Assembly (NCBI GenBank): GCA_041486085.1
Contig: JBGPKU010000004.1
Location: 3,231 to 67,230 of the forward strand
Direction: 5' to 3'
Length of the DNA stretch: 64,000 nucleotides
Source: Candidatus Limnocylindria bacterium
GTDB lineage: Bacteria > Chloroflexota > Limnocylindria > P2-11E
Positions 1 to 64,000 of this stretch are shown piece after piece (within the stretch, counting starts at the first letter, position 1; the number at the start of each line of letters is the position of its first letter). Both the position numbers and the translations under genes were made by a program. The notes below the pieces were generated by a model that ran no database searches, was not told the origin of the DNA, and worked only from the letters and a program-made list of their open reading frames with translations.

Positions 1-162
1 CACCTGGCCGGCGCCGGCCGCGAACCAAAGGCCATCCCGGTCAGCGAGGCTGGCTGGCCGCTGGATTTCGGCCAAACCCAGGGCTTTTCCGTAGAAGTCG
101 CGGGCTCTGGCTTCCTCGCCGGGCGGGTAGAAGACCTGCGCGTGATGCAGCGAAATGGGCAC
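1..162 (-). CDS. VOC/glyoxalase-family protein, partial (N-terminal part; continues off window)
   Basis: Reverse-strand translation from GTG near 162 reads VPISLHHAQVFYPPGEEARARDFYGKALGLAEI..., resembling the glyoxalase/bleomycin-resistance N-terminus. Runs off the window start; not in the ORF track because truncated. Confidence 0.4.
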   Translation of the reverse strand, partial: MPISLHHAQVFYPPGEEARARDFYGKALGLAEIQRPASLADRDGLWFAAGAGQV

Positions 163-182
163 GAAATCGAGTGTAGGTGGGC

Positions 183-188
183 TACAAT
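183..188 (+). promoter_or_regulatory. TACAAT -10-like hexamer upstream of the A-type carrier gene
   Basis: Sequence gggcTACAATttcag about 35 nt before the GTG at 224; no convincing -35. Weak call. Confidence 0.15.
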
Positions 189-223
189 TTCAGTCAGACC
201 ACTCGCGATGAAAGAGGTGCCAC

Positions 224-628
224 GTGGCGATCGAGCAACAGGAGACCGGTACCGGGATCGACCAGCCGGTCGTCTCGATGACGTCGCGGGCCGCCGACAA
301 GCTCAAGGAGATCGTCACCAAGCAGGGTCGCGACGACCTTGCCCTGCGGGTGTATGTCACACCGGGCGGATGCTCCGGGTTCTCGTACGGCATGACATTC
401 GCGGAGGGCCGCGAGGAGGACGACACCCTGATCGAACAGGATGGCGTCCGCATCGTCGTCGACCCGATGAGCGCGATGTACATCAAGGGCTCCGAGATCG
501 ACTTCGTCGACGCGCTCATGGGCGGCGGGTTCGCGCTCCGCAACCCGAACGCCGTCTCGAGCTGCGGCTGCGGGCAGTCCTTCAAGACCGCCGACCAGTC
601 CGGCACCGCAAAGGCCTGCTCGCACTAG
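224..628 (+). CDS. Fe-S cluster A-type carrier protein (HesB/IscA/ErpA family)
   Basis: 134 aa; three conserved Cys ligands in TPGGCSGFSY and CGCGQSF at family positions; aagagg Shine-Dalgarno upstream of the GTG start. Confidence 0.85.
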   Translation: MAIEQQETGTGIDQPVVSMTSRAADKLKEIVTKQGRDDLALRVYVTPGGCSGFSYGMTFAEGREEDDTLIEQDGVRIVVDPMSAMYIKGSEIDFVDALMGGGFALRNPNAVSSCGCGQSFKTADQSGTAKACSH

Positions 629-648
629 GCGAGCGTCCGAGGCACTAA

Positions 649-690
649 GGAAGAGGACGGCGCAAGCCGTCCTCTTCTTCTTCCCCGGAA
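649..690. terminator. Hairpin between convergent genes (rho-independent-terminator-like)
   Basis: ggAAGAGGACGG-cgcaag-CCGTCCTCTTcc 10-12 bp stem followed by a cttcttcc run; lies between the carrier gene (+) and the antiporter gene (-). Confidence 0.45.
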
Positions 691-701
691 CTCTCCGCGC
701 T

Positions 702-1913
702 TCAGCGTGCCGGCTCGAACTCCTCGTCCTCCACGTCGGCCACTTCGTCTGCCGTGAGTGCGTGGACCGGCGGCGAGAAGAAGCGTTGCGCGATGGCCGT
801 CGGCACGACGGCGGACAGGATCACGACCGTCACGAGCACCGAGAACTGCGTCCGGTCGATGATCCCGGCATTCAGACCGTAGAGCGAGGCGATCGTTCCA
901 AAGGTCAGACCTGTGCTCATCAGCAAGGTCGTGTACGTGGCGTGCGGACGCAGGTAACGGAGCGCGACCGGCATGACACCGACGAACTTGAGCCCGAGCT
1001 TGACGAAGATGAAGCCCGCCATTAGCGGCACCGCGGCGGAAAGAGCGGCGAGACTCACGTTCATCCCGCCCCTGAGGAAGAAGAATGGGGTGAGGAACGA
1101 GAACGCGACCACGCGGAAGCGCCGTTTCTGCTCCGGATGTTGATCGAACACGCGCGATAGAGCGAGCCCGAGAAGGAACGCGGGCAGGACGGCGTGGCTC
1201 TTCGCCAGGTCGGCTGTCCACATGAAGAGCAGAAGCACGAAGAACGCGCCGCGGATCTCCGGCTCGATCACGCGGTCTCCGTACCGCGCGAAAAAGGGGC
1301 GCTGCAGCACGAGCATCGCGACGATCGCCGCGACCGCGACGGCTGCGAATAGGAGCAGGTACGGACTCGGCTGGATGAAGAGCAGCGAGAGGGCCAGCGC
1401 GGTGCCGAGGTCCGTGACGAAAGTGGCAGCCATGATGATCTTGCCGAGCTCCGTCCTCACAAGACCCGTCTCCACGAGGACCGCGTACACGACGGCAAGA
1501 GAGGTCGTCGACAGTGCGATCCCCGCGATCTCCGCCTGGCGCAGATCCCAGCCGGCGACGTAGAAAGCGAACAGGCCGGCGCCGATGAAGGGCAGGAGGA
1601 AGGACACCCCGCCGATCAGGATCGACTCCTTCGCCTTTGCCCGGATGATCGCGGGATCGACCTCGGCGCCGGCGAGGAACGTCAGGACGATCCCGGCGAA
1701 CGACGCGACGAAGTCCATCCACGCGGGGCTGGCCATGCCGAACACGTTGCCGGCGATGACCCCGGCGGCGATCTCGATGATCGCGACCGACAGCGCGAGC
1801 TCGATGCTGACCATCGAGGCGATGAGGACGAGCAGCGCGAGGACAGTGGCGACGAGCAGCGGATCCATGCGTACCTCCACCGGTCTGTTCGATCGGTAGA
1901 GGTCATCAGCCAC
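702..1913 (-). CDS. Cation:proton antiporter (CPA1/CPA2, Na+/H+ exchanger family)
   Basis: About 400 aa, 11-12 predicted TM helices, sequence typical of KefB/NhaP-type exchangers; the true start may be the internal MDPLL. Confidence 0.8.
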   Translation of the reverse strand: MADDLYRSNRPVEVRMDPLLVATVLALLVLIASMVSIELALSVAIIEIAAGVIAGNVFGMASPAWMDFVASFAGIVLTFLAGAEVDPAIIRAKAKESILIGGVSFLLPFIGAGLFAFYVAGWDLRQAEIAGIALSTTSLAVVYAVLVETGLVRTELGKIIMAATFVTDLGTALALSLLFIQPSPYLLLFAAVAVAAIVAMLVLQRPFFARYGDRVIEPEIRGAFFVLLLFMWTADLAKSHAVLPAFLLGLALSRVFDQHPEQKRRFRVVAFSFLTPFFFLRGGMNVSLAALSAAVPLMAGFIFVKLGLKFVGVMPVALRYLRPHATYTTLLMSTGLTFGTIASLYGLNAGIIDRTQFSVLVTVVILSAVVPTAIAQRFFSPPVHALTADEVADVEDEEFEPAR

Positions 1914-1986
1914 CCGAAGGGCAGCGGTTGAAGGCGGACCTCATCGCCCGGAGGACGATGCTAATCGAGACGGCGGAGCCGCATCC

Positions 1987-2292
1987 TTAGCCGCCGGGCG
2001 ACTCCGGCACCAGGCCGATGTCGCCGTCAAGAAGGATCGCCTCCTCGCCGGGCTCATCGGTGATGTCCCATCGGCGGTAGAAATCGCGCGCTCCGTCGCG
2101 GGTCTCCCAAATGGCCACCGCGTAGAAGGCATGTCCGTCGGGTGCGAACCAGGCGCGGTGGAAGCGGCAGCCTCTGGCGCGGGCGTCCGCGCGCATCTCG
2201 TCGGTGATGAGGCGAACGCGCCTGTCGTAGAGATCGCGCGCGGTCTGGCCATCGACGGTCGGGCACGGGACGCGGAACAGCATCGAAATCAC
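1987..2292 (-). CDS. Small hypothetical protein (about 100 aa; DUF4242-like?)
   Basis: Only substantial ORF in this interval with no better competing frame; family assignment is a guess. Confidence 0.35.
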   Translation of the reverse strand: MISMLFRVPCPTVDGQTARDLYDRRVRLITDEMRADARARGCRFHRAWFAPDGHAFYAVAIWETRDGARDFYRRWDITDEPGEEAILLDGDIGLVPESPGG

Positions 2293-2351
2293 GCCGGCCT
2301 CCTCTTTTCGGTCGGGAGGATTTTCGATGTCGTACCATCACCCGTACGCGT

Positions 2352-3026
2352 ATGGCGGACAGTACGGGGAGCCTCAGGCCGGTGCCGGCGATCGACAAGG
2401 CGGCGCGCGTGCTGCGCGCGCTCGCCGACGGCGGTCGCCCGCAGGGCATCAGCGAGCTCGCGCGGGCGCTCAACGTATCGAAGGGCACGCTGCGCGACGT
2501 GCTCCTGACGCTCGATGCCTACGGGCTCGTGGTGCGCGATCCGGATACGCGCTTCCGCCTCGGGCCCGAGCTGCGCAGCCTGGCCGATGCAAGCACGCCA
2601 GACCTCCGGGCGCTGGCGCAGCCCTATCTCGTCTCGCTCATGGAGACGTTCGGTGAGACCTCGATCCTCGGCGTCGTGCACGACGGCAAGCTCGAGATCG
2701 CGGCGCGGGCCGAGCCCGACACGGACCTCCATATGACCGCACCCCTCGGCCGGCGGCTGCCCCTCGACAAGGGCGCGCACGGCAAGGTCATGAAGAAGGG
2801 CGACGCGATCGGGTATGACGACGAGGAGCTCTTCGCGGGCGTCAGGGCGGCGGCCGCCCCCATTGTCGACGCGCGGGGTCGGAAGGTCGCGTTCGTCATG
2901 ATCGTCGGGTTCAAGCAGCGCGTGGACCTGCGCACCCTGCGCAAGATCGGCGAGCGCTGCGCGAGCGCCGCCGACGCGCTCTCGCGGCGCATCGGCGGCG
3001 CCGTGAAGGTTCGGGAGACGGTATGA
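2352..3026 (+). CDS. IclR-family transcriptional regulator
   Basis: N-terminal wHTH (LRALADGGRPQGISELARALNVSKGTL) plus C-terminal IclR effector domain; its stop overlaps the start of the downstream Mo-enzyme operon. Confidence 0.85.
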   Translation: MADSTGSLRPVPAIDKAARVLRALADGGRPQGISELARALNVSKGTLRDVLLTLDAYGLVVRDPDTRFRLGPELRSLADASTPDLRALAQPYLVSLMETFGETSILGVVHDGKLEIAARAEPDTDLHMTAPLGRRLPLDKGAHGKVMKKGDAIGYDDEELFAGVRAAAAPIVDARGRKVAFVMIVGFKQRVDLRTLRKIGERCASAADALSRRIGGAVKVRETV

Positions 3027-3583
3027 CCAAGGCGATGCTCACCCTGCGCGTCAACGGTGAGACCCACACCGTCGCCGCCGAACCGCATCACACGCTGCTC
3101 GAGGTGCTGCGCGAGGAGCTCGGACTCACCGGGACGAAGCATGGCTGCGAGCTCGGCGAGTGCGGCACGTGCACGGTCCTCGTCGATGGAGTCCCGATCC
3201 TCTCGTGCCTCACGCTGCCGCAACAGCTCGGGGCGGCCGAGATCCTCACGGTCGAAGGTCTGGCGACCGGGTCGGAGCTGCATCCGCTCCAGACCGCGTT
3301 CGCCGAGGAGGGCGCGGCGCAGTGCGGGTACTGCACGCCGGGGATGCTGCTCACGGCGAAAGCGCTGCTCGAGAACAACAAGGCGCCGACGCGCCATGAG
3401 ATCGCGCAGGCGATCAGCGGCAACCTCTGCCGCTGCACCGGCTACACGGCGATCTACGAGGCTGTGGAACGAGTAGTACGAGCGACGAGCGGTTCACCTG
3501 CGAGGAGCGAGTTCGACGAGCGGAGTCGAGGCGGCGAGGCGCCAGCCGGCGAAGCCGGGCTCAGCCGAGCGCGAAGAGCATGA
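3023..3583 (+). CDS. (2Fe-2S)-binding small subunit, xanthine dehydrogenase/CO dehydrogenase family (CoxS/CutS-like), cluster 1
   Basis: CELGECGTCTV plus CGYCTPG and NLCRCTGY motifs typical of the two [2Fe-2S] domains. Confidence 0.9.
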   Translation: MTKAMLTLRVNGETHTVAAEPHHTLLEVLREELGLTGTKHGCELGECGTCTVLVDGVPILSCLTLPQQLGAAEILTVEGLATGSELHPLQTAFAEEGAAQCGYCTPGMLLTAKALLENNKAPTRHEIAQAISGNLCRCTGYTAIYEAVERVVRATSGSPARSEFDERSRGGEAPAGEAGLSRARRA

Positions 3584-6003
3584 GCGAGCTCAGCATCCTC
3601 GGGCGGCGGCTTCCGAAGGTGAACGCGTGGGCGCACCTCACCGGAAGCGCGCGCTACGCCGACGACATCCATCTGCCGCGCATGCTCTACGGACGCCTGC
3701 TCCGCTCTACGCGGCCGCACGCGCGCATCCTGCGCGTCGACACCTCACGCGCGCTCGCGCACCCCGGCGTCGTCGCCATCGTGACCGGTGAGGACATGCC
3801 AGAGAAGATGGGCATCATGCCCTCGACGCAGGACGAGACGGCGCTCGCGCTCGACAAGGTGCGGTATGTCGGCGAGCCGGTGGCCGCCGTCGCCGCCCTC
3901 GACGAGGACGCCGCTTTCGACGCGCTCTCGCTCATCGACGTCGAGTACGAGGATCTCGAGCCGATCTTCACGATCGAGGAGGCCCTGCAGCGGGAGGATG
4001 TGAAGATCCACGATGAGGCCAAGCGCGCCAACGTCTTCAAGGAGGTGCACCTCTCCTTCGGCGATCTCGCCGCCGGATTCACCGCGGCTGACCACGTGCG
4101 CGAGGACTGGTTCTTCTTCGAAGGCAACACCCACGCGCCCCTCGAGTCGCACTCGTGCGTCGCGTTCTTCGACGCGGACGGGAAGCTCACGCTCTGGACG
4201 AGCACCCAGGTGCCCCACTACGTCCACCGCGAGCTCGAGAAGGTGCTCGGGCTTCCGCGCAGCCAGATCCGGGTGATCGCGACTCCGAACGGGGGCGCAT
4301 TTGGCGGGAAGTCCGACCCGTTCGGCCACGAGTTCGCGGCGTCGCTGCTGTCGATGCGCACGCGGCGGCCCGTGAAGATCACGCTCGACCGCGAGGAGGT
4401 CTTCTACGCGCACCGCGGGCGGCATCCGGTGAAGATGCGAATCAAAACGGGCGTAAAGAAAGACGGCGAGATCACGGCCGTCGAGTTCCAGAGCTATCTC
4501 GACGGCGGGGCGTACGCCTCGTACGGCATCGCGACCACGTACTACACCGGCGCGCTGCTGACGGTCACGTACCGGGTGCCGGCCTACAAGTTCGACGGCG
4601 TTCGCGTGTACACGAACAAACCCCCGTGCGGCCCGAAGCGCGGGCACGGGACGACCCAGCCGCGCTTCGCGTTCGAGTGCCAGCTCGACAAGATCGCCAC
4701 GGACCTCGGGTTCGACCCGATCGAGTACCGCCTCCGCATCCTGCAGCCCGCGAACAGCCGGACGGTGAACGAGCTGCGCGTCACGTCGATGGGCCTTGGG
4801 GAATGCCTGACCGCGGTCCGCAGCGCCACCGGCTGGGAGCGCAAGAAGGCCGGGCTGCCCAAAGGAAAGGGCATCGGCGTCGCCGGAAGCGCCTACATCT
4901 CCGGCGCGGGCCTGCCGATCTACTGGAACGAGATGCCCCACTCCGGCGCCGAGATCCGGATCGACCGCGGCGGCGGCGTGACGGTGATGTGCGGCACGAG
5001 CGAGATTGGCCAGGGCTCCGACAACATGCTCGCCGCGATCACCGCGGAGACGCTCGGGATCCTGCCGGAGGACGTCCACGTCGTGTCGGGCGACACGAGC
5101 CTCACGCCGGTGGATCTCGGCTCGTATTCGAGCCGCGTCACGATGATGGCCGGCAACGCGACCAGGAACGCGGGGCTGAAGCTCCGCGCGCAGCTCTTCG
5201 AGATCGCGTCGACCAAGCTCGATGTCCCGGCCGAGCGCCTGGCCGCCGCGTACCGGAAGATCTACGACCTCAAGGATCCGAGCACCTCGATGAGCTTCAT
5301 CGAGGCCGCCAATCTGGCCGAGGCCAAGTTCGGCACGCTGGTCGCGGCTGGGTCGTACCGGCCGCCGGCCGGCATCGGCGGCAGCTACAAGGGCGCCGGG
5401 GTCGGGCCATCGCCCGCCTACTCGTACCAGGCCGCGGTCGCCGAGGTCACCGTCGACCTCGACACCGGGCAGCTCACCGTCGACAAGATCACCACAGCCC
5501 ACGACTGCGGCCGCGCCCTGAACCCCGCGAACGCCGAGGGGCAGGTCGAGGGATCGGCCTACATGGGCTACGGCGAGATCGCGGTGGAGGAGCAGGTCTT
5601 CCGCGGCGGACTGCACAAGAAGCCGAGCCTCCTCGACTACAAGCTGCCCACGAGCCTCGACACGCCGGAGCTCGAGGCCATCCTCGTCGAATCCATCGAC
5701 AGCGAGGGCCCCTACGGCGCGAAGGAAGCCGGTGAGGGGCCGTTGAACCCGGTGATCCCGGCGATCGCGAACGCGGTGTACGACGCCATCGGCGTTCGCT
5801 TTGACGAGACGCCGATCACCGCGGAGAAGATCCTTGACGCTCTCGGCAAGCGCGACAACCGCGGTGTGTTGAAGGACCGCATCGGCCCAGATGGCTTGTC
5901 AGACGCACGGTCTGGCGCCAAAGCCGCAATGAGACGACTGAAAGCGTCGACGGACACGCGCGACGCGCGAGAGCGAAAGAAGACCGAGGCTCCGGCGGAA
6001 TAG
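3580..6003 (+). CDS. Molybdopterin-binding large subunit, xanthine dehydrogenase family (CoxL/CutL-like), cluster 1
   Basis: 807 aa; a/b-hammerhead plus Moco-binding domains; no CODH-specific AYRCSFR loop, so a generic hydroxylase rather than form I CO dehydrogenase. Confidence 0.9.
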   Translation: MSELSILGRRLPKVNAWAHLTGSARYADDIHLPRMLYGRLLRSTRPHARILRVDTSRALAHPGVVAIVTGEDMPEKMGIMPSTQDETALALDKVRYVGEPVAAVAALDEDAAFDALSLIDVEYEDLEPIFTIEEALQREDVKIHDEAKRANVFKEVHLSFGDLAAGFTAADHVREDWFFFEGNTHAPLESHSCVAFFDADGKLTLWTSTQVPHYVHRELEKVLGLPRSQIRVIATPNGGAFGGKSDPFGHEFAASLLSMRTRRPVKITLDREEVFYAHRGRHPVKMRIKTGVKKDGEITAVEFQSYLDGGAYASYGIATTYYTGALLTVTYRVPAYKFDGVRVYTNKPPCGPKRGHGTTQPRFAFECQLDKIATDLGFDPIEYRLRILQPANSRTVNELRVTSMGLGECLTAVRSATGWERKKAGLPKGKGIGVAGSAYISGAGLPIYWNEMPHSGAEIRIDRGGGVTVMCGTSEIGQGSDNMLAAITAETLGILPEDVHVVSGDTSLTPVDLGSYSSRVTMMAGNATRNAGLKLRAQLFEIASTKLDVPAERLAAAYRKIYDLKDPSTSMSFIEAANLAEAKFGTLVAAGSYRPPAGIGGSYKGAGVGPSPAYSYQAAVAEVTVDLDTGQLTVDKITTAHDCGRALNPANAEGQVEGSAYMGYGEIAVEEQVFRGGLHKKPSLLDYKLPTSLDTPELEAILVESIDSEGPYGAKEAGEGPLNPVIPAIANAVYDAIGVRFDETPITAEKILDALGKRDNRGVLKDRIGPDGLSDARSGAKAAMRRLKASTDTRDARERKKTEAPAE

Positions 6004-7011
6004 ATGCTGCGCCTTCCGAAGTTCCACTACGTCGCACCGCCCACGCTCGCCGATGCGATCCGCGTGCGCACCGAGCATCTCGAGACGTCGATGTACGTCG
6101 CGGGCGGCACCGACGTCTACCCCAAGATGAAGCGCCGGCAGTTCCAGCCCGAGGTGGTCATCTCGCTCGGACGCGTGGTCGGCGGCGAGATACGCGACGG
6201 CACGCTCGCTGCGCTCGCCGAACAGGGGCCCCTACCCCTGGGCCTGCGCGTCGGCGCCGGTGCCACGCTCACCGCGGTCGCCGCCCATCCGAAGGTCCGC
6301 GACGCCTATCGCGCGCTCAGCGAGGCCGCCGCCCTCGTGTCGACGCCACAGTTGCGCAACATGGGCACCATCGGCGGCAACGTGTGTCTCGACACGCGCT
6401 GCAACTGGTACGACCAATCCCTCTTCTGGCGCACCGCCGAAGGCTTCTGCATGAAGACGCACGCCGAGGTGGTGTGCCGCGTGGCTCCGTCGAGCGCGCG
6501 CTGTCTCGCGGTGGCGAGCGCCGACACCGTGCCCGCGCTCATCGCACTCGGCGCGACCATCCATGTCGTGGGACCGGGCGGCGAGCGCGACGTGGATCTC
6601 GCGGAGTGCTATCGCGAGGATGGCATCCGCTACCTGACGCTGGCGCCCGCAGAGGTCGTGACCGAGATCCGCCTCCCGCCGAGCGACGGCTGGCGAAGCA
6701 CGTATCTGAAACAGCGAGATCGCAATGCGTTCGACTTCCCCATCGCCGGGGTCGCCGCGGCGGTGAAGTGGGGCGGCGGCGTGGTCGTCGACGCGCGCGT
6801 CGCCATCACCGCGCTCGGATCACGTCCGGTGGCGGTCGACGCGAGCGCGCTTCGCGGCACGAAGCTCGACGACGACGCGATCACCGCCGTGGCCGACGCG
6901 ACGCACAAGGCCGCCCGACCGATGGACAACACCTCGGGCACGATCAGCCAGCGCAAGCGCGCCGCGCGCGTGTTCGCCGAGCGCGCGCTCCGGTCGCTCA
7001 GGGATGCGTGA
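6004..7011 (+). CDS. FAD-binding medium subunit, xanthine dehydrogenase family (CoxM/CutM-like), cluster 1
   Basis: 335 aa; GGTD..P and GTIGGN FAD-binding motifs of molybdopterin-dehydrogenase FAD subunits. Confidence 0.9.
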   Translation: MLRLPKFHYVAPPTLADAIRVRTEHLETSMYVAGGTDVYPKMKRRQFQPEVVISLGRVVGGEIRDGTLAALAEQGPLPLGLRVGAGATLTAVAAHPKVRDAYRALSEAAALVSTPQLRNMGTIGGNVCLDTRCNWYDQSLFWRTAEGFCMKTHAEVVCRVAPSSARCLAVASADTVPALIALGATIHVVGPGGERDVDLAECYREDGIRYLTLAPAEVVTEIRLPPSDGWRSTYLKQRDRNAFDFPIAGVAAAVKWGGGVVVDARVAITALGSRPVAVDASALRGTKLDDDAITAVADATHKAARPMDNTSGTISQRKRAARVFAERALRSLRDA

Positions 7012-7591
7012 GCCTCTTCGCTCCATCGCGATCGTGACGGCCGCCGGATCCGCCGAGAGGTTCGGCGGACGAAAGCTGCTCACGAGGATCGACGGCGACC
7101 CGCTCCTCGATCACACCATCGGCGCGCTCCTCGACGGCGGCGTGAGCGAGGTCATCGTCGTCGTCGGTACGGCTGCGCGCTCCGAGCTCGAGCGCGACGT
7201 CAACGCGATGAACGACGCGCGCGTGCGACCGGTCGAGAATCCGGACCCGTCCAGAGGCATGTTCTCGTCGATCCAGGAAGGCGTGCGGACCGCCAGCGGA
7301 GACGTGCTCCTCGTGCTGCCGGGCGACATGCCCTTCGTGAAGGCGGCGACGGTCCGCCGTGTCATCGACGAATGGGCCAAGCGACGCGGGATCGTCTCCC
7401 CGCGACACAACGGCAAGCGCGGGCATCCGGTGGCCCTGCCGCTCGAGCTCAGAGACGAGATCCTCGCGACGAGCCCGACGTCGAACCTGCACGAGGTGAT
7501 CAGGAAGCACCTCGACCTGCGCACCGACCTCGACGTCGACGATCCCGGCGTGAACCGCGACGTCGATCGCCCGGAGGACCTCGCGGGCTAG
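7004..7591 (+). CDS. mocA: MobA-like nucleotidyltransferase, probable molybdenum cofactor cytidylyltransferase (MocA)
   Basis: IAIVTAAGSAERFG ... LPGDMPFV NTP-transferase motifs; overlaps the stop of the FAD subunit, as in coxSLM-mocA arrangements that supply the MCD cofactor. Confidence 0.7.
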   Translation: MREPLRSIAIVTAAGSAERFGGRKLLTRIDGDPLLDHTIGALLDGGVSEVIVVVGTAARSELERDVNAMNDARVRPVENPDPSRGMFSSIQEGVRTASGDVLLVLPGDMPFVKAATVRRVIDEWAKRRGIVSPRHNGKRGHPVALPLELRDEILATSPTSNLHEVIRKHLDLRTDLDVDDPGVNRDVDRPEDLAG

Positions 7592-8493
7592 GGCGCGGTG
7601 ACGAACCCCGCCGCGCGCGACAGCGTGTCGGCCATGTCGGCCGGGTGTTCGTGGCCAAGCCCAGGACGGACGTCGATGTGCGCGCGCACCCCGTGGCGCG
7701 AAAGCAGGTCGAAGAGCTCCTGCGTGCGGGCGTAGCTGGGATCCTGATCGCCGACGACGAGATACACGCGAAGCATCTTTCCCGCGCCACCTTCCACCAG
7801 ATCGCGGAGCTCATCGCCCCGCGGGATCCACGCGCCAACCAGGATGACGCCGCGCACCTTCACGCGACGGGTGAGGGCGAGCGCGATCGCCTGCAGCCCC
7901 CCCATCGAGAAACCCGCGAGCACGATCCGGCCGACGTCGACCTGCGTCGCGCGCTTCACCCGATCGATATGCGCGGTGATCTCCGTGACCACTCGCTCGC
8001 GATCGTTCCAGGTGTAGGCCTCGGGCGTCATACCGATCTCGCTCGATTGCGGCACGGCGACGACCCACCGCGCGTCCGCCAGCGTCGACCAGTGCGGCGC
8101 GGTCACACGCGCGTTCGCGTTGTTGCCGTGAAGCGCGACCAGCAGCGGATAGCCGAACGCGTCCGGAAGATCGTCCGGCAGGGCGAACATGAGGTGCGGG
8201 CGCGCCGCGGCGGCGTCCTCCGCGTAGCGCGCGTCAGCGCGCCTCACGATGTCCTGGAACCGCGGCAGCGGATGAAGGCTCGCAAGGCGAGGGTCCTGCT
8301 CGAGCCAGTCGCGCCGGTAGCGGCACCTTTCCTGGAGTGCGCGTTCCAGCGCGTCGAGCGCGTCGGCGACCCGTCCCGCTTCCGCGTATTGAGAAGCCTC
8401 GACCAGGCGCGCGAGGCCCAGCTGGAGCGGATTCGCGCGTAGGCGCTCCAACTCCAGCATCGTTCCATTTTCGCAGGCATGGGCCGTTTCCAT
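7588..8493 (-). CDS. Alpha/beta hydrolase (phospholipase/carboxylesterase family)
   Basis: GFSMGG nucleophile elbow, HG oxyanion region and C-terminal His; start may be the internal MLELERL. Confidence 0.7.
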   Translation of the reverse strand: METAHACENGTMLELERLRANPLQLGLARLVEASQYAEAGRVADALDALERALQERCRYRRDWLEQDPRLASLHPLPRFQDIVRRADARYAEDAAAARPHLMFALPDDLPDAFGYPLLVALHGNNANARVTAPHWSTLADARWVVAVPQSSEIGMTPEAYTWNDRERVVTEITAHIDRVKRATQVDVGRIVLAGFSMGGLQAIALALTRRVKVRGVILVGAWIPRGDELRDLVEGGAGKMLRVYLVVGDQDPSYARTQELFDLLSRHGVRAHIDVRPGLGHEHPADMADTLSRAAGFVTAP

Positions 8494-8572
8494 GCGCGTT
8501 GACGGGCGTTCCTGAGCAGGCTAACTTCCGTCCGGGTATCCGGCAGCCAATCGAGCGACAAGGACGACGCCC

Positions 8573-9361
8573 TTGAGTCACGGGCCCAGCCAGCACGAAG
8601 AGCGTTCCGATGGCGCTGCCGACGTCTCGCGGCGCGATCTGCTGCGCACCGCCGCACCCATCGTGGCCTTCATCGCGCTCGAGGCGATCGGCGGTCTGGG
8701 GGCCTCCAGCCCGAAGACGCCGCGCGCGACGCAAGTGTCGCAGGGCGTGATCTTCCCCGATCCGACGCTCTGCATCGGCTGCCTCACGTGCGAGGTCATC
8801 TGCTCCCAGGTGCACAAGCAGCAGGGGCTCTCCGACGTCCCGCGGATCCGGATCTTCAATGACCCGGTGACGAAAGTGGATCCGGTGATCCAGGCGGCGT
8901 ACCCGGACCGCGGCCAGTTCCACCAGGAGCCCTGCCTGCAGTGCCCGACCGCCGAGTGCCTCTACGTTTGCCCGGTCGATGCCCTTCAGGTCGAGCCAAA
9001 GACTGGCGCGCGCTTCATCAAAGAGGAGACCTGCGTGTCGTGCGGCCGCTGCAACGAGGCCTGCATCTTCCCCGTCTCGAGCGAGGCCACCGCCACGAAC
9101 CAGCTGACCTTCAATCAGCATTCGCGGATCACCTACGACGCGGACAAGGACACCTTCGCGAAGTGCGACCTGTGCTACTGGCGCGAGGGTGGACCGGCGT
9201 GTGTCGAGCGCTGCCCCATCAACATCCGCATTCGGCAGGGCGTCGTGAAGGTCGACGCAGGACGCCTGTGCCTTTCGGCACCTGTCGCGGACAAAGAGAC
9301 CTGGGGCAAGCTCCGAGCGTTCCAGACGTTCGAGGGCAGCCCGGCGAACGGAAAGGCTTGA
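8573..9361 (+). CDS. Tat-exported 4x[4Fe-4S] ferredoxin-type subunit (HybA/NrfC/DmsB-like electron-transfer subunit)
   Basis: Twin-arginine signal SRRDLLRTAAPIVAF; four complete Cys clusters (CIGCLTCEVIC, CLQCPTAECLYVCP, CVSCGRCNEACIFP, CDLCYWREGGPACVERCP). Confidence 0.85.
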   Translation: MSHGPSQHEERSDGAADVSRRDLLRTAAPIVAFIALEAIGGLGASSPKTPRATQVSQGVIFPDPTLCIGCLTCEVICSQVHKQQGLSDVPRIRIFNDPVTKVDPVIQAAYPDRGQFHQEPCLQCPTAECLYVCPVDALQVEPKTGARFIKEETCVSCGRCNEACIFPVSSEATATNQLTFNQHSRITYDADKDTFAKCDLCYWREGGPACVERCPINIRIRQGVVKVDAGRLCLSAPVADKETWGKLRAFQTFEGSPANGKA

Positions 9362-9366
9362 CGGTC

Positions 9367-10257
9367 GTGCGCGCCGTCGCGCTGCTCATCGTCCTCGTCG
9401 GAGTCGCCGGCGGGACCGCCGCCGGCCTGGCGATCCTCGCGCAGGTGGGAACGACCCAGCCATTCGGCAACGAGCTGTCGGACAACTTCGTCTTCGTCCG
9501 GACGATCCCGTTCATCCTCGCGACCGGCGTCGCGTTCGGCCTGCTCGGAGCAGCGCTGGCGCGGAACGCGCATCACACGAAGCACGGCCACGTACGCCGC
9601 TTCAGCCGCGCCACGGTGATCGGACACTGGGTGATCACGGTGGGCTTCCTCCTGGCGCTGCCGACCGGCGTCTGGCAGTACCTCGGCGGCATCATCGACG
9701 TGAGCGCGCCGGTCCCCCTGTACCTGATCTACCGCGTTCACTACCTGGGCGCCGCGATCATCCTGCTGTCCGTGGCGTACTTCCTCACCTACTGGTGGAT
9801 GAGCGGCCATCGCGAGCTCCTCGTGCCCAGCGGTCAGTGGCGGCATCACCTCCGCGGCTTCGCCCACGAGCTGCCGCCATCACTCGGTCGGATGGTCGCG
9901 CGCATCTTCCGGCTGCACCTCGGCGGCCGAGCAGCGACAGACGGCCAGTTCACGTTCTACGAGACGGCGTTCTCGTTCCCCACGTGGACATTCGGCCTCG
10001 GGCTCATCACGGTCACTGGCCTGGTGAAGGCCCTTCGCTACGTCATCGAGGTCCCAGGACCGGTCCTCTGGGGGGCCTCGACATTGCATGTGGCGGCGAT
10101 GGTGCTGCTGATGTTGAAGGTGCTCGATCACATGCGGTACGTCTTCGCGCGGTGGCCGCTCATGGTGGCCATGACGACGACGTGGGTCACTGATCACTAC
10201 GCGCGCACGCATTTCCCGGGCTGGCGGCATCGGTCCGATAAGTCGGAGGCCGCGTGA
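9367..10257 (+). CDS. Membrane cytochrome b subunit (Ni/Fe-hydrogenase / formate dehydrogenase gamma, FdnI/HyaC-like)
   Basis: Starts at GTG/TTG overlapping the ferredoxin stop; 4-5 TM helices with conserved His pairs (HHTKHGH...IGHW; ...HYLGAA). The listed ORF start at 8941 is an out-of-frame overlap artefact. Confidence 0.7.
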   Translation: MRAVALLIVLVGVAGGTAAGLAILAQVGTTQPFGNELSDNFVFVRTIPFILATGVAFGLLGAALARNAHHTKHGHVRRFSRATVIGHWVITVGFLLALPTGVWQYLGGIIDVSAPVPLYLIYRVHYLGAAIILLSVAYFLTYWWMSGHRELLVPSGQWRHHLRGFAHELPPSLGRMVARIFRLHLGGRAATDGQFTFYETAFSFPTWTFGLGLITVTGLVKALRYVIEVPGPVLWGASTLHVAAMVLLMLKVLDHMRYVFARWPLMVAMTTTWVTDHYARTHFPGWRHRSDKSEAA

Positions 10258-10472
10258 GACGCGTCGTCGCGTTCCTCGGCATCCTGTGGGCAGGGCTCAA
10301 CCTGATCGTCGGGGCGTTCTTCGTCACCGGATCGTTCACGGCGACGACGGCCGCGAAGGAGGGCATCGCCGCGCAGCTGGCCCTGCTGACCGGCGGCTCG
10401 CTGATCGGCATCTTCGGCGCACTGCTCGCGCGGTCATCATGGAACCTGTTCATGCATCGGACCGGTCAATGA
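10254..10472 (+). CDS. Small two-TM membrane protein
   Basis: 72 aa; GTGA overlap with the cytochrome b stop suggests translational coupling. Confidence 0.45.
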   Translation: MRRVVAFLGILWAGLNLIVGAFFVTGSFTATTAAKEGIAAQLALLTGGSLIGIFGALLARSSWNLFMHRTGQ

Positions 10473-11587
10473 GCGCCAACGCCGGCAGGCTGTTGATCGG
10501 CCTCCGCATCATCCTGCTCGCGCTGACGCTGGGCTCGTTCACGACGCTCGTCACATCCGCGGCGTCGCCCATCAGGCAGCTGACGGACACGACCGACATG
10601 TCGAACCTGCGCCCGACGTGGAGCCCCAACGGGAAGCGCATCGCCTACCAGAGCAACCGTGACGGCACGTTCCACATCTACGTGATGGACGCCGACGGCG
10701 CCAACACCAAGCAGATCTCGAGCGGCGGCGACGTGGACGATCGCCACCCCGCGTGGAGCCCGGATGGCAACGCCATCGCCGTCGACTCGGGCGACGCCAC
10801 GCACCGTGAGATCTGGATCATCGACATCTCCAGCCAGCGCCGCACGCAGGTCACGAAGACCGGCCAGATCGCGACGTTCCCGAGCTGGAGTCCCGACGGC
10901 AAGCGGCTCGCGTTCTACGTCTACAACGCCGGCACGATGGACGTCTGGACGGCCGCACGAGATGGCAGCGGCTCCGTCCAAATGACCAAGGAGCTCGCGA
11001 GCGAGAAGAACAGCCAGTGCACCTTCGCGTGCCACTCGGTGCGCTGGTCGCCCGACAACACGCGCATCGCATTCTCGGACGGCGATCTCTCGCGCGTGCT
11101 GGTGACCTCGGCGGTCCGACCCGGCGAGTCCACCGCCATCTCGCCGGAGGGTGAGCGAAGCCACTTCCCGGTGTTCCTCTCCAACGGGCAGATCCTGTAC
11201 ATCACCGAACATCTCTCGATCGACAAGAGCTGGACCGACCTGTGGCTCCAGCAGCCCGAGTCGACGACCCAGCGAGACCAGCTGGCGCAGGGGATCCTCG
11301 CGCAGGGGCCTTTCGAATTCTCGGCTGACGGATCGCAGCTGCTCTTCGCGTCGCCCCGTAGCGGCAACTTCGAGATCTACGCGGTCACGCTCGACGCTGC
11401 TGGAATAGCGGCGATGGCCACGAATCCGAACGCGGTGACCATCGTTCGTCCGACAAAGGCGTCCCAGCCGCTCCTACCTGGCCTGTCGCCCGAGGCCTAC
11501 GTCTTCCTGGGCCTCGGGTTCTTCGCGCTCGTCGCCGAGGTCGCATATCGCGTCCTGCGCCGGCGCCGCCGCGCCTCCGCTTCCTAG
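10469..11587 (+). CDS. TolB-like periplasmic beta-propeller protein (PD40/WD40-like repeats) with N- and C-terminal TM anchors
   Basis: ATGA overlap with the upstream gene; repeated WSPDG(K)R(I/L)A(F/Y) PD40 motifs; C-terminal hydrophobic helix followed by RRRRR. Confidence 0.75.
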   Translation: MSANAGRLLIGLRIILLALTLGSFTTLVTSAASPIRQLTDTTDMSNLRPTWSPNGKRIAYQSNRDGTFHIYVMDADGANTKQISSGGDVDDRHPAWSPDGNAIAVDSGDATHREIWIIDISSQRRTQVTKTGQIATFPSWSPDGKRLAFYVYNAGTMDVWTAARDGSGSVQMTKELASEKNSQCTFACHSVRWSPDNTRIAFSDGDLSRVLVTSAVRPGESTAISPEGERSHFPVFLSNGQILYITEHLSIDKSWTDLWLQQPESTTQRDQLAQGILAQGPFEFSADGSQLLFASPRSGNFEIYAVTLDAAGIAAMATNPNAVTIVRPTKASQPLLPGLSPEAYVFLGLGFFALVAEVAYRVLRRRRRASAS

Positions 11588-11910
11588 CCGTCCTCGTCGC
11601 GTTCCCGACCCCGCAGCAGCTCGCGCCTCGAGATCGGTTCACGGCGCTCTCGCTCCTTGCGCTCCTGCTCGGCGAGCCACGCGGCGCGCTTGGGCGAGGA
11701 GGCAGCCGGATCCTGTCCGTCGTTCCCCTCGTCGGGTTGCGAGCCCGGTGCCGTCTGCCGTGGCGCGCGCGCCGCGAGGTCGGCGCGCAGGGCGGTGAGC
11801 TCGTCGAGGATCAGCCCGAGCTCGCTCGCGTGGAGCTCCTTGAACGCCCGGATCTGCTGTTCGAGGCGCGCGACGCGCGTCTCGAGCTTCGCGCGCTCCG
11901 ATTCGTCCAT
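11584..11910 (-). CDS. Hypothetical coiled-coil protein
   Basis: 108 aa with Glu/Arg/Leu heptad-like composition; no competing ORF; weak. Confidence 0.3.
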   Translation of the reverse strand: MDESERAKLETRVARLEQQIRAFKELHASELGLILDELTALRADLAARAPRQTAPGSQPDEGNDGQDPAASSPKRAAWLAEQERKERERREPISRRELLRGRERDEDG

Positions 11911-12302
11911 CAGAGGATCTCCGTCCCGCGGTGGGTGACTATCTTCGGCGCGCTCGGGTCCCTGCGCTCCGCGGTCATCGGAAACCCGCGGGCGAGCTCC
12001 GCCAACAGCTTGTCCGCGGCGACCGCCGCTGTCTGACGCGTCGTCACCATGAGGATCGCGTCGCCGCCCAAGCGCTCGGCACGATCGCGCAGCGCCTGGG
12101 ATACGACCAGGACGTCGTAGTGGTCAGGCAGCTTCTCGAGCGGCTCGAGCCGCACGCGGATGTTCCAGCCCGCCTTGCGGACCGAGTGCTCGAAACGGCG
12201 AAAGATCTGAAGGTCCTCCGCCGGAAGCTCCTCGCGCGAGAACGCGCACACGATCGTGCGGATGACCCTTGGCTCTGGCGCTTCGCTCACGGTTGACCTC
12301 AC
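11910..12302 (-). CDS. Hypothetical protein (possible PTS-EIIB-like/Rossmann-like fold)
   Basis: 130 aa; N-terminal IVCAFS followed by VLVVSQA...ILMVTT strands is reminiscent of phosphotransfer IIB folds; low certainty. Confidence 0.35.
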   Translation of the reverse strand: MRSTVSEAPEPRVIRTIVCAFSREELPAEDLQIFRRFEHSVRKAGWNIRVRLEPLEKLPDHYDVLVVSQALRDRAERLGGDAILMVTTRQTAAVAADKLLAELARGFPMTAERRDPSAPKIVTHRGTEIL

Positions 12303-12351
12303 ATGTGCGCTTCAGTACCGTCGCCGGAGTCCCGAGAAGAGAGAGGATGGC

Positions 12352-13227
12352 ATGGACGACAAGGCCGCGTTGGAGCTCGCAAAGCTCGCCGCGTTTCGTG
12401 CGGGGCAAGTGGCCATCGCTCGCCTGGGCAACCCCGGCTTCCTGAGCTGGCGTGGCCGACGCAACGTCATCGTCGGAAGCGCCCTCGAGGTCCAGGAGGT
12501 CATCGAGAGCCTCCTGCTGCAGGAGTGTCCGGGTGACGCGATCCTGTCCGAAGAGGGTCCCGAGGACGACCCCATCCCGGTCGACGCGGACCGGCTCTGG
12601 ATCGTCGATCCGATCTGCGGCAGCCTGAACTTCGCTCAGGGAATACCGATCTTCGCGGTCTCGATCGCGCTCCGGGTGGCCGGTCAGCTGCGGCTCGGCG
12701 TCGTGTACGACCCGATGCGCGACGAGATGTTCGCCGCGCAGGTCGGCGAGCCGGCGACGCTGAACGACGAGCACATCAGCGTCCGAACCACCTCTTTCGG
12801 GCCGGAGTTCTGGGATCAGGCGTGGGTCGGCTGCGATCTGCCGCACGATGGACCGCTGCGCGACGAGGCCCTGCGCGTGTACGACCTCACGTCGCGCGAG
12901 GTGCTACACCACGTGACGCTCGGCTCGCCGGCCCTGGGCATCTGCTACGTCGCCGCAGGACGACTACACGCGTACTGGAACCTCGAGCTGCGGCCCTGGG
13001 ATGTCGCCGCGGCCGGCCTGATCGCGCGGCAGGCCGGCGGTCAGATCACCGACGGTGAAGGCGGGTCGTGGATCCATTCGGATGGCGCCTACGTCGTGGC
13101 CGACGCGGTGTCCCACCAGTGGGCGCTGAAGATCATCAAGACGGTCAAGCAGCAGGCGCGCGAGCGAATCGCGACCGACGCGCGGTTCGACGAGGACGAG
13201 CGAGCTCACCGCGCGCCGGCGGAATGA
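12352..13227 (+). CDS. Inositol monophosphatase family protein (SuhB/ImpA/CysQ-like)
   Basis: Starts at the internal ATG MDDKA; WIVDPICGSLNF and LSEEG metal-binding motifs. Confidence 0.85.
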   Translation: MDDKAALELAKLAAFRAGQVAIARLGNPGFLSWRGRRNVIVGSALEVQEVIESLLLQECPGDAILSEEGPEDDPIPVDADRLWIVDPICGSLNFAQGIPIFAVSIALRVAGQLRLGVVYDPMRDEMFAAQVGEPATLNDEHISVRTTSFGPEFWDQAWVGCDLPHDGPLRDEALRVYDLTSREVLHHVTLGSPALGICYVAAGRLHAYWNLELRPWDVAAAGLIARQAGGQITDGEGGSWIHSDGAYVVADAVSHQWALKIIKTVKQQARERIATDARFDEDERAHRAPAE

Positions 13228-13349
13228 TGAACATACGCTGAGCGCGCGGCGGCTGTGCCGCCGCGAGCGAATCCCAAAGCGAGCGAAGCGAGGCGATGAG
13301 CCGCCGGCCGCCCGAAGGGCAGGCCCAGGCGAATGCGAGGAGAAACACA

Positions 13350-13385
13350 AGAGCGGCGACTTTCGTCGCCGCTCTTGCGTTTCCC
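13350..13385. terminator. Bidirectional rho-independent-like terminator
   Basis: Perfect 11-bp inverted repeat AGAGCGGCGAC-tttc-GTCGCCGCTCT followed by a T-rich tract, between convergent IMPase (+) and Mo-enzyme FAD subunit (-) genes. Confidence 0.6.
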
Positions 13386-13398
13386 GCTTGTTGTTCGA

Positions 13399-14394
13399 CT
13401 AGCCTGCTGCGTCGAGCAGCGTGCGCTCGATGAGACCGGCTGCGACGTCGACCTTGTAGGAGTTCAGGCTCATCGGACGGGCCACGGTGCGGATCTGCGC
13501 CGCAGCGGCCTTCGCCGTCGCCTTGATGTCCTTGCCCTTGAGGGCGTCCTCGACGACCTTGGCACGGTAGGGCACCGGTGAGACGCCGCCGAGGGTGACG
13601 CGGCCGTCCTTCCAGTTGCCGCCGTCCATGGTGAAGGCCACGGCCACGGAGATCAGAGCGAAGTCGTAGACCTGCCGGTCCTTGAGCTTGCTCCAGCCGA
13701 ACTTCGTTCCCGACGCCGGGGCCGGAATGGTGACGTGGGTCATGAACTCACCGGGCTTGAGGACGTTCTCGCGGAGGACATCCACGCGTGGTCCGGTGAA
13801 GTAGTCGTCGAACGCGACCGTCTTGTCGCCATTTGCGCCCGTGATCTTCGCGGAGGCGCCCAGGGCGAGCAGCGCGGTCGACGTGTCGGAGGGGTGGACG
13901 ATGTAGCAGAGCTCGCCACCGATGATCGCGTGGTAGCGGTTGTCACCGGTAACGGCGTAGCAGAAGTCGCCGCCCTTCTTGTAGCAGTTGAAGTCCTCGC
14001 CCCGGAAGAACCAGCAGCGCGGTCGCTGGTTGATGTTCCCTCCGAGCGTGCCGAAGTTGCGGATGAGCGGTGAGGCGACGCTCTGCGCCGCCTGCCCGAG
14101 CAGACCGAACTTGTCCTGGACGACCTTGTTGTCGATGACGTCGGTCAGCGTGGTGGCCGCGCCGATCGTGAGCGAGCCGCCGCTCTCGCTGATCCCGACC
14201 ATGTCCTTGATCGTGGTGATGTCCACCAGCACCTCAGGGATCGCGAGTCCGTTGCCGTGGACCCAGTCCTTCATGAGGCCACCGACGAGATCGCTGCCGC
14301 CCGCGACCACGCGGGCATTCTTCGCGGCGTTCGCCTTCAGGAGGTCAACGGCTTCTTTGATCGTGTTCGCGTCGTACAGCTCAAACGCTCTCAT
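13399..14394 (-). CDS. FAD-binding subunit, xanthine dehydrogenase family, cluster 2 (PaoB-like)
   Basis: 331 aa; AGGSDL and GTLGGN motifs. Confidence 0.9.
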   Translation of the reverse strand: MRAFELYDANTIKEAVDLLKANAAKNARVVAGGSDLVGGLMKDWVHGNGLAIPEVLVDITTIKDMVGISESGGSLTIGAATTLTDVIDNKVVQDKFGLLGQAAQSVASPLIRNFGTLGGNINQRPRCWFFRGEDFNCYKKGGDFCYAVTGDNRYHAIIGGELCYIVHPSDTSTALLALGASAKITGANGDKTVAFDDYFTGPRVDVLRENVLKPGEFMTHVTIPAPASGTKFGWSKLKDRQVYDFALISVAVAFTMDGGNWKDGRVTLGGVSPVPYRAKVVEDALKGKDIKATAKAAAAQIRTVARPMSLNSYKVDVAAGLIERTLLDAAG

Positions 14395-14409
14395 CTCATA
14401 TCCCTCCTT

Positions 14410-16890
14410 CTAGCTTCCCTTCAGCGCCGCGAGCAGCTTGTCTCGGGTCAGAGGCATGTCGGTGATCCACACACCGACCGCGTTGTAGACCGCGTTGACG
14501 ATCGCCGGCGCGGCCGGGCCCATCGGGGGCTCGCCCATACCGTGCGCGCCGAATGTTCCGTAGGCCTTCGCCTTCTCGACGATGATCACCTCGGCCAGCG
14601 GGGCATCCTTGATGGACAGCGGTCGGTAGTCGAGCAGGTTCGCGTTGAGTGGAAGTCCGGTCGCCTTGTCGACGAGGAGCTCCTCGGTGAGGACCGCGCC
14701 GACGGACATGACCACGCCGCCTTCGACCTGCTGCCTGATGGAGAACGGGTTGATCGCCTTGCCGACGTCGTGTGCGGCGACGTACCGCGTGATCTTGACC
14801 GTGCCCGTGACGGTGTCGACCTCGACCTCGGCCGCGTGCGCGGCGAGCGCCACCTGCTCCCAGGTGGTCGGCTGAAGGTAGTTCGATACGCCGACGATCG
14901 AGGTCGCCTTGAACTGCACGACGTCCGACAGCTTCAGCGTCTGCTTCGGGTCGCTCTTCAGGGAGACGATGCCGTCGACCAGGTCGACGTCGCTCGCTGT
15001 CACGCGGGTAGTGACCGGCGGGGTCGCCTTGGTGAAGTTGTCATTGAACTTGCGGGCGCCCCAGTCGAGTACCTGGTTGCGCGCGTCGATCGCGGCCTCG
15101 TACATGCCGCGCCCACCGGTGTTGGTCATGCGGCTTCCGTTGGTGCCGCCGGTGTCGGTGGTGTTGTCGGTATCGATGTACGGCGTGATCGTGATCTGCG
15201 AGAGCGGAATGCCAAGCGCCTCCGCCGCGATCATGACCATGTGGGTCCGTTGGCCGGAGCCGATGTCCGTCGTGCCCGACACGGCCTGCACGCTTCCGTC
15301 GTTGCTGATCAGGATCTGGCCGGTCGACGGGTTGCTGCCGGCGCCGTGGCTGCAGAGGTGCACGGCCATGCCGACACCGTGATACACGCCGGGCCGGACC
15401 AGCTTGGCCTTCGGTGCGTGCCAGACCTTGCTCCAGTTCATCGCGTCACGGACCTGCGTGATGACCTCGCGTGTCCCGACGTTGCTGAACGGCCGCTTGG
15501 TGTCCGGGTTGCCGACCTCGTTGAGGTTCGCGAGCCGGAACGCGACCGGATCCATGTTGATCGCGTAGGCGGCCTTGTCCATCGTCGTCTCGAGCGCGAA
15601 CGTGCCGTTCGGGTGCGAGACGCAGCGGTACGGGCCTGACTTGTAGCTGTTGGTCATGACGTCGATCGCTTCGAGCTTCAGGTTCGGGATCGTGTAGAGG
15701 TTCTGCATGTTGACCCACGAGCCGTTGGCAGCGCTGGCGCGCTGCGCGCCGACGTTGGCGATGACCTTGAACTGGCCGAACTGGATCTTGCCGTCCCGGT
15801 TCACGCCGAGCTTCATCTCGTCGCGGAACTCGTTGCGGTGCGTCCTGGTGACGAAGTCCTCGTACCGGGTGTAGTTGTTCTTGATCGGGCGACCGGTGAC
15901 CTTGGAGAGGATCGCGGCGTGCACCTCGGACAGGTCGATGCCGCTTCGGTAGCCATAGCCGGATCCCAGATAGCCCGTCTGGAGCACGCGGACCTTGTTC
16001 TGCGGGAGCTTGAGGGCCTGCGAGAGGCCGGAGCGGGTCCCGTGCGCGTGCTGGTTGGTGTAGGTCATGTTGAGCTTGTCGCCGTCCCAGTAGGACAGCG
16101 AGTTCGTGATCTCGAGAGCGACGTGCTGCTCCACCGACTTGTGCGCCACGAGGTCGACGGTCACGTCGGCCTTCGCGTTGGTGGGGTCGCCCCGGACCAG
16201 GGGCGCCGTGACGGCGATCGTGGTCCCGTCGAGGGTGCTCGTGAACTGCTTCGGCGTCGACGACTTCATGGCCTCCAGCATGTCCGTGACGTGCGGAAGG
16301 ACCTCGTACTCCACCTTGATCAGGCGCATCGCTTCGTCCGCGATGTGCTCGCTGTCAGCGGCGATCACCGCGATCGGCGCCCCGACCTCGAAGACCTCCT
16401 CGCTGAAGATGAATCGTGTGGGCTGGGCGGAGCCGATGAAGACGTCCTTGTACTCCTCCGGAAGGTTCCCGCGGTGAAGGATCTTGGCGACGCCGGGCAT
16501 CTTCTCGGCAGCGCTGGTGTCGATCGACCTGATCTTCGCGTGCGGGTACTTGCTGCGAAGCGTTCGCATGAAGAGCATGCCCGCGATCCGCAGGTTCTCC
16601 GTGTACGTGCCCTGGTTCGTGACGATCCCATAGCCCTGGATCCGGGCGATGTCCGTGCCGAGGATCGTGAACGGGCGGAACGGGGGGAGCTCGGCGGTCG
16701 GGGCGCTCTCACGCCCGCCGCCGGGCAGCTTGTGCCCGTACATGGCGACGATCGGTGCGATGGTCTCGGATTGCTCGCCGACCATCTCCTGCCACGCCGG
16801 ATCCTGCGCGAGGTCGTTCCAGTCGGAGTCGGAGAGGCTGGCCGCGTAGGCGGGATCTTGGACGACGCGTACCGCTTCGATGTGTGCCAT
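14410..16890 (-). CDS. Molybdopterin-binding subunit, xanthine dehydrogenase family, cluster 2 (PaoC-like)
   Basis: Trimmed to the internal ATG MAHIEAV preceded by ggagggg Shine-Dalgarno; about 826 aa aldehyde-oxidase/XDH hammerhead plus Moco domains. Confidence 0.9.
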   Translation of the reverse strand: MAHIEAVRVVQDPAYAASLSDSDWNDLAQDPAWQEMVGEQSETIAPIVAMYGHKLPGGGRESAPTAELPPFRPFTILGTDIARIQGYGIVTNQGTYTENLRIAGMLFMRTLRSKYPHAKIRSIDTSAAEKMPGVAKILHRGNLPEEYKDVFIGSAQPTRFIFSEEVFEVGAPIAVIAADSEHIADEAMRLIKVEYEVLPHVTDMLEAMKSSTPKQFTSTLDGTTIAVTAPLVRGDPTNAKADVTVDLVAHKSVEQHVALEITNSLSYWDGDKLNMTYTNQHAHGTRSGLSQALKLPQNKVRVLQTGYLGSGYGYRSGIDLSEVHAAILSKVTGRPIKNNYTRYEDFVTRTHRNEFRDEMKLGVNRDGKIQFGQFKVIANVGAQRASAANGSWVNMQNLYTIPNLKLEAIDVMTNSYKSGPYRCVSHPNGTFALETTMDKAAYAINMDPVAFRLANLNEVGNPDTKRPFSNVGTREVITQVRDAMNWSKVWHAPKAKLVRPGVYHGVGMAVHLCSHGAGSNPSTGQILISNDGSVQAVSGTTDIGSGQRTHMVMIAAEALGIPLSQITITPYIDTDNTTDTGGTNGSRMTNTGGRGMYEAAIDARNQVLDWGARKFNDNFTKATPPVTTRVTASDVDLVDGIVSLKSDPKQTLKLSDVVQFKATSIVGVSNYLQPTTWEQVALAAHAAEVEVDTVTGTVKITRYVAAHDVGKAINPFSIRQQVEGGVVMSVGAVLTEELLVDKATGLPLNANLLDYRPLSIKDAPLAEVIIVEKAKAYGTFGAHGMGEPPMGPAAPAIVNAVYNAVGVWITDMPLTRDKLLAALKGS

Positions 16891-16901
16891 TTCTACCCCT
16901 C

Positions 16902-17891
16902 CTACCTGGCCGCGTGGCCGAGATCGGACAAGATGCCCCGCACCTTGGTCTCGTCCAGCTTTGCCGGGTCCCACTTCACGGTGACGCTGCGCTCGCTACC
17001 AGTGATGGCAAGGATGCCGTCGCGCTTCTTGAGCTGCTCGGCGAATGGATCGAAGTCCTCGATCGTCCCGAGCGGGCTGGCGAACGTGAACTCCTTCGAG
17101 ACACCGACGGCGGTCGGCGAGGCGTCCTTGACGCCCGTGGCATTGACCACGATCGGCGACGCGAGGTAGGTCACCTTCTCTCCGCGCATCTCGGCGGCGG
17201 CCGTGTTCACGGCCTTGTACATCTTCGCGTACTCACCACAACGGCAGATGTTGCCGGCCAGTCCCTCCTGGATCTGGACGGTGGTCGGCTTGGGGAACGC
17301 GGCGAGGAGCGCGACGGTCGACATGATGAAACCGCGCGTGCAGATGCCGCACTGGAATCCACCGTCGAGCCAGAACGCTCGCTGCACCGGATGCAGACCC
17401 GCGACGCCGGGGCCCGTTGGCAGGCTCGCGACCGTCGTCACCTTCTGACCGCGGCCGAGGCGCGCGCTCAGGATCGTGCAGCTGTTCATCGGCTTGCCGT
17501 CGACATTCACCGCGCATGCGCCGCATTGCGCGCGGTCGCACCCGAGGTTGCTGTTGTTGAGGCCGAGCTGGAAGTTCATCGTCTCCCAGAGGCTCTCTCG
17601 ATTGTCGACGACGACATCGTGTTTGGTGCCGTCGATGTTCAGCGTCACGCGCCGCGACGTCGCGGCGATCGGACCGGTGACCGCCGTGGTCGTCGCCGGC
17701 TTATCGGGATTGACGACCTTGTTGACGACGACCGCTCCGCCGAGGACCGCGCCGGTCGCAGCAGCGCCGGCACCGGCTCCGATGAGAAAGCTGCGTCGCG
17801 TGATCGAGAACGATCGTTTCTCTTCCGCTGGTTCGATGCTCGTACCCGTCCCTGGTGAAGTGGCTCCTCCTTGATCGTCTGCCACGGACAC
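16902..17891 (-). CDS. Tat-exported [2Fe-2S] subunit, xanthine dehydrogenase family, cluster 2 (PaoA-like), with about 95-aa C-terminal extension
   Basis: RRSFLIGAGAGAAATGAV twin-arginine signal; CDRAQCGACAV plus CGICTRG...CRCGEY [2Fe-2S] motifs; extra C-terminal domain ...KWDPAKLDETKVRGILSDLGH. Confidence 0.85.
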   Translation of the reverse strand: MSVADDQGGATSPGTGTSIEPAEEKRSFSITRRSFLIGAGAGAAATGAVLGGAVVVNKVVNPDKPATTTAVTGPIAATSRRVTLNIDGTKHDVVVDNRESLWETMNFQLGLNNSNLGCDRAQCGACAVNVDGKPMNSCTILSARLGRGQKVTTVASLPTGPGVAGLHPVQRAFWLDGGFQCGICTRGFIMSTVALLAAFPKPTTVQIQEGLAGNICRCGEYAKMYKAVNTAAAEMRGEKVTYLASPIVVNATGVKDASPTAVGVSKEFTFASPLGTIEDFDPFAEQLKKRDGILAITGSERSVTVKWDPAKLDETKVRGILSDLGHAAR

Positions 17892-18132
17892 ACCCCCTCC
17901 GGCGCGTTAGCGGAGAGAAATTAGCACCCACGAGAAGGGGGCAGGCCTTTCCGCTGGGTGGCAGGCGACCAGCACCGTTCGAGGGACTGCTGGTCAGACC
18001 AGAGCGGCTTCGTGCCAATTTGGGTATCGGGCCCTCAGGGTCGGTCGCGCACCGCGGTGTCCGCCGACAGCTCTGCTCAGATTTCCCGGTTTTCCTCACC
18101 GTTTCGGGGTCTCGGGCCTATTCTCAGGCGAC

Positions 18133-19239
18133 ATGCGGGAGATCTACCGGCGGATGGCGGAGCTCGAGCGCGAAGGGCGCCGCTTCGCGGTGTGCACCGT
18201 CGTGCGCACGGTCGGCAGCACGCCCCAGGTCGTCGGAGCGAAGCTGCTGGTCGACGATCTCGGTCGCCTCTCCGGCACGCTCGGCGGTGGGTGCGTCGAG
18301 GGTGACGCTTTCGTCGAAGCCAAGCGGGTCATCGAGACCGGTGATCTCTCGCTTCGGGAGTACGAGCTCACCGAGGACCTGGCCTGGGACACCGGGCTGG
18401 TGTGCGGCGGGACGATGTGGATCGCGATCGAGCCGGGCGAGCGCGCGCTGCGTCTTGGCGGCCGCGATCTCCTGGGCGACGTGCTCGCCGCATCGTCGGG
18501 CGGCAAGCCGGTCGCGGTCGCGACGCTCTTCAAGCGTCAGGGACGCGAGCTCGAGCCGGAGGGCAAGCTGTTCATCGAGACGGATGGCTCGACGCATGGC
18601 AGCCTGGGCGGTCGCGACGTGCAGGCGCGGGCTGCCGCGCTCGACGCCCTGCGCCACGGCACGGCGCGGACCATCGCCCTCGACGAGGAGCACGAGCTCC
18701 TGGTGGAGCCGGTTCTCGCGAAGCCGCGCCTCGTCGTCGCGGGAGGGGGCCATGTCGGCCTCGCGCTCGCGAAGATGGCCGCGATGCTCGAGTACGACGT
18801 CACGGTCATCGACGATCGGCCTGAGTTCTCCGCGCGGGAGCGATTCGGCCCCGGCATCGACGTGATGAGCATGGACATGGCCGACGCGCTGCGCACGATG
18901 CCGATGGGCTGGAACACTTTTGTCGTCATCGCATCCCGCGGCCACAAGCTCGACGCGCACTGCTTGCGCGAGGCAGTGAAACGAGAGGCGCGCTACGTCG
19001 GTCTGCTCGGGAGCAAGCGCAAGACGGTGCTCATCGCGAAGATGCTTCGGGCGGAGGGCATCCCCGAAGAGCGGATCCGAGCGGTGCATGCACCCATCGG
19101 CCTGGATCTCGGCGGCCGCACGCCATCGGAGATCGCGCTCTCGGTGCTGTCCGAGATGAGCATGGAGCGTCATGGCGGGACCGGTCGCCCGCTTCGGCTC
19201 CCGGATGCGACCCTCGATCGGACCGCCGCGAAGGCGTGA
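18133..19239 (+). CDS. xdhC: XdhC/CoxI-family molybdenum cofactor insertion chaperone
   Basis: 368 aa; XdhC N-terminal domain plus Rossmann-like domain (VVAGGGHVG); divergent from cluster 2. Confidence 0.85.
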   Translation: MREIYRRMAELEREGRRFAVCTVVRTVGSTPQVVGAKLLVDDLGRLSGTLGGGCVEGDAFVEAKRVIETGDLSLREYELTEDLAWDTGLVCGGTMWIAIEPGERALRLGGRDLLGDVLAASSGGKPVAVATLFKRQGRELEPEGKLFIETDGSTHGSLGGRDVQARAAALDALRHGTARTIALDEEHELLVEPVLAKPRLVVAGGGHVGLALAKMAAMLEYDVTVIDDRPEFSARERFGPGIDVMSMDMADALRTMPMGWNTFVVIASRGHKLDAHCLREAVKREARYVGLLGSKRKTVLIAKMLRAEGIPEERIRAVHAPIGLDLGGRTPSEIALSVLSEMSMERHGGTGRPLRLPDATLDRTAAKA

Positions 19240-19775
19240 TCGGAGCCGCGGAGACCACCGTCCGCAGCGACCGGCTCGACCTGCCGCTGCTCGACGGCCG
19301 GCTGCTCGACGCTCTGATCGCGCGAGACCGCCAGGCCATCCGCCGGATCGCGCCATACCGCATCCCCGACGCCTTCCCGGACGACGACCAGCGCGACCTG
19401 CTGCGCTTCCGGCGCGGACAGCTGACCGCCGATCCCGCTCGCTACCCCTGGTCGGTGCGGGCCATCGTGCTCCGGCAGACGAACGAGATGGTCGGCTTCG
19501 TGAACTTCCACGGCGCGCCCGGCGTGAACGACACGAACGTCGATGGCGCGCTCGAGCTCGGCTGGACGGTGTTCCCGGCCGCGCGAAGGAATGGATACGC
19601 GACCGAGACCGCTGTCGCGCTGATGGACTGGGCCACACGGGCGCACGGGATCCAGCACTTCATCTCCAGCACGACGCCCGACAACAGGGCTTCGCTGCGG
19701 GTCCACGAGAAGCTGGGCTTCGCCCGGACGGGCGAATTCATCGAGGGAGAGGTGATCTTCGAGCTGCGCCGGTAG
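19236..19775 (+). CDS. GNAT-family N-acetyltransferase
   Basis: Acetyl-CoA-binding segment RRNGYATETAVALMDWA; overlaps the xdhC stop. Confidence 0.7.
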   Translation: MIGAAETTVRSDRLDLPLLDGRLLDALIARDRQAIRRIAPYRIPDAFPDDDQRDLLRFRRGQLTADPARYPWSVRAIVLRQTNEMVGFVNFHGAPGVNDTNVDGALELGWTVFPAARRNGYATETAVALMDWATRAHGIQHFISSTTPDNRASLRVHEKLGFARTGEFIEGEVIFELRR

Positions 19776-20043
19776 CTGGCTAGAAGGTGTGGGCGGCGCT
19801 GGCGGTGGCGCTGGCGACAGCGACCATGCCGAGGGCGGCAAGCGTCGCGAGGTAGAGCAGCAGCCGTCCGAGTCGCATCACTGTTCAAACGTGAGGCATC
19901 GCCCGACGCTACGCGAGTGAGTCATCGGGCAGGAGTCATACGCGCTCCCTAGCAGTTGCTCGCGGCCGGCTCGGCTCCTTCGAGTCCTGGCACTTCGTCC
20001 TCGACGTCGGCGACCGAGCGCACGGCGCGTGCCGGCGGCGCGT

Positions 20044-21030
20044 TCAGACGTTGTTCAGGATCGCGCCGGCGTTGCCGCTGAAGATCCTGTCCTTGTCCGC
20101 CTGGGAGATGTCCAGCGACTCGACGCTCGTGACGCTGCGCTCGATCGAGCCGAGCAGATGCGGGTAATCGCTGCCCATGACGAGGTGATCGGCACCGACC
20201 TGCCCGAGCGCGAGCCGAAGCGACGGGGACGAGAAGGACACGGTGTCGTAGTACAGGCGTCGCAGGTAGACGCTCGGGAGCTCGTCGATGTTGGCACGGC
20301 ACTCTGCGAAGTCCCGCCAGCCGTTGTCGAGGCGCTCGAAGAGGTACGGCACCGCACCCCCGAGGTGGCCCAGGATCCAGCGGATTCGCGGCAGCTGCGC
20401 GAAGACGCCCGCGTAGCAGAGCCGGGCGACCGCGAGCGTCGTGTCGAACGGGAAGCCGACGATCGGGCCGAGGACGTATTCGGCGAAGTACTCGCCGTTC
20501 GGCGGGATCATCGGGTGGATGAAGACGCAGACTGAGCGCCGGTCGCACTCCTCGAAGAACGGCCGGTAGCGCGCATCGGTCAGGGCGCGACCGTTGATGT
20601 TCGACAAGACGACGACGCCGTTCAGGCGCAGCTGCCCGAGCGCGCGTTCGAGCTCGCGCAGCGCCGCGTCGGGATCGTCCATCGGGATGGAGGCGAAGCC
20701 CCTGAAGCGCTTCGGCTCCTTCGAGATCAGCTCGGCGTACGCGTCGTTCACGAGGCGCGCCACCTCGGCCTGGCGCTCGGGCGGCGCGAAGTACACGTTC
20801 GGAGTCGAGAGGCTGAGGACCTCGACGTCGATGCCGACCCGATCCATGTCTTCGATGCGTTTCCGAGCGTCGGTCATCGGCGGAGTGATGCCGAAGAAGC
20901 GGGCTCCGCGGAACCGGATGATCGTCTGACCGGTCGGGCTCTGGCCGAACGCGAAGTCGCCGCCGATCTGTTCGATGAGGCGGAAGTAGGCCTGCGGGTA
21001 GTAATGCGTGTGGAGGTCCCAGCGGGGCAT
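20044..21030 (-). CDS. Amidohydrolase-2 family metal-dependent hydrolase/decarboxylase (ACMSD-like TIM barrel)
   Basis: N-terminal DLHTHY metal motif; ...GSDYPH C-terminal motif. Confidence 0.8.
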   Translation of the reverse strand: MPRWDLHTHYYPQAYFRLIEQIGGDFAFGQSPTGQTIIRFRGARFFGITPPMTDARKRIEDMDRVGIDVEVLSLSTPNVYFAPPERQAEVARLVNDAYAELISKEPKRFRGFASIPMDDPDAALRELERALGQLRLNGVVVLSNINGRALTDARYRPFFEECDRRSVCVFIHPMIPPNGEYFAEYVLGPIVGFPFDTTLAVARLCYAGVFAQLPRIRWILGHLGGAVPYLFERLDNGWRDFAECRANIDELPSVYLRRLYYDTVSFSSPSLRLALGQVGADHLVMGSDYPHLLGSIERSVTSVESLDISQADKDRIFSGNAGAILNNV

Positions 21031-21209
21031 CGTTCCGGCCAGCCTACCCGCGGTGCCGTCCGTTCGTGCTCAACAGGCGAGGAAGACCGGCCCTCTCCTC
21101 CACAGGGAGGAGTCGAAGAGAAGCGACCTAGACAGCGGCAGCGACGTGTGATGATCTGACACGCACCACGGCGACGCCCCGCCGTGCGGGGCCGACACGG
21201 AAGGACGCC

Positions 21210-21764
21210 TCAGGGCCCGCACTGTTGGCGCGTCACGTAGGCTTGCGCGTCCTGCTGGTAGGAGAGCCACATCGTCTTGATGTAGGCGAGCACATCGTTG
21301 ATCTCCGCGTCGGAGAGCTTGTCCTTGAACGCGAGCATCTTCGGCGCGCCCGGAGGAGCCATCATGTCGCGCATCGCCGCGGTCATCTCGTCGCCGCCAT
21401 CGCGGATGATCTGCTTCAGTTCGCATTCGGGGTGGTTCCAGGTATGGCCGTTGGAGTTGTGGCGCGGCGGGTAATCCGCCATCCCGCCTCCGCTCGGGCC
21501 GCCATGGCAGCTCGCGCAGCTCGCGTAATAGAGCACCTGGCCGCGTAGCTCCCGCGCGCTGAAGCTGGTCCTCGGTCGAGTGTCATCAATCGAGACGGGC
21601 GCCGCGAACCAGTTGAGACGCCAGCCGATCACCAGCCCGATCGCCACGATGACGGCAACGCCAGCGACGAACCCGAGGGCCGCGGCGAGACGCTTCGGAC
21701 GTTGACCCTGCGCGTCCGGCGCATCCATCGACGGGCAATGTAGTACGGGTGCGCCCACTACCAT
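21210..21764 (-). CDS. Membrane-anchored class I cytochrome c
   Basis: N-terminal TM helix; single CASCH heme motif; distal Met region; start may be the internal MDAPD (would end at 21728). Confidence 0.75.
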   Translation of the reverse strand: MVVGAPVLHCPSMDAPDAQGQRPKRLAAALGFVAGVAVIVAIGLVIGWRLNWFAAPVSIDDTRPRTSFSARELRGQVLYYASCASCHGGPSGGGMADYPPRHNSNGHTWNHPECELKQIIRDGGDEMTAAMRDMMAPPGAPKMLAFKDKLSDAEINDVLAYIKTMWLSYQQDAQAYVTRQQCGP

Positions 21765-21770
21765 CGGGCT

Positions 21771-22100
21771 GTGGGCCTGACCGTCTCACGTCGGCGCTTG
21801 CTCGTCCTATCAGCCGGCGCGGTCGTCACATCCTGCGCGCCTCGGTTCGACCGCCCGGGCGACGCTCTCGTCCAGCTCTACGCGAGTCCGTCGAAGAACG
21901 AGTGGCCTCCGGAGTTCCTCCAGCTGCCGGCTGAGACGCAAGCGATGTATCGGTACGCGGCTGCCAACGAGGCGACGCTGCAGTGGTTCCCCTGTTACTG
22001 CGGCTGCGTCGCGGCAGGTCACCGTTCGAACTTCGACTGCTACGTCCGCGAGGTGCTGCCGGACGGACGGATCCGCCTGGACACGATGAGCTTTGGCTGA
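21771..22100 (+). CDS. Tat lipoprotein with PCYCGC motif (putative metal/redox-binding), conservative ORF to the first TGA
   Basis: SRRRLLVLSAGAVVTSC Tat plus lipobox; motif WFPCYCGCVAAGH; ends at TGA 22098-22100 (see the next feature). Confidence 0.65.
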   Translation: MGLTVSRRRLLVLSAGAVVTSCAPRFDRPGDALVQLYASPSKNEWPPEFLQLPAETQAMYRYAAANEATLQWFPCYCGCVAAGHRSNFDCYVREVLPDGRIRLDTMSFG

Positions 22101-22238
22101 GACATCTGCACGGGGATCACGCGTGACGTGATCGACATGAAGGTGAAAGGCGTGAGCCTGCTCGCCATCAGGCACGCGATCGACGAGAAGTGGAGCGGGA
22201 AGGGTCCCGGGACGAAGACGCGGCTTCCTCCGGAGTAG
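22098..22238 (+). other. Candidate UGA(Sec)-recoded in-frame extension of the PCYCGC lipoprotein (45 further codons to TAG)
   Basis: Same frame after TGA reads U-DICTGITRDVIDMKVKGVSLLAIRHAIDEKW...; GC3 is about 90% as in genuine genes; creates a UxxC motif; SECIS-like hairpin downstream. Confidence 0.35.
22115..22133 (+). other. SECIS-like stem-loop 14 nt downstream of UGA
   Basis: GAUCACG-CGUGA-CGUGAUC: 7-bp perfect stem, 5-nt loop containing GU. Confidence 0.35.
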
Positions 22239-22365
22239 CGACGCCTCCTGGTCGGTGGCGCTGGTCGCCCCTGAGTCTTTGAAGGGCACGCACGCATCTG
22301 ACAAGTCGAAGACGACCTAGCGACGGCTCCGTCCGACCACCGAGCGCGCGAGCGCCTCGGGCGCG

Positions 22366-22443
22366 TTACTTCTTGGGTTCGGGCTTCGAGGTCGAGCTCC
22401 CTGAGCAGCACTGACCGCAACAAGCGCCACATGCGCACGCCAT
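22366..22443 (-). CDS. Tiny Cys-rich ORF (25 aa, 8 Cys; metallothionein-like?)
   Basis: MACACGACCGQCCSGSSTSKPEPKK; strong GGAGGUG Shine-Dalgarno 6 nt upstream of ATG; but GC3 is lower than in genome-typical genes. Confidence 0.3.
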   Translation of the reverse strand: MACACGACCGQCCSGSSTSKPEPKK

Positions 22444-22512
22444 GACCCACCTCCACCGGTTGTTGCTCGAACTGTACGAGCCGTACGGCTGGCGGCTGCG
22501 TACCATCGCTCC

Positions 22513-22941
22513 GTGCAGCTCCGCGTTCTCCCGCACGGCGGCGAGCCGATACGGTGCGACGTCAGCGGCTGCTGCGTCTGGACCGCGCGGAGCTCCGTTA
22601 CCACTGTACGCGTGCGCCTATACGAGGCCAGCCGGGGAGCACTGCCCGCGTGGGCACGCATCGATAGCTTCTGCCGCAACGGACGATGCGTGAACCTCGA
22701 TCACCTGCGGATGAGCAGGGACGCAGCAGTTGGAACCGGGTCGCCAAGCGTGGCCCAGTGCCGCCGCGGCCACGACCTCACGCCCGAGAACGTCGTCAGG
22801 CACCGCGACGGGCGAGTCGCCTACTGCCGCACGTGCCGCAATGAACAGAGGCGCGATCGTTATCGCACGGACGCCGCGTTCGCCCGCGAGGAGATGGCGC
22901 GCCAGCGCGCACTGCGGCGCGGTGCTCCGCCACAATCCTAG
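22513..22941 (+). CDS. HNH endonuclease
   Basis: C..W ... DSFCRNGRCVNLDHL ... CRRGHDLTPEN...YCRTCRNE matches the HNH/zinc-finger pattern of standalone actinobacterial HNH nucleases. Confidence 0.65.
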   Translation: MQLRVLPHGGEPIRCDVSGCCVWTARSSVTTVRVRLYEASRGALPAWARIDSFCRNGRCVNLDHLRMSRDAAVGTGSPSVAQCRRGHDLTPENVVRHRDGRVAYCRTCRNEQRRDRYRTDAAFAREEMARQRALRRGAPPQS

Positions 22942-23102
22942 AACGGCCCAGCTGGTCACTGTCACGTAACGGCGCTCGCAAGCGGCACACAAACGCCGCA
23001 CTCGGACAGAGACGCCAGGTGCCCACAACGCGAGGATGAGGGGCGCTTGGGATCCGAGGAGAGTTCCCATGGAACGATTGAAGGGGCTCATCGCCTTCTC
23101 AC

Positions 23103-23597
23103 ATGGAGACCGCGGCCGCGTTCTATACATCAGGAATGACAGAGCTCTTGACGTTCGGCGATCTGCTGTCACGCCACGAGCGCGAGATCTTCGTTTACGC
23201 ACTGCGCCTCACCGGCGACCGCGACGATGCCGACGACATCTATCAGGAGACGTTCCTCGCGGCCTTCAAAGGCTGGCCGCCGCCGCGGCGCGGCCAGGAG
23301 CGTGCCTGGCTCTACCGCATCGCGACGAACAAGGTCATCGACCGGGCGCGGCGCGCGAAGCGCCTGGTCCGCATGGACGATCTGCGCCTCGCTGCACCGG
23401 AACGTGACGGCGTGTCGCTGGCCGACCTCGGCGCGGCGGTGAAGGTGCTGCCGGAGGGACAGCGCGCGGCATTCGTGCTGCGCAAGGTGCAGGGGCTCGA
23501 CTACGCAGACGTGGCGCGCGCGCTCGAGTGCAGTGAGGAGGCCGCGCGGTCGCGCGTGGCCGAAGCGATGAAGAAGGTCCGGGAGGCGATGAAGTGA
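23103..23597 (+). CDS. RNA polymerase sigma-70 factor, ECF subfamily
   Basis: Region 2 (FVYALRLTGDRDDADDIYQETFLAAF) and region 4 (RAAFVLRKVQGLDYADVARAL); start may be the internal MTELL (23136). Confidence 0.85.
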   Translation: METAAAFYTSGMTELLTFGDLLSRHEREIFVYALRLTGDRDDADDIYQETFLAAFKGWPPPRRGQERAWLYRIATNKVIDRARRAKRLVRMDDLRLAAPERDGVSLADLGAAVKVLPEGQRAAFVLRKVQGLDYADVARALECSEEAARSRVAEAMKKVREAMK

Positions 23598-24217
23598 TTG
23601 GCGATGGAAAGGGCGGAGCCGCTGCGACGACCGAAGTCCTCATGACCGATGCGCGGGAGCGACTGCTGGTGCGCGCGCGGCGCGACGGGCTCGAGACGGT
23701 CGGATACCGCGTCGTCGATTCTCCTCTCGGCCCACTCTGGATCGCGGTCGGTCCCAAGGGTGTGCTGACGATCCACTACGGCGCCGAGCCGTCGCAGGGC
23801 GAGCTTGCGCGCATCGTTCGCACCTATGGACCGGGCGTGCTGCCCGACCCGCGCAGGGCCGACCCGGTCGCCCGTGAGCTCGACCAGTACTTCAATGGGA
23901 GGCGTCGCGCCTTCGACGTGGCCTTCGACCTCGCGGGGCTGACGGACTTCCAGCGCCGGATCCTCGCAGCGACGGCGCGGGTCCCGTTCGGAGATGTGAG
24001 CACCTACGCGAAGGTGGCGGCGAGGGCCGGAAGCGAAAAGGCCTCCCGCGCCGCGGGTCAAGCGCTCGGGGCGAACCCCATTCCGATCGTGGTCCCCTGC
24101 CACCGCATCCTGGCAAGCGACGGCACCATGGGCGGGTACTCCGGCGGTCTCGACGCGAAGCGAGTGCTCCTCCGGCTGGAGCGCGGCAGTGTGCCAAAAG
24201 CCACTCAGTACCGCTGA
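23594..24217 (+). CDS. ogt: Methylated-DNA-[protein]-cysteine S-methyltransferase (Ogt/MGMT)
   Basis: VPCHRI active-site motif (PCHR) and upstream helix-turn-helix; ATGA overlap with the sigma gene stop. Confidence 0.85.
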   Translation: MIGDGKGGAAATTEVLMTDARERLLVRARRDGLETVGYRVVDSPLGPLWIAVGPKGVLTIHYGAEPSQGELARIVRTYGPGVLPDPRRADPVARELDQYFNGRRRAFDVAFDLAGLTDFQRRILAATARVPFGDVSTYAKVAARAGSEKASRAAGQALGANPIPIVVPCHRILASDGTMGGYSGGLDAKRVLLRLERGSVPKATQYR

Positions 24218-24326
24218 CTCGCGCACGGTCCATAGTCGCGACGCCTTCGACGTGAGTACGCTGTCTATTCCGGGGGAAGCCGTTCGTCGTACTCGTGAGA
24301 ACGCAGGAACGGCCAGGGAGGACCAG

Positions 24327-24668
24327 ATGGCGAAGTACGCATTCCTCTTCATCGACGACGGCGTGGATTACCAGGGGAACCCCACGCCCGAACAGCAGGC
24401 GGTCTACAACCAGATCTTCAAGTGGTTCGAGACCAACGGAGAGAAGATCGTGGACGGCGGGGCCGAGCTCCAGCCGACGCGCACCGCGACGACGATCCGG
24501 AAGCAGGGCGGCAAGGTGACCGTCGTCGACGGACCGTTCATCGAAGCGAAGGAGTCCGTCGGGGGCTTCAGCATTCTCGAGCTGCCGGACAAGGCGGCGG
24601 CGATCGCCGTCGCGAAGACCTGGCCCGGCCACGCGATCGAGATCCGGCAGATCGTCGACAACGGGTAG
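24327..24668 (+). CDS. DGPF/YciI-like domain protein (copy 1)
   Basis: Internal ATG preceded by GGGAGG; DGPFIEAKESVGGF signature of the DGPF family that neighbours ECF sigma factors. Confidence 0.75.
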   Translation: MAKYAFLFIDDGVDYQGNPTPEQQAVYNQIFKWFETNGEKIVDGGAELQPTRTATTIRKQGGKVTVVDGPFIEAKESVGGFSILELPDKAAAIAVAKTWPGHAIEIRQIVDNG

Positions 24669-24678
24669 GAGAAGGTAG

Positions 24679-25026
24679 ATGCCGCAGTACATGCTGATGT
24701 TCGTCGGCAACGACGACGAGTGGGCCGCGCAGTCCAAGGAGCAGCTGAAGAGCGCGTACGCCGAGATCGGCAGTTGGTGGGACGACCTGTCCAAGCAGGG
24801 CGTCATCAAAAAGGGCGGAGAGCTCGCACACCGGAACACCGCGACCACGGTGCGCCGCGTGAGCGGACAGATGAAGGTGAGCGACGGTCCGTTCATCGAG
24901 TCGAAGGAGCACGTCGGCGGCTACGCGCTGATCGCCGTCCCGGACCTCGACGCCGCGATCGCCATCGCGAAGAGCTGGCCCGGGAAGTCGACCACCGTCG
25001 AGGTCCGGCCGATCGTGGAGCGATAG
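24679..25026 (+). CDS. DGPF/YciI-like domain protein (copy 2)
   Basis: [14 protein letters not shown]; paralog of the upstream gene. Confidence 0.75.
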
Positions 25027-25052
25027 CCGCGACCACCATCACGAATGACGCG

Positions 25053-26300
25053 GTGGCGGCGGTCTTCCACCAGGAGGCCGGCCGGCTCACCGCGGCGCTC
25101 GTGCGGACCCTCGGCGACTTCGATCTGGCGGAGGAGTGCGTGCAGGACGCGCTCGTCGCCGCGCTCGAGCACTGGCCGCGCGAGGGAGTGCCCGCGAACC
25201 CCGGCGCCTGGCTCATGACCGCCGCCCGCCGCAAGGGCATCGACCGTCTACGACGCGAGAAGCGCTATCAGGAGAAGGTCGCGCAATTGGAAAAATCCAT
25301 CGGACCGCTCGAGGGAGGGCCTGGCGTTCGCCGGGTAGGCGGAGGGGACGCGCAGACATTGCCCGATGAGCGCCTCGAGCTCATCTTCACCTGCTGTCAC
25401 CCCGCGCTGGCGCGCGAGGCGCAGGTCGCGCTCACGCTGCGCTCGGTCGCGGGCCTGACGACGCCGGAGATCGCCCGCGCCTTCCTCGTGCCCGAATCGA
25501 CCGTGGCGCAACGCCTCGTCCGCGCGAAACGGAAGATCGTGGACGCCGGCATCCCCTTTCGCGTCCCCGCGAAGGAGGAGCTGGGCGAGCGTCTCGAGGA
25601 GGTCCTCGCGGTGCTCTACCTCATGTTCAACGAGGGCTACCTCTCGACCGGGCGGCGCGGCGCGTCGGACCGCGATCTCGCGGCGGAGGCCGAGTGGCTC
25701 GCATCGCTCGTGACAGACCTGCTGCCCAACGAGCCCGAGACGCTCGGCCTGCAGGCGCTCATGCGCTTCCATCTCGCGCGAGCCGCATCACGCTTCGACG
25801 AGAACGGCGACATCGTGCTCCTCCGTGACCAGGACCGGATGAAGTGGGACCGCGCGAAGATCGATGAGGCCAGAGCGATCGTCGGTCGCTTCCTGCGCGC
25901 GGGGCGGGCCGGTCCGTATCAGCTGCAGGCGCTGATCGCGCTTGCGCATGCCGATGCGCCCTCGTGGCGCGAGACGCGCTGGCCCGACATCGTCCGGATG
26001 TACGACGCGCTTCTGGCGTTCGGCGATTCGCCGGTCATCCGCCTGAACCGCGCGATCGCGGTGCGTCACGTCGCGGGCGCGAAGATCGCCCTCGCCGAGG
26101 TCGATGCCCTCGCCGACGCGCTTGGCTCGTACCACCTGTTCCACGCCACGCGGGCGGAGTTCCTGCGCGAGCTCGGACGGATCCCGGAGTCCTTCGACGC
26201 CGATCGCCGCGCGCTCGCGCTCACTGACAACCCGGCCGAACGAGCCCTGCTCGAGCGCCGGCTGGCCGCCGCTCGGGGGCTCGCGGGGCAGTCGGCCTAG
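25053..26300 (+). CDS. ECF sigma factor with C-terminal TPR-like extension (ECF42-type, COG4941)
   Basis: GTG start right after the DGPF stop; sigma-2 ([20 protein letters not shown]) and sigma-4 regions plus about 200-aa helical C-terminal domain; conserved DGPF neighbours. Confidence 0.8.
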
Positions 26301-26310
26301 GCTTGGTGAC

Positions 26311-26595
26311 GTGGTGAGAGTGCTGCTCCATGGCGCGTGGCGGGGGTTCGCCGGAGGCGCGCGCGAGGTGCGTCTCGAAGCCGTGACGCTGCGAGAGGCC
26401 CTCGACGGGCTTGCGGGCGCGCACCCCGCTCTCACGGAGCGCCTGCGCGACGAGCATGGCAAGCTCCGAGCTCACCTCGCCCTCTTCGTGAACGACGAGG
26501 ACGCGCGGCTCCTCGGCTGGGAGGACGCGACGCTGCGCGACGGCGATGTCCTGCACATCATTCCGGCGCTTTCGGGCGGATCCACTGCGAATTGA
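26311..26595 (+). CDS. MoaD/ThiS-family ubiquitin-like sulfur-carrier protein with a 4-residue extension after the GG motif
   Basis: About 94 aa from GTG; ...DGDVLHIIPALSGG-STAN*; beta-grasp-like length and pattern. Confidence 0.5.
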   Translation: MVRVLLHGAWRGFAGGAREVRLEAVTLREALDGLAGAHPALTERLRDEHGKLRAHLALFVNDEDARLLGWEDATLRDGDVLHIIPALSGGSTAN

Positions 26596-26619
26596 ACGAC
26601 TGATCAAGGAGGGGATGCG

Positions 26620-27696
26620 ATGCCGAAGACGGTGAAGCTGCTCGTTGGGACCAAGAAGGGCCTGTTCCAGCTGCAGAGCGATGCGGATCGGAAGAAATGG
26701 TCGGTCGACGGACCCTCCTACGCGCCCGCGCCGATCTATCACGCCACGTTCGACCCGCGGGACCGATCGATGTACGCGGCGATCAACCAGAGCTGGGGCG
26801 GGTCGCGCATCGAATACAGCCGCGACCTCGGAAAGACCTGGCAGGTCGCGAAGAACCCCGCGTTCCCCGAAGGCTCGGACCGCACGTTCTCTCAGACCTG
26901 GCACATCGAGCCGGGCCACGCGAAGACGCCGAATGTGATGTGGGCGGGCGTCGAGCCCGCGGCACTCTTCAAAAGCGAAGATCGCGGCGAGTCCTGGGCG
27001 CTCGTAAAAAGCCTCGACGATCAGCCGTCACGCGCGAAGTGGGTGCCCGGTTTCGGCGGCCTCGGCCTCCACTCGATCGCCGTCGATGCGTCTGATCCGA
27101 AGTTCATGCAGGTCGGCGTCAGCGTCGGTGGCGTCTACACGTCGAGGGACGGCGGAGCCTCGTGGGAACAGGACAACACGCGGACCGGCGGCGCCCCGGG
27201 TGAGCAGGACCGGCCGGACGTCATGTACTGCATCCACAAGCTTCTCGCCCACCCCAAGACCGCCGGCGTGCGCTTCATGAGGGTGCACGAGGAGGTGTAC
27301 TGGCGCGACCCGGGCGAGACCACGTGGACTTTCCGCACGACGGGTCTGCCGAGCAACTTCGGGTTCTCCGCGGCCATGCACCCGCATGACCCGAAGACCG
27401 CATGGGTCATCCCGCTCGATGCCCGGAAGCGCACTGCGCCCGAGCCGGGCATCGGTGTGTACAAGACGACCGATCGCGGCGCGAGCTGGACCCGGCAGGA
27501 CAAGGGTCTGCCGCACGGCGCACCGCTCGGATCTTTGCGCGACGGCATGGACACCGACAACTTCGACGACGCCGGCGTGTACTTCGGGACGTCCAACGGC
27601 GAGGTCTACGCGAGCCGGAACGAGGGAACGTCGTGGGAGCGGATCGCGCAGTACCTGCCATACGTCGTTTCGGTGCACGCGGCGACGCTGGACTAG
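26620..27696 (+). CDS. BNR/Asp-box repeat protein (sialidase-like / Ycf48-like beta-propeller)
   Basis: Five S-x-D-x-G-x-(T/S)-W repeats (SRDLGKTW, SEDRGESW, SRDGGASW, TTDRGASW, SRNEGTSW); AAGGAGG Shine-Dalgarno 7 nt upstream. Confidence 0.8.
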   Translation: MPKTVKLLVGTKKGLFQLQSDADRKKWSVDGPSYAPAPIYHATFDPRDRSMYAAINQSWGGSRIEYSRDLGKTWQVAKNPAFPEGSDRTFSQTWHIEPGHAKTPNVMWAGVEPAALFKSEDRGESWALVKSLDDQPSRAKWVPGFGGLGLHSIAVDASDPKFMQVGVSVGGVYTSRDGGASWEQDNTRTGGAPGEQDRPDVMYCIHKLLAHPKTAGVRFMRVHEEVYWRDPGETTWTFRTTGLPSNFGFSAAMHPHDPKTAWVIPLDARKRTAPEPGIGVYKTTDRGASWTRQDKGLPHGAPLGSLRDGMDTDNFDDAGVYFGTSNGEVYASRNEGTSWERIAQYLPYVVSVHAATLD

Positions 27697-28178
27697 ACGG
27701 CGCCGCCCTCGCGGCCGAGGGTCGCGAGGACGAAGAGGAAGGCGAGCATCGGTCGCGCGATGAGCGCGAGGAGCGTGAGCTCCCACGCGGTCATCGTCGC
27801 GAGGATGATCGTCGCGGTCGCGAGCATCACCAGCGCGACGTCGACGCCGACGATGAGTGGCGTGACGCGGATCAGGTCGCGCGTGCCTCTGCGCCGGCGC
27901 TCGAGAGCCAGCAGATTGACTGCGATGTAGAGGAGCGCGACCGCCCCGACGGCTCGGAGCGCCGACATCTCGGACGCGAGCCAGCTGCTCAGCGGGAACA
28001 CGAGCAGCGCGAGGAGCACGTTCGCGAAGCCCCACTCCACGATCTGACGCAGGCGAAAGAGGTCGTGCGCCGCCCAGATGCCGGTGCGCCGGAACGCGAT
28101 GACGAGGCCGGCGAGCGAAGCCAGGCTCATGTTCACGGCGGCGGTCGCGAAAAGGAACCCTGTGTCGGTCTCCACCAT
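27693..28178 (-). CDS. Hypothetical integral membrane protein
   Basis: 161 aa, 4-5 hydrophobic helices; no competing frame. Confidence 0.45.
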   Translation of the reverse strand: MVETDTGFLFATAAVNMSLASLAGLVIAFRRTGIWAAHDLFRLRQIVEWGFANVLLALLVFPLSSWLASEMSALRAVGAVALLYIAVNLLALERRRRGTRDLIRVTPLIVGVDVALVMLATATIILATMTAWELTLLALIARPMLAFLFVLATLGREGGAV

Positions 28179-28246
28179 CTGAGGCTACGCCGGACCCCAG
28201 ACACATTGACAGCCGAGCCGGAGGCTATTACGTTTGGCGATATACC

Positions 28247-28567
28247 GTGAAACGTGATAGCCAGCTCGACCTCGGACGCTTCACCGAACCGGCGCTGCTC
28301 ATCCTGGTGAGCCTTGCGGACGGCCCGAAGCACGGGTACGCGATGATCGAGGACATCCGGGTGCTCTCCGGCACGACGCTCGGCGCGGGCACGCTGTACG
28401 GAGCGCTCGCGCGGCTGGAGCGGCTCGGGCACATCGAGGCGCTCGCGTCGAGCGATCGCCGCGTTCCCTATCGCCTGACGACGCCCGGACGGGCGCTGCT
28501 CGAGGCGCACCTGGAGGGCCTGCGCCGGCTCACGACGACCGGGATCCGTAGGCTGGCACGCGCATGA
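28247..28567 (+). CDS. PadR-family transcriptional regulator
   Basis: GTG start; winged-HTH ALLILVSLADGPKHGYAMIEDI...GTLYGALARLE. Confidence 0.8.
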   Translation: MKRDSQLDLGRFTEPALLILVSLADGPKHGYAMIEDIRVLSGTTLGAGTLYGALARLERLGHIEALASSDRRVPYRLTTPGRALLEAHLEGLRRLTTTGIRRLARA

Positions 28568-28938
28568 GGATCCTGTTGAAGCTCTACCCGCCAGCTTGGC
28601 GCCGCCGCTACGAGGCCGAGCTCGCTGCGTTGCTCGAGGATCAGCGCGCGGGCACGCGCGGCATCCTCGATCTCCTCCGGGGCGCCGCCGACGCTTGGAT
28701 CATCGGGCCGCGTGGCCCGCTCGGCGGCCTCGGCGTCTGGATCGCAATGGGTCTCTTCCTCGTGTCGACCATCGGAGCGTCGCTCGCCCATCGTCTCGCT
28801 GGACCCCTCGTCGAGCCGTTCGAGTCCGTATATCAGGCGATCTACTGGCTCCTGTTCATCGTGTTCATCTGGTGGATCGGCGAGCAGCCCGCCGCGCGGT
28901 GCGATCTGAGTCGTTTGATGGGACGGTTCCGCCGCTAG
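28564..28938 (+). CDS. PadR-associated membrane protein (hypothetical)
   Basis: Overlapping start; two TM helices; the common PadR-partner arrangement. Confidence 0.5.
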   Translation: MRILLKLYPPAWRRRYEAELAALLEDQRAGTRGILDLLRGAADAWIIGPRGPLGGLGVWIAMGLFLVSTIGASLAHRLAGPLVEPFESVYQAIYWLLFIVFIWWIGEQPAARCDLSRLMGRFRR

Positions 28939-28940
28939 CA

Positions 28941-29789
28941 ATGGCAGGGACCGCAGTCCAGGTCACCGGCCTCGAGAAGCATTACGGCGACGTCCGCGCG
29001 GTCGACGGGATCAGCTTCGCTGTCGCCGAAGGCGAGATCTTCGGGCTGCTGGGACACAACGGCGCGGGCAAGACCACGACGATCCGCATGCTCACCGGCC
29101 GGGCGCGTCCGACCGCCGGCAGCGCCACCGTGGCCGGATACGACGCGGTCAGCGAGCGCGACCGCATCAAACCGCTGATCAACGCCGTCTTCGAGGACCC
29201 CAATCTCTACGAGCGGGCCAGCGGGCGCGACAACCTGCGCCTCTTCGCCGACCTGTACGGCGTCTCGGCCGCGCGCGCCGACGAGCTGCTCGAGACGGTT
29301 GGTCTCACGTTCGCCGCGAAGCGCAAGGTGAAGACCTACTCCAGCGGCATGAAGCAGCGGCTGCTGGTCGCGCGCGCGCTCGTGAACCGGCCGCGCGTGC
29401 TCTTCATGGACGAGCCGACGCGGGGTCTCGACCCGTCGTCCGCGCGCGAGCTGCGCGCGCTCGTCGCGCGGCTCTCGGATGAGGGCACCACGATCTTCCT
29501 CACCACGCATTACATGGAGGAGGCCGACGAGCTCTGCGACCGTGTCGCGTTCCTCAGCCAGGGGCGCATCGTGGCGCTCGACACACCGCGCGAGCTGAAG
29601 CTGAAGCACGGTGAGCGCCGCGCGACCGTGCTCCTCCAGGACCGGTCCGAGCACAGCGTCAGGCTCGATGACCCCGCGGACGCCGCGCGGCTCGACGAGT
29701 GGATGCGCGCGGGTTTGGTGCTGACGATCCACTCACAGGAAGGGACGCTCGAAGACGTGTTCGTCGCGCTCGCGGGACGCGCGCTGTGA
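28941..29789 (+). CDS. ABC transporter ATP-binding protein
   Basis: Walker A GHNGAGKTT, signature YSSGMKQRL, Walker B LFMDEPT. Confidence 0.85.
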   Translation: MAGTAVQVTGLEKHYGDVRAVDGISFAVAEGEIFGLLGHNGAGKTTTIRMLTGRARPTAGSATVAGYDAVSERDRIKPLINAVFEDPNLYERASGRDNLRLFADLYGVSAARADELLETVGLTFAAKRKVKTYSSGMKQRLLVARALVNRPRVLFMDEPTRGLDPSSARELRALVARLSDEGTTIFLTTHYMEEADELCDRVAFLSQGRIVALDTPRELKLKHGERRATVLLQDRSEHSVRLDDPADAARLDEWMRAGLVLTIHSQEGTLEDVFVALAGRAL

Positions 29790-30880
29790 TCCGGCCGCGC
29801 ATCGTCATCACGCTCTTCCGGAAGGACGTCGTCGACGGCCTGCGCGAGTCGCGGGTGCTCGTGTCGCTGTTGACGCCGATCATCCTGGCGGTCCTGTACA
29901 ACACGATCTTCCCCGACGAGAAGATCTTCGAAGCAAAGGTCGCGTACGCCGGGCCGGAGACGTCCGCGATCGTGCAGACGCTCAAGACGCGAGCCGAGAC
30001 CGGCCAGTCTGTGAGCCTGAAGCTGCAGCACGTCGCGACCGCGGCGGATGCGCGCCGCCTGGTCGAATCAAAGGACGTCGACGTGGCGTTCGTTCTACCG
30101 AACGACGTGGACGACGCCATCAGGGCCGGCCGCTCGCCGGTGATCGCCGTCATCCAACCCCAGATCCCGAACGGATCCGCGAACTTCGTCGAGTCGAGCA
30201 TCCAGGCCGGCGCGCGCGAGCTCGCGGGTCAGAAACCGCCGGCCGTGCTCACGAGCGAGACGGTGCAGGTCGGCTCGGCCGATCAGGGCGTCATGGGTCA
30301 GATGGGGCCGCGCCGGTACTTCGTGCTCGCGACCGTGGTGATGATGCTCGGCATGATCGCGGTCCTCGCGGTGCCCATCATGCTGACCGAAGAGGTCGAG
30401 AAGAAGACGCTCGACGCGCTCCTGCTGGTGGGCTCGTACCTCGAGGTCATCGCGGCGAAGGCGCTCGTCGGCCTCGCGTACACCGCGATATCCGTTGCCG
30501 TGATGCTCGGGCTCACGCGCCTGCGACCCGAAGACATACCGACCTTCGTCGCCGGTACGGGACTGCTGGCCGTGGCGCTCATCGGCATCGGACTGCTCAT
30601 CGGCGGCCTGTTCAAGAGCGCGCAGCAGGTCTACAGCTGGTCGAGCGTCATGCTGATCCCGGTGATCGGGCCCGCCTTCGCTGTCGGCCTGCCGATCCCC
30701 GGCGCGGCGGATCTCGTCCTCCGGGCGCTGCCGACCAGCCAGGGCATGCGCATCATGGCGAACGGGCTCGCCGGCAAAGCCCTTTTCGCGGACGTGTGGC
30801 AGTCGTTCGCGGTGCTGGTGATCTGGGCCGCCGCGATGTACGGCTTGCTCGCGTGGAGGCTCTCTCGGCGAGAATCGTAA
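29786..30880 (+). CDS. ABC-2 family transporter permease
   Basis: GTG overlapping the ATPase stop; large extracytoplasmic loop followed by 5-6 TM helices typical of ABC-2 exporters. Confidence 0.7.
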   Translation: MIRPRIVITLFRKDVVDGLRESRVLVSLLTPIILAVLYNTIFPDEKIFEAKVAYAGPETSAIVQTLKTRAETGQSVSLKLQHVATAADARRLVESKDVDVAFVLPNDVDDAIRAGRSPVIAVIQPQIPNGSANFVESSIQAGARELAGQKPPAVLTSETVQVGSADQGVMGQMGPRRYFVLATVVMMLGMIAVLAVPIMLTEEVEKKTLDALLLVGSYLEVIAAKALVGLAYTAISVAVMLGLTRLRPEDIPTFVAGTGLLAVALIGIGLLIGGLFKSAQQVYSWSSVMLIPVIGPAFAVGLPIPGAADLVLRALPTSQGMRIMANGLAGKALFADVWQSFAVLVIWAAAMYGLLAWRLSRRES

Positions 30881-30883
30881 GCA

Positions 30884-31654
30884 ATGGACTTCGGACTCGC
30901 GCTCGCCACAGCCGCGCTCCCGGCGTTCGCCGCGAGCGCGGTCGAGTTCGTCGAGGCATTGACGATCGTCCTCGCGGTCGGCGTGACGCGTGGCTGGCGG
31001 GCTCCCCTCATCGGCACGTTCGCCGCCCTCCTCACACTCGCGGTCATCATCGCGACCCTCGGCGTCGCGATCGTCACCATCGTTCCCGAGCTCCTGCTCA
31101 AGGCGATCGTGGGCGCGTTGCTGCTCCTCTTCGGTCTGCGGTGGCTGCGCAAGGCGATCCTGCGCTTTGCGGGCATCGTCGCGATCCACGACGAGGAGCT
31201 CATCTACCAACGCGAGCTGGCCGAATTACGTGCACAGGGCCTGCAGCGGACCGAGTTCGACCGGATCGGAGCGATCGTTGCCTATAAAGCGGTGCTGCTC
31301 GAGGGCACCGAGGTCGCGTTCATCGTCATCGCGTTCGGCGCCAACGGGGCGCACGCGCTCAACGCGGCCATCGTCGGCGCGATCGCAGCGGGCATCTTCG
31401 TCCTTGCGCTCGGCGTCGCACTGCGCCAGCCATTGACGATGATCCCGGAGAACTGGCTGAAATTCGGCGTCGGCGCGATCCTCTCGGCCTTCGGAGTGTT
31501 CTGGTTCACCGAGGGTCTCGGCTTCGCTTGGCCCGGCGATGCGCTGTCGCTGCTGGTGTTGTTGGCGATCTTCCTGGGCGTCTCCTTCATCGCGGTGCGC
31601 ATGCTCCGGTGGATGCTTCCGAGCGGCGCGAACGTCGAAGCGCGCAATGTCTAG
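30884..31654 (+). CDS. Hypothetical integral membrane protein
   Basis: 256 aa, about 8 TM helices; unknown family. Confidence 0.55.
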   Translation: MDFGLALATAALPAFAASAVEFVEALTIVLAVGVTRGWRAPLIGTFAALLTLAVIIATLGVAIVTIVPELLLKAIVGALLLLFGLRWLRKAILRFAGIVAIHDEELIYQRELAELRAQGLQRTEFDRIGAIVAYKAVLLEGTEVAFIVIAFGANGAHALNAAIVGAIAAGIFVLALGVALRQPLTMIPENWLKFGVGAILSAFGVFWFTEGLGFAWPGDALSLLVLLAIFLGVSFIAVRMLRWMLPSGANVEARNV

Positions 31655-31874
31655 TGCGCTTCGCGGGATCTGGGACAACGTGGTCGGGCTCGTGATCGAA
31701 GACAGCCAGCTCGCGATCGGCATCGTCGCAGCACTCACGATCACCTGGCTCCTCGGCGCCGCCGTCGAAAGCCTTCACGAGACCGTGGGATGGCTCCTCC
31801 TCGCGATGCTCATCCTGGTGTTGCTGGTCAATCTCGTCGTGACGGCGCGCCGCGCGAAGCGGCGTATCGCGTAG
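31647..31874 (+). CDS. Small membrane protein
   Basis: About 75 aa, two TM helices; ATG overlaps the upstream gene end. Confidence 0.35.
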   Translation: MSSALRGIWDNVVGLVIEDSQLAIGIVAALTITWLLGAAVESLHETVGWLLLAMLILVLLVNLVVTARRAKRRIA

Positions 31875-31910
31875 CCGAAGGGCACCGCGCGCCGCGAGCG
31901 CGGCCAAGAG

Positions 31911-32705
31911 TCAGCTCGGCTCGAGCACCACGGTCGCGATCCGTCGCCTGGTGCGTGTCTCGTAGACAGCGTACGCGTCGTCCTCACGCTTGACCCGAGT
32001 CCACAGGCGTTCCCGCTCCTCGCCCTCCGCCTCGCGGGCGCGCACGTGATGTCTCTGCGCGCCGATCTGGATGTCGGCCTCGCCCGCCTCGCGCAGGTTC
32101 AACCACCACGGCGGCTCGCGAGCCTCCCCGGCGTGCGACGCGAACACGACGTAGCGGCCGGAGTCCTCAAGGTAATTGAGCGCGACGGTCCGCGGCTCGC
32201 CGCTCCTCCGTCCTTTGATCGTGAGGAGGAGCACCGGCAGCGGGCCGAGCCGTCCGCCGATGCGTCCGCCGCTGAGGCGATACAGAAGGAGGTGAACCAT
32301 CCAGATGAGCTCGGTCACCGGTGTGCGGCGAACGGCGGTCATCGCTTCTTTCCTGTCGCGACCTGCGCGTATCCATCGTTGATGATGCGCTCGATAGTCG
32401 GGATCCGCGTCGAGGATGATGCCGACCCAACCGCGATAGCCGACATACGGCGGCACGTAGAAGTGCCGGGGATCGCTGCGCACGAGCAGGTCCTGCGCCC
32501 CGAGCGGCGCGGCGACCCAGGCCGAATAGTGCGTCGCGCCATGGTGAAAGGTGTCCATGTTCAGGAAGGACTTCTCTACCTTGTAGAAGAACGCGGACTC
32601 ACCGTGGCTGAGGCGCTCGCTGGTCTCGGGCAGCGCGAGACAGATCTTCCGCACCTTCGCGAGGAGGCGCGCCTGTTCTCGTGCGGGCAGCTGTGCCGCG
32701 GTCAT
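31911..32705 (-). CDS. Fusion protein: N-terminal MmcQ/YjbR-like domain plus C-terminal deazaflavin(F420)-dependent nitroreductase-family (Ddn-like) domain
   Basis: Single 264-aa frame with no internal stop; C-terminal half has the PPWWLNL motif of the Ddn/DUF385 family. Confidence 0.55.
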   Translation of the reverse strand: MTAAQLPAREQARLLAKVRKICLALPETSERLSHGESAFFYKVEKSFLNMDTFHHGATHYSAWVAAPLGAQDLLVRSDPRHFYVPPYVGYRGWVGIILDADPDYRAHHQRWIRAGRDRKEAMTAVRRTPVTELIWMVHLLLYRLSGGRIGGRLGPLPVLLLTIKGRRSGEPRTVALNYLEDSGRYVVFASHAGEAREPPWWLNLREAGEADIQIGAQRHHVRAREAEGEERERLWTRVKREDDAYAVYETRTRRRIATVVLEPS

Positions 32706-32711
32706 TCGCGG

Positions 32712-33527
32712 TTACGTCTCTCGCGCGTACCAGTGGACTTCAAAGCGCGTGCGAAATCCCTCATCGCGCAGATTGCGCGCCGAGGTCGTCTCCGGGTCGG
32801 ACCACGAGTAGAACGTTCGCATGCCGCGCGCCCATCCGTGTGCCACGCGCGCCGCGATCATCGCGTTCTGGATCCCACGTCCGCGGAACGCGCGGATGAC
32901 GCTTCCTGAGTACAACCCGGCGATCCTCGGGCGGACGATCGTCACTCCTGTTGCCGCTGGCCTGCCATGCACGCTTCCGATGAACGCGGCCACGCGCGGG
33001 TCGCGCCGTATCTGGGCGGCCCAGCCGCGCTCGAACACGGTCGCGAAGGTGCCGCGATCGCCGAAGCCCCGACTCGCGAGCTTCCCGTAGCGCTCGGCGT
33101 CGGCCCGGCGGGCCCGAGCGATGGCGAGCCCGTCGACGTCACGCACGCGTGGCGGATGGGACGACGTCCGTACGTGACATTGGAAGATGACGCTCTTGTC
33201 ATGAAAACCGTTGCGGGCGAGCAGCGCACGATCGCCGCGGGAGACCGCGGGCAGCATCACCTCGAAGTGGGCGGCGCGGCCGATGGTGTCGTAGTGGCGA
33301 AGGACCGCGTCGATCCCACGCTGCGATGCCGCGGCAAAGGTCCCGTAACCGCTCACGTGGTTGAACACGCCCGCATCGAGCTTCGCCGACGAGAAGCACC
33401 ACATCGCGCCGCGGCGAATGACGGCGAAGCCATACCGTCGGATGAGGCTCGGATCGGCGAGCACGTGTCCGGCAAGCGACTCTGCGCCGAGATGCGCCAT
33501 CGCGGCCGCGATCTCGCGCGAGCTCAT
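32712..33527 (-). CDS. GNAT-family N-acetyltransferase (two-domain type)
   Basis: 271 aa; acetyltransferase fold motifs. Confidence 0.65.
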   Translation of the reverse strand: MSSREIAAAMAHLGAESLAGHVLADPSLIRRYGFAVIRRGAMWCFSSAKLDAGVFNHVSGYGTFAAASQRGIDAVLRHYDTIGRAAHFEVMLPAVSRGDRALLARNGFHDKSVIFQCHVRTSSHPPRVRDVDGLAIARARRADAERYGKLASRGFGDRGTFATVFERGWAAQIRRDPRVAAFIGSVHGRPAATGVTIVRPRIAGLYSGSVIRAFRGRGIQNAMIAARVAHGWARGMRTFYSWSDPETTSARNLRDEGFRTRFEVHWYARET

Positions 33528-34330
33528 CCCGCCGGACTGGACTCCGGCGACCAGGCGTAGACCTCGAGCGAGCAGAGCTCACGAAAGCCGAGCTTCGCGC
33601 AGATGGGCGCCGACGTGTCGCGGTCGGCCTGGATCACCGCGGCCTCGCGACCGTCGCGGCGCGCGTCCAGGAGGCGGCGCTTCACGAGCGCGCTGTAGAT
33701 GCCCTTCCCGCGCGCCTCGGGCAGCGTCGCGGCGCCGCCGAGCAGCACGATCGGTGAGTCGGGCAGGTACACGAGATAGCTCCAGGCCACCGGCGACTCG
33801 GTGTCGAGATAGGCGAAGTACGCCCGGCCCTTGATGCCGAGGCTCTCGGTCAGGAGGCGCACGAAGAGCGCCGCGATCTCCGCGGGCATGCCGTACGCGC
33901 GTCCCATCATCTCGGTCTCGCGGTTCTGCTCTGTGGCGCTGACCTCGCGGATCCGAACGGCGTCAGTGGCGGCCACCGAAAGGTCGACCGGCGCTGCCAT
34001 GCCGGCGAGGTGCGCGATGGGCTGCATGCCGGCCGCGCCGAGACGGCGATCGAGATCGCGCGGTCGCGTGGCCGGTCCGGTGACCCAGCCGAATGCCTTG
34101 CGCTCCTTCGCGAACCGTTCCTTCACGGCCGCGATCGTCGCGTCGGCCTCGTCGTCTTTGAGCTGCGCCATACCGACCAGGTTGGCGAGCGGATGCGACA
34201 GACCCGTCACGCGACCGCGCATCCCCTTCACGCCGAGGTCCGCGCTGAGGCCGCGGATCGGCGGGTATGCGAAGAGCGACGACTCGATCGCGTCGATGAG
34301 AACGACCTCGGAGCTGGGCACGTGGGCCAT
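33524..34330 (-). CDS. GNAT-family N-acetyltransferase (paralog, tandem)
   Basis: 268 aa; LPEARGKGIYSALV CoA-binding motif; stop/start overlap with the downstream GNAT gene. Confidence 0.65.
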   Translation of the reverse strand: MAHVPSSEVVLIDAIESSLFAYPPIRGLSADLGVKGMRGRVTGLSHPLANLVGMAQLKDDEADATIAAVKERFAKERKAFGWVTGPATRPRDLDRRLGAAGMQPIAHLAGMAAPVDLSVAATDAVRIREVSATEQNRETEMMGRAYGMPAEIAALFVRLLTESLGIKGRAYFAYLDTESPVAWSYLVYLPDSPIVLLGGAATLPEARGKGIYSALVKRRLLDARRDGREAAVIQADRDTSAPICAKLGFRELCSLEVYAWSPESSPAG

Positions 34331-34407
34331 TGTGCGGTTTTGTCGATTCCTCCTGGGTCCCTTCGTCGCTAGGGTGGAGCCGCGGAAGCGGTCAACGGAG
34401 GAGCGAC

Positions 34408-34758
34408 ATGCGTTACATGCTCACTTTCTACGCCGACGGCCAGGAGTGGCTGGCGCTTCCGCCGGCCGAGCGCGACGCCGCGATCGCGGAGATCGGGCGC
34501 TGGTTCGGCGAGCACGCGAAAGCCGGAAGGATCGTGGAAGGGCACCGGCTGGGCGACCCTCGCGCCACGCGCACGGTCCGTCTCGGGCGAGTCCGCAAGC
34601 GCGACCTGCCGATGGTGAGCGACGGCCCGTTCGCCGAGGCGAAAGAGTCCGTCGGGAGCTACGCCATCGTCGAGGTCGCATCCGAGGCTGAGGCGCTCGA
34701 GATCGCGAGGTCCTGGCCCGCGGGCGGCGCGGTCGAGGTGCGGCCGCTCGCGGAGTAG
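34408..34758 (+). CDS. DGPF/YciI-like domain protein (copy 3)
   Basis: ATG preceded by GGAGGAG; DGPFAEAKESVGSY. Confidence 0.75.
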   Translation: MRYMLTFYADGQEWLALPPAERDAAIAEIGRWFGEHAKAGRIVEGHRLGDPRATRTVRLGRVRKRDLPMVSDGPFAEAKESVGSYAIVEVASEAEALEIARSWPAGGAVEVRPLAE

Positions 34759-34765
34759 CCGTACC

Positions 34766-35740
34766 TCAGGCGGTGACGAGCGAGCGGAGCGCGCGGCGCA
34801 CGAGCTCCCGCGCAAGCGTGACCTTATAGCCGTTGTCCCGCAGCGGCTGCGCGCCGTCGAGCAGCGCGTCCGCGGCCAAAAGACAGGCGTTGTCGTCGAG
34901 CGCGGTGCCCTCGAGCAGCTTCTCGGCGGCGGGCACGCGCCATGGCACCGGCGCGACCCCGCCCAGGACCAGCCGCACGTCGGTCGCCTTCCCGTCTTTC
35001 ACACGGGCGCTCGCGGCGACCGAGACGATCGCGAAGCTCCAGGCCTTGCGTTCCATCGCCTTGAGATACGTGCCGCGGCGGTCGAGCGCCTTCTCGGGGA
35101 TGCGGACAGCGGTGATGAGCTCGCCCGCGCGGATCGAGTGCTCGCGGCGCTCGCGGCCATGCGGTGCGATGAAGAGCTCGGCCAGCTTCATGCGTCGCTT
35201 CCCAAGGCTCGAGGAGATCTCGATCTCGGCGTCGCAGGCGATGAGCGCGGGCGCGAGATCGGACGGCGAGACCATCCAGCACTCGTGCGCTCCGACGACC
35301 GCGTGATAGCGGTTCTCGCCGTCGACGGCGAAGCATCGTTTCCCGCCTTTGAGCCAGCACGGCACGCCTTCGTCGCGGAAATACCAGCAGCGGTTGCGCT
35401 GCAGCAGGTTCCCACCGACCGTGCCCATGTTCCGGATCTGCGGCGTGGCTGCGTCTCGAAGCGACTGCGGCACGATCGGCATGAGCTTCGCGAGCTCAGC
35501 GGAGTGCTCGACCACCGATAGCGGCGTGAGCGCGCCGATGCGGATGCCGCGGCCTTTCTCGCGCGCGATGCCGCGCAGGCCTGCGATGCCGGTCAGGTCC
35601 ACGAGCCGGTCGGGACGGGCGACGCCGTGACGCACCAGGGTCACCAGATCGGTGCCGCCGGCGAGCGCGATGGTCCCGTTCTTCAGCAGCTTCAGCGCTT
35701 CGGCAAGAGCCCGGGGGCGAGCGTAAGAGAAGAGGCTCAC
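34766..35740 (-). CDS. FAD-binding subunit, xanthine dehydrogenase family, cluster 3
   Basis: 324 aa; LAGGTDL and GTVGGN motifs; GTG start. Confidence 0.9.
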   Translation of the reverse strand: MSLFSYARPRALAEALKLLKNGTIALAGGTDLVTLVRHGVARPDRLVDLTGIAGLRGIAREKGRGIRIGALTPLSVVEHSAELAKLMPIVPQSLRDAATPQIRNMGTVGGNLLQRNRCWYFRDEGVPCWLKGGKRCFAVDGENRYHAVVGAHECWMVSPSDLAPALIACDAEIEISSSLGKRRMKLAELFIAPHGRERREHSIRAGELITAVRIPEKALDRRGTYLKAMERKAWSFAIVSVAASARVKDGKATDVRLVLGGVAPVPWRVPAAEKLLEGTALDDNACLLAADALLDGAQPLRDNGYKVTLARELVRRALRSLVTA

Positions 35741-35764
35741 CCGCTCACCGCCATCCCATTTGGC

Positions 35765-38059
35765 TCACGCCATGGCTCCGGCGATGGCCAGCGCCTCGAG
35801 GACACGCGCGCGGGTCATCGGCGCGTGCCGCACGCGGGCGCCGGTCGCGTTCGCGACCGCGTTGGCGACCGCGGCCGCGGTCGGGATGATCGGTGGCTCG
35901 CCGAGGCCCTTCGCGCCGAGGTTGTTCGCCTTGCGGTCCGGCGTATCGACGAATCGCACGACGATCTCCGGCGCGTCCATCGCCGTGGGGATCTCGTACC
36001 ACTCGAGGTTCGCGTTCATCACGCGGCCCAGGCCGCGGTCGACGATGCGCTCCTCGGTCAGGGCGAAACCGAGCGCCTGCATCACGCCGCCCTGCACCTG
36101 ACTCGCGGCCGTGAGCGGGTTGACGATGCGCCCGATGTCGTGCACCGCGACGATCTTCTCGACGAAGATCTCGCCGGTCCGCACGTCGACCTCGACCTGC
36201 GCGAAGTGCGCGCCGAACGTCTTTATCGCGAGGCCCGTCGGATTCGGATGGCGCAGGCCGGTGCCGACGATGGTGCTGTTCGAGAGCTTCGAGAGGATCT
36301 CCCGCAGCGGCGTGCGGGCACCCTTGCTCACGACGACGCCGCGCTCCAAGCGCAGCTCGTCCGCGCGCACTTCGAGCACCCCGCCCGCGGCGGCGAGCAG
36401 CTTCGCGCGCGCCTCGTTCGCGGCGAGGCGCACGGCCGGGCCGATGGACGCGAGCGTCACGGATCCGCCCGAGCCCGGCCCGTACGGCGCATCGGTGTCG
36501 CCGATACGAACGGTCACCTGGTCGAGGGTGAGGCCGATCTCATCGGCGCAGATCTGTGCGACCGCGGTGCGCGTCCCGGTGCCGATGTCCTGCACGCCGA
36601 CGCGGAGAACCGCGGTGCCGTCCGTTTCGAAGTGCACGTCGGCGTACGCCGGCGGCCCGCCGCCACCACCCCAGATCTGTGTCGCCATGCCGAGCCCCCG
36701 GCGGCGATGCGGCGCGGACCCGCGCATGCCTGCGGCCTTGCGCTTGCTCCAGCCGATCTCCTTCGCCCCGATGGCGTAGCAGTCCATGAGGCGCTTCAGC
36801 GTGTAGCGGTTGCCGGTGCGCGGATCGATCGCGCTCCGGGCATGTCGGCGGCGCAGCGTGAGCGGGTCGACGTTCATCGCTGCGGCGAGCTCGTCCACCG
36901 CCGACTCGAGCGCGAACGTGCCCTCGACGTAGCCCGGTGCGCGGAACGCCGACAGGGCGCCGGCGTTGGTCATCACCCGGTGCGCCGTGCTCGCGATGTT
37001 CGCGATGTCGTAGAGCGTGTTGGTGGGTCCCGTGGGATTCGCGGCCCAGCGGCCCTGGCCCGAGTTCGACCAGGACTCGTGCTCGAGCGCGACGATCCGG
37101 CCGTCCTTGCCACCGAGACGCAGGTGCTGCAGCGTCGCCGACCGGTTGCCCGCGGCGAGATTCTCCTCGCGCCGCGAGAGGATGCACCGCACCGGACGGC
37201 CAAGGCGCATGGAGAAGAGCGAGGCGTACAGCGAGTACTTGTACGTGCCCAGCTTCGCGCCGAAGCCGCCGCCCATGTACTCGCAGATGACGTGGACTTT
37301 CGCGGGGTCCATCTTCAGCGCGTTCTTGATCATGTTGCGGACTTCGAAGATGCCCTGCGTTGACTCCCAGACCGTGAGTCGATCACCATCCCACGACGCG
37401 ACCGCGCCATGCGTCTCGAGCGCGTTGTGCATCTGTGTGGAGGTGCGGTAGGTCGCCTCGACCGTGACCACGGCGTCCTTGAAACCCTTGCGCGCGTCCC
37501 CGCGCTTGTACGAGCCGGCGTCGAACACGTTCCCCTCCGGGGTCAGCTTCGGCGCCTTGTCTCGGATGGCTTCTTCGAGATCGACGACGTGCGGCAGGAT
37601 CTCGTAGTCCACCGCGATGAGTCCGAGAGCGACGCGCGCGATGTCTTCGTCGTCGGCGACGACCGCGGCAACATCGTCTCCGACGAAACGGACCTCTTCG
37701 CGGAAGATCGTCTTCTCGCTGCGGAACTCGATCTCCGGCACGTTGAATCGATGCAGGATGCCGCGCACACCGGGCAGCGCCTCGGCCTTCTTCGTGTCGA
37801 TCGCGCGCACGCGTGCGCGGGGGTAAGGGCTGCGGAGGATGAGCGCGTGCAGCATGCCCGGCAGGATCACGTCCTGCGTGTACCGCGCGGTGCCGCTCAC
37901 GCGGCTGCGGCCGTCCACCCGTGGCCGCGCGCGGCCGATCTCGCTCGAATCGGCGCCGTCCTTCGGCGCGGGAAGGTCGTTGCCCTCGACGATGACGGTC
38001 GATGTGTAGATCTCGCCCTCGAACTCATCCTTGCTCACCAGGACGCGCAGACCCGGCAT
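35765..38059 (-). CDS. Molybdopterin-binding subunit, xanthine dehydrogenase family, cluster 3
   Basis: Start moved to MPGLRV, whose ATG overlaps the stop of the upstream [2Fe-2S] gene (ATGA); about 764 aa. The listed Arg-rich N-terminus is an artefact. Confidence 0.9.
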   Translation of the reverse strand: MPGLRVLVSKDEFEGEIYTSTVIVEGNDLPAPKDGADSSEIGRARPRVDGRSRVSGTARYTQDVILPGMLHALILRSPYPRARVRAIDTKKAEALPGVRGILHRFNVPEIEFRSEKTIFREEVRFVGDDVAAVVADDEDIARVALGLIAVDYEILPHVVDLEEAIRDKAPKLTPEGNVFDAGSYKRGDARKGFKDAVVTVEATYRTSTQMHNALETHGAVASWDGDRLTVWESTQGIFEVRNMIKNALKMDPAKVHVICEYMGGGFGAKLGTYKYSLYASLFSMRLGRPVRCILSRREENLAAGNRSATLQHLRLGGKDGRIVALEHESWSNSGQGRWAANPTGPTNTLYDIANIASTAHRVMTNAGALSAFRAPGYVEGTFALESAVDELAAAMNVDPLTLRRRHARSAIDPRTGNRYTLKRLMDCYAIGAKEIGWSKRKAAGMRGSAPHRRRGLGMATQIWGGGGGPPAYADVHFETDGTAVLRVGVQDIGTGTRTAVAQICADEIGLTLDQVTVRIGDTDAPYGPGSGGSVTLASIGPAVRLAANEARAKLLAAAGGVLEVRADELRLERGVVVSKGARTPLREILSKLSNSTIVGTGLRHPNPTGLAIKTFGAHFAQVEVDVRTGEIFVEKIVAVHDIGRIVNPLTAASQVQGGVMQALGFALTEERIVDRGLGRVMNANLEWYEIPTAMDAPEIVVRFVDTPDRKANNLGAKGLGEPPIIPTAAAVANAVANATGARVRHAPMTRARVLEALAIAGAMA

Positions 38060-38541
38060 CAGGATTTCTTCGCCGCGGCGACGCCGGCGGCGACGATGTT
38101 GTTGTACGCGCCGCACCGGCAGAGATTGCCGGCGACGGCTCGGCGCACGTCGTCTTCACGCGCCGCGGGATTCGCGCGCAGCAATGCGACGACGGACATC
38201 ACCTGGCCCGGCGTACAGAAGCCGCACTGGTACGCATCGTGGTCGATGAACGCCTGCTGGACCACGTGGAGCTTCCCATCGCGCGACAATCCCTCGATCG
38301 TCTCGACGGTCCGGCCCTCGCAGGCGATCGCCAGCGTCAGGCAGGAGTAGACCGGACGGCCATCGACGATGACCGTGCACGCGCCGCAGTCTCCTTCGTT
38401 GCACACCTTCTTCGTGCCGGTGAGCCCAAGCGACTCACGGACAGTGTCGAGGAGCGAGCGATGCGGAGGGACATGCACCGTGACGTCCTGTCCGTTCACG
38501 TTGAGGGAGATATCGAGCGCGCCCGGCCCGCGGAATTGCAT
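38059..38541 (-). CDS. (2Fe-2S)-binding subunit, xanthine dehydrogenase family, cluster 3
   Basis: Start taken at MQFRGPG (may extend to 38676); CNEGDCGACTV plus CGFCTPG...CRCGAY. Confidence 0.85.
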   Translation of the reverse strand: MQFRGPGALDISLNVNGQDVTVHVPPHRSLLDTVRESLGLTGTKKVCNEGDCGACTVIVDGRPVYSCLTLAIACEGRTVETIEGLSRDGKLHVVQQAFIDHDAYQCGFCTPGQVMSVVALLRANPAAREDDVRRAVAGNLCRCGAYNNIVAAGVAAAKKS

Positions 38542-38757
38542 CTCCGACCCATCGTATCGAGGCGGGCGCTCCGATGAATTGGGCAGGGGCGACGACGCTG
38601 GGACACCGCGAGGCGTTCGCCCCGGGCACGCGCTGGCGTGCTCTTGTGTCGCGAACGGCACAGAAGGAACGTGCAACGTGCCCGTGGCGCCGCGCGGGCA
38701 TCACCGCAAGCCGCCGTATGCTCGCGTCCGACAGCGGCGGGGAGGATCCACATCGGT

Positions 38758-39633
38758 ATGGCCATCCAGAAGGTCGGCATCGTCGGCTTCGGGCAGATGG
38801 GCTCGGGCATCGCGCAGGTCTGCGCCATGGCCGGCTTCGACGTTCTCGCGCGCGAGATCGATCAGAAGTTCATCGACAACGGCCTCGGGCGCATCGACGG
38901 ATCCCTCGCCCGCGTGGTCAAGTCCGGAAAGGTGACGCAGGACGACGCAAGGGCCGCACGCAGCCGCATCCGCGGGACGACGTCGCTCGCGGACTTCGCC
39001 GATCGCGATCTGGTCATCGAGGCGGTCATCGAGGTGATCGACGCGAAGAAGGAAGTCTTCGGCGAGCTGGACCGCGTCTGCCCCGCGTCGACGATCTTCG
39101 CGTCCAACACGTCGAGCCTGACGATCATCGAGATCGCGAGCGCCACGAAGCGCGCGGACCGTTTCGCGGGTCTGCATTTCTTCAACCCGCCGGTGGTCAT
39201 GCAGCTCGTCGAGATCGTGCGCGCGCTCACGACGAGCGACGCCACGGTCCAGGCGCTGCGCGAGTTCGTGATCAAGCTGGGCCACCAGCCAGCGGTCTGC
39301 AAGGACACACCCGGCTTCATCGTGAACCGCCTGATGATCCCGCTCATGCTCGAGGCGGTCCGGGCGCTCGAGGCGGGCGTCGCCTCCGTCGAGGACATCG
39401 ACAAGGCCGTCAAGCTCGGTCTGCGTCATCCGATGGGACCGTTCGAGCTCATCGATTACACCGGGGTCGACATCAACTATCACGTGGCCAACGTCTTCTT
39501 CGAGGAGTTCAAGGATCCGAGGTGGGCGCCGCCGGCGCTGCTCAAGCGCATGTACCTCGCGGGACAACTGGGAGTGAAGACAGGCCAGGGCTTCTACGAG
39601 TACGACGAGCAAGGGAAGAAGAAGACGCAATAG
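38758..39633 (+). CDS. 3-hydroxyacyl-CoA / 3-hydroxybutyryl-CoA dehydrogenase (NAD-binding)
   Basis: IVGFGQMGSGIA Rossmann motif and C-terminal 3HCDH domain; ATG preceded by GGGGAGGA. Confidence 0.9.
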   Translation: MAIQKVGIVGFGQMGSGIAQVCAMAGFDVLAREIDQKFIDNGLGRIDGSLARVVKSGKVTQDDARAARSRIRGTTSLADFADRDLVIEAVIEVIDAKKEVFGELDRVCPASTIFASNTSSLTIIEIASATKRADRFAGLHFFNPPVVMQLVEIVRALTTSDATVQALREFVIKLGHQPAVCKDTPGFIVNRLMIPLMLEAVRALEAGVASVEDIDKAVKLGLRHPMGPFELIDYTGVDINYHVANVFFEEFKDPRWAPPALLKRMYLAGQLGVKTGQGFYEYDEQGKKKTQ

Positions 39634-39713
39634 ACAGCCCCGAGGCGATCCGCACCGATACGACGAAGGCGGCGATCTGGGGCGCGGTCGCGGGGCTCGC
39701 GCAGTTCGGTGCG

Positions 39714-40151
39714 GTGGCCTTCGGCAAGGGTTTCTTCCCTGACTGGTACTTCCTCCTGATCGCGCTCGGCTACGGACTCCTTCTGCCCGTGCTCGCCGCG
39801 CTCCACGTCCGGCAGAGCGCCGTACGGCAGAGCGGAGCCGTGCTCGCGACGAGCGCCGGCACGGCGACCATCACGGTCGGCATCGCCGCCTCCGTGAACA
39901 CGGATCTCGTGGTGGCCGCGCTCCTCGTGCGCGGGATCTGGTGGTGGACGACCGGGAAGATGTGGGCCGAGACCGGGGTCGTCCCGCGCTGGCTCGGATT
40001 CCCAACGATGCTGCTCGCCGTCCTGACGATCGTCGCAGCGGTCGCGTCTGCCCCGCTGAACATGCAGAGTCAGACGCTGTGGACGGCCGAGCGCATCGTG
40101 CTTGGCGCGTGGACGCTCGCTCTGGCGTTCGCGCTGTGGCGCACGCGCTGA
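39714..40151 (+). CDS. Hypothetical membrane protein
   Basis: About 145 aa with 4 TM helices; GTG start is a guess (no ATG in frame). Confidence 0.4.
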   Translation: MAFGKGFFPDWYFLLIALGYGLLLPVLAALHVRQSAVRQSGAVLATSAGTATITVGIAASVNTDLVVAALLVRGIWWWTTGKMWAETGVVPRWLGFPTMLLAVLTIVAAVASAPLNMQSQTLWTAERIVLGAWTLALAFALWRTR

Positions 40152-40194
40152 ACGATGGTCACCGCGGGGCCGATCGTTCGGTACCATCGACCCC

Positions 40195-41223
40195 GTGGCA
40201 GTGACCTCGAGCACACGGCACGGGGAGCTCGGTCTTTCGCTCGATGACCTGAAGAGCATGTACTGCTACATGCTCATGACGCGAATGGTCAGCGAGCGGA
40301 TCCTGCAGCTGAACCGGATGGGCCGCACCCCGTTCGGCGCCGGCACCGATGGTCACGAGGCGGCGCAGATCGGCGCCGCGTGGAACATCCGCCGCGGCAA
40401 GGACTGGACCGTTCCTTACTACCGCGACATGGGGGTCGCGTTCGTTCTCGGCGTCACGCCGCTCGAGGAATTCCGCATGGTCCTCGCGAAGGCGACGGAC
40501 GAGCACTCCGCGGGACGCCAGGTCCTGAACCAGTTCTCCAAGCCGCGCGATCGCATCGTGACGCGGTCGGTGTGCGTGGCGACGGAGTTCCCGCACGCCG
40601 TCGGCCTCGCGCTGGCGATCCGCAACCGGAAGGAAGAGAACATCGTCTTCGTGTTCGGCGGCGATGCCTCCACCAGCCCCGGCGACTTCCACGAGGCCGC
40701 GAACTTCGCGGCGGTGCACAAGCTACCGGTCGTGTTCGTCATCGAGAACAATCTGCTCGCGATCTCGACGCGGTTCGAGTGGCAGATGGCCGTTCGAAAC
40801 GTGGCCGACAAAGCCTCCGGCTACGGCATGCCAGGCTTCATCGCAGATGGGATGGACGTGCTCGATTCGTACGCGAAGACAAAGGAGGCGGTCGAGTTCA
40901 CGCGCGCCGGAGGCGGACCGACGCTCGTGGAGCTCAAGTGCTACCGCTATCAGCCGCACACATCCGATGACGACGACATGCGGTATCGCACGAAGGACGA
41001 AGTCCAGGAGTGGAAGGCGAAGGATCCGATGGACCGCGGGAAGCGGTACCTGCTCGAGGCCGGCGTGACCGAGAAGGAGATGGCCGACATGCGCGCGGGT
41101 CTGGATGCCGACATCGAAGCGGCGATCGCGCAGGCCGAGAGCGAACCGGACCCGCGCCCCGAGGACGCCATGCGCCACGTGTACGCGGAGGGTCAACCGG
41201 TGCCCGACGGCACGCGCGCCTAA
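40195..41223 (+). CDS. Thiamine-diphosphate-dependent 2-oxoacid dehydrogenase E1 component alpha subunit (orphan; no beta subunit gene adjacent)
   Basis: GDG-x24-NN TPP motif region (VFGGDASTSPGDFHEAANFAAVHKLPVVFVIENN); GTG start chosen to avoid overlap with the upstream gene. Confidence 0.75.
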   Translation: MAVTSSTRHGELGLSLDDLKSMYCYMLMTRMVSERILQLNRMGRTPFGAGTDGHEAAQIGAAWNIRRGKDWTVPYYRDMGVAFVLGVTPLEEFRMVLAKATDEHSAGRQVLNQFSKPRDRIVTRSVCVATEFPHAVGLALAIRNRKEENIVFVFGGDASTSPGDFHEAANFAAVHKLPVVFVIENNLLAISTRFEWQMAVRNVADKASGYGMPGFIADGMDVLDSYAKTKEAVEFTRAGGGPTLVELKCYRYQPHTSDDDDMRYRTKDEVQEWKAKDPMDRGKRYLLEAGVTEKEMADMRAGLDADIEAAIAQAESEPDPRPEDAMRHVYAEGQPVPDGTRA

Positions 41224-41229
41224 CCCTGC

Positions 41230-42363
41230 ATGCGCGTCCTCACGCTCCTTCTCGCGGTCGCCCTCGCTGCGTGCACGAACAACCCACAGGTGACGCTTCC
41301 GACACCCGTCCCGACGCGCGAGCCAGGAATCGTGAACGTGTCAGTGCTCCTCGACCTTTCGGGACCGCGCTCGCCGAGCGGCCAACCGCAGCGCGACGCC
41401 ATGCAGATCTGGATGGATCAACCGCGCACGAGCCTGATCAAGCTACGGGTGAGGTTCGTGGACGTGGCGGGGTCGGACGCGAAGCTCCTGCTCGAGCTCC
41501 GTCGCGCCGTCATCGATGATCGCGCCGATGCCATCATCATCGGCGCCGCGACGCCGCCTGGGGACACGTTGACGCAGGCGATCCAGGTCGCGTCCGTCCC
41601 GGTTCTGCTCACGCTGCCCGTGGCCGATCCAGCTTCGGGCATCGGCGGCCGCTTCACCTTCGCGCTTGCCCCGACACCCGCCGCGATCGCGCGCACGCTC
41701 GCGGACGACCTTATCGGGCGCGACCTGCTCGCTCCGATGCTGCTGGCCGGAGACGAATCTGCGGCAGCCGTCGTCGAGCGCTCGGCGCTTGTCGCCGAGC
41801 TGCAAAGGCGGTCCATCGTCGCGCCAAGCCCGGTCAGCCTCGCGATGCCCGGCAGCGCGCAACGCGTGCGCGATGCCGCGGCCGTCGCGAAGAGCGTCGT
41901 GATTTTCGGAGCGAGCGCGTCGTACGGCGACCTGATCCGCTCGATCCCGACCAACGCGACCGCGCTACGCGTGTACCTGTCGTACCTCACGGAGACCGCG
42001 GATGTCACCAATCTCCGCGAGCAGAGCACGTTGGTGACGTGGCCGGGCTCACGGTCGCTGCTGCCTGGCTTCGTCACGACACAGGACCAGCGCGCCTTCC
42101 TCCAGGAATTCCGCAATCGCCATGGCGCGCCGAGCACGCTCGCCGCCACCGCCTACGATGCGCTCGGCCTGATCGACGCCGCGGCGCGGCAGGCGCCGAC
42201 GGAGCTCGACGGCGCGCGTCTGCGGCTGCGACTGGAGACGGGGGCGTTCTTGGGAGTGGTGACTCGGTACAGCTTCACGCCTCAGCGCCACACCGGCTTC
42301 ACGGCGGATGATCTGCTCTATCTGCGCTGGGACGCCCAGCGAGACAGGCCGGCGCTGCCATGA
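41230..42363 (+). CDS. Lipoprotein, periplasmic binding protein type 1 (branched-chain amino acid / amide ABC substrate-binding-like)
   Basis: Signal plus lipobox LAACT; type 1 PBP fold sequence pattern. Confidence 0.65.
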   Translation: MRVLTLLLAVALAACTNNPQVTLPTPVPTREPGIVNVSVLLDLSGPRSPSGQPQRDAMQIWMDQPRTSLIKLRVRFVDVAGSDAKLLLELRRAVIDDRADAIIIGAATPPGDTLTQAIQVASVPVLLTLPVADPASGIGGRFTFALAPTPAAIARTLADDLIGRDLLAPMLLAGDESAAAVVERSALVAELQRRSIVAPSPVSLAMPGSAQRVRDAAAVAKSVVIFGASASYGDLIRSIPTNATALRVYLSYLTETADVTNLREQSTLVTWPGSRSLLPGFVTTQDQRAFLQEFRNRHGAPSTLAATAYDALGLIDAAARQAPTELDGARLRLRLETGAFLGVVTRYSFTPQRHTGFTADDLLYLRWDAQRDRPALP

Positions 42364-43568
42364 ACGACGCGCTCATCTACGACTGGAACCGCGATGGTCG
42401 CGCGGCGAAGGCCGACTACCGCGCGGTGGAGCTGGACGACGAGACGCTGCGCGACGGCCTTCAGGGGCCGAGCGTGCGCAACCCGCCGCTCGAGGTGAAG
42501 AAGCGGCTGCTCCATCTCATGGACCAGCTCGGCATCGAGAGCGCCGACATCGGTCTGCCTGGCTCGTCGTACCGCGCGCGCAGCGACATCGTCGCGCTGG
42601 CGAAGGAGACGACCAAGCTCAAACTGCTCAAACCGAACATGGCCCTGCGCACGCATGCGGCGGATGTAAAGGAGGCGATCGAGGCCGCGCAAGAGGCTGG
42701 TGTGGCGATCGAGGCGTGCGCCTTCATCGGCTCCTCGCCCATCCGCCGGTTCGCCGAGGACTGGGCCATCGACGACATGCTGCGCAGCGTGGACGAATCG
42801 GTCAGCGCGCTGGTGAAGGCCGGTCTGCCGGTCATGTTCGTCACCGAGGACACCACGCGCGCCGACGTTGACAGCCTGCTGAAGCTCTACGAGGCCGCGA
42901 TCGCGGCCGGCGCCGGACGGATCTGCGCGTCGGACACCGTTGGCCATGCCACGCCGGAGGGCGTGCGCAACCTGCTCACCTTCCTGAGGAAGGACGTGAT
43001 CAGAGGACGCGACGTCGCGCTCGACTACCACGGACACAACGATCGCGGCCTTGGGACGATCAACGCCCTCACGGCGACGGCGATCGCCGACCGCGTGCAT
43101 GGCTGCGCGCTCGGGATCGGCGAGCGCGTCGGCAACACCTCGATGGATCAGCTGCTCATCAACATGCAGCTCTGGGGTCTGGGCGACCGCGACCTGTCGG
43201 CGCTGGTGGAATACGTGTCGCTCGTATCGGAGCACTGCGGCATTCCGATCCCGACCAACTATCCGGCGCTCGGGTCCGACGCGTTCCGCACCGGCACCGG
43301 CGTGCACGCGGCGGCCGTGATCAAGGCACTGCGCATGGGCGATCGCGCGCTCGCCGATCGGGTCTACTCGGGCGTGCCGGCCTCCGTGCTCGGGCGCGAG
43401 CAGCGGATCGAGGTCGGCCCGATGTCCGGCAAGTCGAACGTGATCTTCTGGCTGGAGTCGCACGGCTTCGAGCCGACAGCGGAGCGCGTCGCGCGGATCT
43501 TCGATCGTGCGAAGGCGAGCGACCGGCTTCTCACGGCGGAGGAGCTCGAGACGCTCGCGCGCGCCTGA
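42360..43568 (+). CDS. 2-isopropylmalate synthase / homocitrate synthase family protein (LeuA-like, catalytic domain only; no C-terminal regulatory domain)
   Basis: ELDDETLRDGLQ ... HGHND...G pyruvate-carboxyltransferase (DRE-TIM) motifs; 402 aa. Confidence 0.85.
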   Translation: MNDALIYDWNRDGRAAKADYRAVELDDETLRDGLQGPSVRNPPLEVKKRLLHLMDQLGIESADIGLPGSSYRARSDIVALAKETTKLKLLKPNMALRTHAADVKEAIEAAQEAGVAIEACAFIGSSPIRRFAEDWAIDDMLRSVDESVSALVKAGLPVMFVTEDTTRADVDSLLKLYEAAIAAGAGRICASDTVGHATPEGVRNLLTFLRKDVIRGRDVALDYHGHNDRGLGTINALTATAIADRVHGCALGIGERVGNTSMDQLLINMQLWGLGDRDLSALVEYVSLVSEHCGIPIPTNYPALGSDAFRTGTGVHAAAVIKALRMGDRALADRVYSGVPASVLGREQRIEVGPMSGKSNVIFWLESHGFEPTAERVARIFDRAKASDRLLTAEELETLARA

Positions 43569-43593
43569 TGGCCCATCGCGAGAGCGCGCAGCG

Positions 43594-44259
43594 ATGAGGA
43601 TCGAGGACCTGTTTCCGCTGCACATGGCGGACGTCACCTATCCCGATGGCCACCCGCTCGCGGGGCAGACCGGTCCGGTCAACGCGTTCGCCGTGCGCCT
43701 CGCCGACGGACTGGTCCTCGTCGACACGGGCATCGGGACGGGCAACGCGTGGATCGACGAGCACTACCGGCCACAGGGTCGCGCGATCCGTGATGCGCTG
43801 CGCAGCGCGCAGCTCGATCCGGACGCGGTGCGCCTGGTCATAAACACGCACCTGCACTTCGATCACTCAGGGCAGAACTCGGCCTTCCCCGGCGTGCCCA
43901 TCGTCGTGCAGCAGGCCGAGTGGGACGTCGCGTGGCACGACGGATTTACGGTGACGGAGTGGCTCGATTTCGCAGAGGCGCGCTACGAGCGGATCAGCGG
44001 CGATGTCGAGGTCGCTCCAGGCGTGCGCGCGCTTGCGACGCCCGGGCACACACCCGGCCATCAGTCGGTGACCATCGAGACGGAAGATGGCCTCGTCCTC
44101 ATCGTCGGTCAGGCCGCCCAGGACGCGCGCGCGTTCGCGACCGGCGAGGCGGACGAGTCCATCCGGCGCCTGCGCGCGCTGAACGCGGAGCGTATCCACT
44201 TCTCGCACGAGCGCGGGACGTTGAAGCGGAAGCCCGTTGCGCCCGCGGTGAAGAATTAG
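43594..44259 (+). CDS. MBL-fold metallo-hydrolase (lactonase-like)
   Basis: HLHFDH zinc motif, ...TPGHTPGH. Confidence 0.8.
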   Translation: MRIEDLFPLHMADVTYPDGHPLAGQTGPVNAFAVRLADGLVLVDTGIGTGNAWIDEHYRPQGRAIRDALRSAQLDPDAVRLVINTHLHFDHSGQNSAFPGVPIVVQQAEWDVAWHDGFTVTEWLDFAEARYERISGDVEVAPGVRALATPGHTPGHQSVTIETEDGLVLIVGQAAQDARAFATGEADESIRRLRALNAERIHFSHERGTLKRKPVAPAVKN

Positions 44260-44621
44260 CGCGAAGCGGGCGTCGCCCAGGCCGGCTTCCCGAACCATTC
44301 GAGAAGCACCCGGTCGAGAACGAAGATCACGAACAGAAGCACGCCCCACGGCCACAGCCCGATGGCGGCGAGCGCACCGGTGCCGAGCAGGAATAGCGCG
44401 GACTCGAGCAGCAGGCGCGTGTTCCCCAAAAGACGGCGTGGGGCCATGGGCGCGACGAAGAGTGCCCACATCGCGATGAGCATGGCCGGGAGCCCGATGC
44501 CCAGGATCACGCCGGCGATCCCCGGGAAGGTGAAGCCGAACGACCAGTACGCCGCGACGAGACACAGCTCCAGAAGGAATCGCAGGACCGCAAGCAGCGA
44601 CTGGATGACGGCCACGCGCAA
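44256..44621 (-). CDS. Small integral membrane protein
   Basis: 121 aa, 3-4 TM helices. Confidence 0.4.
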   Translation of the reverse strand: MRVAVIQSLLAVLRFLLELCLVAAYWSFGFTFPGIAGVILGIGLPAMLIAMWALFVAPMAPRRLLGNTRLLLESALFLLGTGALAAIGLWPWGVLLFVIFVLDRVLLEWFGKPAWATPASR

Positions 44622-44677
44622 AGCCTAGCCCCGCCGCGCGCAGGAACGACGCTGGCCGCGCATGACAAGATGAGGGT

Positions 44678-46720
44678 GTGACGACGACTCCACACGCGGG
44701 AACGATCGCGCCGGCGCGGCTCCTGCCCGGCGCAATGGTCGGCGAGGCAAGCAAGACGAAGGCGGCCGGCGCCGCGAGCGCCGCGACGCTGATCCGCGGG
44801 AAGGCGCTGATCTTCTGGGACCCGAAGGTACCGGGCAAGAAGCTCGACGCGATCGACACGGACCAGATCACGCCGGCGAACGACTGCGTCTCGGAGAGCC
44901 TCGACACGCTGGACGCGCGCTGGAAGGCGGGATCCTTCCGCTTCCTCATGCCGGACTTCGTGGAGCGCGTCGCGCGCGGCGAGAGCTTCATCGTGGCCGG
45001 CGACCGCTTCGCGATCGGATCCTCGCGTGAGATGAGCCCGGCGGGCCTCAAGGGTGTGGGCGACGAGGCCGGGCACGAGATCGTGATCGTCTGCGGCGCG
45101 GGGATGGGCGACATCTTCCGCCGCAACGCGCTCAACCTCGGGCTGCACGTGGTCCAGAGCCGCGAGGCTGTGCAGGACGCGCAGGAGGGTGACGAGCTCT
45201 CGTTCGATCCAATCAATCGAGCTCTCCGTAATGAGACCCGCGGAAAGTCGTACGACGCCGCGGCACTGAGCGAGAACGAGGACCAGATCCGCCGCTCTGG
45301 CGGGATCATCAAGGTCGGGCGGCGTGAATTCGAGGAGTCGGTGCGTCGAGCACCTCAGATCGTCTGGCCAGAACATCGCATCGCACGCAAGCTCTCTTCC
45401 ACCGAGCAGATCCTGTGGTCGCATCGCGTCGACAAGGACGCCGAGGTGCGGCCGGGCGCGACCATTCGCGTCTACGCGGACCTGCTGCCGGCGTCGGACG
45501 GCACCGGGCCGTTCTCGATCCACACCTTCAACCAGATCAGCGGCGGGGACACGATCTACCCGCGCCAGGTCGCCTACGCGAACGATCACTTCGTCTTCAA
45601 CCACCGCGACGCCGACGACAGGCAGACCGGCATCGGCAAGCAGTTCGCGGATCACTACAAGATCGGCAAGCCGCAGTACGCAACGCCCGGCGACGGTATC
45701 TTCCATTTCTACTTTCCGGAACAGGGTCTCGTCGTGCCCGGTGCGCTGATCCCCGGAGCCGACTCGCACAGCCGCGCGTACGGCGCGTATGGCGCGCTGG
45801 GGTATGGCGTCGGCTCGACCACGCTCGGATTCGGCTGGGCCACCGGCTACGTCTACTTCACGAACGCGAAGCAGCGGCGCGTCCGCTTCACGGGAAAGCT
45901 GAACCCATGGGTCAGCGGGAAGGACGTGGTGCTCGCGCTTCTCGCGCGTTGGGGCGCCAAGCAGTCGGGCGGCATGAGCGTCGAGTTCGTCGACGCGTCG
46001 AAGCAGCTGCCAATGAGCTATCGCAACACGATCGCGAACATGATGGCCGAGGGCGAGGCGACCAACGGGATCTTCGCGCCGGACGAGACGACGCTGACAT
46101 GGTTCCGCGAGAAGAACATCGCGCTTCCCTACCCGCAGTTCGGTCCAGGCGAGGACGTGCCGTGGGAGATCGACGAAGAGCTGGATCTCTCGGCGGTCGA
46201 GCCGCTCATCGCGAAGCCGTTCTCGCCCGGGAACGCATTCCCCGCGTCCGAGGTCGCGCGCGAGCGCATTCCGTTCGACAAGGCCTTCATCGGATCGTGC
46301 ACCAACGGCGGATACGGCGACCTGCTGGAGGCCGCGCTCGTGATCAAAGCCGCGAAACTGAAGGGCGCGAAGAAGGCGGCGATGGAGTTCGTGATCTTCC
46401 CAGGCTCGGGCGCGGTCAAACAGGACATCGAGCGGACCGATGCGCGCCTGGGCGGCGAATCCATCGCGGATGTGTTCCGCTCGGTCGGCGCAGAGATCCG
46501 CGAATCGTGGTGCGGACCCTGCTTCGGCCAGGGACCCGATGCCCTGGTGAAGGGCCAGACCGCGATCACGTCGTTCAACCGCAACTGGGCAAACCGCATG
46601 GGTGTGGGCGGCCTGGGCTACCTCGCATCGCCCTCGGTCGTCGCGGCGTCGGCGCTCCTCGGCTACATGGGTCCGCCGAGCGAGCTCGGCATCGACTGGA
46701 AGCCGGAGGGCTTCATCTAG
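44678..46720 (+). CDS. Aconitase-family [4Fe-4S] hydro-lyase with permuted architecture: N-terminal LeuD-like swivel domain fused to C-terminal LeuC-like catalytic domains
   Basis: N-terminus RGKALIFWDPKVPGKKLDAIDTDQITPA (LeuD signature). C-terminus has GSCTNGG and CGPCFGQG cluster ligands in the same relative positions as LeuC. Confidence 0.85.
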   Translation: MTTTPHAGTIAPARLLPGAMVGEASKTKAAGAASAATLIRGKALIFWDPKVPGKKLDAIDTDQITPANDCVSESLDTLDARWKAGSFRFLMPDFVERVARGESFIVAGDRFAIGSSREMSPAGLKGVGDEAGHEIVIVCGAGMGDIFRRNALNLGLHVVQSREAVQDAQEGDELSFDPINRALRNETRGKSYDAAALSENEDQIRRSGGIIKVGRREFEESVRRAPQIVWPEHRIARKLSSTEQILWSHRVDKDAEVRPGATIRVYADLLPASDGTGPFSIHTFNQISGGDTIYPRQVAYANDHFVFNHRDADDRQTGIGKQFADHYKIGKPQYATPGDGIFHFYFPEQGLVVPGALIPGADSHSRAYGAYGALGYGVGSTTLGFGWATGYVYFTNAKQRRVRFTGKLNPWVSGKDVVLALLARWGAKQSGGMSVEFVDASKQLPMSYRNTIANMMAEGEATNGIFAPDETTLTWFREKNIALPYPQFGPGEDVPWEIDEELDLSAVEPLIAKPFSPGNAFPASEVARERIPFDKAFIGSCTNGGYGDLLEAALVIKAAKLKGAKKAAMEFVIFPGSGAVKQDIERTDARLGGESIADVFRSVGAEIRESWCGPCFGQGPDALVKGQTAITSFNRNWANRMGVGGLGYLASPSVVAASALLGYMGPPSELGIDWKPEGFI

Positions 46721-47285
46721 CGATCAGCTTCTCGAGCTGGCGCAGCGCCTTGTCGAGACCGTCCGCCGAAGCCGGGCTCCCCGGGAGCAGATAGACGCCC
46801 CGGAGCGTCGCGACCACCACCGCCGCCATGCCGTCGGGATCGATCGCCTCTCTGATCGCGCCTTCGTCACGTGCGCCGCGCAACAGCGTGCGCAGCGTGC
46901 CGTGCCAGAACTCCATCGTCTTTCGAATGATCTCGCCGAGCTTGGGGTCGCGCGACGAGCGGAGCATCAGCTCTCCCATCACCGCGAACAGCTCCGGCTC
47001 ATCGCGCGACAGGCGCCGCAGACCATGGAAGTGCGCGCGAAGCCGCTGCGACGCGGTCCCCGTCGAGGTGAGCGTCGACTGGAACCTCGTCATCGCATGA
47101 CCGATCACGCCCTTGATGAGATCTTCCTTCGACGGGAAGTAGTAGTGGAGCGTGGCGATATTCACGCCGACCTCGCCGGCGACCTCGCGCGTGCGCAGAC
47201 CTTCGAACCCGCGCTCGGCGATGACCCGGTATGCGGCGGTCACGAGGGCTTCTCGCTTCCCTTCTGGCACTTGACTCTCAATCAA
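46713..47285 (-). CDS. TetR/AcrR-family transcriptional regulator
   Basis: N-terminal HTH (LRTREVAGEVGVNIATLHYYF); TTG start. Confidence 0.85.
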   Translation of the reverse strand: MIESQVPEGKREALVTAAYRVIAERGFEGLRTREVAGEVGVNIATLHYYFPSKEDLIKGVIGHAMTRFQSTLTSTGTASQRLRAHFHGLRRLSRDEPELFAVMGELMLRSSRDPKLGEIIRKTMEFWHGTLRTLLRGARDEGAIREAIDPDGMAAVVVATLRGVYLLPGSPASADGLDKALRQLEKLIAR

Positions 47286-47297
47286 TCAGATGATTGA
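47284..47297. promoter_or_regulatory. Palindrome CAATCA-ga-TGATTG in the divergent TetR / Ddn-like intergenic region (candidate TetR operator)
   Basis: Perfect 6-bp arms overlapping the TetR start. Confidence 0.3.
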
Positions 47298-47334
47298 ATC
47301 ACAGGAGGTCTCCGAGCGCAACGGAGGTATCTCA

Positions 47335-47730
47335 ATGGCACGCACAGTACGACGACTCACACGTGCTCTGAATCCGATGCTCATGGGTCTCGCGTCCAGT
47401 GGATGGATCCCCGTGTGGGCTCTCGTCACGCACGTCGGCCGGCGATCGGGTCGCGTGTACCGGACGCCGATCGCGATCCGTCCGACCGCGTCAGGGTTCG
47501 TGATCCCGCTTCCCTGGGGCGACGGCACCGACTGGTGCCGCAACCTGATCGCGGCGAACGGCGGCGTCGTCCGCTGGAAGGGCGCCGATTACCCGGTCGT
47601 CGCGCCGGAGGTCGTGGAGCGTTCGGTGGCCGCACCGGCATTCCCAGCTGCGCTTCGTGCGCTGCTGCCGGTGCTCGGGATCAAGCGTTTCCTCGCGGTG
47701 CATCGCGTCGACGCGGCGCCGGTCGCGTAG
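47335..47730 (+). CDS. Deazaflavin (F420H2)-dependent nitroreductase-family oxidoreductase (Ddn-like, DUF385)
   Basis: Start at the internal MARTV; N-terminal pattern of the Ddn family (RTPIAIRPTASGFVIPLPWG). Confidence 0.7.
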   Translation: MARTVRRLTRALNPMLMGLASSGWIPVWALVTHVGRRSGRVYRTPIAIRPTASGFVIPLPWGDGTDWCRNLIAANGGVVRWKGADYPVVAPEVVERSVAAPAFPAALRALLPVLGIKRFLAVHRVDAAPVA

Positions 47731-47766
47731 CGCAGGGGTCGGTGCAGTGGCGCAACAGCGATCGGG

Positions 47767-48438
47767 TCAGCGCAGGTACAGGAGAGCGGTCGGCAGGTTC
47801 GCGGCCAGATCCCACAAGCCGACCGCGATGAGGACGGCGCCCGCGATGCGCGAGACCACGCGTTGATGATGCGTGAAGAGCCGCAGCAGCGCACGCTGCC
47901 TGCCTTCGGCCGCGAGCGAGATCAAGAGAAGCGGCACACCGAAGCCGAGGCCGAAGACGAGGAAGAACAGCATCTTCTCGGCGAACGACACGACGCCGAT
48001 CGAAAGCGTGAAGATGGCCACGAGGAGCGCGCCGGAGCATGGGAGCGCGATCGGCCCGTACATCAGGCCGTAGGCGAACGCCGACCGCGCGCGCGAGCCG
48101 CCCGTCGTCGCGCCCGCGAGAACAGGTAGCCGCGAGAACGGATCGAGGCCGATCAGCAACGCACCTCCGAGCGCGACGACCGCCAGGTCCGCGAGGGGCG
48201 TCACGATGACGAGCACCCTGCCGATCGCGACCGAGAGCGCCGCGATGAGCGCACCGAGCGCGACCATCATCGTGAGCACGCCGCCGAGGACATAGACCCC
48301 GAGCCAGCGCGCGGATCCGCGCTCTCCCGCGCCTCCCGCCGCGAGGTACGCGAGGAAGCCGGGATAGAGCGGGAGCGCGCACGGAGAGAACGTCGCGAGG
48401 AGGCCGATGCCGAAGGCAGCGCCCAGCTGCTCGAGCAC
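47767..48438 (-). CDS. ccdA: Cytochrome c biogenesis thiol-disulfide transporter CcdA (DsbD beta-domain family)
   Basis: TFSPCALP and LPCSGALL paired Cys motifs in 6 TM helices. Confidence 0.85.
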   Translation of the reverse strand: MLEQLGAAFGIGLLATFSPCALPLYPGFLAYLAAGGAGERGSARWLGVYVLGGVLTMMVALGALIAALSVAIGRVLVIVTPLADLAVVALGGALLIGLDPFSRLPVLAGATTGGSRARSAFAYGLMYGPIALPCSGALLVAIFTLSIGVVSFAEKMLFFLVFGLGFGVPLLLISLAAEGRQRALLRLFTHHQRVVSRIAGAVLIAVGLWDLAANLPTALLYLR

Positions 48439-49067
48439 TAGCGGTATCGCTGGACGGCTTGACCGAGCTCGCCGGCGCTCTTGTGCCCGAAGGCGAGCAG
48501 ATGTGTCGCGCCACGCGGATCGAGCAGGAACATCGGCTCCGACGGCTGCGTCAGGAACTGCGTGCCGAACACGTCACCGAGCTCGCGCAGGACGTCACGC
48601 GGTGCGAGTGCGAAGCGCCACGGGAACCCCTGCTGCTCGACGTAGCGACGCAGCAGGTCGGCGTTCTCGCTCGAGTCCGTGTCGAGCGAGATCATCACGA
48701 CATCGCTGCCGAGGTTCGGGAGCGCGTCACGCACAACGAACTGTTGTGCCTTGCAGGACAGTCACCAGACCGCCATCCCGATGACGAGCACCGTCCTGCC
48801 GGGGAAGTCGGTGAGCTTGAACTGCCTGTCGTCGCGGACGTCGGTGAACACATAGGACAGGAACGCGGCCCGGGGGCTCGCGGCCACGGTCGGGGTCGAC
48901 GTCGAGGTCGCCATCGGGACAGCGGCGCCGGTGGCCACAGCGCCGGTCGCTCCTGTGCCGGTGGCCCCGGCGCCCGGCGAGACCGCGGGAGCCGCGCAGG
49001 CCGAAAGCGCGGCCACGAGGACCAAGCTCGCGACGAGCGCGCGCATGTTCACCTGTGTACGCAGCAT
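48438..49067 (-). CDS. TlpA/ResA-like thioredoxin-fold lipoprotein, candidate selenoprotein with UxxC active site (UGA at 48762-48764 read as Sec)
   Basis: ORFs 48762..49067 and 48438..48734 are in the same frame, separated only by TGA. Joined product is lipobox ALSAC ... GRTVLVIGMAVW-U-LSCK ... VVMISLDTD ... LLDPRG, i.e. a Redoxin fold with Sec at the first Cys of CxxC. SECIS-like hairpin follows. Confidence 0.6.
48731..48749 (-). other. SECIS-like stem-loop 12 nt downstream of the UGA in the TlpA-like mRNA
   Basis: mRNA GCACAAC-AGUUC-GUUGUGC: 7-bp perfect stem, 5-nt loop containing GU. Confidence 0.45.
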
Positions 49068-49080
49068 AGGTGCGCGCGGT

Positions 49081-50001
49081 TCAGGTCCCGCGAAGCTCCT
49101 GGACGATCGTCGCGAATTCGTTTATCGCTCGTCCCGGCACCGCGATGTAGCTGATCCCCAGCTCATCGCGCATCTCGCGCAGCTGCGAGCGCAGCGACGC
49201 GCGCGTGCCGTAGAGGAAGAACGGGCTTCGCACCAGCGCGTTCACGCTGCGCTTCGCGATCGTCGCCGCGGCGCGCGAGAAAGAGCGCGCACGATCCGAC
49301 ACCCCAGCGTCGAAGACCCATAGGTTCTTCTCGACGTCGCGATCGCCCGCGTACCGGTCGAAGCGCTTCACGCGCTCCCGCAGCCCGCCGATCGTCACGC
49401 TGTGTGGCCGGGGACGCCCGTTCGCGTCGATCGATGGCGCGAAACCGACGATCTCCGCGGAGCGCGCAGCGAGCTTCAGCACACGTGCTCCACCGCCTCC
49501 GATCATGAACGGAGGCCGCGGCTGCTGGACCGGCCGCGGCAGGATGCGGGTCTCGCGCATCCGGTAATAGGTGCCCGCGTGGTCGACGACGTCTTCACGG
49601 AGGAGCCGGTCGAGCAGCGGCACCGCTTCCTCGAGGCGCGCGACGCGCACCGCGGGCGGCTCGTACGCGATGCCCAGCTGCCGGTAGTCAGAAACGCTCC
49701 ACCCGGCGCCCATGCCGACCTCGACCCGTCCGCCAGAGATCGCGTCGACCGTCGCGATCTCCTTGGCGAGCATCGCCAGGTTGCGGTAGTCGTTGGAGAA
49801 CACGAACGAGCCAACGCGCATTCGCTCGGTGGCATCCGCGGCGGCCATCATCGCGGGGATCGGCGCGAGCTGCTGTCCCATGTGGTCGGTCACCAGCAGT
49901 ACGTCGTAGCCCTGTGACTCCGCATGGCGAGCGAAGTCACGCCAGCGCATTCCCCCACCCGCCCACCGGGCCGTCACGGCGAACCGAAAGAGGCGCGGCA
50001 C
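49081..50001 (-). CDS. LLM-class (luciferase-like) flavin/F420-dependent oxidoreductase
   Basis: TIM-barrel LLM sequence pattern; start may be the internal MRWRD. Confidence 0.75.
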   Translation of the reverse strand: MPRLFRFAVTARWAGGGMRWRDFARHAESQGYDVLLVTDHMGQQLAPIPAMMAAADATERMRVGSFVFSNDYRNLAMLAKEIATVDAISGGRVEVGMGAGWSVSDYRQLGIAYEPPAVRVARLEEAVPLLDRLLREDVVDHAGTYYRMRETRILPRPVQQPRPPFMIGGGGARVLKLAARSAEIVGFAPSIDANGRPRPHSVTIGGLRERVKRFDRYAGDRDVEKNLWVFDAGVSDRARSFSRAAATIAKRSVNALVRSPFFLYGTRASLRSQLREMRDELGISYIAVPGRAINEFATIVQELRGT

Positions 50002-50106
50002 GGGCCGAGTCTAGGTGTGGCCGCTCGCCCGCCCTGCACGCACGAGCAGTAGCCATTCCGTACCACCAGGGCACACCGAACGGCGGAACGCCCGCGTTGA
50101 GCGGGT

Positions 50107-52146
50107 GTGGGGAAGGTGGCTGTCGCGCTCGTCACAGCGTTGCTCGTGGTAGTGCTCCGGCCTGCGCCGAGCGCGGCTGCCGTCCCCTCATCCTTCGACG
50201 ACGGCGCTTCCGTATCGACCGCCGCGGTGGCCAACGGCCAGTTTCGCGCGTACTGGGTCGACGCCTTCGGCGACGGCCTGTACACGCCGGCCCAGATCGA
50301 CGAGGTCATCGCTCAGACGAAGGCGATCAACGCCAACGCGATCGTCGCTCAGGTCGTCCGCCGCGGTGACTGCTTCTGCAACCGCTCCATCGCGCCGCGG
50401 ACCGAACAAGCGGGCGTCGACCCCGCCCCGTTCGACCCCCTTCAGACGCTCATTGACAGAGCCCACGCGAACGGGCTCCAGGTGCACGCGTGGACCATCG
50501 CGACCGCGATCTGGCGCGGCACGACGGCGCCGACGGCTCCCGACCACGTCTACAACCTCCACGGTCCCTCGGCCACCGGGATCGCGAACTGGCTGACGCA
50601 CCGCTCGGACGGCCAGATGCAGGTGAACACCGATTGGATCCTCGACCCGGGCCACCCCGACGCTGCGCAATGGATCGTCGACGTCGCGACGAGCCTCGTC
50701 CGCAACTACGCGATCGACGGCATCAACCTCGACCGCATCCGCTATCCCGACACAAACCTCGGCACGAACGTGCCCTCATGGGGATACAACTCCACGGCGG
50801 TCGCGCGCTTCCAGCAGGAGACCGGCCGCACCGACATGCCGGGGAACAGCGACGCGCAATGGACGCAGTGGCGCCGCGACCAGATCACCAACATCGTGCG
50901 GAAGATCTACGTCGAGAGCTTCGCCATCCGGCCCTCCGTTCGCATCTCGGCCGACACGATCGCGTACGGCTACGGCCCGCAGCACGGCGCCGGCTTCACC
51001 GGCACGCGCACCTACGCCGAGGTGCTGCAGGACTGGGACGGCTGGATGCAGGAGGGGATCCTCGACACGAACATCGTCATGAATTACAAGCGTCAGCTCA
51101 CCACGAATCAGGACGTCATGTTCAAGGAGTGGTCCGACTTCGCGAAGGACAACCAATACCGGCGCTACAGCGTCATCGGGACCGGCCTCTACCTCAACGA
51201 CATCGCCTCGAGCGCGGCTCAGGCGCGCATCGCCGTCGCGCCGAGCACGGCGGGCAATCTCGGCGCGGGCTGGGCCGGCTACTCATACCGCACACCCGAC
51301 GCCATGACCGACGCGGGGACGCGCAGCGGCACCGCCGAACGCGCCGAGCTCGTGAAGGCGCTCACGCAGCCGTCGATCTACGACGGCACGTCGCCAGCCG
51401 TCTTCGCGCAGCCCTCGGTCGTGCCGACGATGATCTGGAAGACACAGCCGACCACCGGGCACGTGCGCGGGATGGCGACACCCGGCGCGCGCGTCGAACT
51501 TCTCACGTCCACCGGCGGTGTGATGGTCCGCACGATCGTGGCCGATGGCAGGGGTTGGTACGCGTTCGTCGACGTCCCGCCCGGCAGTTATCGCGTCACG
51601 AGCGCCGGCGCGGCGCTCGGGAACACGGAGGTCGTCGCGGGCCAGATCGCGAGCGTGAACGCGGGGCTGCCCACACCGTGCGTGTCCAGCGTCGGCCCGG
51701 GGATCCCGCCCCCCGCGGCGATCCCTGCGGGCCTTCCCGGATTCCACGCCGCCTGGTACGGGCAGTCGGGCTACCCGACGCTCTGCGCCGGCGAAAAGTC
51801 GACCGCTACGGTCGCGTACTACAACGCCGGCGCGCGAGGCTGGGTGAACGGGCGGATGGGCGAGGTCGCGTATCTCGGCACGTGGCAGCCCGAGCCCGGG
51901 CAGGATGCACCGTCGCCGCTCGGTGGGGACGGCTCGATGGGCTCGCCGAACACCGCATGGCCGCGCTACAACCGCATCGCGCTGCAGCCCGCCGATTACG
52001 TCGGACCGGGTCAGGTCTCGTGGTTCCAGTTCACGATCCAGGCACCGATGACGCCCGGCACGTACCGGCTTTACCTCCGTCCGCTCGTCGAGGGCGCGAA
52101 CTGGATGGAGGATTACGGGGTCTTCTGGATCGTGATCGTCAAGTAG
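50107..52146 (+). CDS. Secreted glycoside-hydrolase-like family 10 (GHL10/DUF187) protein with C-terminal CarboxypepD_reg-like and Ig-like domains
   Basis: Signal peptide; AYWVDAFGDGLYTPAQIDEVIAQTKAINANAIVAQV matches GHL10; GARVELLTSTGGVMVRTIVADGRGWYAF beta-sandwich. Confidence 0.75.
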   Translation: MGKVAVALVTALLVVVLRPAPSAAAVPSSFDDGASVSTAAVANGQFRAYWVDAFGDGLYTPAQIDEVIAQTKAINANAIVAQVVRRGDCFCNRSIAPRTEQAGVDPAPFDPLQTLIDRAHANGLQVHAWTIATAIWRGTTAPTAPDHVYNLHGPSATGIANWLTHRSDGQMQVNTDWILDPGHPDAAQWIVDVATSLVRNYAIDGINLDRIRYPDTNLGTNVPSWGYNSTAVARFQQETGRTDMPGNSDAQWTQWRRDQITNIVRKIYVESFAIRPSVRISADTIAYGYGPQHGAGFTGTRTYAEVLQDWDGWMQEGILDTNIVMNYKRQLTTNQDVMFKEWSDFAKDNQYRRYSVIGTGLYLNDIASSAAQARIAVAPSTAGNLGAGWAGYSYRTPDAMTDAGTRSGTAERAELVKALTQPSIYDGTSPAVFAQPSVVPTMIWKTQPTTGHVRGMATPGARVELLTSTGGVMVRTIVADGRGWYAFVDVPPGSYRVTSAGAALGNTEVVAGQIASVNAGLPTPCVSSVGPGIPPPAAIPAGLPGFHAAWYGQSGYPTLCAGEKSTATVAYYNAGARGWVNGRMGEVAYLGTWQPEPGQDAPSPLGGDGSMGSPNTAWPRYNRIALQPADYVGPGQVSWFQFTIQAPMTPGTYRLYLRPLVEGANWMEDYGVFWIVIVK

Positions 52147-52187
52147 CTCACGTCTCACAACCCGCATAGCCGCTACGTTCTTTCACG

Positions 52188-53096
52188 ATGGTCTGGATCG
52201 CGCTCGCGATCGTCTATGTCGTCTGGGGCTCCACCTATTTCGCGATCGCCTTCGTCGTGCAGACGATGCCGCCGCTCCTCACTGCCGGTGTGCGCTTCCT
52301 CAGCGCCGGTCTGCTGCTGGCGGCGTGGATCGGTCTTCGCGACCGCCCCGCGCTGCGCGTGTCGCTCCGGCAATTCGCCGGCGCCGCGACCGTTGGATTG
52401 CTGCTGCTGGCGGGCGCCAACGGCCTCGTCAACCTTGGCGAACGAACCGTTCCATCGGGGCTTGCCGCGCTCATCGTCGCGTCGGTCCCGCTCTGGATCG
52501 TCATCCTGCGGCTGCTGGCGAGCGACCGCGTCGGTCGGGACCTCGTCCTCGGCGTGACCGTGGGGATCGTCGGCGTCACAGTGCTCGTGGTGCCGAGCGG
52601 TGTCAGCGGGCAGACCGACGCGGCCGGTCTCGTGATGCTCGTCGGCGCGACGCTCATGTGGGCGACCGGCACGTTCATCTCCCCGAGGGTCGACATGCCG
52701 CAGAGCGCCCTCGCTTCGACCGCCTACCAGATGATCTCCGCGGGCATCGTGCTGATCGCGGTCGCGCCGCTGAACGGGGAGCTTCGTGACCTCGATCCCG
52801 CGCGCTTCTCGACGGCGTCGCTTCTCGGCCTCGCCTACCTGATCGTGTTCGGCTCGCTCGTGGCGTTCTCGGCCTACACCTGGCTCCTGCAGAACGCGCC
52901 GGTGTCGCTCGTCTCGACGTACGCCTACGTGAACCCGGTCGTGGCCGTGGTACTGGGGACGCTCTTCCTGCGCGAACCGATCACGCCGACGACGCTCGCG
53001 GGCGCGGCGCTGATCCTCGCGGCGGTCGCGTTCATCGTGTCGCGCGCGAACGCGACGCGGCGCCTGGAGGTCAGGCGAGCGAGGGCTTCACCGTGA
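52188..53096 (+). CDS. EamA/DMT-family transporter
   Basis: 10 TM helices in two EamA repeats. Confidence 0.85.
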   Translation: MVWIALAIVYVVWGSTYFAIAFVVQTMPPLLTAGVRFLSAGLLLAAWIGLRDRPALRVSLRQFAGAATVGLLLLAGANGLVNLGERTVPSGLAALIVASVPLWIVILRLLASDRVGRDLVLGVTVGIVGVTVLVVPSGVSGQTDAAGLVMLVGATLMWATGTFISPRVDMPQSALASTAYQMISAGIVLIAVAPLNGELRDLDPARFSTASLLGLAYLIVFGSLVAFSAYTWLLQNAPVSLVSTYAYVNPVVAVVLGTLFLREPITPTTLAGAALILAAVAFIVSRANATRRLEVRRARASP

Positions 53097-53511
53097 GCGC
53101 GACGTTGCCGCGCAGCGCGCGGCTGATCGGGCAGCCGTCCTTCGCCGCCTCCGCGGCCTGACGGAATCCTTCAAGGTCGAGGCCCGGGACCTTCCCCTTC
53201 ACCTCGAGGTCCGAGGAGACCACGGTCCAGGAGTCGCCGATCTTGTCGAAGGTCACCGTTGCGGTCACCTCGAGACGCTCAGGCGGCGCGCCCTTCCTCG
53301 CGAGGCCCGCCGAGAGCGCCATCGAGAAGCAGCTGGCGTGCGCGGCGGCGAGCAGCTCCTCGGGGCTCGTCATGCCGCTGGGTGCCTCGGTCCGCGCGGC
53401 CCACGAGACCGCAAGGTCCTTGAACTTGCCGCTCGACAGAGCGCTCACTTGGCCCGATCCCTTCGCGAGATCGCCGTTCCATGTCGCGCGCGCCTGACGT
53501 GTTGTGGCCAT
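53071..53511 (-). CDS. OsmC-family peroxiredoxin/hydroperoxidase
   Basis: Start at MATTRQ preceded by GGAGG; the two conserved Cys (AAAHASCF; KDGCPIS). Confidence 0.85.
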   Translation of the reverse strand: MATTRQARATWNGDLAKGSGQVSALSSGKFKDLAVSWAARTEAPSGMTSPEELLAAAHASCFSMALSAGLARKGAPPERLEVTATVTFDKIGDSWTVVSSDLEVKGKVPGLDLEGFRQAAEAAKDGCPISRALRGNVALTVKPSLA

Positions 53512-53969
53512 CTGTCGACCTCCTGTGATCGGGTCGATGGTATCGGCGCCAGCGGTCGCGAACATCGCGCGGGCAATGCGGGAAGGGCACTGCCGTATCT
53601 CGATGGCCTGCCGCTGGAGGGCTTTGTGGCCGGCGATGACGCGGCCGCCACGAAGAAGGTGCTCGACCTCGTTCCTGAACATCGCGCTCCAGCTGCGGCA
53701 CGGAAGGACGCGGCGGATCGGCTGCGAGGATCGTCGGTCTGACGTCGGAGGCCAAGCGCCCGGCTGCTTGCTCGCGACGCCGGAGTGTCGGGGACCAGGC
53801 TGCGAGCAGGCGTGGAGCGGGGCCGTTCGGCTCTCGAAAACAGGGGCATGAGGTCCATTCCGCGCGCGGCGGCCACAAGGCAGGCTCACCGCGAAGGTGC
53901 TTCGGGCACGGGTGCTCGGGCCCTAGGAGAATGGGGCGCGGACCCCGGCACGCGAAGGAGATGGCAGTC

Positions 53970-55268
53970 ATGAGACATGCACGCATCATCGCGCTGGCGC
54001 TTTCGGTCCTCGGCCTGGTCGCCGCGGCATGCGGCGGCGGGACGCCTGTGACCGCGACGCCGACGGCATCGGCCAATGCCACGACGACGACCGTGACGAA
54101 GTCGCTGAACATCGGGTTCACCAACTCGCAGACCGGTGCGCAGCAGGTCGCGTCCACGAAGCAGACCGAGGGCATCAAGCTCTGGGTCGATCAGGTCACC
54201 AAGGCCGGCGGCATCAAGCTCAAGGACGGCACGGTCCTTATGCCGAAGATCACGTTCTACGACGACGAGTCGAAGCTCGACCGAGTTTCTGCGCTCTATA
54301 CGAAGCTCATCAACGACGACAAGGTCGACTTCCTCCTGTCGCCGTACTCGAGCGGCCTCGTGAAGGGCGCCGCAGTCGTCTCTGAGCAGAACGGCAAGGT
54401 CATGGTGACCGCCGGCGGCGCCGACGACGCCACCATGGAGCAGGGCTTCCAGAACATCTACCAGGTCTACACGCCGGCCTCGAAGTACCTCACCGGCGCG
54501 ATCGACCTCATGCTCAAGCTCGACCCGACCATCAAGAAGGTCGCGATCGTGAATGAGAAGGACTCGTTCTCGACCTCCGTCGTCGTGGCCGCGAAGCCAT
54601 ACGCCGAGAGCAAGGGCCTCACGGTGGTCGTGAACCAGGGCTACGACACCGGCACGACCGACTTCGGTCCGTTCATCAACCAGATCATCGCGCAGGCTCC
54701 CGACGCCATCATCGGCGGGGGCCACCTTGTCGATGGCACGACCCTCGCGAAGCAGCTCTACGAGAAGAAGGTCGGCGCGCGGTTCATCGCGCTCCTCGTC
54801 GCTCCGCCCGAGCCGACGTTCGCCGACATCGGCGATTCCGCGCAGTTCATCGTCGGCCCCTCGCAATGGGAGCCGCTCGTGAAGTACGGCGAGGCCGGCG
54901 CCAAGGCGCTGAACATCCCCTTCTACGGCATCGCTGTCGACGCGTTCACCACCGCCTACAAGGCGATGTTCAACGCGCCGCCGTCCTACCACTCCGCCGG
55001 CGGCTACGCCGCCGGCCTCGTGCTCCAGAAGGCGCTCGAGGACGCGGGCTCGACCGATCCCGCCAAGGTCAAGGCCGCGATGGACAAGACCGACCTCATG
55101 ACGTTCTTCGGGCACATCAAGTTCTCGACCGACGCGAAGACGCATGGCAAGCAGACCGCGCACGACATGGTGTACGTGCAGTGGCTGAAGGGCTCCGATG
55201 GCAAGCTCGCGACGCAGATCGTCTGGCCTGCCGAGGCCAAGTCAGCAGACGCGCAGCTGCGCAAGTAA
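53970..55268 (+). CDS. Branched-chain amino acid ABC transporter substrate-binding lipoprotein (LivJ/LivK-like)
   Basis: Lipobox LVAAAC; type 1 PBP (Leu/Ile/Val-binding) pattern. Confidence 0.85.
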   Translation: MRHARIIALALSVLGLVAAACGGGTPVTATPTASANATTTTVTKSLNIGFTNSQTGAQQVASTKQTEGIKLWVDQVTKAGGIKLKDGTVLMPKITFYDDESKLDRVSALYTKLINDDKVDFLLSPYSSGLVKGAAVVSEQNGKVMVTAGGADDATMEQGFQNIYQVYTPASKYLTGAIDLMLKLDPTIKKVAIVNEKDSFSTSVVVAAKPYAESKGLTVVVNQGYDTGTTDFGPFINQIIAQAPDAIIGGGHLVDGTTLAKQLYEKKVGARFIALLVAPPEPTFADIGDSAQFIVGPSQWEPLVKYGEAGAKALNIPFYGIAVDAFTTAYKAMFNAPPSYHSAGGYAAGLVLQKALEDAGSTDPAKVKAAMDKTDLMTFFGHIKFSTDAKTHGKQTAHDMVYVQWLKGSDGKLATQIVWPAEAKSADAQLRK

Positions 55269-55301
55269 CCAAGCCAACTGAATAGGTAGCACGAGCCGGG
55301 C

Positions 55302-56165
55302 ATGAGCCTCGACGCGCTTATCCCGTCGGCGATCGACGGTCTCATGCTCGGCTTCGTCTACGGACTCGCCGCGATGGGCCTGACCCTCATCTTCGGCGTG
55401 ATGCGAGTGATAAACCTCGCGCACGGTCCGGTCATCGCGCTCGGCATGTACGTCGTGTACCTGCTGTTCACCGTCCTCGGCGTGAACCCCTACATCGGGA
55501 TCGTCGCGGCACTCTTCGTCGGCCTGGCCTTCGGCGTGGCGATGTATTTCATCGCGGTCGACCGCGTCATCAACCAGCCCGAGCTCACCACGCTGCTCGC
55601 GACCTACTCGGTGAATCTGATGGTCATCGGCATCGCGACGTCGGCCTTCACGACGACCCCCCGCGCCGTGGACATCTCGCTTGGCTCGGTGAGCCTCGGC
55701 AACGTGACGATCCTCGGGACGCACGCGGTGGCAGTGGTGGTCGCGATCGTCGTCGCCGCGGCGCTGTATTTCTTCCTGTTCCGGACGCGCACTGGCAAGT
55801 CGATCCGCGCGGTGTCGAATAACCGCGCCGCCGCGGAGCTCATGGGCATCGACTCGCGCCGCATGCTCGCGCTCTCGTTCGGCATCGGCACCGCGCTGGC
55901 GATGGTGAGCGGTGGCCTCCTGTCGACGCTCTTCTCGTTCACGCCGCTCTCCGGCAGTGGCCATGAGGTGAAGAGCTTCGTGATCGTGGTGCTCGGCGGC
56001 CTGGGCAACCCCACCGGAGCGCTCGTCGGCGGCATCGTGCTTGGGCTCCTCGAGGGAATCTCGACGGTCTTCATCCCGGTCTCATGGGTGCCGGTGCTGG
56101 AGTACGTGATCTTCATCCTCATCCTGCTGCTGCGTCCCTCCGGTCTGCTTGGGTCGCGCGTATGA
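55302..56165 (+). CDS. livH: Branched-chain amino acid ABC transporter permease (LivH-like)
   Basis: 8 TM helices; permease pattern of the HAAT family. Confidence 0.8.
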   Translation: MSLDALIPSAIDGLMLGFVYGLAAMGLTLIFGVMRVINLAHGPVIALGMYVVYLLFTVLGVNPYIGIVAALFVGLAFGVAMYFIAVDRVINQPELTTLLATYSVNLMVIGIATSAFTTTPRAVDISLGSVSLGNVTILGTHAVAVVVAIVVAAALYFFLFRTRTGKSIRAVSNNRAAAELMGIDSRRMLALSFGIGTALAMVSGGLLSTLFSFTPLSGSGHEVKSFVIVVLGGLGNPTGALVGGIVLGLLEGISTVFIPVSWVPVLEYVIFILILLLRPSGLLGSRV

Positions 56166-56186
56166 GGGCGCCATGAGGCAGCGCAC

Positions 56187-57155
56187 GTGAGGCGGTACCG
56201 ATTGCCATTTCTGCCGCTCATCGTCGTGGTGATCGGAGTGCTCGCCGCGATCCCCATCCTCACGGGCAATCCGTCGATGCGCGAGGAGCTGTTCCTCGTC
56301 TTCATGCTCGTCACGCTCGCTTCGAGCATCAACATCATCATGGGCTACACCGGCTATGTGTCCTTCGGACACATCGTGTTCTTCGGCCTGGGCGGCTACT
56401 TCGCCTTCTACCTCATGCAGATCCAGGGCTGGCACTTCCTCGCGGCGCTCGTGGCTGCCGCGGTGCCCTCGGCGCTCATCGCGCTGCTGATCGGCGTCCC
56501 GATCCTGCGGCTGCGCGGCGCGTACTTCGCGCTCGCGACGGTCGGCATCAACGAGGCCACCAAGACCGCGATCAACAACTTCGAGCCGTTTGGCGGCGCG
56601 GTCGGGATGTTCTTCAACTTCTCGATCTACGCGCAGTACGGCGGCGCGAAGGCGGCGGGCGAGCTCGCGTACTACGTCATGACGATCATCGCCATCTCCA
56701 CAATCGCGGCGTCGTACGCGATCAAGCGCTCGAAGTTCGGGCTCGCGCTCATGGCCATCCGCGAGGATCAGGACGTGGCGATGGTCGTCGGGGTCGACCC
56801 TGCGCGCGCGAAGGTCATGGCGTACGTCATCTCCGCGGCGTTCCCGGCCATGGCCGGCGCGGCGTTCTTCTTCAAGAACGGCATCATCGAGCCGGGCATC
56901 GCGTTCGATCTGTTCCGCTCGATCGAATCGCTGGTCATGGTGGTGCTCGGGGGCATCGGCACGGTCGCCGGTCCCATCGTCGGCGCCGCCGCGTACGAAT
57001 GGCTGCGCGGCTTCCTCATCACCAACCCGACGCTCGCGAACTTCCAGCTCTTCCTCGCCGGACTGCTGCTCCTCATCGTGGTGCTCTTCGTCAGCGCGGG
57101 CCTCGTGGGCTGGCTGCGCGACCGCTTCCCCATCCTGCGGAGCTATATCCCGTGA
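56187..57155 (+). CDS. livM: Branched-chain amino acid ABC transporter permease (LivM-like)
   Basis: Second HAAT permease. Confidence 0.8.
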   Translation: MRRYRLPFLPLIVVVIGVLAAIPILTGNPSMREELFLVFMLVTLASSINIIMGYTGYVSFGHIVFFGLGGYFAFYLMQIQGWHFLAALVAAAVPSALIALLIGVPILRLRGAYFALATVGINEATKTAINNFEPFGGAVGMFFNFSIYAQYGGAKAAGELAYYVMTIIAISTIAASYAIKRSKFGLALMAIREDQDVAMVVGVDPARAKVMAYVISAAFPAMAGAAFFFKNGIIEPGIAFDLFRSIESLVMVVLGGIGTVAGPIVGAAAYEWLRGFLITNPTLANFQLFLAGLLLLIVVLFVSAGLVGWLRDRFPILRSYIP

Positions 57156-57177
57156 CGAGAACGGCGGACCCCATCCC

Positions 57178-57933
57178 ATGAGCGCTCTCCTTCAGGTCCA
57201 GCAGTGCACCGTCCGCTTCGGCGGGCTCGTGGCGTGCGACAGCGCGACTTTCGACGTCGAGGCTGGCGCCATCCTCGGCCTGATCGGACCGAATGGCGCC
57301 GGCAAGACGACGCTGTTCAACGCGATCAACGGGGTCTACCGCAAACATCAGGGAAAGATCGTCTTCGACGGTGAAGTCATCAGCGGCATGCATCCGTTCC
57401 AGATCGCCAGACGCGGCATCGCGCGAGCGCATCAGGTCGTGCGGCCGCTCAACGACCTCTCGGTCATCGCGAACGTTACGGTGGGCGCGTGCTTCGGCCG
57501 CGAGAACCTGGGCCTCGCTGCCGCCACCAAGGTCGCACGCGAGACGCTCGCTTCGCTCGGCCTCGCGGACAGGGCGGAGGTGCTCGCCGGCAAGCTGAAC
57601 GTCGCGCAGAAGAAGCGGCTCGAGCTCGCCCGCGCCCTCGCGGCTCGCCCGAAGCTGCTGCTCGCCGACGAAGTGCTCGCGGGCCTGAACCCCCAGGAGG
57701 TCACTGAGATGCTCGGGACCTTCCGCGCGATCAAACAGCAGGGCGTGACGGTCGTCATGATCGAGCACCTCATGCACGCGGTCATGAACGTGTGCGATCG
57801 CGTCGTCGTGCTCGACTACGGGAAGAAGATCGCCGAGGGCTCGCCGGCCGAGGTCCAAGCCGATCCGAAGGTCATCGAGGCGTACCTCGGCGATCCAAAG
57901 ATCGCCGAGCGCTTCATGCGGGAGAGCACATGA
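57178..57933 (+). CDS. livG: Branched-chain amino acid ABC transporter ATP-binding protein (LivG-like)
   Basis: Walker A GPNGAGKTT, signature, Walker B LLADEV. Confidence 0.9.
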   Translation: MSALLQVQQCTVRFGGLVACDSATFDVEAGAILGLIGPNGAGKTTLFNAINGVYRKHQGKIVFDGEVISGMHPFQIARRGIARAHQVVRPLNDLSVIANVTVGACFGRENLGLAAATKVARETLASLGLADRAEVLAGKLNVAQKKRLELARALAARPKLLLADEVLAGLNPQEVTEMLGTFRAIKQQGVTVVMIEHLMHAVMNVCDRVVVLDYGKKIAEGSPAEVQADPKVIEAYLGDPKIAERFMREST

Positions 57934-58640
57934 GCACGCTGGCCGTCGAGAACATCGAGTCCGGATACGGCGCCGTCCAGATCCTCTGGGGCGCCTCCCT
58001 TCAGCTGCGCGAGGGCAAGCTCACGGCGCTCGTGGGCAGCAACGGCGCCGGCAAGACGACGCTGCTGCGCGCGGTCACGGGACTGCTGCCCGCGTGGACC
58101 GGCGTGGTGACGATGGACGATCGGGTCATCACGAAGCTCTCGCCGCATGCCAAGGCCGACCTCGGTCTCGTCCTCGTGCCCGAGGGCCGGCAGCTGTTCG
58201 CCACGATGAGCATCGTCGAGAACCTCGAGATGGGCGCGACGGTCAGCCGCGCGCGCGCCGAGATGGCTCGCTCATTCGATCAGGTCTTCACGCTCTTCCC
58301 GCGCCTGGCGGAGCGGCGCACGCAGCTGGCGGGCACGCTATCCGGCGGCGAGCAGCAGATGCTGGCCATCGCGCGCGGGCTCATGGCCAAGCCGAAGATC
58401 CTCATGTTCGACGAGCCGAGCCTCGGCCTCTCGCCGCTCTTCGTGATGAACCTCTTCGAGATCATCCGCACGCTGAAGAAGGAGGGCATGACGATGCTCC
58501 TCGTCGAGCAGAACGTGCAGATGAGCCTCGCGGTCTCGGACTTCGCGTACGTGTTGAATCACGGCAAGGTCGAGATCGAGGGTGAGGCGCGCGCCGTTCG
58601 CGAGATGCCGGAGGTCCGGAAGGCCTACCTGGGCCTGTAG
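57930..58640 (+). CDS. livF: Branched-chain amino acid ABC transporter ATP-binding protein (LivF-like)
   Basis: ATGA overlap; GSNGAGKTT, LSGGEQQML, MFDEPS. Confidence 0.9.
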   Translation: MSTLAVENIESGYGAVQILWGASLQLREGKLTALVGSNGAGKTTLLRAVTGLLPAWTGVVTMDDRVITKLSPHAKADLGLVLVPEGRQLFATMSIVENLEMGATVSRARAEMARSFDQVFTLFPRLAERRTQLAGTLSGGEQQMLAIARGLMAKPKILMFDEPSLGLSPLFVMNLFEIIRTLKKEGMTMLLVEQNVQMSLAVSDFAYVLNHGKVEIEGEARAVREMPEVRKAYLGL

Positions 58641-58648
58641 TTCGCGCC

Positions 58649-59143
58649 TCAGCGCTTCGCGGTGATGACCCCGGTATTGAAGCCCAACCAGTGCATGCGT
58701 CCCAGGTGTCGCGCGTGCTCGACCTTCATGCAGCGGTCCATCACGACCTTGAGGCCGCCGGCCTCGGCGATCTCGCCGCCCTCGATGCTGATCACGCCGT
58801 ACTGACACCAGAGCGCGCTGGCGCCGATCTTCACCGCTTCCCGCGCGATGCCCGGGACCGCGTCAGGCGCGCGGAAGACATCGACCACGTCCACCGGGAA
58901 GGGGATCGACCCCAGGTCCGGATAGCTCTCGACTCCCAGGATCGCCTTCTCGCGCGGGTTCACCGGCACGATGCGGTAGTCGTGGCGCCGCAGGTAGAAC
59001 CCGACGAAGTGGCTCGCGCGCAGCTCGTTCGGCGAGAGCCCCACGATCGCGACGGTCTTCGAGCGCGTCAGGATCGAGAGGATCACGAAGGGATCCTGCC
59101 AGCGATCCGGGACCTGGGGCGGCGCGTGCACCGTGGTGGCCAT
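58649..59143 (-). CDS. CoA-binding domain protein (YccU/YneT-like)
   Basis: About 164 aa; VAIVGLSPN...RIVPVNP CoA-binding Rossmann motif; start overlaps the metY stop. Confidence 0.7.
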   Translation of the reverse strand: MATTVHAPPQVPDRWQDPFVILSILTRSKTVAIVGLSPNELRASHFVGFYLRRHDYRIVPVNPREKAILGVESYPDLGSIPFPVDVVDVFRAPDAVPGIAREAVKIGASALWCQYGVISIEGGEIAEAGGLKVVMDRCMKVEHARHLGRMHWLGFNTGVITAKR

Positions 59144-60459
59144 CAGGCATGCCCAGCCGGCGCGGCCGTGGATGCCGCGCGGAGCGCGGTCTCCAGATCC
59201 TCGATCAGGTCGGCCGCGGTCTCGAGACCGACGGAGAGGCGGATCGTGCCCGCGGAGATCCCGGCGGCCGAGAGCTCGTCGTCCGACAGCTGCCGATGCG
59301 TCGTCGTCGCGGGATGGATGATCAGGCTCTTCGCGTCGCCGACGTTCGCGAGATGGCTCCACAGCTTCACGCTCTCGATGAACGACCGCCCGGCCGCGCG
59401 GCCACCCGGGAGATCGAAGGAGAAGATCGCGCCCGCCCCGTTCGGCAGGTACTTCTTCGCGAGCGCGCGGTACGGGCTCGATTCGAGGCCCGCGTAGCGG
59501 ACCGCGGTGACGCCCGGCTGCTGCTCGAGCCAGCGCGCGACTTCGGTCGCGTTCTCGACGTGGCGCGCCATGCGCAGCGGAAGCGTCTCCAGTCCGAGGA
59601 GGAACAGGAACGAGTTGAACGGGCTCAAGGCCGCGCCGAGATCGCGCAGCGACTCGGCGCGCAGCTTCATCAGGTAGCCGTACACGCCGAAGGTCTCGTG
59701 GAACGCCAGGCCGTGATAGGCCGGCGACGGATCGGCGACGACCGGAAATCGCCCGTTCGACCAGTCGAAGCTCCCGGCCTCGACGGCGATGCCGCCGATG
59801 CTCGTACCGTGACCGCCGATGAACTTCGTCGCCGAGTGCGTGACGATGTCGGCGCCCCACTCGAGCGGCCGGCAGAGGTACGGCGTCGCGAAGGTGGAGT
59901 CGATCATCAATGGCGTGCCATGTTCATGAGCGATCCCGGCAACGGCCTCGATGTCCAAGACGTTGCCGCCCGGATTGCCGATCGTCTCGCCGTAGAGCAG
60001 CTTGGTGTTGGGGCGCAGCGCCGAGCGCCACTGGTCGAGATCGTCGGGATCGATGAAGGTGAGCTCGAAGCCGAGCTTGCGCTGCAGGTGCTTCAGCTGC
60101 GTGACCGATCCGCCGTACAGCGCGGCCGACGACACGACGTGGTCGCCGGGCGTCAGCATCGTGAAGAAGGCCGCCGCCTGCGCCGCAAGGCCGCTGGCGA
60201 ACGCGACACCACCCGCGGCGCGCTCGAGGTTCGCGACGCGCTCCTCGAACACCGCGGTCGTCGGATTCATGATCCGCGAGTAGGTGTTGCCGTACTCCTG
60301 CAGGTTGAAGTACGCCGCCGCGGAATCCGGATCCTCGAAGACGTAGCTCGTCGTCTGGAAGATGGGCACGGCGCGCGCGCCCGTGTACGGCTCGGGACGC
60401 TGACCCGCGTGGATCGCTCGGGTGTCGAAGCCGTAGTTCTTCGCGGGTCGTTCCCTCAT
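59143..60459 (-). CDS. metY: O-acetylhomoserine aminocarboxypropyltransferase (O-acetylhomoserine sulfhydrylase), PLP-dependent
   Basis: 438 aa Cys/Met-metabolism PLP family; [11 protein letters not shown] Lys site. Confidence 0.9.
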
Positions 60460-61634
60460 GCCAGGAATCCTCGGATGAGCTCGGTCATGCGGCCCTCCTC
60501 GAGCAGGAACGAGTCGTGTCCGTACGACGCGTCGATCACCTGGTGCGTCGCGATCTTGCCCGACGAGCGCAGCGCGCGCGCGACCTCCTCTGAATCCCGC
60601 GACGGATAGAGCCAGTCCGATGAGAACGAGATCGCGAGCGTCCGCGCTCTCACGCGCGCGAGCGCGCGTTCGAGCGAGCCGCCGCCGTAGCTGCGCGCGA
60701 GGTCGAAGTAGGTCAGCGCGCGCGAGATGTAGAGGTACGCGTTCGCGTCGAAGCGCTTCGCGAAGGCGTCCGCCTGGTAGCGCAGGTAGCTCTCCACCGC
60801 GAAGTCCGCGCCCGGCAGGGTGAAGGAGTATTCGCTCCCCTCCTGCAGGGAGCGCCCGAACTTCTCACGCATCGCCGCATCGGAGAGGTAGGTGACGTGG
60901 CCAACCATGCGCGCGATCTTGATGCCGGCATCCGGCCGCCGACCGGTGCCTTCGTAATGCCCGTTCTGCCAGTCGGGGTCGGCCATGATCGCGTTGCGCG
61001 CGATCGCGTTCCACGCGACGCCCTGCGCCCCGAGGCGAGCCGTCGCCGCGATCGGAACGATGCGCTCGATCGCGTCCGGGAACTGCACCGCCCACTCCAG
61101 CGCCTGCATCCCCCCGAGGGAACCGCCGCTCGCCACGAACACGCGGTCGATGCCGAGCCCGCGCAGGAAGGCGCGCTCCGCTCGGACCATGTCGCCGACC
61201 GTGACCACCGGGAAGTCGGACCCGTAGACGCGACCGGTCCGCGCGTCGATCGAGGCCGGCCCGGTCGATCCGCGGCAGCTGCCGATGAGGTTCGTACAGA
61301 CGACGAAGAAGCGATCGGTATCGAAGGCCTTGCCCGAGCCGATCATCCCGTCCCACCATCCAAGCCCGCCGCGGCCGCGCTCGGCCGCGCCCATCCCGTC
61401 GACCGTGGTCGGCGCGTCCGGATCGTCGCTCCAGCCCGCGGCGTGCGCGTCGCCCGAGAGCGCGTGGCACACCAGGACGACGTTGTCCTTCGCCGGCGCG
61501 AGCTCGCCGTACGTCTCGTACGCGATGCGCACGGGAGAGAGCTCCGCGCCTGAGTCGAGCCGAAGGGGCTCGGGGAGGTCGAGATACCGCGTGTGGACCG
61601 TCCCCACGCTCCCCCGCCCGCTGGTGATGGTCAC
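60456..61634 (-). CDS. metX: Homoserine O-acetyltransferase
   Basis: a/b-hydrolase with GGSLGGMQ nucleophile motif; GTG start at VTITSG after trimming the listed ORF. Confidence 0.85.
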   Translation of the reverse strand: MTITSGRGSVGTVHTRYLDLPEPLRLDSGAELSPVRIAYETYGELAPAKDNVVLVCHALSGDAHAAGWSDDPDAPTTVDGMGAAERGRGGLGWWDGMIGSGKAFDTDRFFVVCTNLIGSCRGSTGPASIDARTGRVYGSDFPVVTVGDMVRAERAFLRGLGIDRVFVASGGSLGGMQALEWAVQFPDAIERIVPIAATARLGAQGVAWNAIARNAIMADPDWQNGHYEGTGRRPDAGIKIARMVGHVTYLSDAAMREKFGRSLQEGSEYSFTLPGADFAVESYLRYQADAFAKRFDANAYLYISRALTYFDLARSYGGGSLERALARVRARTLAISFSSDWLYPSRDSEEVARALRSSGKIATHQVIDASYGHDSFLLEEGRMTELIRGFLA

Positions 61635-61680
61635 CCACAAAAGGCTAGCGCCCTCAGAATCAGGCTGTGCAGCTTGACGC

Positions 61681-63105
61681 GTGCAGTGGATCGAGGCCGT
61701 GAACGTGCCGAGGACTCCGACCGAGCAGCTCGCGGACTTCTGCGCGAGCCTGCGGTGGCCCGCGATCCCACCTGAGGCCCGCGAGCGCACGAAGGAGCTC
61801 GTGCTCGACCACGTCGGCGTCGGCATCCGCGGGAGCAACACCGACTCCGCACGCGCCGTCCACCGGTACGTGCAACGGAGATCGCGCGGCGGTGGCGCAT
61901 CGTTCTTCGGGACGAACGATCGGGCGGAGGCGCCCTGGGCGGCGCTGGCAAATGGTGTCTCGGCGCACAGCATCGAGATGGACGACGTCACGACGGAGTC
62001 CTCGCTCCATCCGGGCGTCGCCGTCATCCCTGCGGCGCTCGCGCTGGCAGAGGAGCGTCGCGCGGCCCCGATCGCGTTCCTCGAGGCGGTCGTCGCGGGA
62101 TACGAGGTCACGATGCGCATCGGCAACGCGCTCGGCGGCGCGAACGCCTATGGCCGCGGCTTCCACCCGACCGGTGTCGCCGGAACGTTCGGCGCGGCCG
62201 TCGCGGGCGCTCATCTGCTCGGCCTCGATGCCGGCGGGATCGTGAACGCGATGGGCATCGCCGGAACGATGGCCTCGGGCTCGCTCGAGTACCTCGCGGA
62301 CGGTTCGTGGACGAAGCGGCTCAACCCCGGATGGGCGGCGCACGCCGGCATCATCGCCGCGGAGCTCGCCGCCGAAGGATTCACCGGGCCCGCGAGCGCG
62401 ATCGAAGGAAAGCACGGCGCGCTGCACTCTTTTTCGGATAGCGCAAGGCCGAAGCGTCTCCTCGCCGACCTCGGCGCGCCGCTGCAGGTGTTGCGCGTCT
62501 CGATCAAGCCGTACGCGTGCTGCCGCTACAACCACGGCCTCATCGACGCGGTGCTGCAGCTGCGGAAAGACCACTCACTCACGCCGGAAGCCGTAGATCG
62601 TATGGAGCTGCACGTGCTGAGCGCGGGCGCGGCGCTGGTGGCCGATCCGATCGAGCGCAAGCGCGATCCGCGCAACGTCGTGGACGCGCAGTTCAGCGCG
62701 CCGTATGCCGCCGCGGTCGCGCTCGTGCGCGGTGCGGCCGGCCTGCGCGAGTTCGACCCGGCGACGATCGCCGACCCGACCGTACGCGCGCTCATGGCGC
62801 GGATCGACTGCGTACGCGATCCGAGCCTGGATGCGAAGTTCCCGCTGGCCTGGCCCGCCGCGGTCACCGTGCGGCTGCGCGACGGCCGCACGTTCGAGGC
62901 GCACATCGCGCACGCTCTCGGCGAGCCGGAGAATCCCGTCCCGCGCGCGGCGCTGCTCGAGCGATTCGTCGAGCTCACCGCTCCATGGATCGACGCGAAC
63001 TCCGCGCGAGCCCTTGCCACCAGGCTCCTGTCGCTGGACACGGCCAACGATCTCGCGGCCGCGCTGAGCAGCCATTCGCGGACGCCGAGCGCGATCGAGC
63101 GTTGA
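61681..63105 (+). CDS. MmgE/PrpD-family protein (2-methylcitrate dehydratase family)
   Basis: 474 aa; PrpD N- and C-domain pattern; divergent from metX. Confidence 0.85.
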   Translation: MQWIEAVNVPRTPTEQLADFCASLRWPAIPPEARERTKELVLDHVGVGIRGSNTDSARAVHRYVQRRSRGGGASFFGTNDRAEAPWAALANGVSAHSIEMDDVTTESSLHPGVAVIPAALALAEERRAAPIAFLEAVVAGYEVTMRIGNALGGANAYGRGFHPTGVAGTFGAAVAGAHLLGLDAGGIVNAMGIAGTMASGSLEYLADGSWTKRLNPGWAAHAGIIAAELAAEGFTGPASAIEGKHGALHSFSDSARPKRLLADLGAPLQVLRVSIKPYACCRYNHGLIDAVLQLRKDHSLTPEAVDRMELHVLSAGAALVADPIERKRDPRNVVDAQFSAPYAAAVALVRGAAGLREFDPATIADPTVRALMARIDCVRDPSLDAKFPLAWPAAVTVRLRDGRTFEAHIAHALGEPENPVPRAALLERFVELTAPWIDANSARALATRLLSLDTANDLAAALSSHSRTPSAIER

Positions 63106-64000
63106 GGCTCGACGCGTTCATCACCGCGCTCGGCATCGAGCAGGCCGGCCAATATGGACGTGTTTGCGAGCAACGCGGATACCACGGACTGTGGGTGACC
63201 GAGACCCAGGTGGATCCGCTGCTCCCGCTCGCGGTCGCCGCAACGACGACGAGCGCGCTGCGCCTGGGCACCGGCATCACCGTCGCGCTCGCGCGCAGCC
63301 CGATGGTCACCGCGATGGACGCCTGGGCGATCCAGAAGGCCAGCGGCGGGCGCTTCGACCTGGGTCTTGGGACGCAGGTGAAGGCGCACATCGAGCGGCG
63401 CTTCTCGATGACCTTCGACCAGCCCGCGAAACGGATACGGGAGTACGTCGCGGCGGTCCGTCACATCTGGGGCGCGTTCCAGCACGAGCACCGGCTTGCG
63501 TTCAAGGGCGACTTCTACCGTTTCGACCTCATGAGCCCGTTCTTCGATCCCGGCCCGATCGAGCATCCGCGGATCCCGATCTATCTCGCGGCGGTGAACG
63601 AGCGGATGTTCAAAGTGGCCGGAGAGATCGCCGATGGGATCGAGGCGCATCCCTTCTCGACGCCTGCCTATCTGCGCGACATCGGCCTTCCGGCTGTCGC
63701 GGCCGGGCTTGCGCGGGCGCAGCGTGAGCGCGCCGCGATCACGATCGCCTGCCCGGTATTCACGCTCGTCGAGACGTCGCCGACCTACACCGCCGACGCG
63801 GCCTACGTCCGTCAGCAGCTGGCGTTCTACGCGTCGACGCCGACATACCGCGCGGTGCTCGACCATCACGGCTGGGGTGCGATCGGCGAGGAGCTGTCGA
63901 TCCTCGCGCGCGGCGGACGATTCGACGAGCTTCCGCGCCTGGTGACGGAGCCGATGATCGACGCGTTCGTGACGCGCGCGCGAACGTACGAGGAGCTGGG
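63102..64000 (+). CDS. LLM-class F420/flavin-dependent oxidoreductase, partial (continues past window end)
   Basis: TTG start overlapping the PrpD stop; translation LRLDAFITALGIEQAGQYG...WVTETQ...LGTGITVALARSPMVTAMDAWAIQKASGGRFDLGLG is typical of luciferase-like proteins; not in the ORF track because it runs off the window. Confidence 0.65.
   Translation, partial: MRLDAFITALGIEQAGQYGRVCEQRGYHGLWVTETQVDPLLPLAVAATTTSALRLGTGITVALARSPMVTAMDAWAIQKASGGRFDLGLGTQVKAHIERRFSMTFDQPAKRIREYVAAVRHIWGAFQHEHRLAFKGDFYRFDLMSPFFDPGPIEHPRIPIYLAAVNERMFKVAGEIADGIEAHPFSTPAYLRDIGLPAVAAGLARAQRERAAITIACPVFTLVETSPTYTADAAYVRQQLAFYASTPTYRAVLDHHGWGAIGEELSILARGGRFDELPRLVTEPMIDAFVTRARTYEEL

What the first reader, a model, noticed from the sequence alone, without database searches (positions are those of the whole stretch)
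48438..49067. UGA at the CxxC position of a TlpA/ResA-like lipoprotein: candidate selenoprotein (UxxC) in an operon with CcdA
Two listed ORFs (48762..49067 and 48438..48734, minus strand) are in the same frame and separated only by one TGA. The joined product has a lipoprotein signal and then ...GRTVLVIGMAVW-[TGA]-LSCK... TlpA/ResA proteins carry W-C-x-x-C at exactly this point. The downstream half keeps Redoxin-fold features (VVMISLDTD..., GFPWRF, LLDPRG). The stop codon therefore sits on the catalytic cysteine. Twelve nt downstream the mRNA forms GCACAAC-AGUUC-GUUGUGC, a 7-bp stem with a GU-containing apical loop, which matches the bacterial SECIS geometry. The gene overlaps ccdA, its expected reductant, and follows an LLM oxidoreductase gene. 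A Sec-containing ResA-type cytochrome c maturation reductase would be unusual, particularly in a high-GC F420-type lineage.
Basis: seen in the sequence. Interest (0 to 1): 0.85.

Follow-up and report, generated by a model that had tools for sequence, protein, structure and literature searches.

The report
Selenocysteine TlpA-like lipoprotein beside CcdA
The in-frame TGA is almost certainly a selenocysteine codon at the active site of an exported TlpA/ResA-like thiol-disulfide reductase paired with CcdA, which databases annotate as two "hypothetical" fragments; it is a solid new example of a known kind of bacterial selenoprotein.

Summary
On the minus strand, one TGA (48764..48762) joins two same-frame ORFs into a roughly 202-aa lipoprotein with the motif MAVW-U-LSC. 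The TGA aligns with the first Cys of WCxxC in TlpA and ResA. It is not an error or a pseudogene. Four other assemblies of the same population carry it. Seventeen distinct homologues (41-98% aa identity) have TGA at the same codon, and all 44 closest database clusters are truncated there. The Sec forms are one clade whose sister and wider family (549 hits) carry Cys. Downstream substitutions fall mainly on third codon positions. Every Sec form has a 5-8 bp hairpin with an AGUU(G)/AGGUG loop 16 or 19 nt after UGA. Its stems co-vary, it meets the published bacterial SECIS criteria, and it is absent from Cys forms. ccdA follows directly in every locus long enough to show it. The nearest genomes are Candidatus Limnocylindria (Chloroflexota). 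A role in cytochrome c maturation is unproven because no resB/resC lies nearby. The selA/selB/selD genes and tRNA-Sec could not be checked. UxxC thioredoxin-fold selenoproteins, including ResA/TlpA-like ones, are already catalogued, so this is a new member of a known kind.

The parts
48438..49046 (-). Complete TlpA/ResA-like selenoprotein gene, read through the TGA. It has about 202 codons: 94 aa, then U, then 107 aa. An alternative ATG start lies at 49067.
   Evidence: Searches give the sequence and reading frame. The family profile covers positions 6-134 of 138 in TlpA/ResA-type PDB chains, on both sides of U. Pfam hits are Redoxin and AhpC-TSA, both just below their cut-offs. The family has 549 members.
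48996..49046 (-). Signal peptide ending in the lipobox L-S-A-C. The lipidated Cys codon is at 48998..48996. A low-complexity Ala/Thr/Pro/Gly linker follows.
   Evidence: Every Sec-form homologue with a complete N-terminus has an equivalent lipobox-like motif: VSAC, VLSC, AIGC, IVAC, AAAC, AVAC or ATSC.
48762..48764 (-). In-frame TGA, the proposed selenocysteine codon, at the first (nucleophilic) position of the W-C-x-x-C motif.
   Evidence: Searches show the codon. It aligns with the first Cys of WCVPC in TlpA 1jfu and WCKPC in ResA 4nmu. TGA sits at the same codon in 17 distinct sequences plus L043. It is identical in L037-L040.
48753..48755 (-). TGC codon for the resolving Cys of the U-x-x-C motif.
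   Evidence: This Cys is invariant in all Sec and Cys forms.
48731..48749 (-). SECIS-like hairpin. The 5' arm is GCACAAC (48749..48743), the loop is AGUUC (48742..48738) and the 3' arm is GUUGUGC (48737..48731). A 12-nt spacer separates it from UGA, and the loop begins 19 nt after UGA.
   Evidence: describe the hairpin. The bSECIS criteria come from PMC13188914. The hairpin is absent from Cys forms.
47767..48438 (-). ccdA (DsbD_TM family membrane thiol-disulfide transporter). Its GTG start overlaps the TAG stop of the selenoprotein gene (TAGTG). It is the inferred reductant of the selenoprotein.
   Evidence: Pfam PF02683 scores 7.6e-09. A DsbD_TM gene lies directly downstream in L003/L004, L007, L008, L019, L021, L037, L038, L040 and L042. 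The downstream ORF in L001 reads as CcdA in the sequence itself. A same-sized, same-strand ORF, not tested by Pfam, follows in L015-L018, L022 and L043.
49081..50001 (-). Upstream F420-dependent LLM-class oxidoreductase gene on the same strand, 34 nt before the likely start. It is probably a neighbour rather than a functional partner.
   Evidence: Pfam Bac_luciferase. NCBIfam TIGR03621 scores 285 bits, above its cut-off. LLM genes are divergent in L017 and L019 and absent in other loci.

Best explanation
The gene at 48438..49046 (minus strand) encodes one exported, lipid-anchored thioredoxin-fold protein of the TlpA/ResA type. In it the UGA at 48764..48762 is decoded as selenocysteine, giving the active site W-U-L-S-C.

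Proposed decoding (inferred). The hairpin GCACAAC-AGUUC-GUUGUGC, whose loop starts 19 nt after UGA, acts as a bacterial SECIS. It recruits SelB-GTP-Sec-tRNA(Sec) to the ribosome paused at UGA, and translation continues through the rest of the Trx domain.

Proposed function (inferred from what is known of TlpA/ResA/CcdA systems). The protein is exported and anchored by its lipobox Cys on the outer face of the cytoplasmic membrane. The selenolate attacks disulfides in extracytoplasmic client proteins. The resulting mixed Se-S bond is resolved by the Cys three residues later, giving an intramolecular selenenylsulfide. This is re-reduced by the co-translated membrane protein CcdA, which takes electrons from cytoplasmic thioredoxin.

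The clients are unknown. Apocytochrome c, Sco/CuA proteins and oxidised Met/Cys repair enzymes are all candidates.

Shown here: the gene anatomy, the Sec/Cys pairing, conservation of the TGA, the co-varying hairpin, and the linkage to ccdA. Inferred: actual Sec insertion, electron flow, and substrate.
For: 1. The TGA aligns with the catalytic first Cys of WCxxC in TlpA and ResA and in the Cys members listed from a 549-hit family.
2. The TGA is reproduced exactly in four other assemblies: three separate sequencing runs and a second NCBI MAG. These are 99.9% identical overall, with SNPs elsewhere.
3. TGA is at the same codon in 17 distinct homologues down to 41% aa identity, including three named Candidatus Limnocylindria MAGs. 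All 44 closest 90%-identity clusters are 85-101-aa fragments that begin after this point.
4. The Sec forms are monophyletic. Their sister group is Cys forms with WCP[VL]C.
5. Downstream of the TGA, differences between close pairs concentrate on codon position 3 in the same frame, for example 4/2/15, 7/0/17 and 9/4/21. The Cys at +3 is invariant.
6. All 17 Sec forms have a 5-8 bp hairpin with an AGUU(G) or AGGUG loop starting 19 or 16 nt after UGA. The stems differ (GCACAAC/GUUGUGC, GACAAC/GUUGUC, ACCAGC/GCUGGU, AUCAGC/GCUGAU, GGCGC/GCGCC, GGUCGC/GCGACU, GAGCAAC/GUUGUUC, UCACAGC/GUUGUGA). 94% of cells are paired against 20-51% for slid registers, and 2 pairs show double-sided changes. In 11 of 17, fewer than 5% of synonymous resamplings fold as well. 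None of the 14 distinct Cys-form sequences examined, including the two closest sisters, has a hairpin at this place.
7. The hairpin meets all four published bSECIS constraints (PMC13188914).
8. TGA is the ordinary stop codon of 25 of 43 window genes, so the genetic code is not reassigned.
9. Two unrelated in-frame-TGA genes, each with a Sec/Cys pairing and a hairpin, lie within 5 kb of the cassette in a sister genome (L008). One is related to the curated ResA-like WAxxUGC selenoprotein family (81 bits).
10. Sec use is well documented in the phylum Chloroflexota.
Against: No Sec machinery (selA, selB, selD, tRNA-Sec) was seen. It is absent from the 64-kb window and from the flanks I fetched, and whole genomes could not be searched. 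There is no protein-level evidence. No Rfam family matches the hairpin, which is expected for bacterial SECIS elements. The hairpin loop and part of its 5' arm are encoded by the conserved Q-Q/Q-L codons, so part of its conservation is due to coding. For a few sequences the fold is not better than synonymous resamplings (L001 0.23, L006 0.40). The Pfam Redoxin and AhpC-TSA scores are just below their gathering cut-offs.
Confidence: 0.85

Rival explanations
1. UGA is read through without selenocysteine. One route is near-cognate insertion of Trp or Cys, possibly stimulated by the hairpin. Another is a SelB-like or tRNA(Sec)-like system that inserts Cys at UGA. Such systems have been reported for some bacteria; this is my recollection of Mukai et al. 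2016 and was not checked here.
For: The Sec machinery was not observed. Conservation of the TGA, the downstream frame and the hairpin shows recoding. It does not by itself identify the inserted amino acid.
Against: The TGA sits exactly on a redox-active Cys, and the hairpin meets the bSECIS criteria, including G in the first two loop positions and the correct spacing. This is the standard signature of Sec. A sister genome has two more TGA/Cys pairs, one in a family related to a curated selenoprotein model. A clade that only needed Cys could revert TGA to TGC/TGT with one mutation, yet none of the 17 distinct sequences or 44 clusters has done so.
Confidence: 0.07
2. UGA is a true stop. The locus then makes either a truncated N-terminal lipoprotein (about 94 aa) alone, or two separate polypeptides with the C-terminal half started at an internal GTG. 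That is a genuinely split gene.
For: Gene callers annotate it this way everywhere, as two "hypothetical proteins". An in-frame GTG exists at 48734.
Against: The codons between the TGA and the first possible start are conserved as protein: x-x-C-x-x-Q-Q/L, with the Cys invariant. The position of the first in-frame start varies between homologues, from directly after the TGA in L002/L008 to 9 codons later in the window. In the window that start lies inside the hairpin arm. A C-terminal half made alone would lack a signal peptide and half of the Trx fold. The PDB profile alignment spans both sides of the TGA as one domain. The active-site motif would be cut between W and xxC.
Confidence: 0.05
3. 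The TGA is a sequencing or assembly error, or a recent inactivating mutation. The gene would then be a pseudogene of a normal Cys-type TlpA gene.
For: A single TGC-to-TGA change would produce this. The window is a single sequence.
Against: The TGA is identical in four further independent assemblies. It sits at the same codon in 17 distinct sequences that diverged to 41% aa identity, and these form a monophyletic clade. Third-position-biased substitution continues downstream. A TGA-specific co-varying hairpin is present.
Confidence: 0.02

Closest known systems
TlpA (Bradyrhizobium, PDB 1jfu/4txo) and ResA (Bacillus, PDB 4nmu/2h1b): membrane-anchored thioredoxin-fold disulfide reductases fed by CcdA/DsbD
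   Same: They share the Trx fold with the W-C-x-x-C active site at the same position. They also have an N-terminal membrane anchor or lipoprotein signal, face the extracytoplasmic side, and are genetically coupled to a DsbD_TM/CcdA gene.
   Different: The first active-site Cys is replaced by a UGA codon (Sec). Sequence similarity is remote: E = 3e-4 for the single sequence and 3e-6 to 5e-5 for the profile, and NCBIfam TlpA and ResA scores are far below their cut-offs. There are no adjacent resB/resC genes. The family has its own signature, vE.MAvW[C/U]xxCxxQQ.
[quoted passage not shown]
   Same: These are ResA/TlpA-like thioredoxin-fold proteins in which the first active-site Cys is Sec. They show that this kind of selenoprotein is already curated.
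   Different: Their motif is W-A-x-x-U-G-C (U-x-C), whereas here it is M-A-V-W-U-x-x-C. The window protein scores 21.5 bits against a cut-off of 300, so it is not a member. The second TGA gene in L008 (WASW-U-RC) is the one related to that family (81 bits).
UxxC selenoprotein families from earlier surveys: 'Thiol:disulfide interchange protein' (PF13098; Geobacter, Syntrophus), 'Prx-like thiol:disulfide oxidoreductase', and 'Redoxin family protein' / GOS 'Prx-like 3' (PF08534)
   Same: They have a UxxC redox motif in a Trx-like fold, arose from Cys forms by Cys-to-Sec conversion, and carry a bSECIS just downstream of the UGA. The Pfam domain hit here is Redoxin PF08534, as for 'Redoxin family protein / Prx-like 3'.
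   Different: PF13098 is not hit. Those families were described from Deltaproteobacteria or marine metagenomes. This clade is a lipoprotein paired with ccdA in soil and freshwater Limnocylindria. I could not test identity with the PF08534 family because no reference sequence was available.
E. coli fdhF/fdnG bacterial SECIS and the bSECIS consensus model
   Same: A hairpin lies inside the coding sequence just 3' of UGA. Its small apical loop has G followed by U within the first two or three loop positions, and the loop begins 16-19 nt after UGA (within the model's 16-37 nt). The stem is 5-8 bp.
   Different: The sequence is different, and no bulged U was identified. Binding to SelB is untested. 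The register of the hairpin shifts by 3 nt in one subclade (L003/L004/L006) and by 1 nt on the 3' arm in another (L002/L008/L024).

Membership tests
Bacterial selenoprotein gene (Sec-UGA plus bSECIS) | An in-frame UGA aligns with a conserved (redox) Cys in homologues, forming a Sec/Cys pair. | tested here: met
   The TGA aligns with the first Cys of WCxxC in TlpA and ResA and in the Cys-containing family members and loci.
Bacterial selenoprotein gene (Sec-UGA plus bSECIS) | The UGA is conserved in orthologues from other organisms, and the protein sequence is conserved on both sides of it. | tested here: met
   17 distinct sequences plus L043 carry the TGA, and 44 clusters are truncated there. 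Substitutions downstream are biased to codon position 3. The Sec clade is monophyletic.
Bacterial selenoprotein gene (Sec-UGA plus bSECIS) | A bSECIS element is present: loop 3-9 nt, stem 4-16 bp, G in the first two loop positions, 16-37 nt from UGA to the loop, and MFE <= -7.5 kcal/mol. | tested here: met
   In the window the stem is 7 bp, the loop is AGUUC, the spacing is 19 nt and the 30-nt fold is -10.7 kcal/mol. The criteria come from PMC13188914. All 17 Sec forms comply, and the stems co-vary.
Bacterial selenoprotein gene (Sec-UGA plus bSECIS) | The same genome has selA, selB, selD and tRNA-Sec. | not testable with these tools
   None is present in the 64-kb window or in the fetched flanks.
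Bacterial selenoprotein gene (Sec-UGA plus bSECIS) | Selenium is incorporated into the protein (75Se labelling or mass spectrometry). | not testable with these tools
   This needs an experiment, and the organism is known only from metagenomes.
TlpA/ResA-like extracytoplasmic thiol-disulfide reductases (Redoxin / TlpA-like family) | Thioredoxin fold with the W-C-x-x-C active site. | tested here: met
   The family profile matches 3or5, ResA 4nmu/2h1b and TlpA 1jfu over positions 6-134 of 138. However, Pfam Redoxin scores 24.0 bits against a cut-off of 26.6 and AhpC-TSA 19.5 against 26, so the protein is formally below Pfam thresholds.
TlpA/ResA-like extracytoplasmic thiol-disulfide reductases (Redoxin / TlpA-like family) | N-terminal signal or anchor that places the domain outside the cytoplasmic membrane. 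| tested here: met
   The signal peptide with lipobox LSAC is read directly from the sequence, and all complete homologues have an equivalent. No dedicated signal-peptide predictor was available.
TlpA/ResA-like extracytoplasmic thiol-disulfide reductases (Redoxin / TlpA-like family) | Coupled to a CcdA/DsbD membrane electron transporter. | tested here: met
   A DsbD_TM gene lies directly downstream with an overlapping start in the window. It is confirmed downstream in L003/L004, L007, L008, L019, L021, L037, L038, L040 and L042. A same-sized downstream ORF follows in the other long loci.
ResA proper (system II cytochrome c maturation reductase) | Genetic association with resB/resC (ccsB/ccsA), or a demonstrated role in reducing apocytochrome c. 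| tested here: not met
   No ResB/CcsA family gene lies near the cassette in the window or in L007, L008, L021, L040 or L043. NCBIfam ResA scores 17.9 bits against a cut-off of 170. The only weak hints are a cytochrome c gene elsewhere in the window and a heme-biosynthesis operon 4.5 kb downstream in L043.
NCBIfam NF041054 ResA-like WAxxUGC selenoprotein | W-A-x-x-U-G-C motif and a score above the 300-bit cut-off. | tested here: not met
   The motif here is M-A-V-W-U-L-S-C, and the score is 21.5 bits.
'Thiol:disulfide interchange protein' UxxC selenoprotein (PF13098) of Geobacter/Syntrophus | Thioredoxin_2 (PF13098) domain with UxxC. | tested here: not met
   UxxC is present, but PF13098 is not among the Pfam hits at E <= 0.01. 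The family is described.
'Redoxin family protein' UxxC selenoprotein (PF08534; GOS Prx-like 3) | Same protein family as the catalogued representative (HEU0032618.1). | not testable with these tools
   The Pfam domain and the motif are the same, but the reference sequence could not be obtained. I therefore cannot exclude that this clade is already listed.

The most novel reading that the evidence does not exclude
The genomes that carry this clade might lack the canonical selABCD system. The conserved UGA plus AGUU-loop hairpin would then be decoded some other way. One possibility is insertion of Cys or another residue by a SelB-like/tRNA(Sec)-like recoding system. Another is SelB-independent, structure-stimulated read-through. 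That would make this a conserved, non-Sec stop-codon recoding site in an exported redox enzyme of an aerobic Chloroflexota class.
Probability: 0.05. Interest if true: 0.8.

Novelty: new member of a known kind. Interest (0 to 1): 0.45.

Why it matters
1. Annotation. Every database copy I found of this gene is split into two "hypothetical protein" fragments. Joining them restores a complete active-site enzyme in a widespread soil and freshwater lineage. It also gives a clean Sec/Cys pair, with a Sec clade and a Cys sister clade, for studying Cys-to-Sec conversion.

2. Biology. The protein would be an exported, lipid-anchored selenoprotein acting as the terminal reductant of the CcdA pathway. CcdA would then have to reduce a selenenylsulfide. 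The host encodes cytochrome c, molybdenum hydroxylase and F420-dependent enzymes, which suggests an aerobic lifestyle.

3. Sec use in the class. With the two further TGA genes in L008, this indicates that Candidatus Limnocylindria uses selenocysteine. I found no paper linking the class name with selenocysteine.

4. Limits. None of this changes a concept, because UxxC thioredoxin-fold selenoproteins, including TlpA/ResA-like ones, have been catalogued since 2004-2008.

Tried and rejected
- The first homologue search used the full joined protein and returned one weak hit. I suspect the low-complexity linker swamped the word index. Repeating it with the C-terminal half worked.
- Exact look-ups of the CcdA and LLM products failed, probably because the called starts differ.
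- Rfam gave no SECIS match at gathering or permissive thresholds. The only hits were a fluoride riboswitch elsewhere and a chance lncRNA hit.
- A covariance model built from 12 Sec-form sites found all Sec sites but also weakly hit Cys forms through coding homology. It is therefore not a clean test of structure. I relied instead on direct hairpin enumeration, slid-register and shuffle controls, and synonymous resampling.
- A single-sequence fold z-score was uninformative.
- Genetic code reassignment was rejected because TGA ends 25 of 43 genes.
- A scan for other in-frame TGA genes in the window found only antisense or adjacent-gene artefacts.
- A search for the Sec machinery found nothing. 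It covered ARAGORN on the window and 14 loci and Pfam/NCBIfam on about 50 window and locus ORFs.
- Literature searches for Limnocylindria plus selenocysteine and for WAxxUGC returned nothing.
- LLM as an operon partner was rejected because it is not conserved.
Full report
**Observation**

On the minus strand, ORFs 48762..49067 and 48438..48734 share a frame, and the only stop between them is TGA at 48764..48762. The joined product reads MRALVASLVLVAALSAC...(Ala/Thr/Pro/Gly linker)...FTDVRDDRQFKLTDFPGRTVLVIGMAVW-[TGA]-LSCKAQQFVVRDALPNLGSDVVMISLDTD...QRYR.

The hairpin GCACAAC-AGUUC-GUUGUGC occupies 48749..48731, 12 nt after the TGA. The GTG that opens the "downstream ORF" lies inside its 3' arm. 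The likely true start is the ATG at 49046, which has AGGTG 5 nt upstream and is the start gene callers use in other assemblies.

The TAG stop overlaps the GTG start of a DsbD_TM/CcdA gene at 47767..48438. An F420-type LLM gene (TIGR03621 family) lies 34 nt upstream of the likely start.

**What the protein is**

As a single sequence, the mature domain matches TlpA (1jfu, E = 3e-4) and ResA (4nmu). The TGA falls on the first Cys of their WCxxC motifs. A profile of six clade members matches TlpA/ResA-type chains over positions 6-134 of 138, so one thioredoxin-fold domain spans the TGA. Pfam Redoxin and AhpC-TSA hits are just below their cut-offs.

An exhaustive phmmer search with the C-terminal half found 549 relatives. 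They share the signature vE.MAvWCxxCxxQQ, and most carry Cys. The closest hits were about 100-aa fragments that begin just after the motif.

**Is the TGA real and conserved?**

- DNA for those fragments shows W-TGA-x-x-C in every case examined: L001-L006.
- One genome scan and one metagenome scan added more loci. In total, 20 loci (17 distinct sequences, 41-98% aa identity to the window) carry TGA. Another 17 loci of more distant members carry TGC or TGT.
- The window's own allele recurs with the TGA in three independent assemblies from different sequencing runs and in a second NCBI MAG, GCA_041493985.1. These are 99.9% identical overall, with SNPs elsewhere.
- All 44 closest 90%-identity clusters in the 5.8-billion-protein collection are 85-101-aa fragments. 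The only one with an organism name is "hypothetical protein [Candidatus Limnocylindria bacterium]", and its DNA (L043) also has TGA.
- In a neighbour-joining tree the 18 distinct Sec forms are monophyletic. Their sister group is two Cys forms, WCPVC and WCPLC.
- Between close pairs, substitutions downstream of the TGA concentrate on codon position 3 in the continuing frame, for example 4/2/15, 7/0/17 and 9/4/21.
- TGA is the ordinary stop of 25 of 43 window genes.

These results exclude a sequencing error, a pseudogene and a reassigned genetic code. They also argue strongly against a genuinely split gene.

**The hairpin**

Every Sec form has a 5-8 bp stem with an AGUU, AGUUG, AGUUC or AGGUG loop. 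The loop begins 19 nt after UGA, or 16 nt in the L003/L004/L006 subclade, where the motif is Q-L-R rather than Q-Q-L-V-V. The stems differ: GCACAAC/GUUGUGC, GACAAC/GUUGUC, GAGCAAC/GUUGUUC, UCACAGC/GUUGUGA, ACCAGC/GCUGGU, AUCAGC/GCUGAU, GGUCAGC/GCUGAUC, GGCGC/GCGCC and GGUCGC/GCGACU.

Controls:
- In the largest subgroup, 94% of cells pair, against 20-51% for slid registers. Two pairs change on both sides, and 1 of 500 shuffles reaches the covariation score.
- For 11 of 17 sequences, fewer than 5% of synonymous-codon resamplings fold as well.
- None of the 14 distinct Cys-form sequences examined has a hairpin at that place. This includes the two closest Cys sisters, L041 and L042, and L042 sits in the same TlpA-ccdA cassette.
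- The element satisfies the published bSECIS constraints for loop size, stem length, G in the first two loop positions, 16-37 nt spacing and MFE (PMC13188914).
- Rfam has no matching model. This is expected for bacterial SECIS elements.

**Context and function**

The conserved unit is a two-gene cassette: the TlpA-like (U) gene followed by ccdA. ccdA is confirmed directly downstream in the window and in L003/L004, L007, L008, L019, L021, L037, L038, L040 and L042, with a small glyoxalase gene inserted in L003/L004. The downstream ORF in L001 also reads as CcdA. A same-sized, same-strand ORF follows in the remaining long loci. All homologues with complete N-termini have a signal peptide and a lipobox-like motif.

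The LLM gene is not a conserved partner. No resB/resC or ccsBA gene is near the cassette in any locus, so a role in cytochrome c maturation is possible but not shown. Two weak hints point that way. The window encodes a c-type cytochrome at 21210..21785. In L043 a heme-biosynthesis operon begins 4.5 kb downstream.

The mechanism I commit to is as follows. SelB and the SECIS direct insertion of Sec. The protein is exported and lipidated. The selenolate attacks client disulfides, and the Cys at +3 resolves the adduct to a selenenylsulfide. CcdA re-reduces this with electrons from cytoplasmic thioredoxin. The anatomy and the conservation are shown here. The chemistry and the clients are inferred from what is known of TlpA/ResA/CcdA systems.

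**Lineage and Sec trait**

The named genomes that carry the TGA form are all Candidatus Limnocylindria, a class of Chloroflexota. I could not examine selA, selB, selD or tRNA-Sec. None is in the window or the fetched flanks, and whole genomes were out of reach.

There is indirect support. In the sister genome L008, two unrelated genes within 5 kb of the cassette also have in-frame TGAs on Cys positions, each followed by a hairpin:
- A thioredoxin-fold protein, WASW-U-RC. It aligns to WCPpC of PDB 3kcm, scores 81 bits to the curated ResA-like WAxxUGC selenoprotein model, and is conserved with its TGA in L021 and L022.
- A rhodanese-CBS protein, YCWDAL-U-D. The U aligns with the second Cys of YCWGPAC in PDB 3nhv.

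Sec use is also established elsewhere in Chloroflexota.

**Comparison with what is known**

UxxC thioredoxin-fold selenoproteins have been known since 2004-2008. Examples are "Thiol:disulfide interchange protein" in Geobacter and Syntrophus, "Prx-like thiol:disulfide oxidoreductase", DsbA/DsbG-like proteins, and GOS "Prx-like 3" (PF08534). [quoted passage not shown] NCBIfam holds a ResA-like WAxxUGC model.

The window protein is not a member of the WAxxUGC family (21.5 bits against a cut-off of 300, and a different motif). It is not in the PF13098 family either. I could not test whether it equals the catalogued PF08534 family.

**Verdict**

This is a real and well-supported selenoprotein gene. 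It is currently mis-annotated as two fragments, and it is a new member of a known kind. The confidence that UGA encodes Sec is about 0.85, limited by the unverified Sec machinery. Interest is moderate at 0.45.

Noticed in passing
L008:10722-11525 (+), TGA at 10902; also L021 TGA at 5760 and L022 TGA at 3052: This is a second candidate selenoprotein in a sister Limnocylindria genome. It is a thioredoxin-fold protein, VFVWASW-TGA-RCREQLP, whose TGA aligns with the first Cys of WCPpC in PDB 3kcm. It scores 81 bits to NCBIfam NF041054 (ResA-like WAxxUGC). A hairpin GCUGCC-GGUCU-GGCAGC lies 14 nt after the UGA. A second DsbD_TM gene (L008:9493-10047, minus strand) lies divergently beside it. The 64-kb window has no homologue.
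   Followed up: partly
L008 minus strand, TGA at 5604 (gene about 5094-5810), immediately upstream of and divergent from the TlpA(U) gene: This is a third candidate selenoprotein. It is a rhodanese+CBS protein, VVVYCWDAL-TGA-DMSPRAAWRLERMGF, whose TGA aligns with the second Cys of YCWGPAC in PDB 3nhv (BH2092). A hairpin GAGCCGC-GUG-GCGGCUC lies 13 nt after the UGA. Only one example was seen.
   Followed up: partly
window:1890-1957 (-): A fluoride riboswitch (Rfam RF01734, 41.9 bits, above the gathering score) sits at the 5' end of a Na_H_Exchanger-family gene (702..1940, minus strand), rather than next to crcB or eriC.
   Followed up: no
L003, L004 and L006 compared with the other Sec-form loci (region just 3' of the TGA): In this subclade the SECIS-like hairpin is shifted 3 nt towards the UGA (loop starts at +16 instead of +19). 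The AGUU loop is there encoded by the Q-L codons instead of Q-Q-L. In L002, L008 and L024 the 3' arm register differs by 1 nt. The structure is kept while the coding sequence and the register change.
   Followed up: partly
L043:12215-20306; L007 around 14057; L016 around 7488: In part of the clade the synteny downstream of the cassette is conserved: TlpA(U)-ccdA, then a pyridine-nucleotide disulfide oxidoreductase, then tRNA-Arg(TCT). In L043 this is followed by a heme-biosynthesis operon (GlutR, PBG deaminase, HEM4, ALAD, aminotransferase, Chlor_dismutase-like). This is a weak contextual link to heme and cytochrome biogenesis.
   Followed up: no
L003:414-791 and L004:445-822: A glyoxalase/bleomycin-resistance-family gene is inserted between the TlpA(U) gene and ccdA in one subclade.
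   Followed up: no
L002:350-515: The contig diverges from all homologues after ...GFTWRFAP, and the C-terminal 55 aa are unrelated. It is probably a chimeric or misassembled short metagenome contig. I excluded this part from the alignments.
   Followed up: no
window:3400-6003 (+), 17911-19239 (+), 31911-32711 (-), 47290-47730 (+), 21210-21785 (-): The window encodes a molybdenum hydroxylase large subunit (xanthine dehydrogenase/CO dehydrogenase family), an XdhC maturation factor, two F420H2-dependent (DDN-like) reductases and a c-type cytochrome. By size and position, further ORFs at 13399-17906 and 34766-38700 look like additional clusters of the same Mo-hydroxylase type, but I did not test them.
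   Followed up: partly
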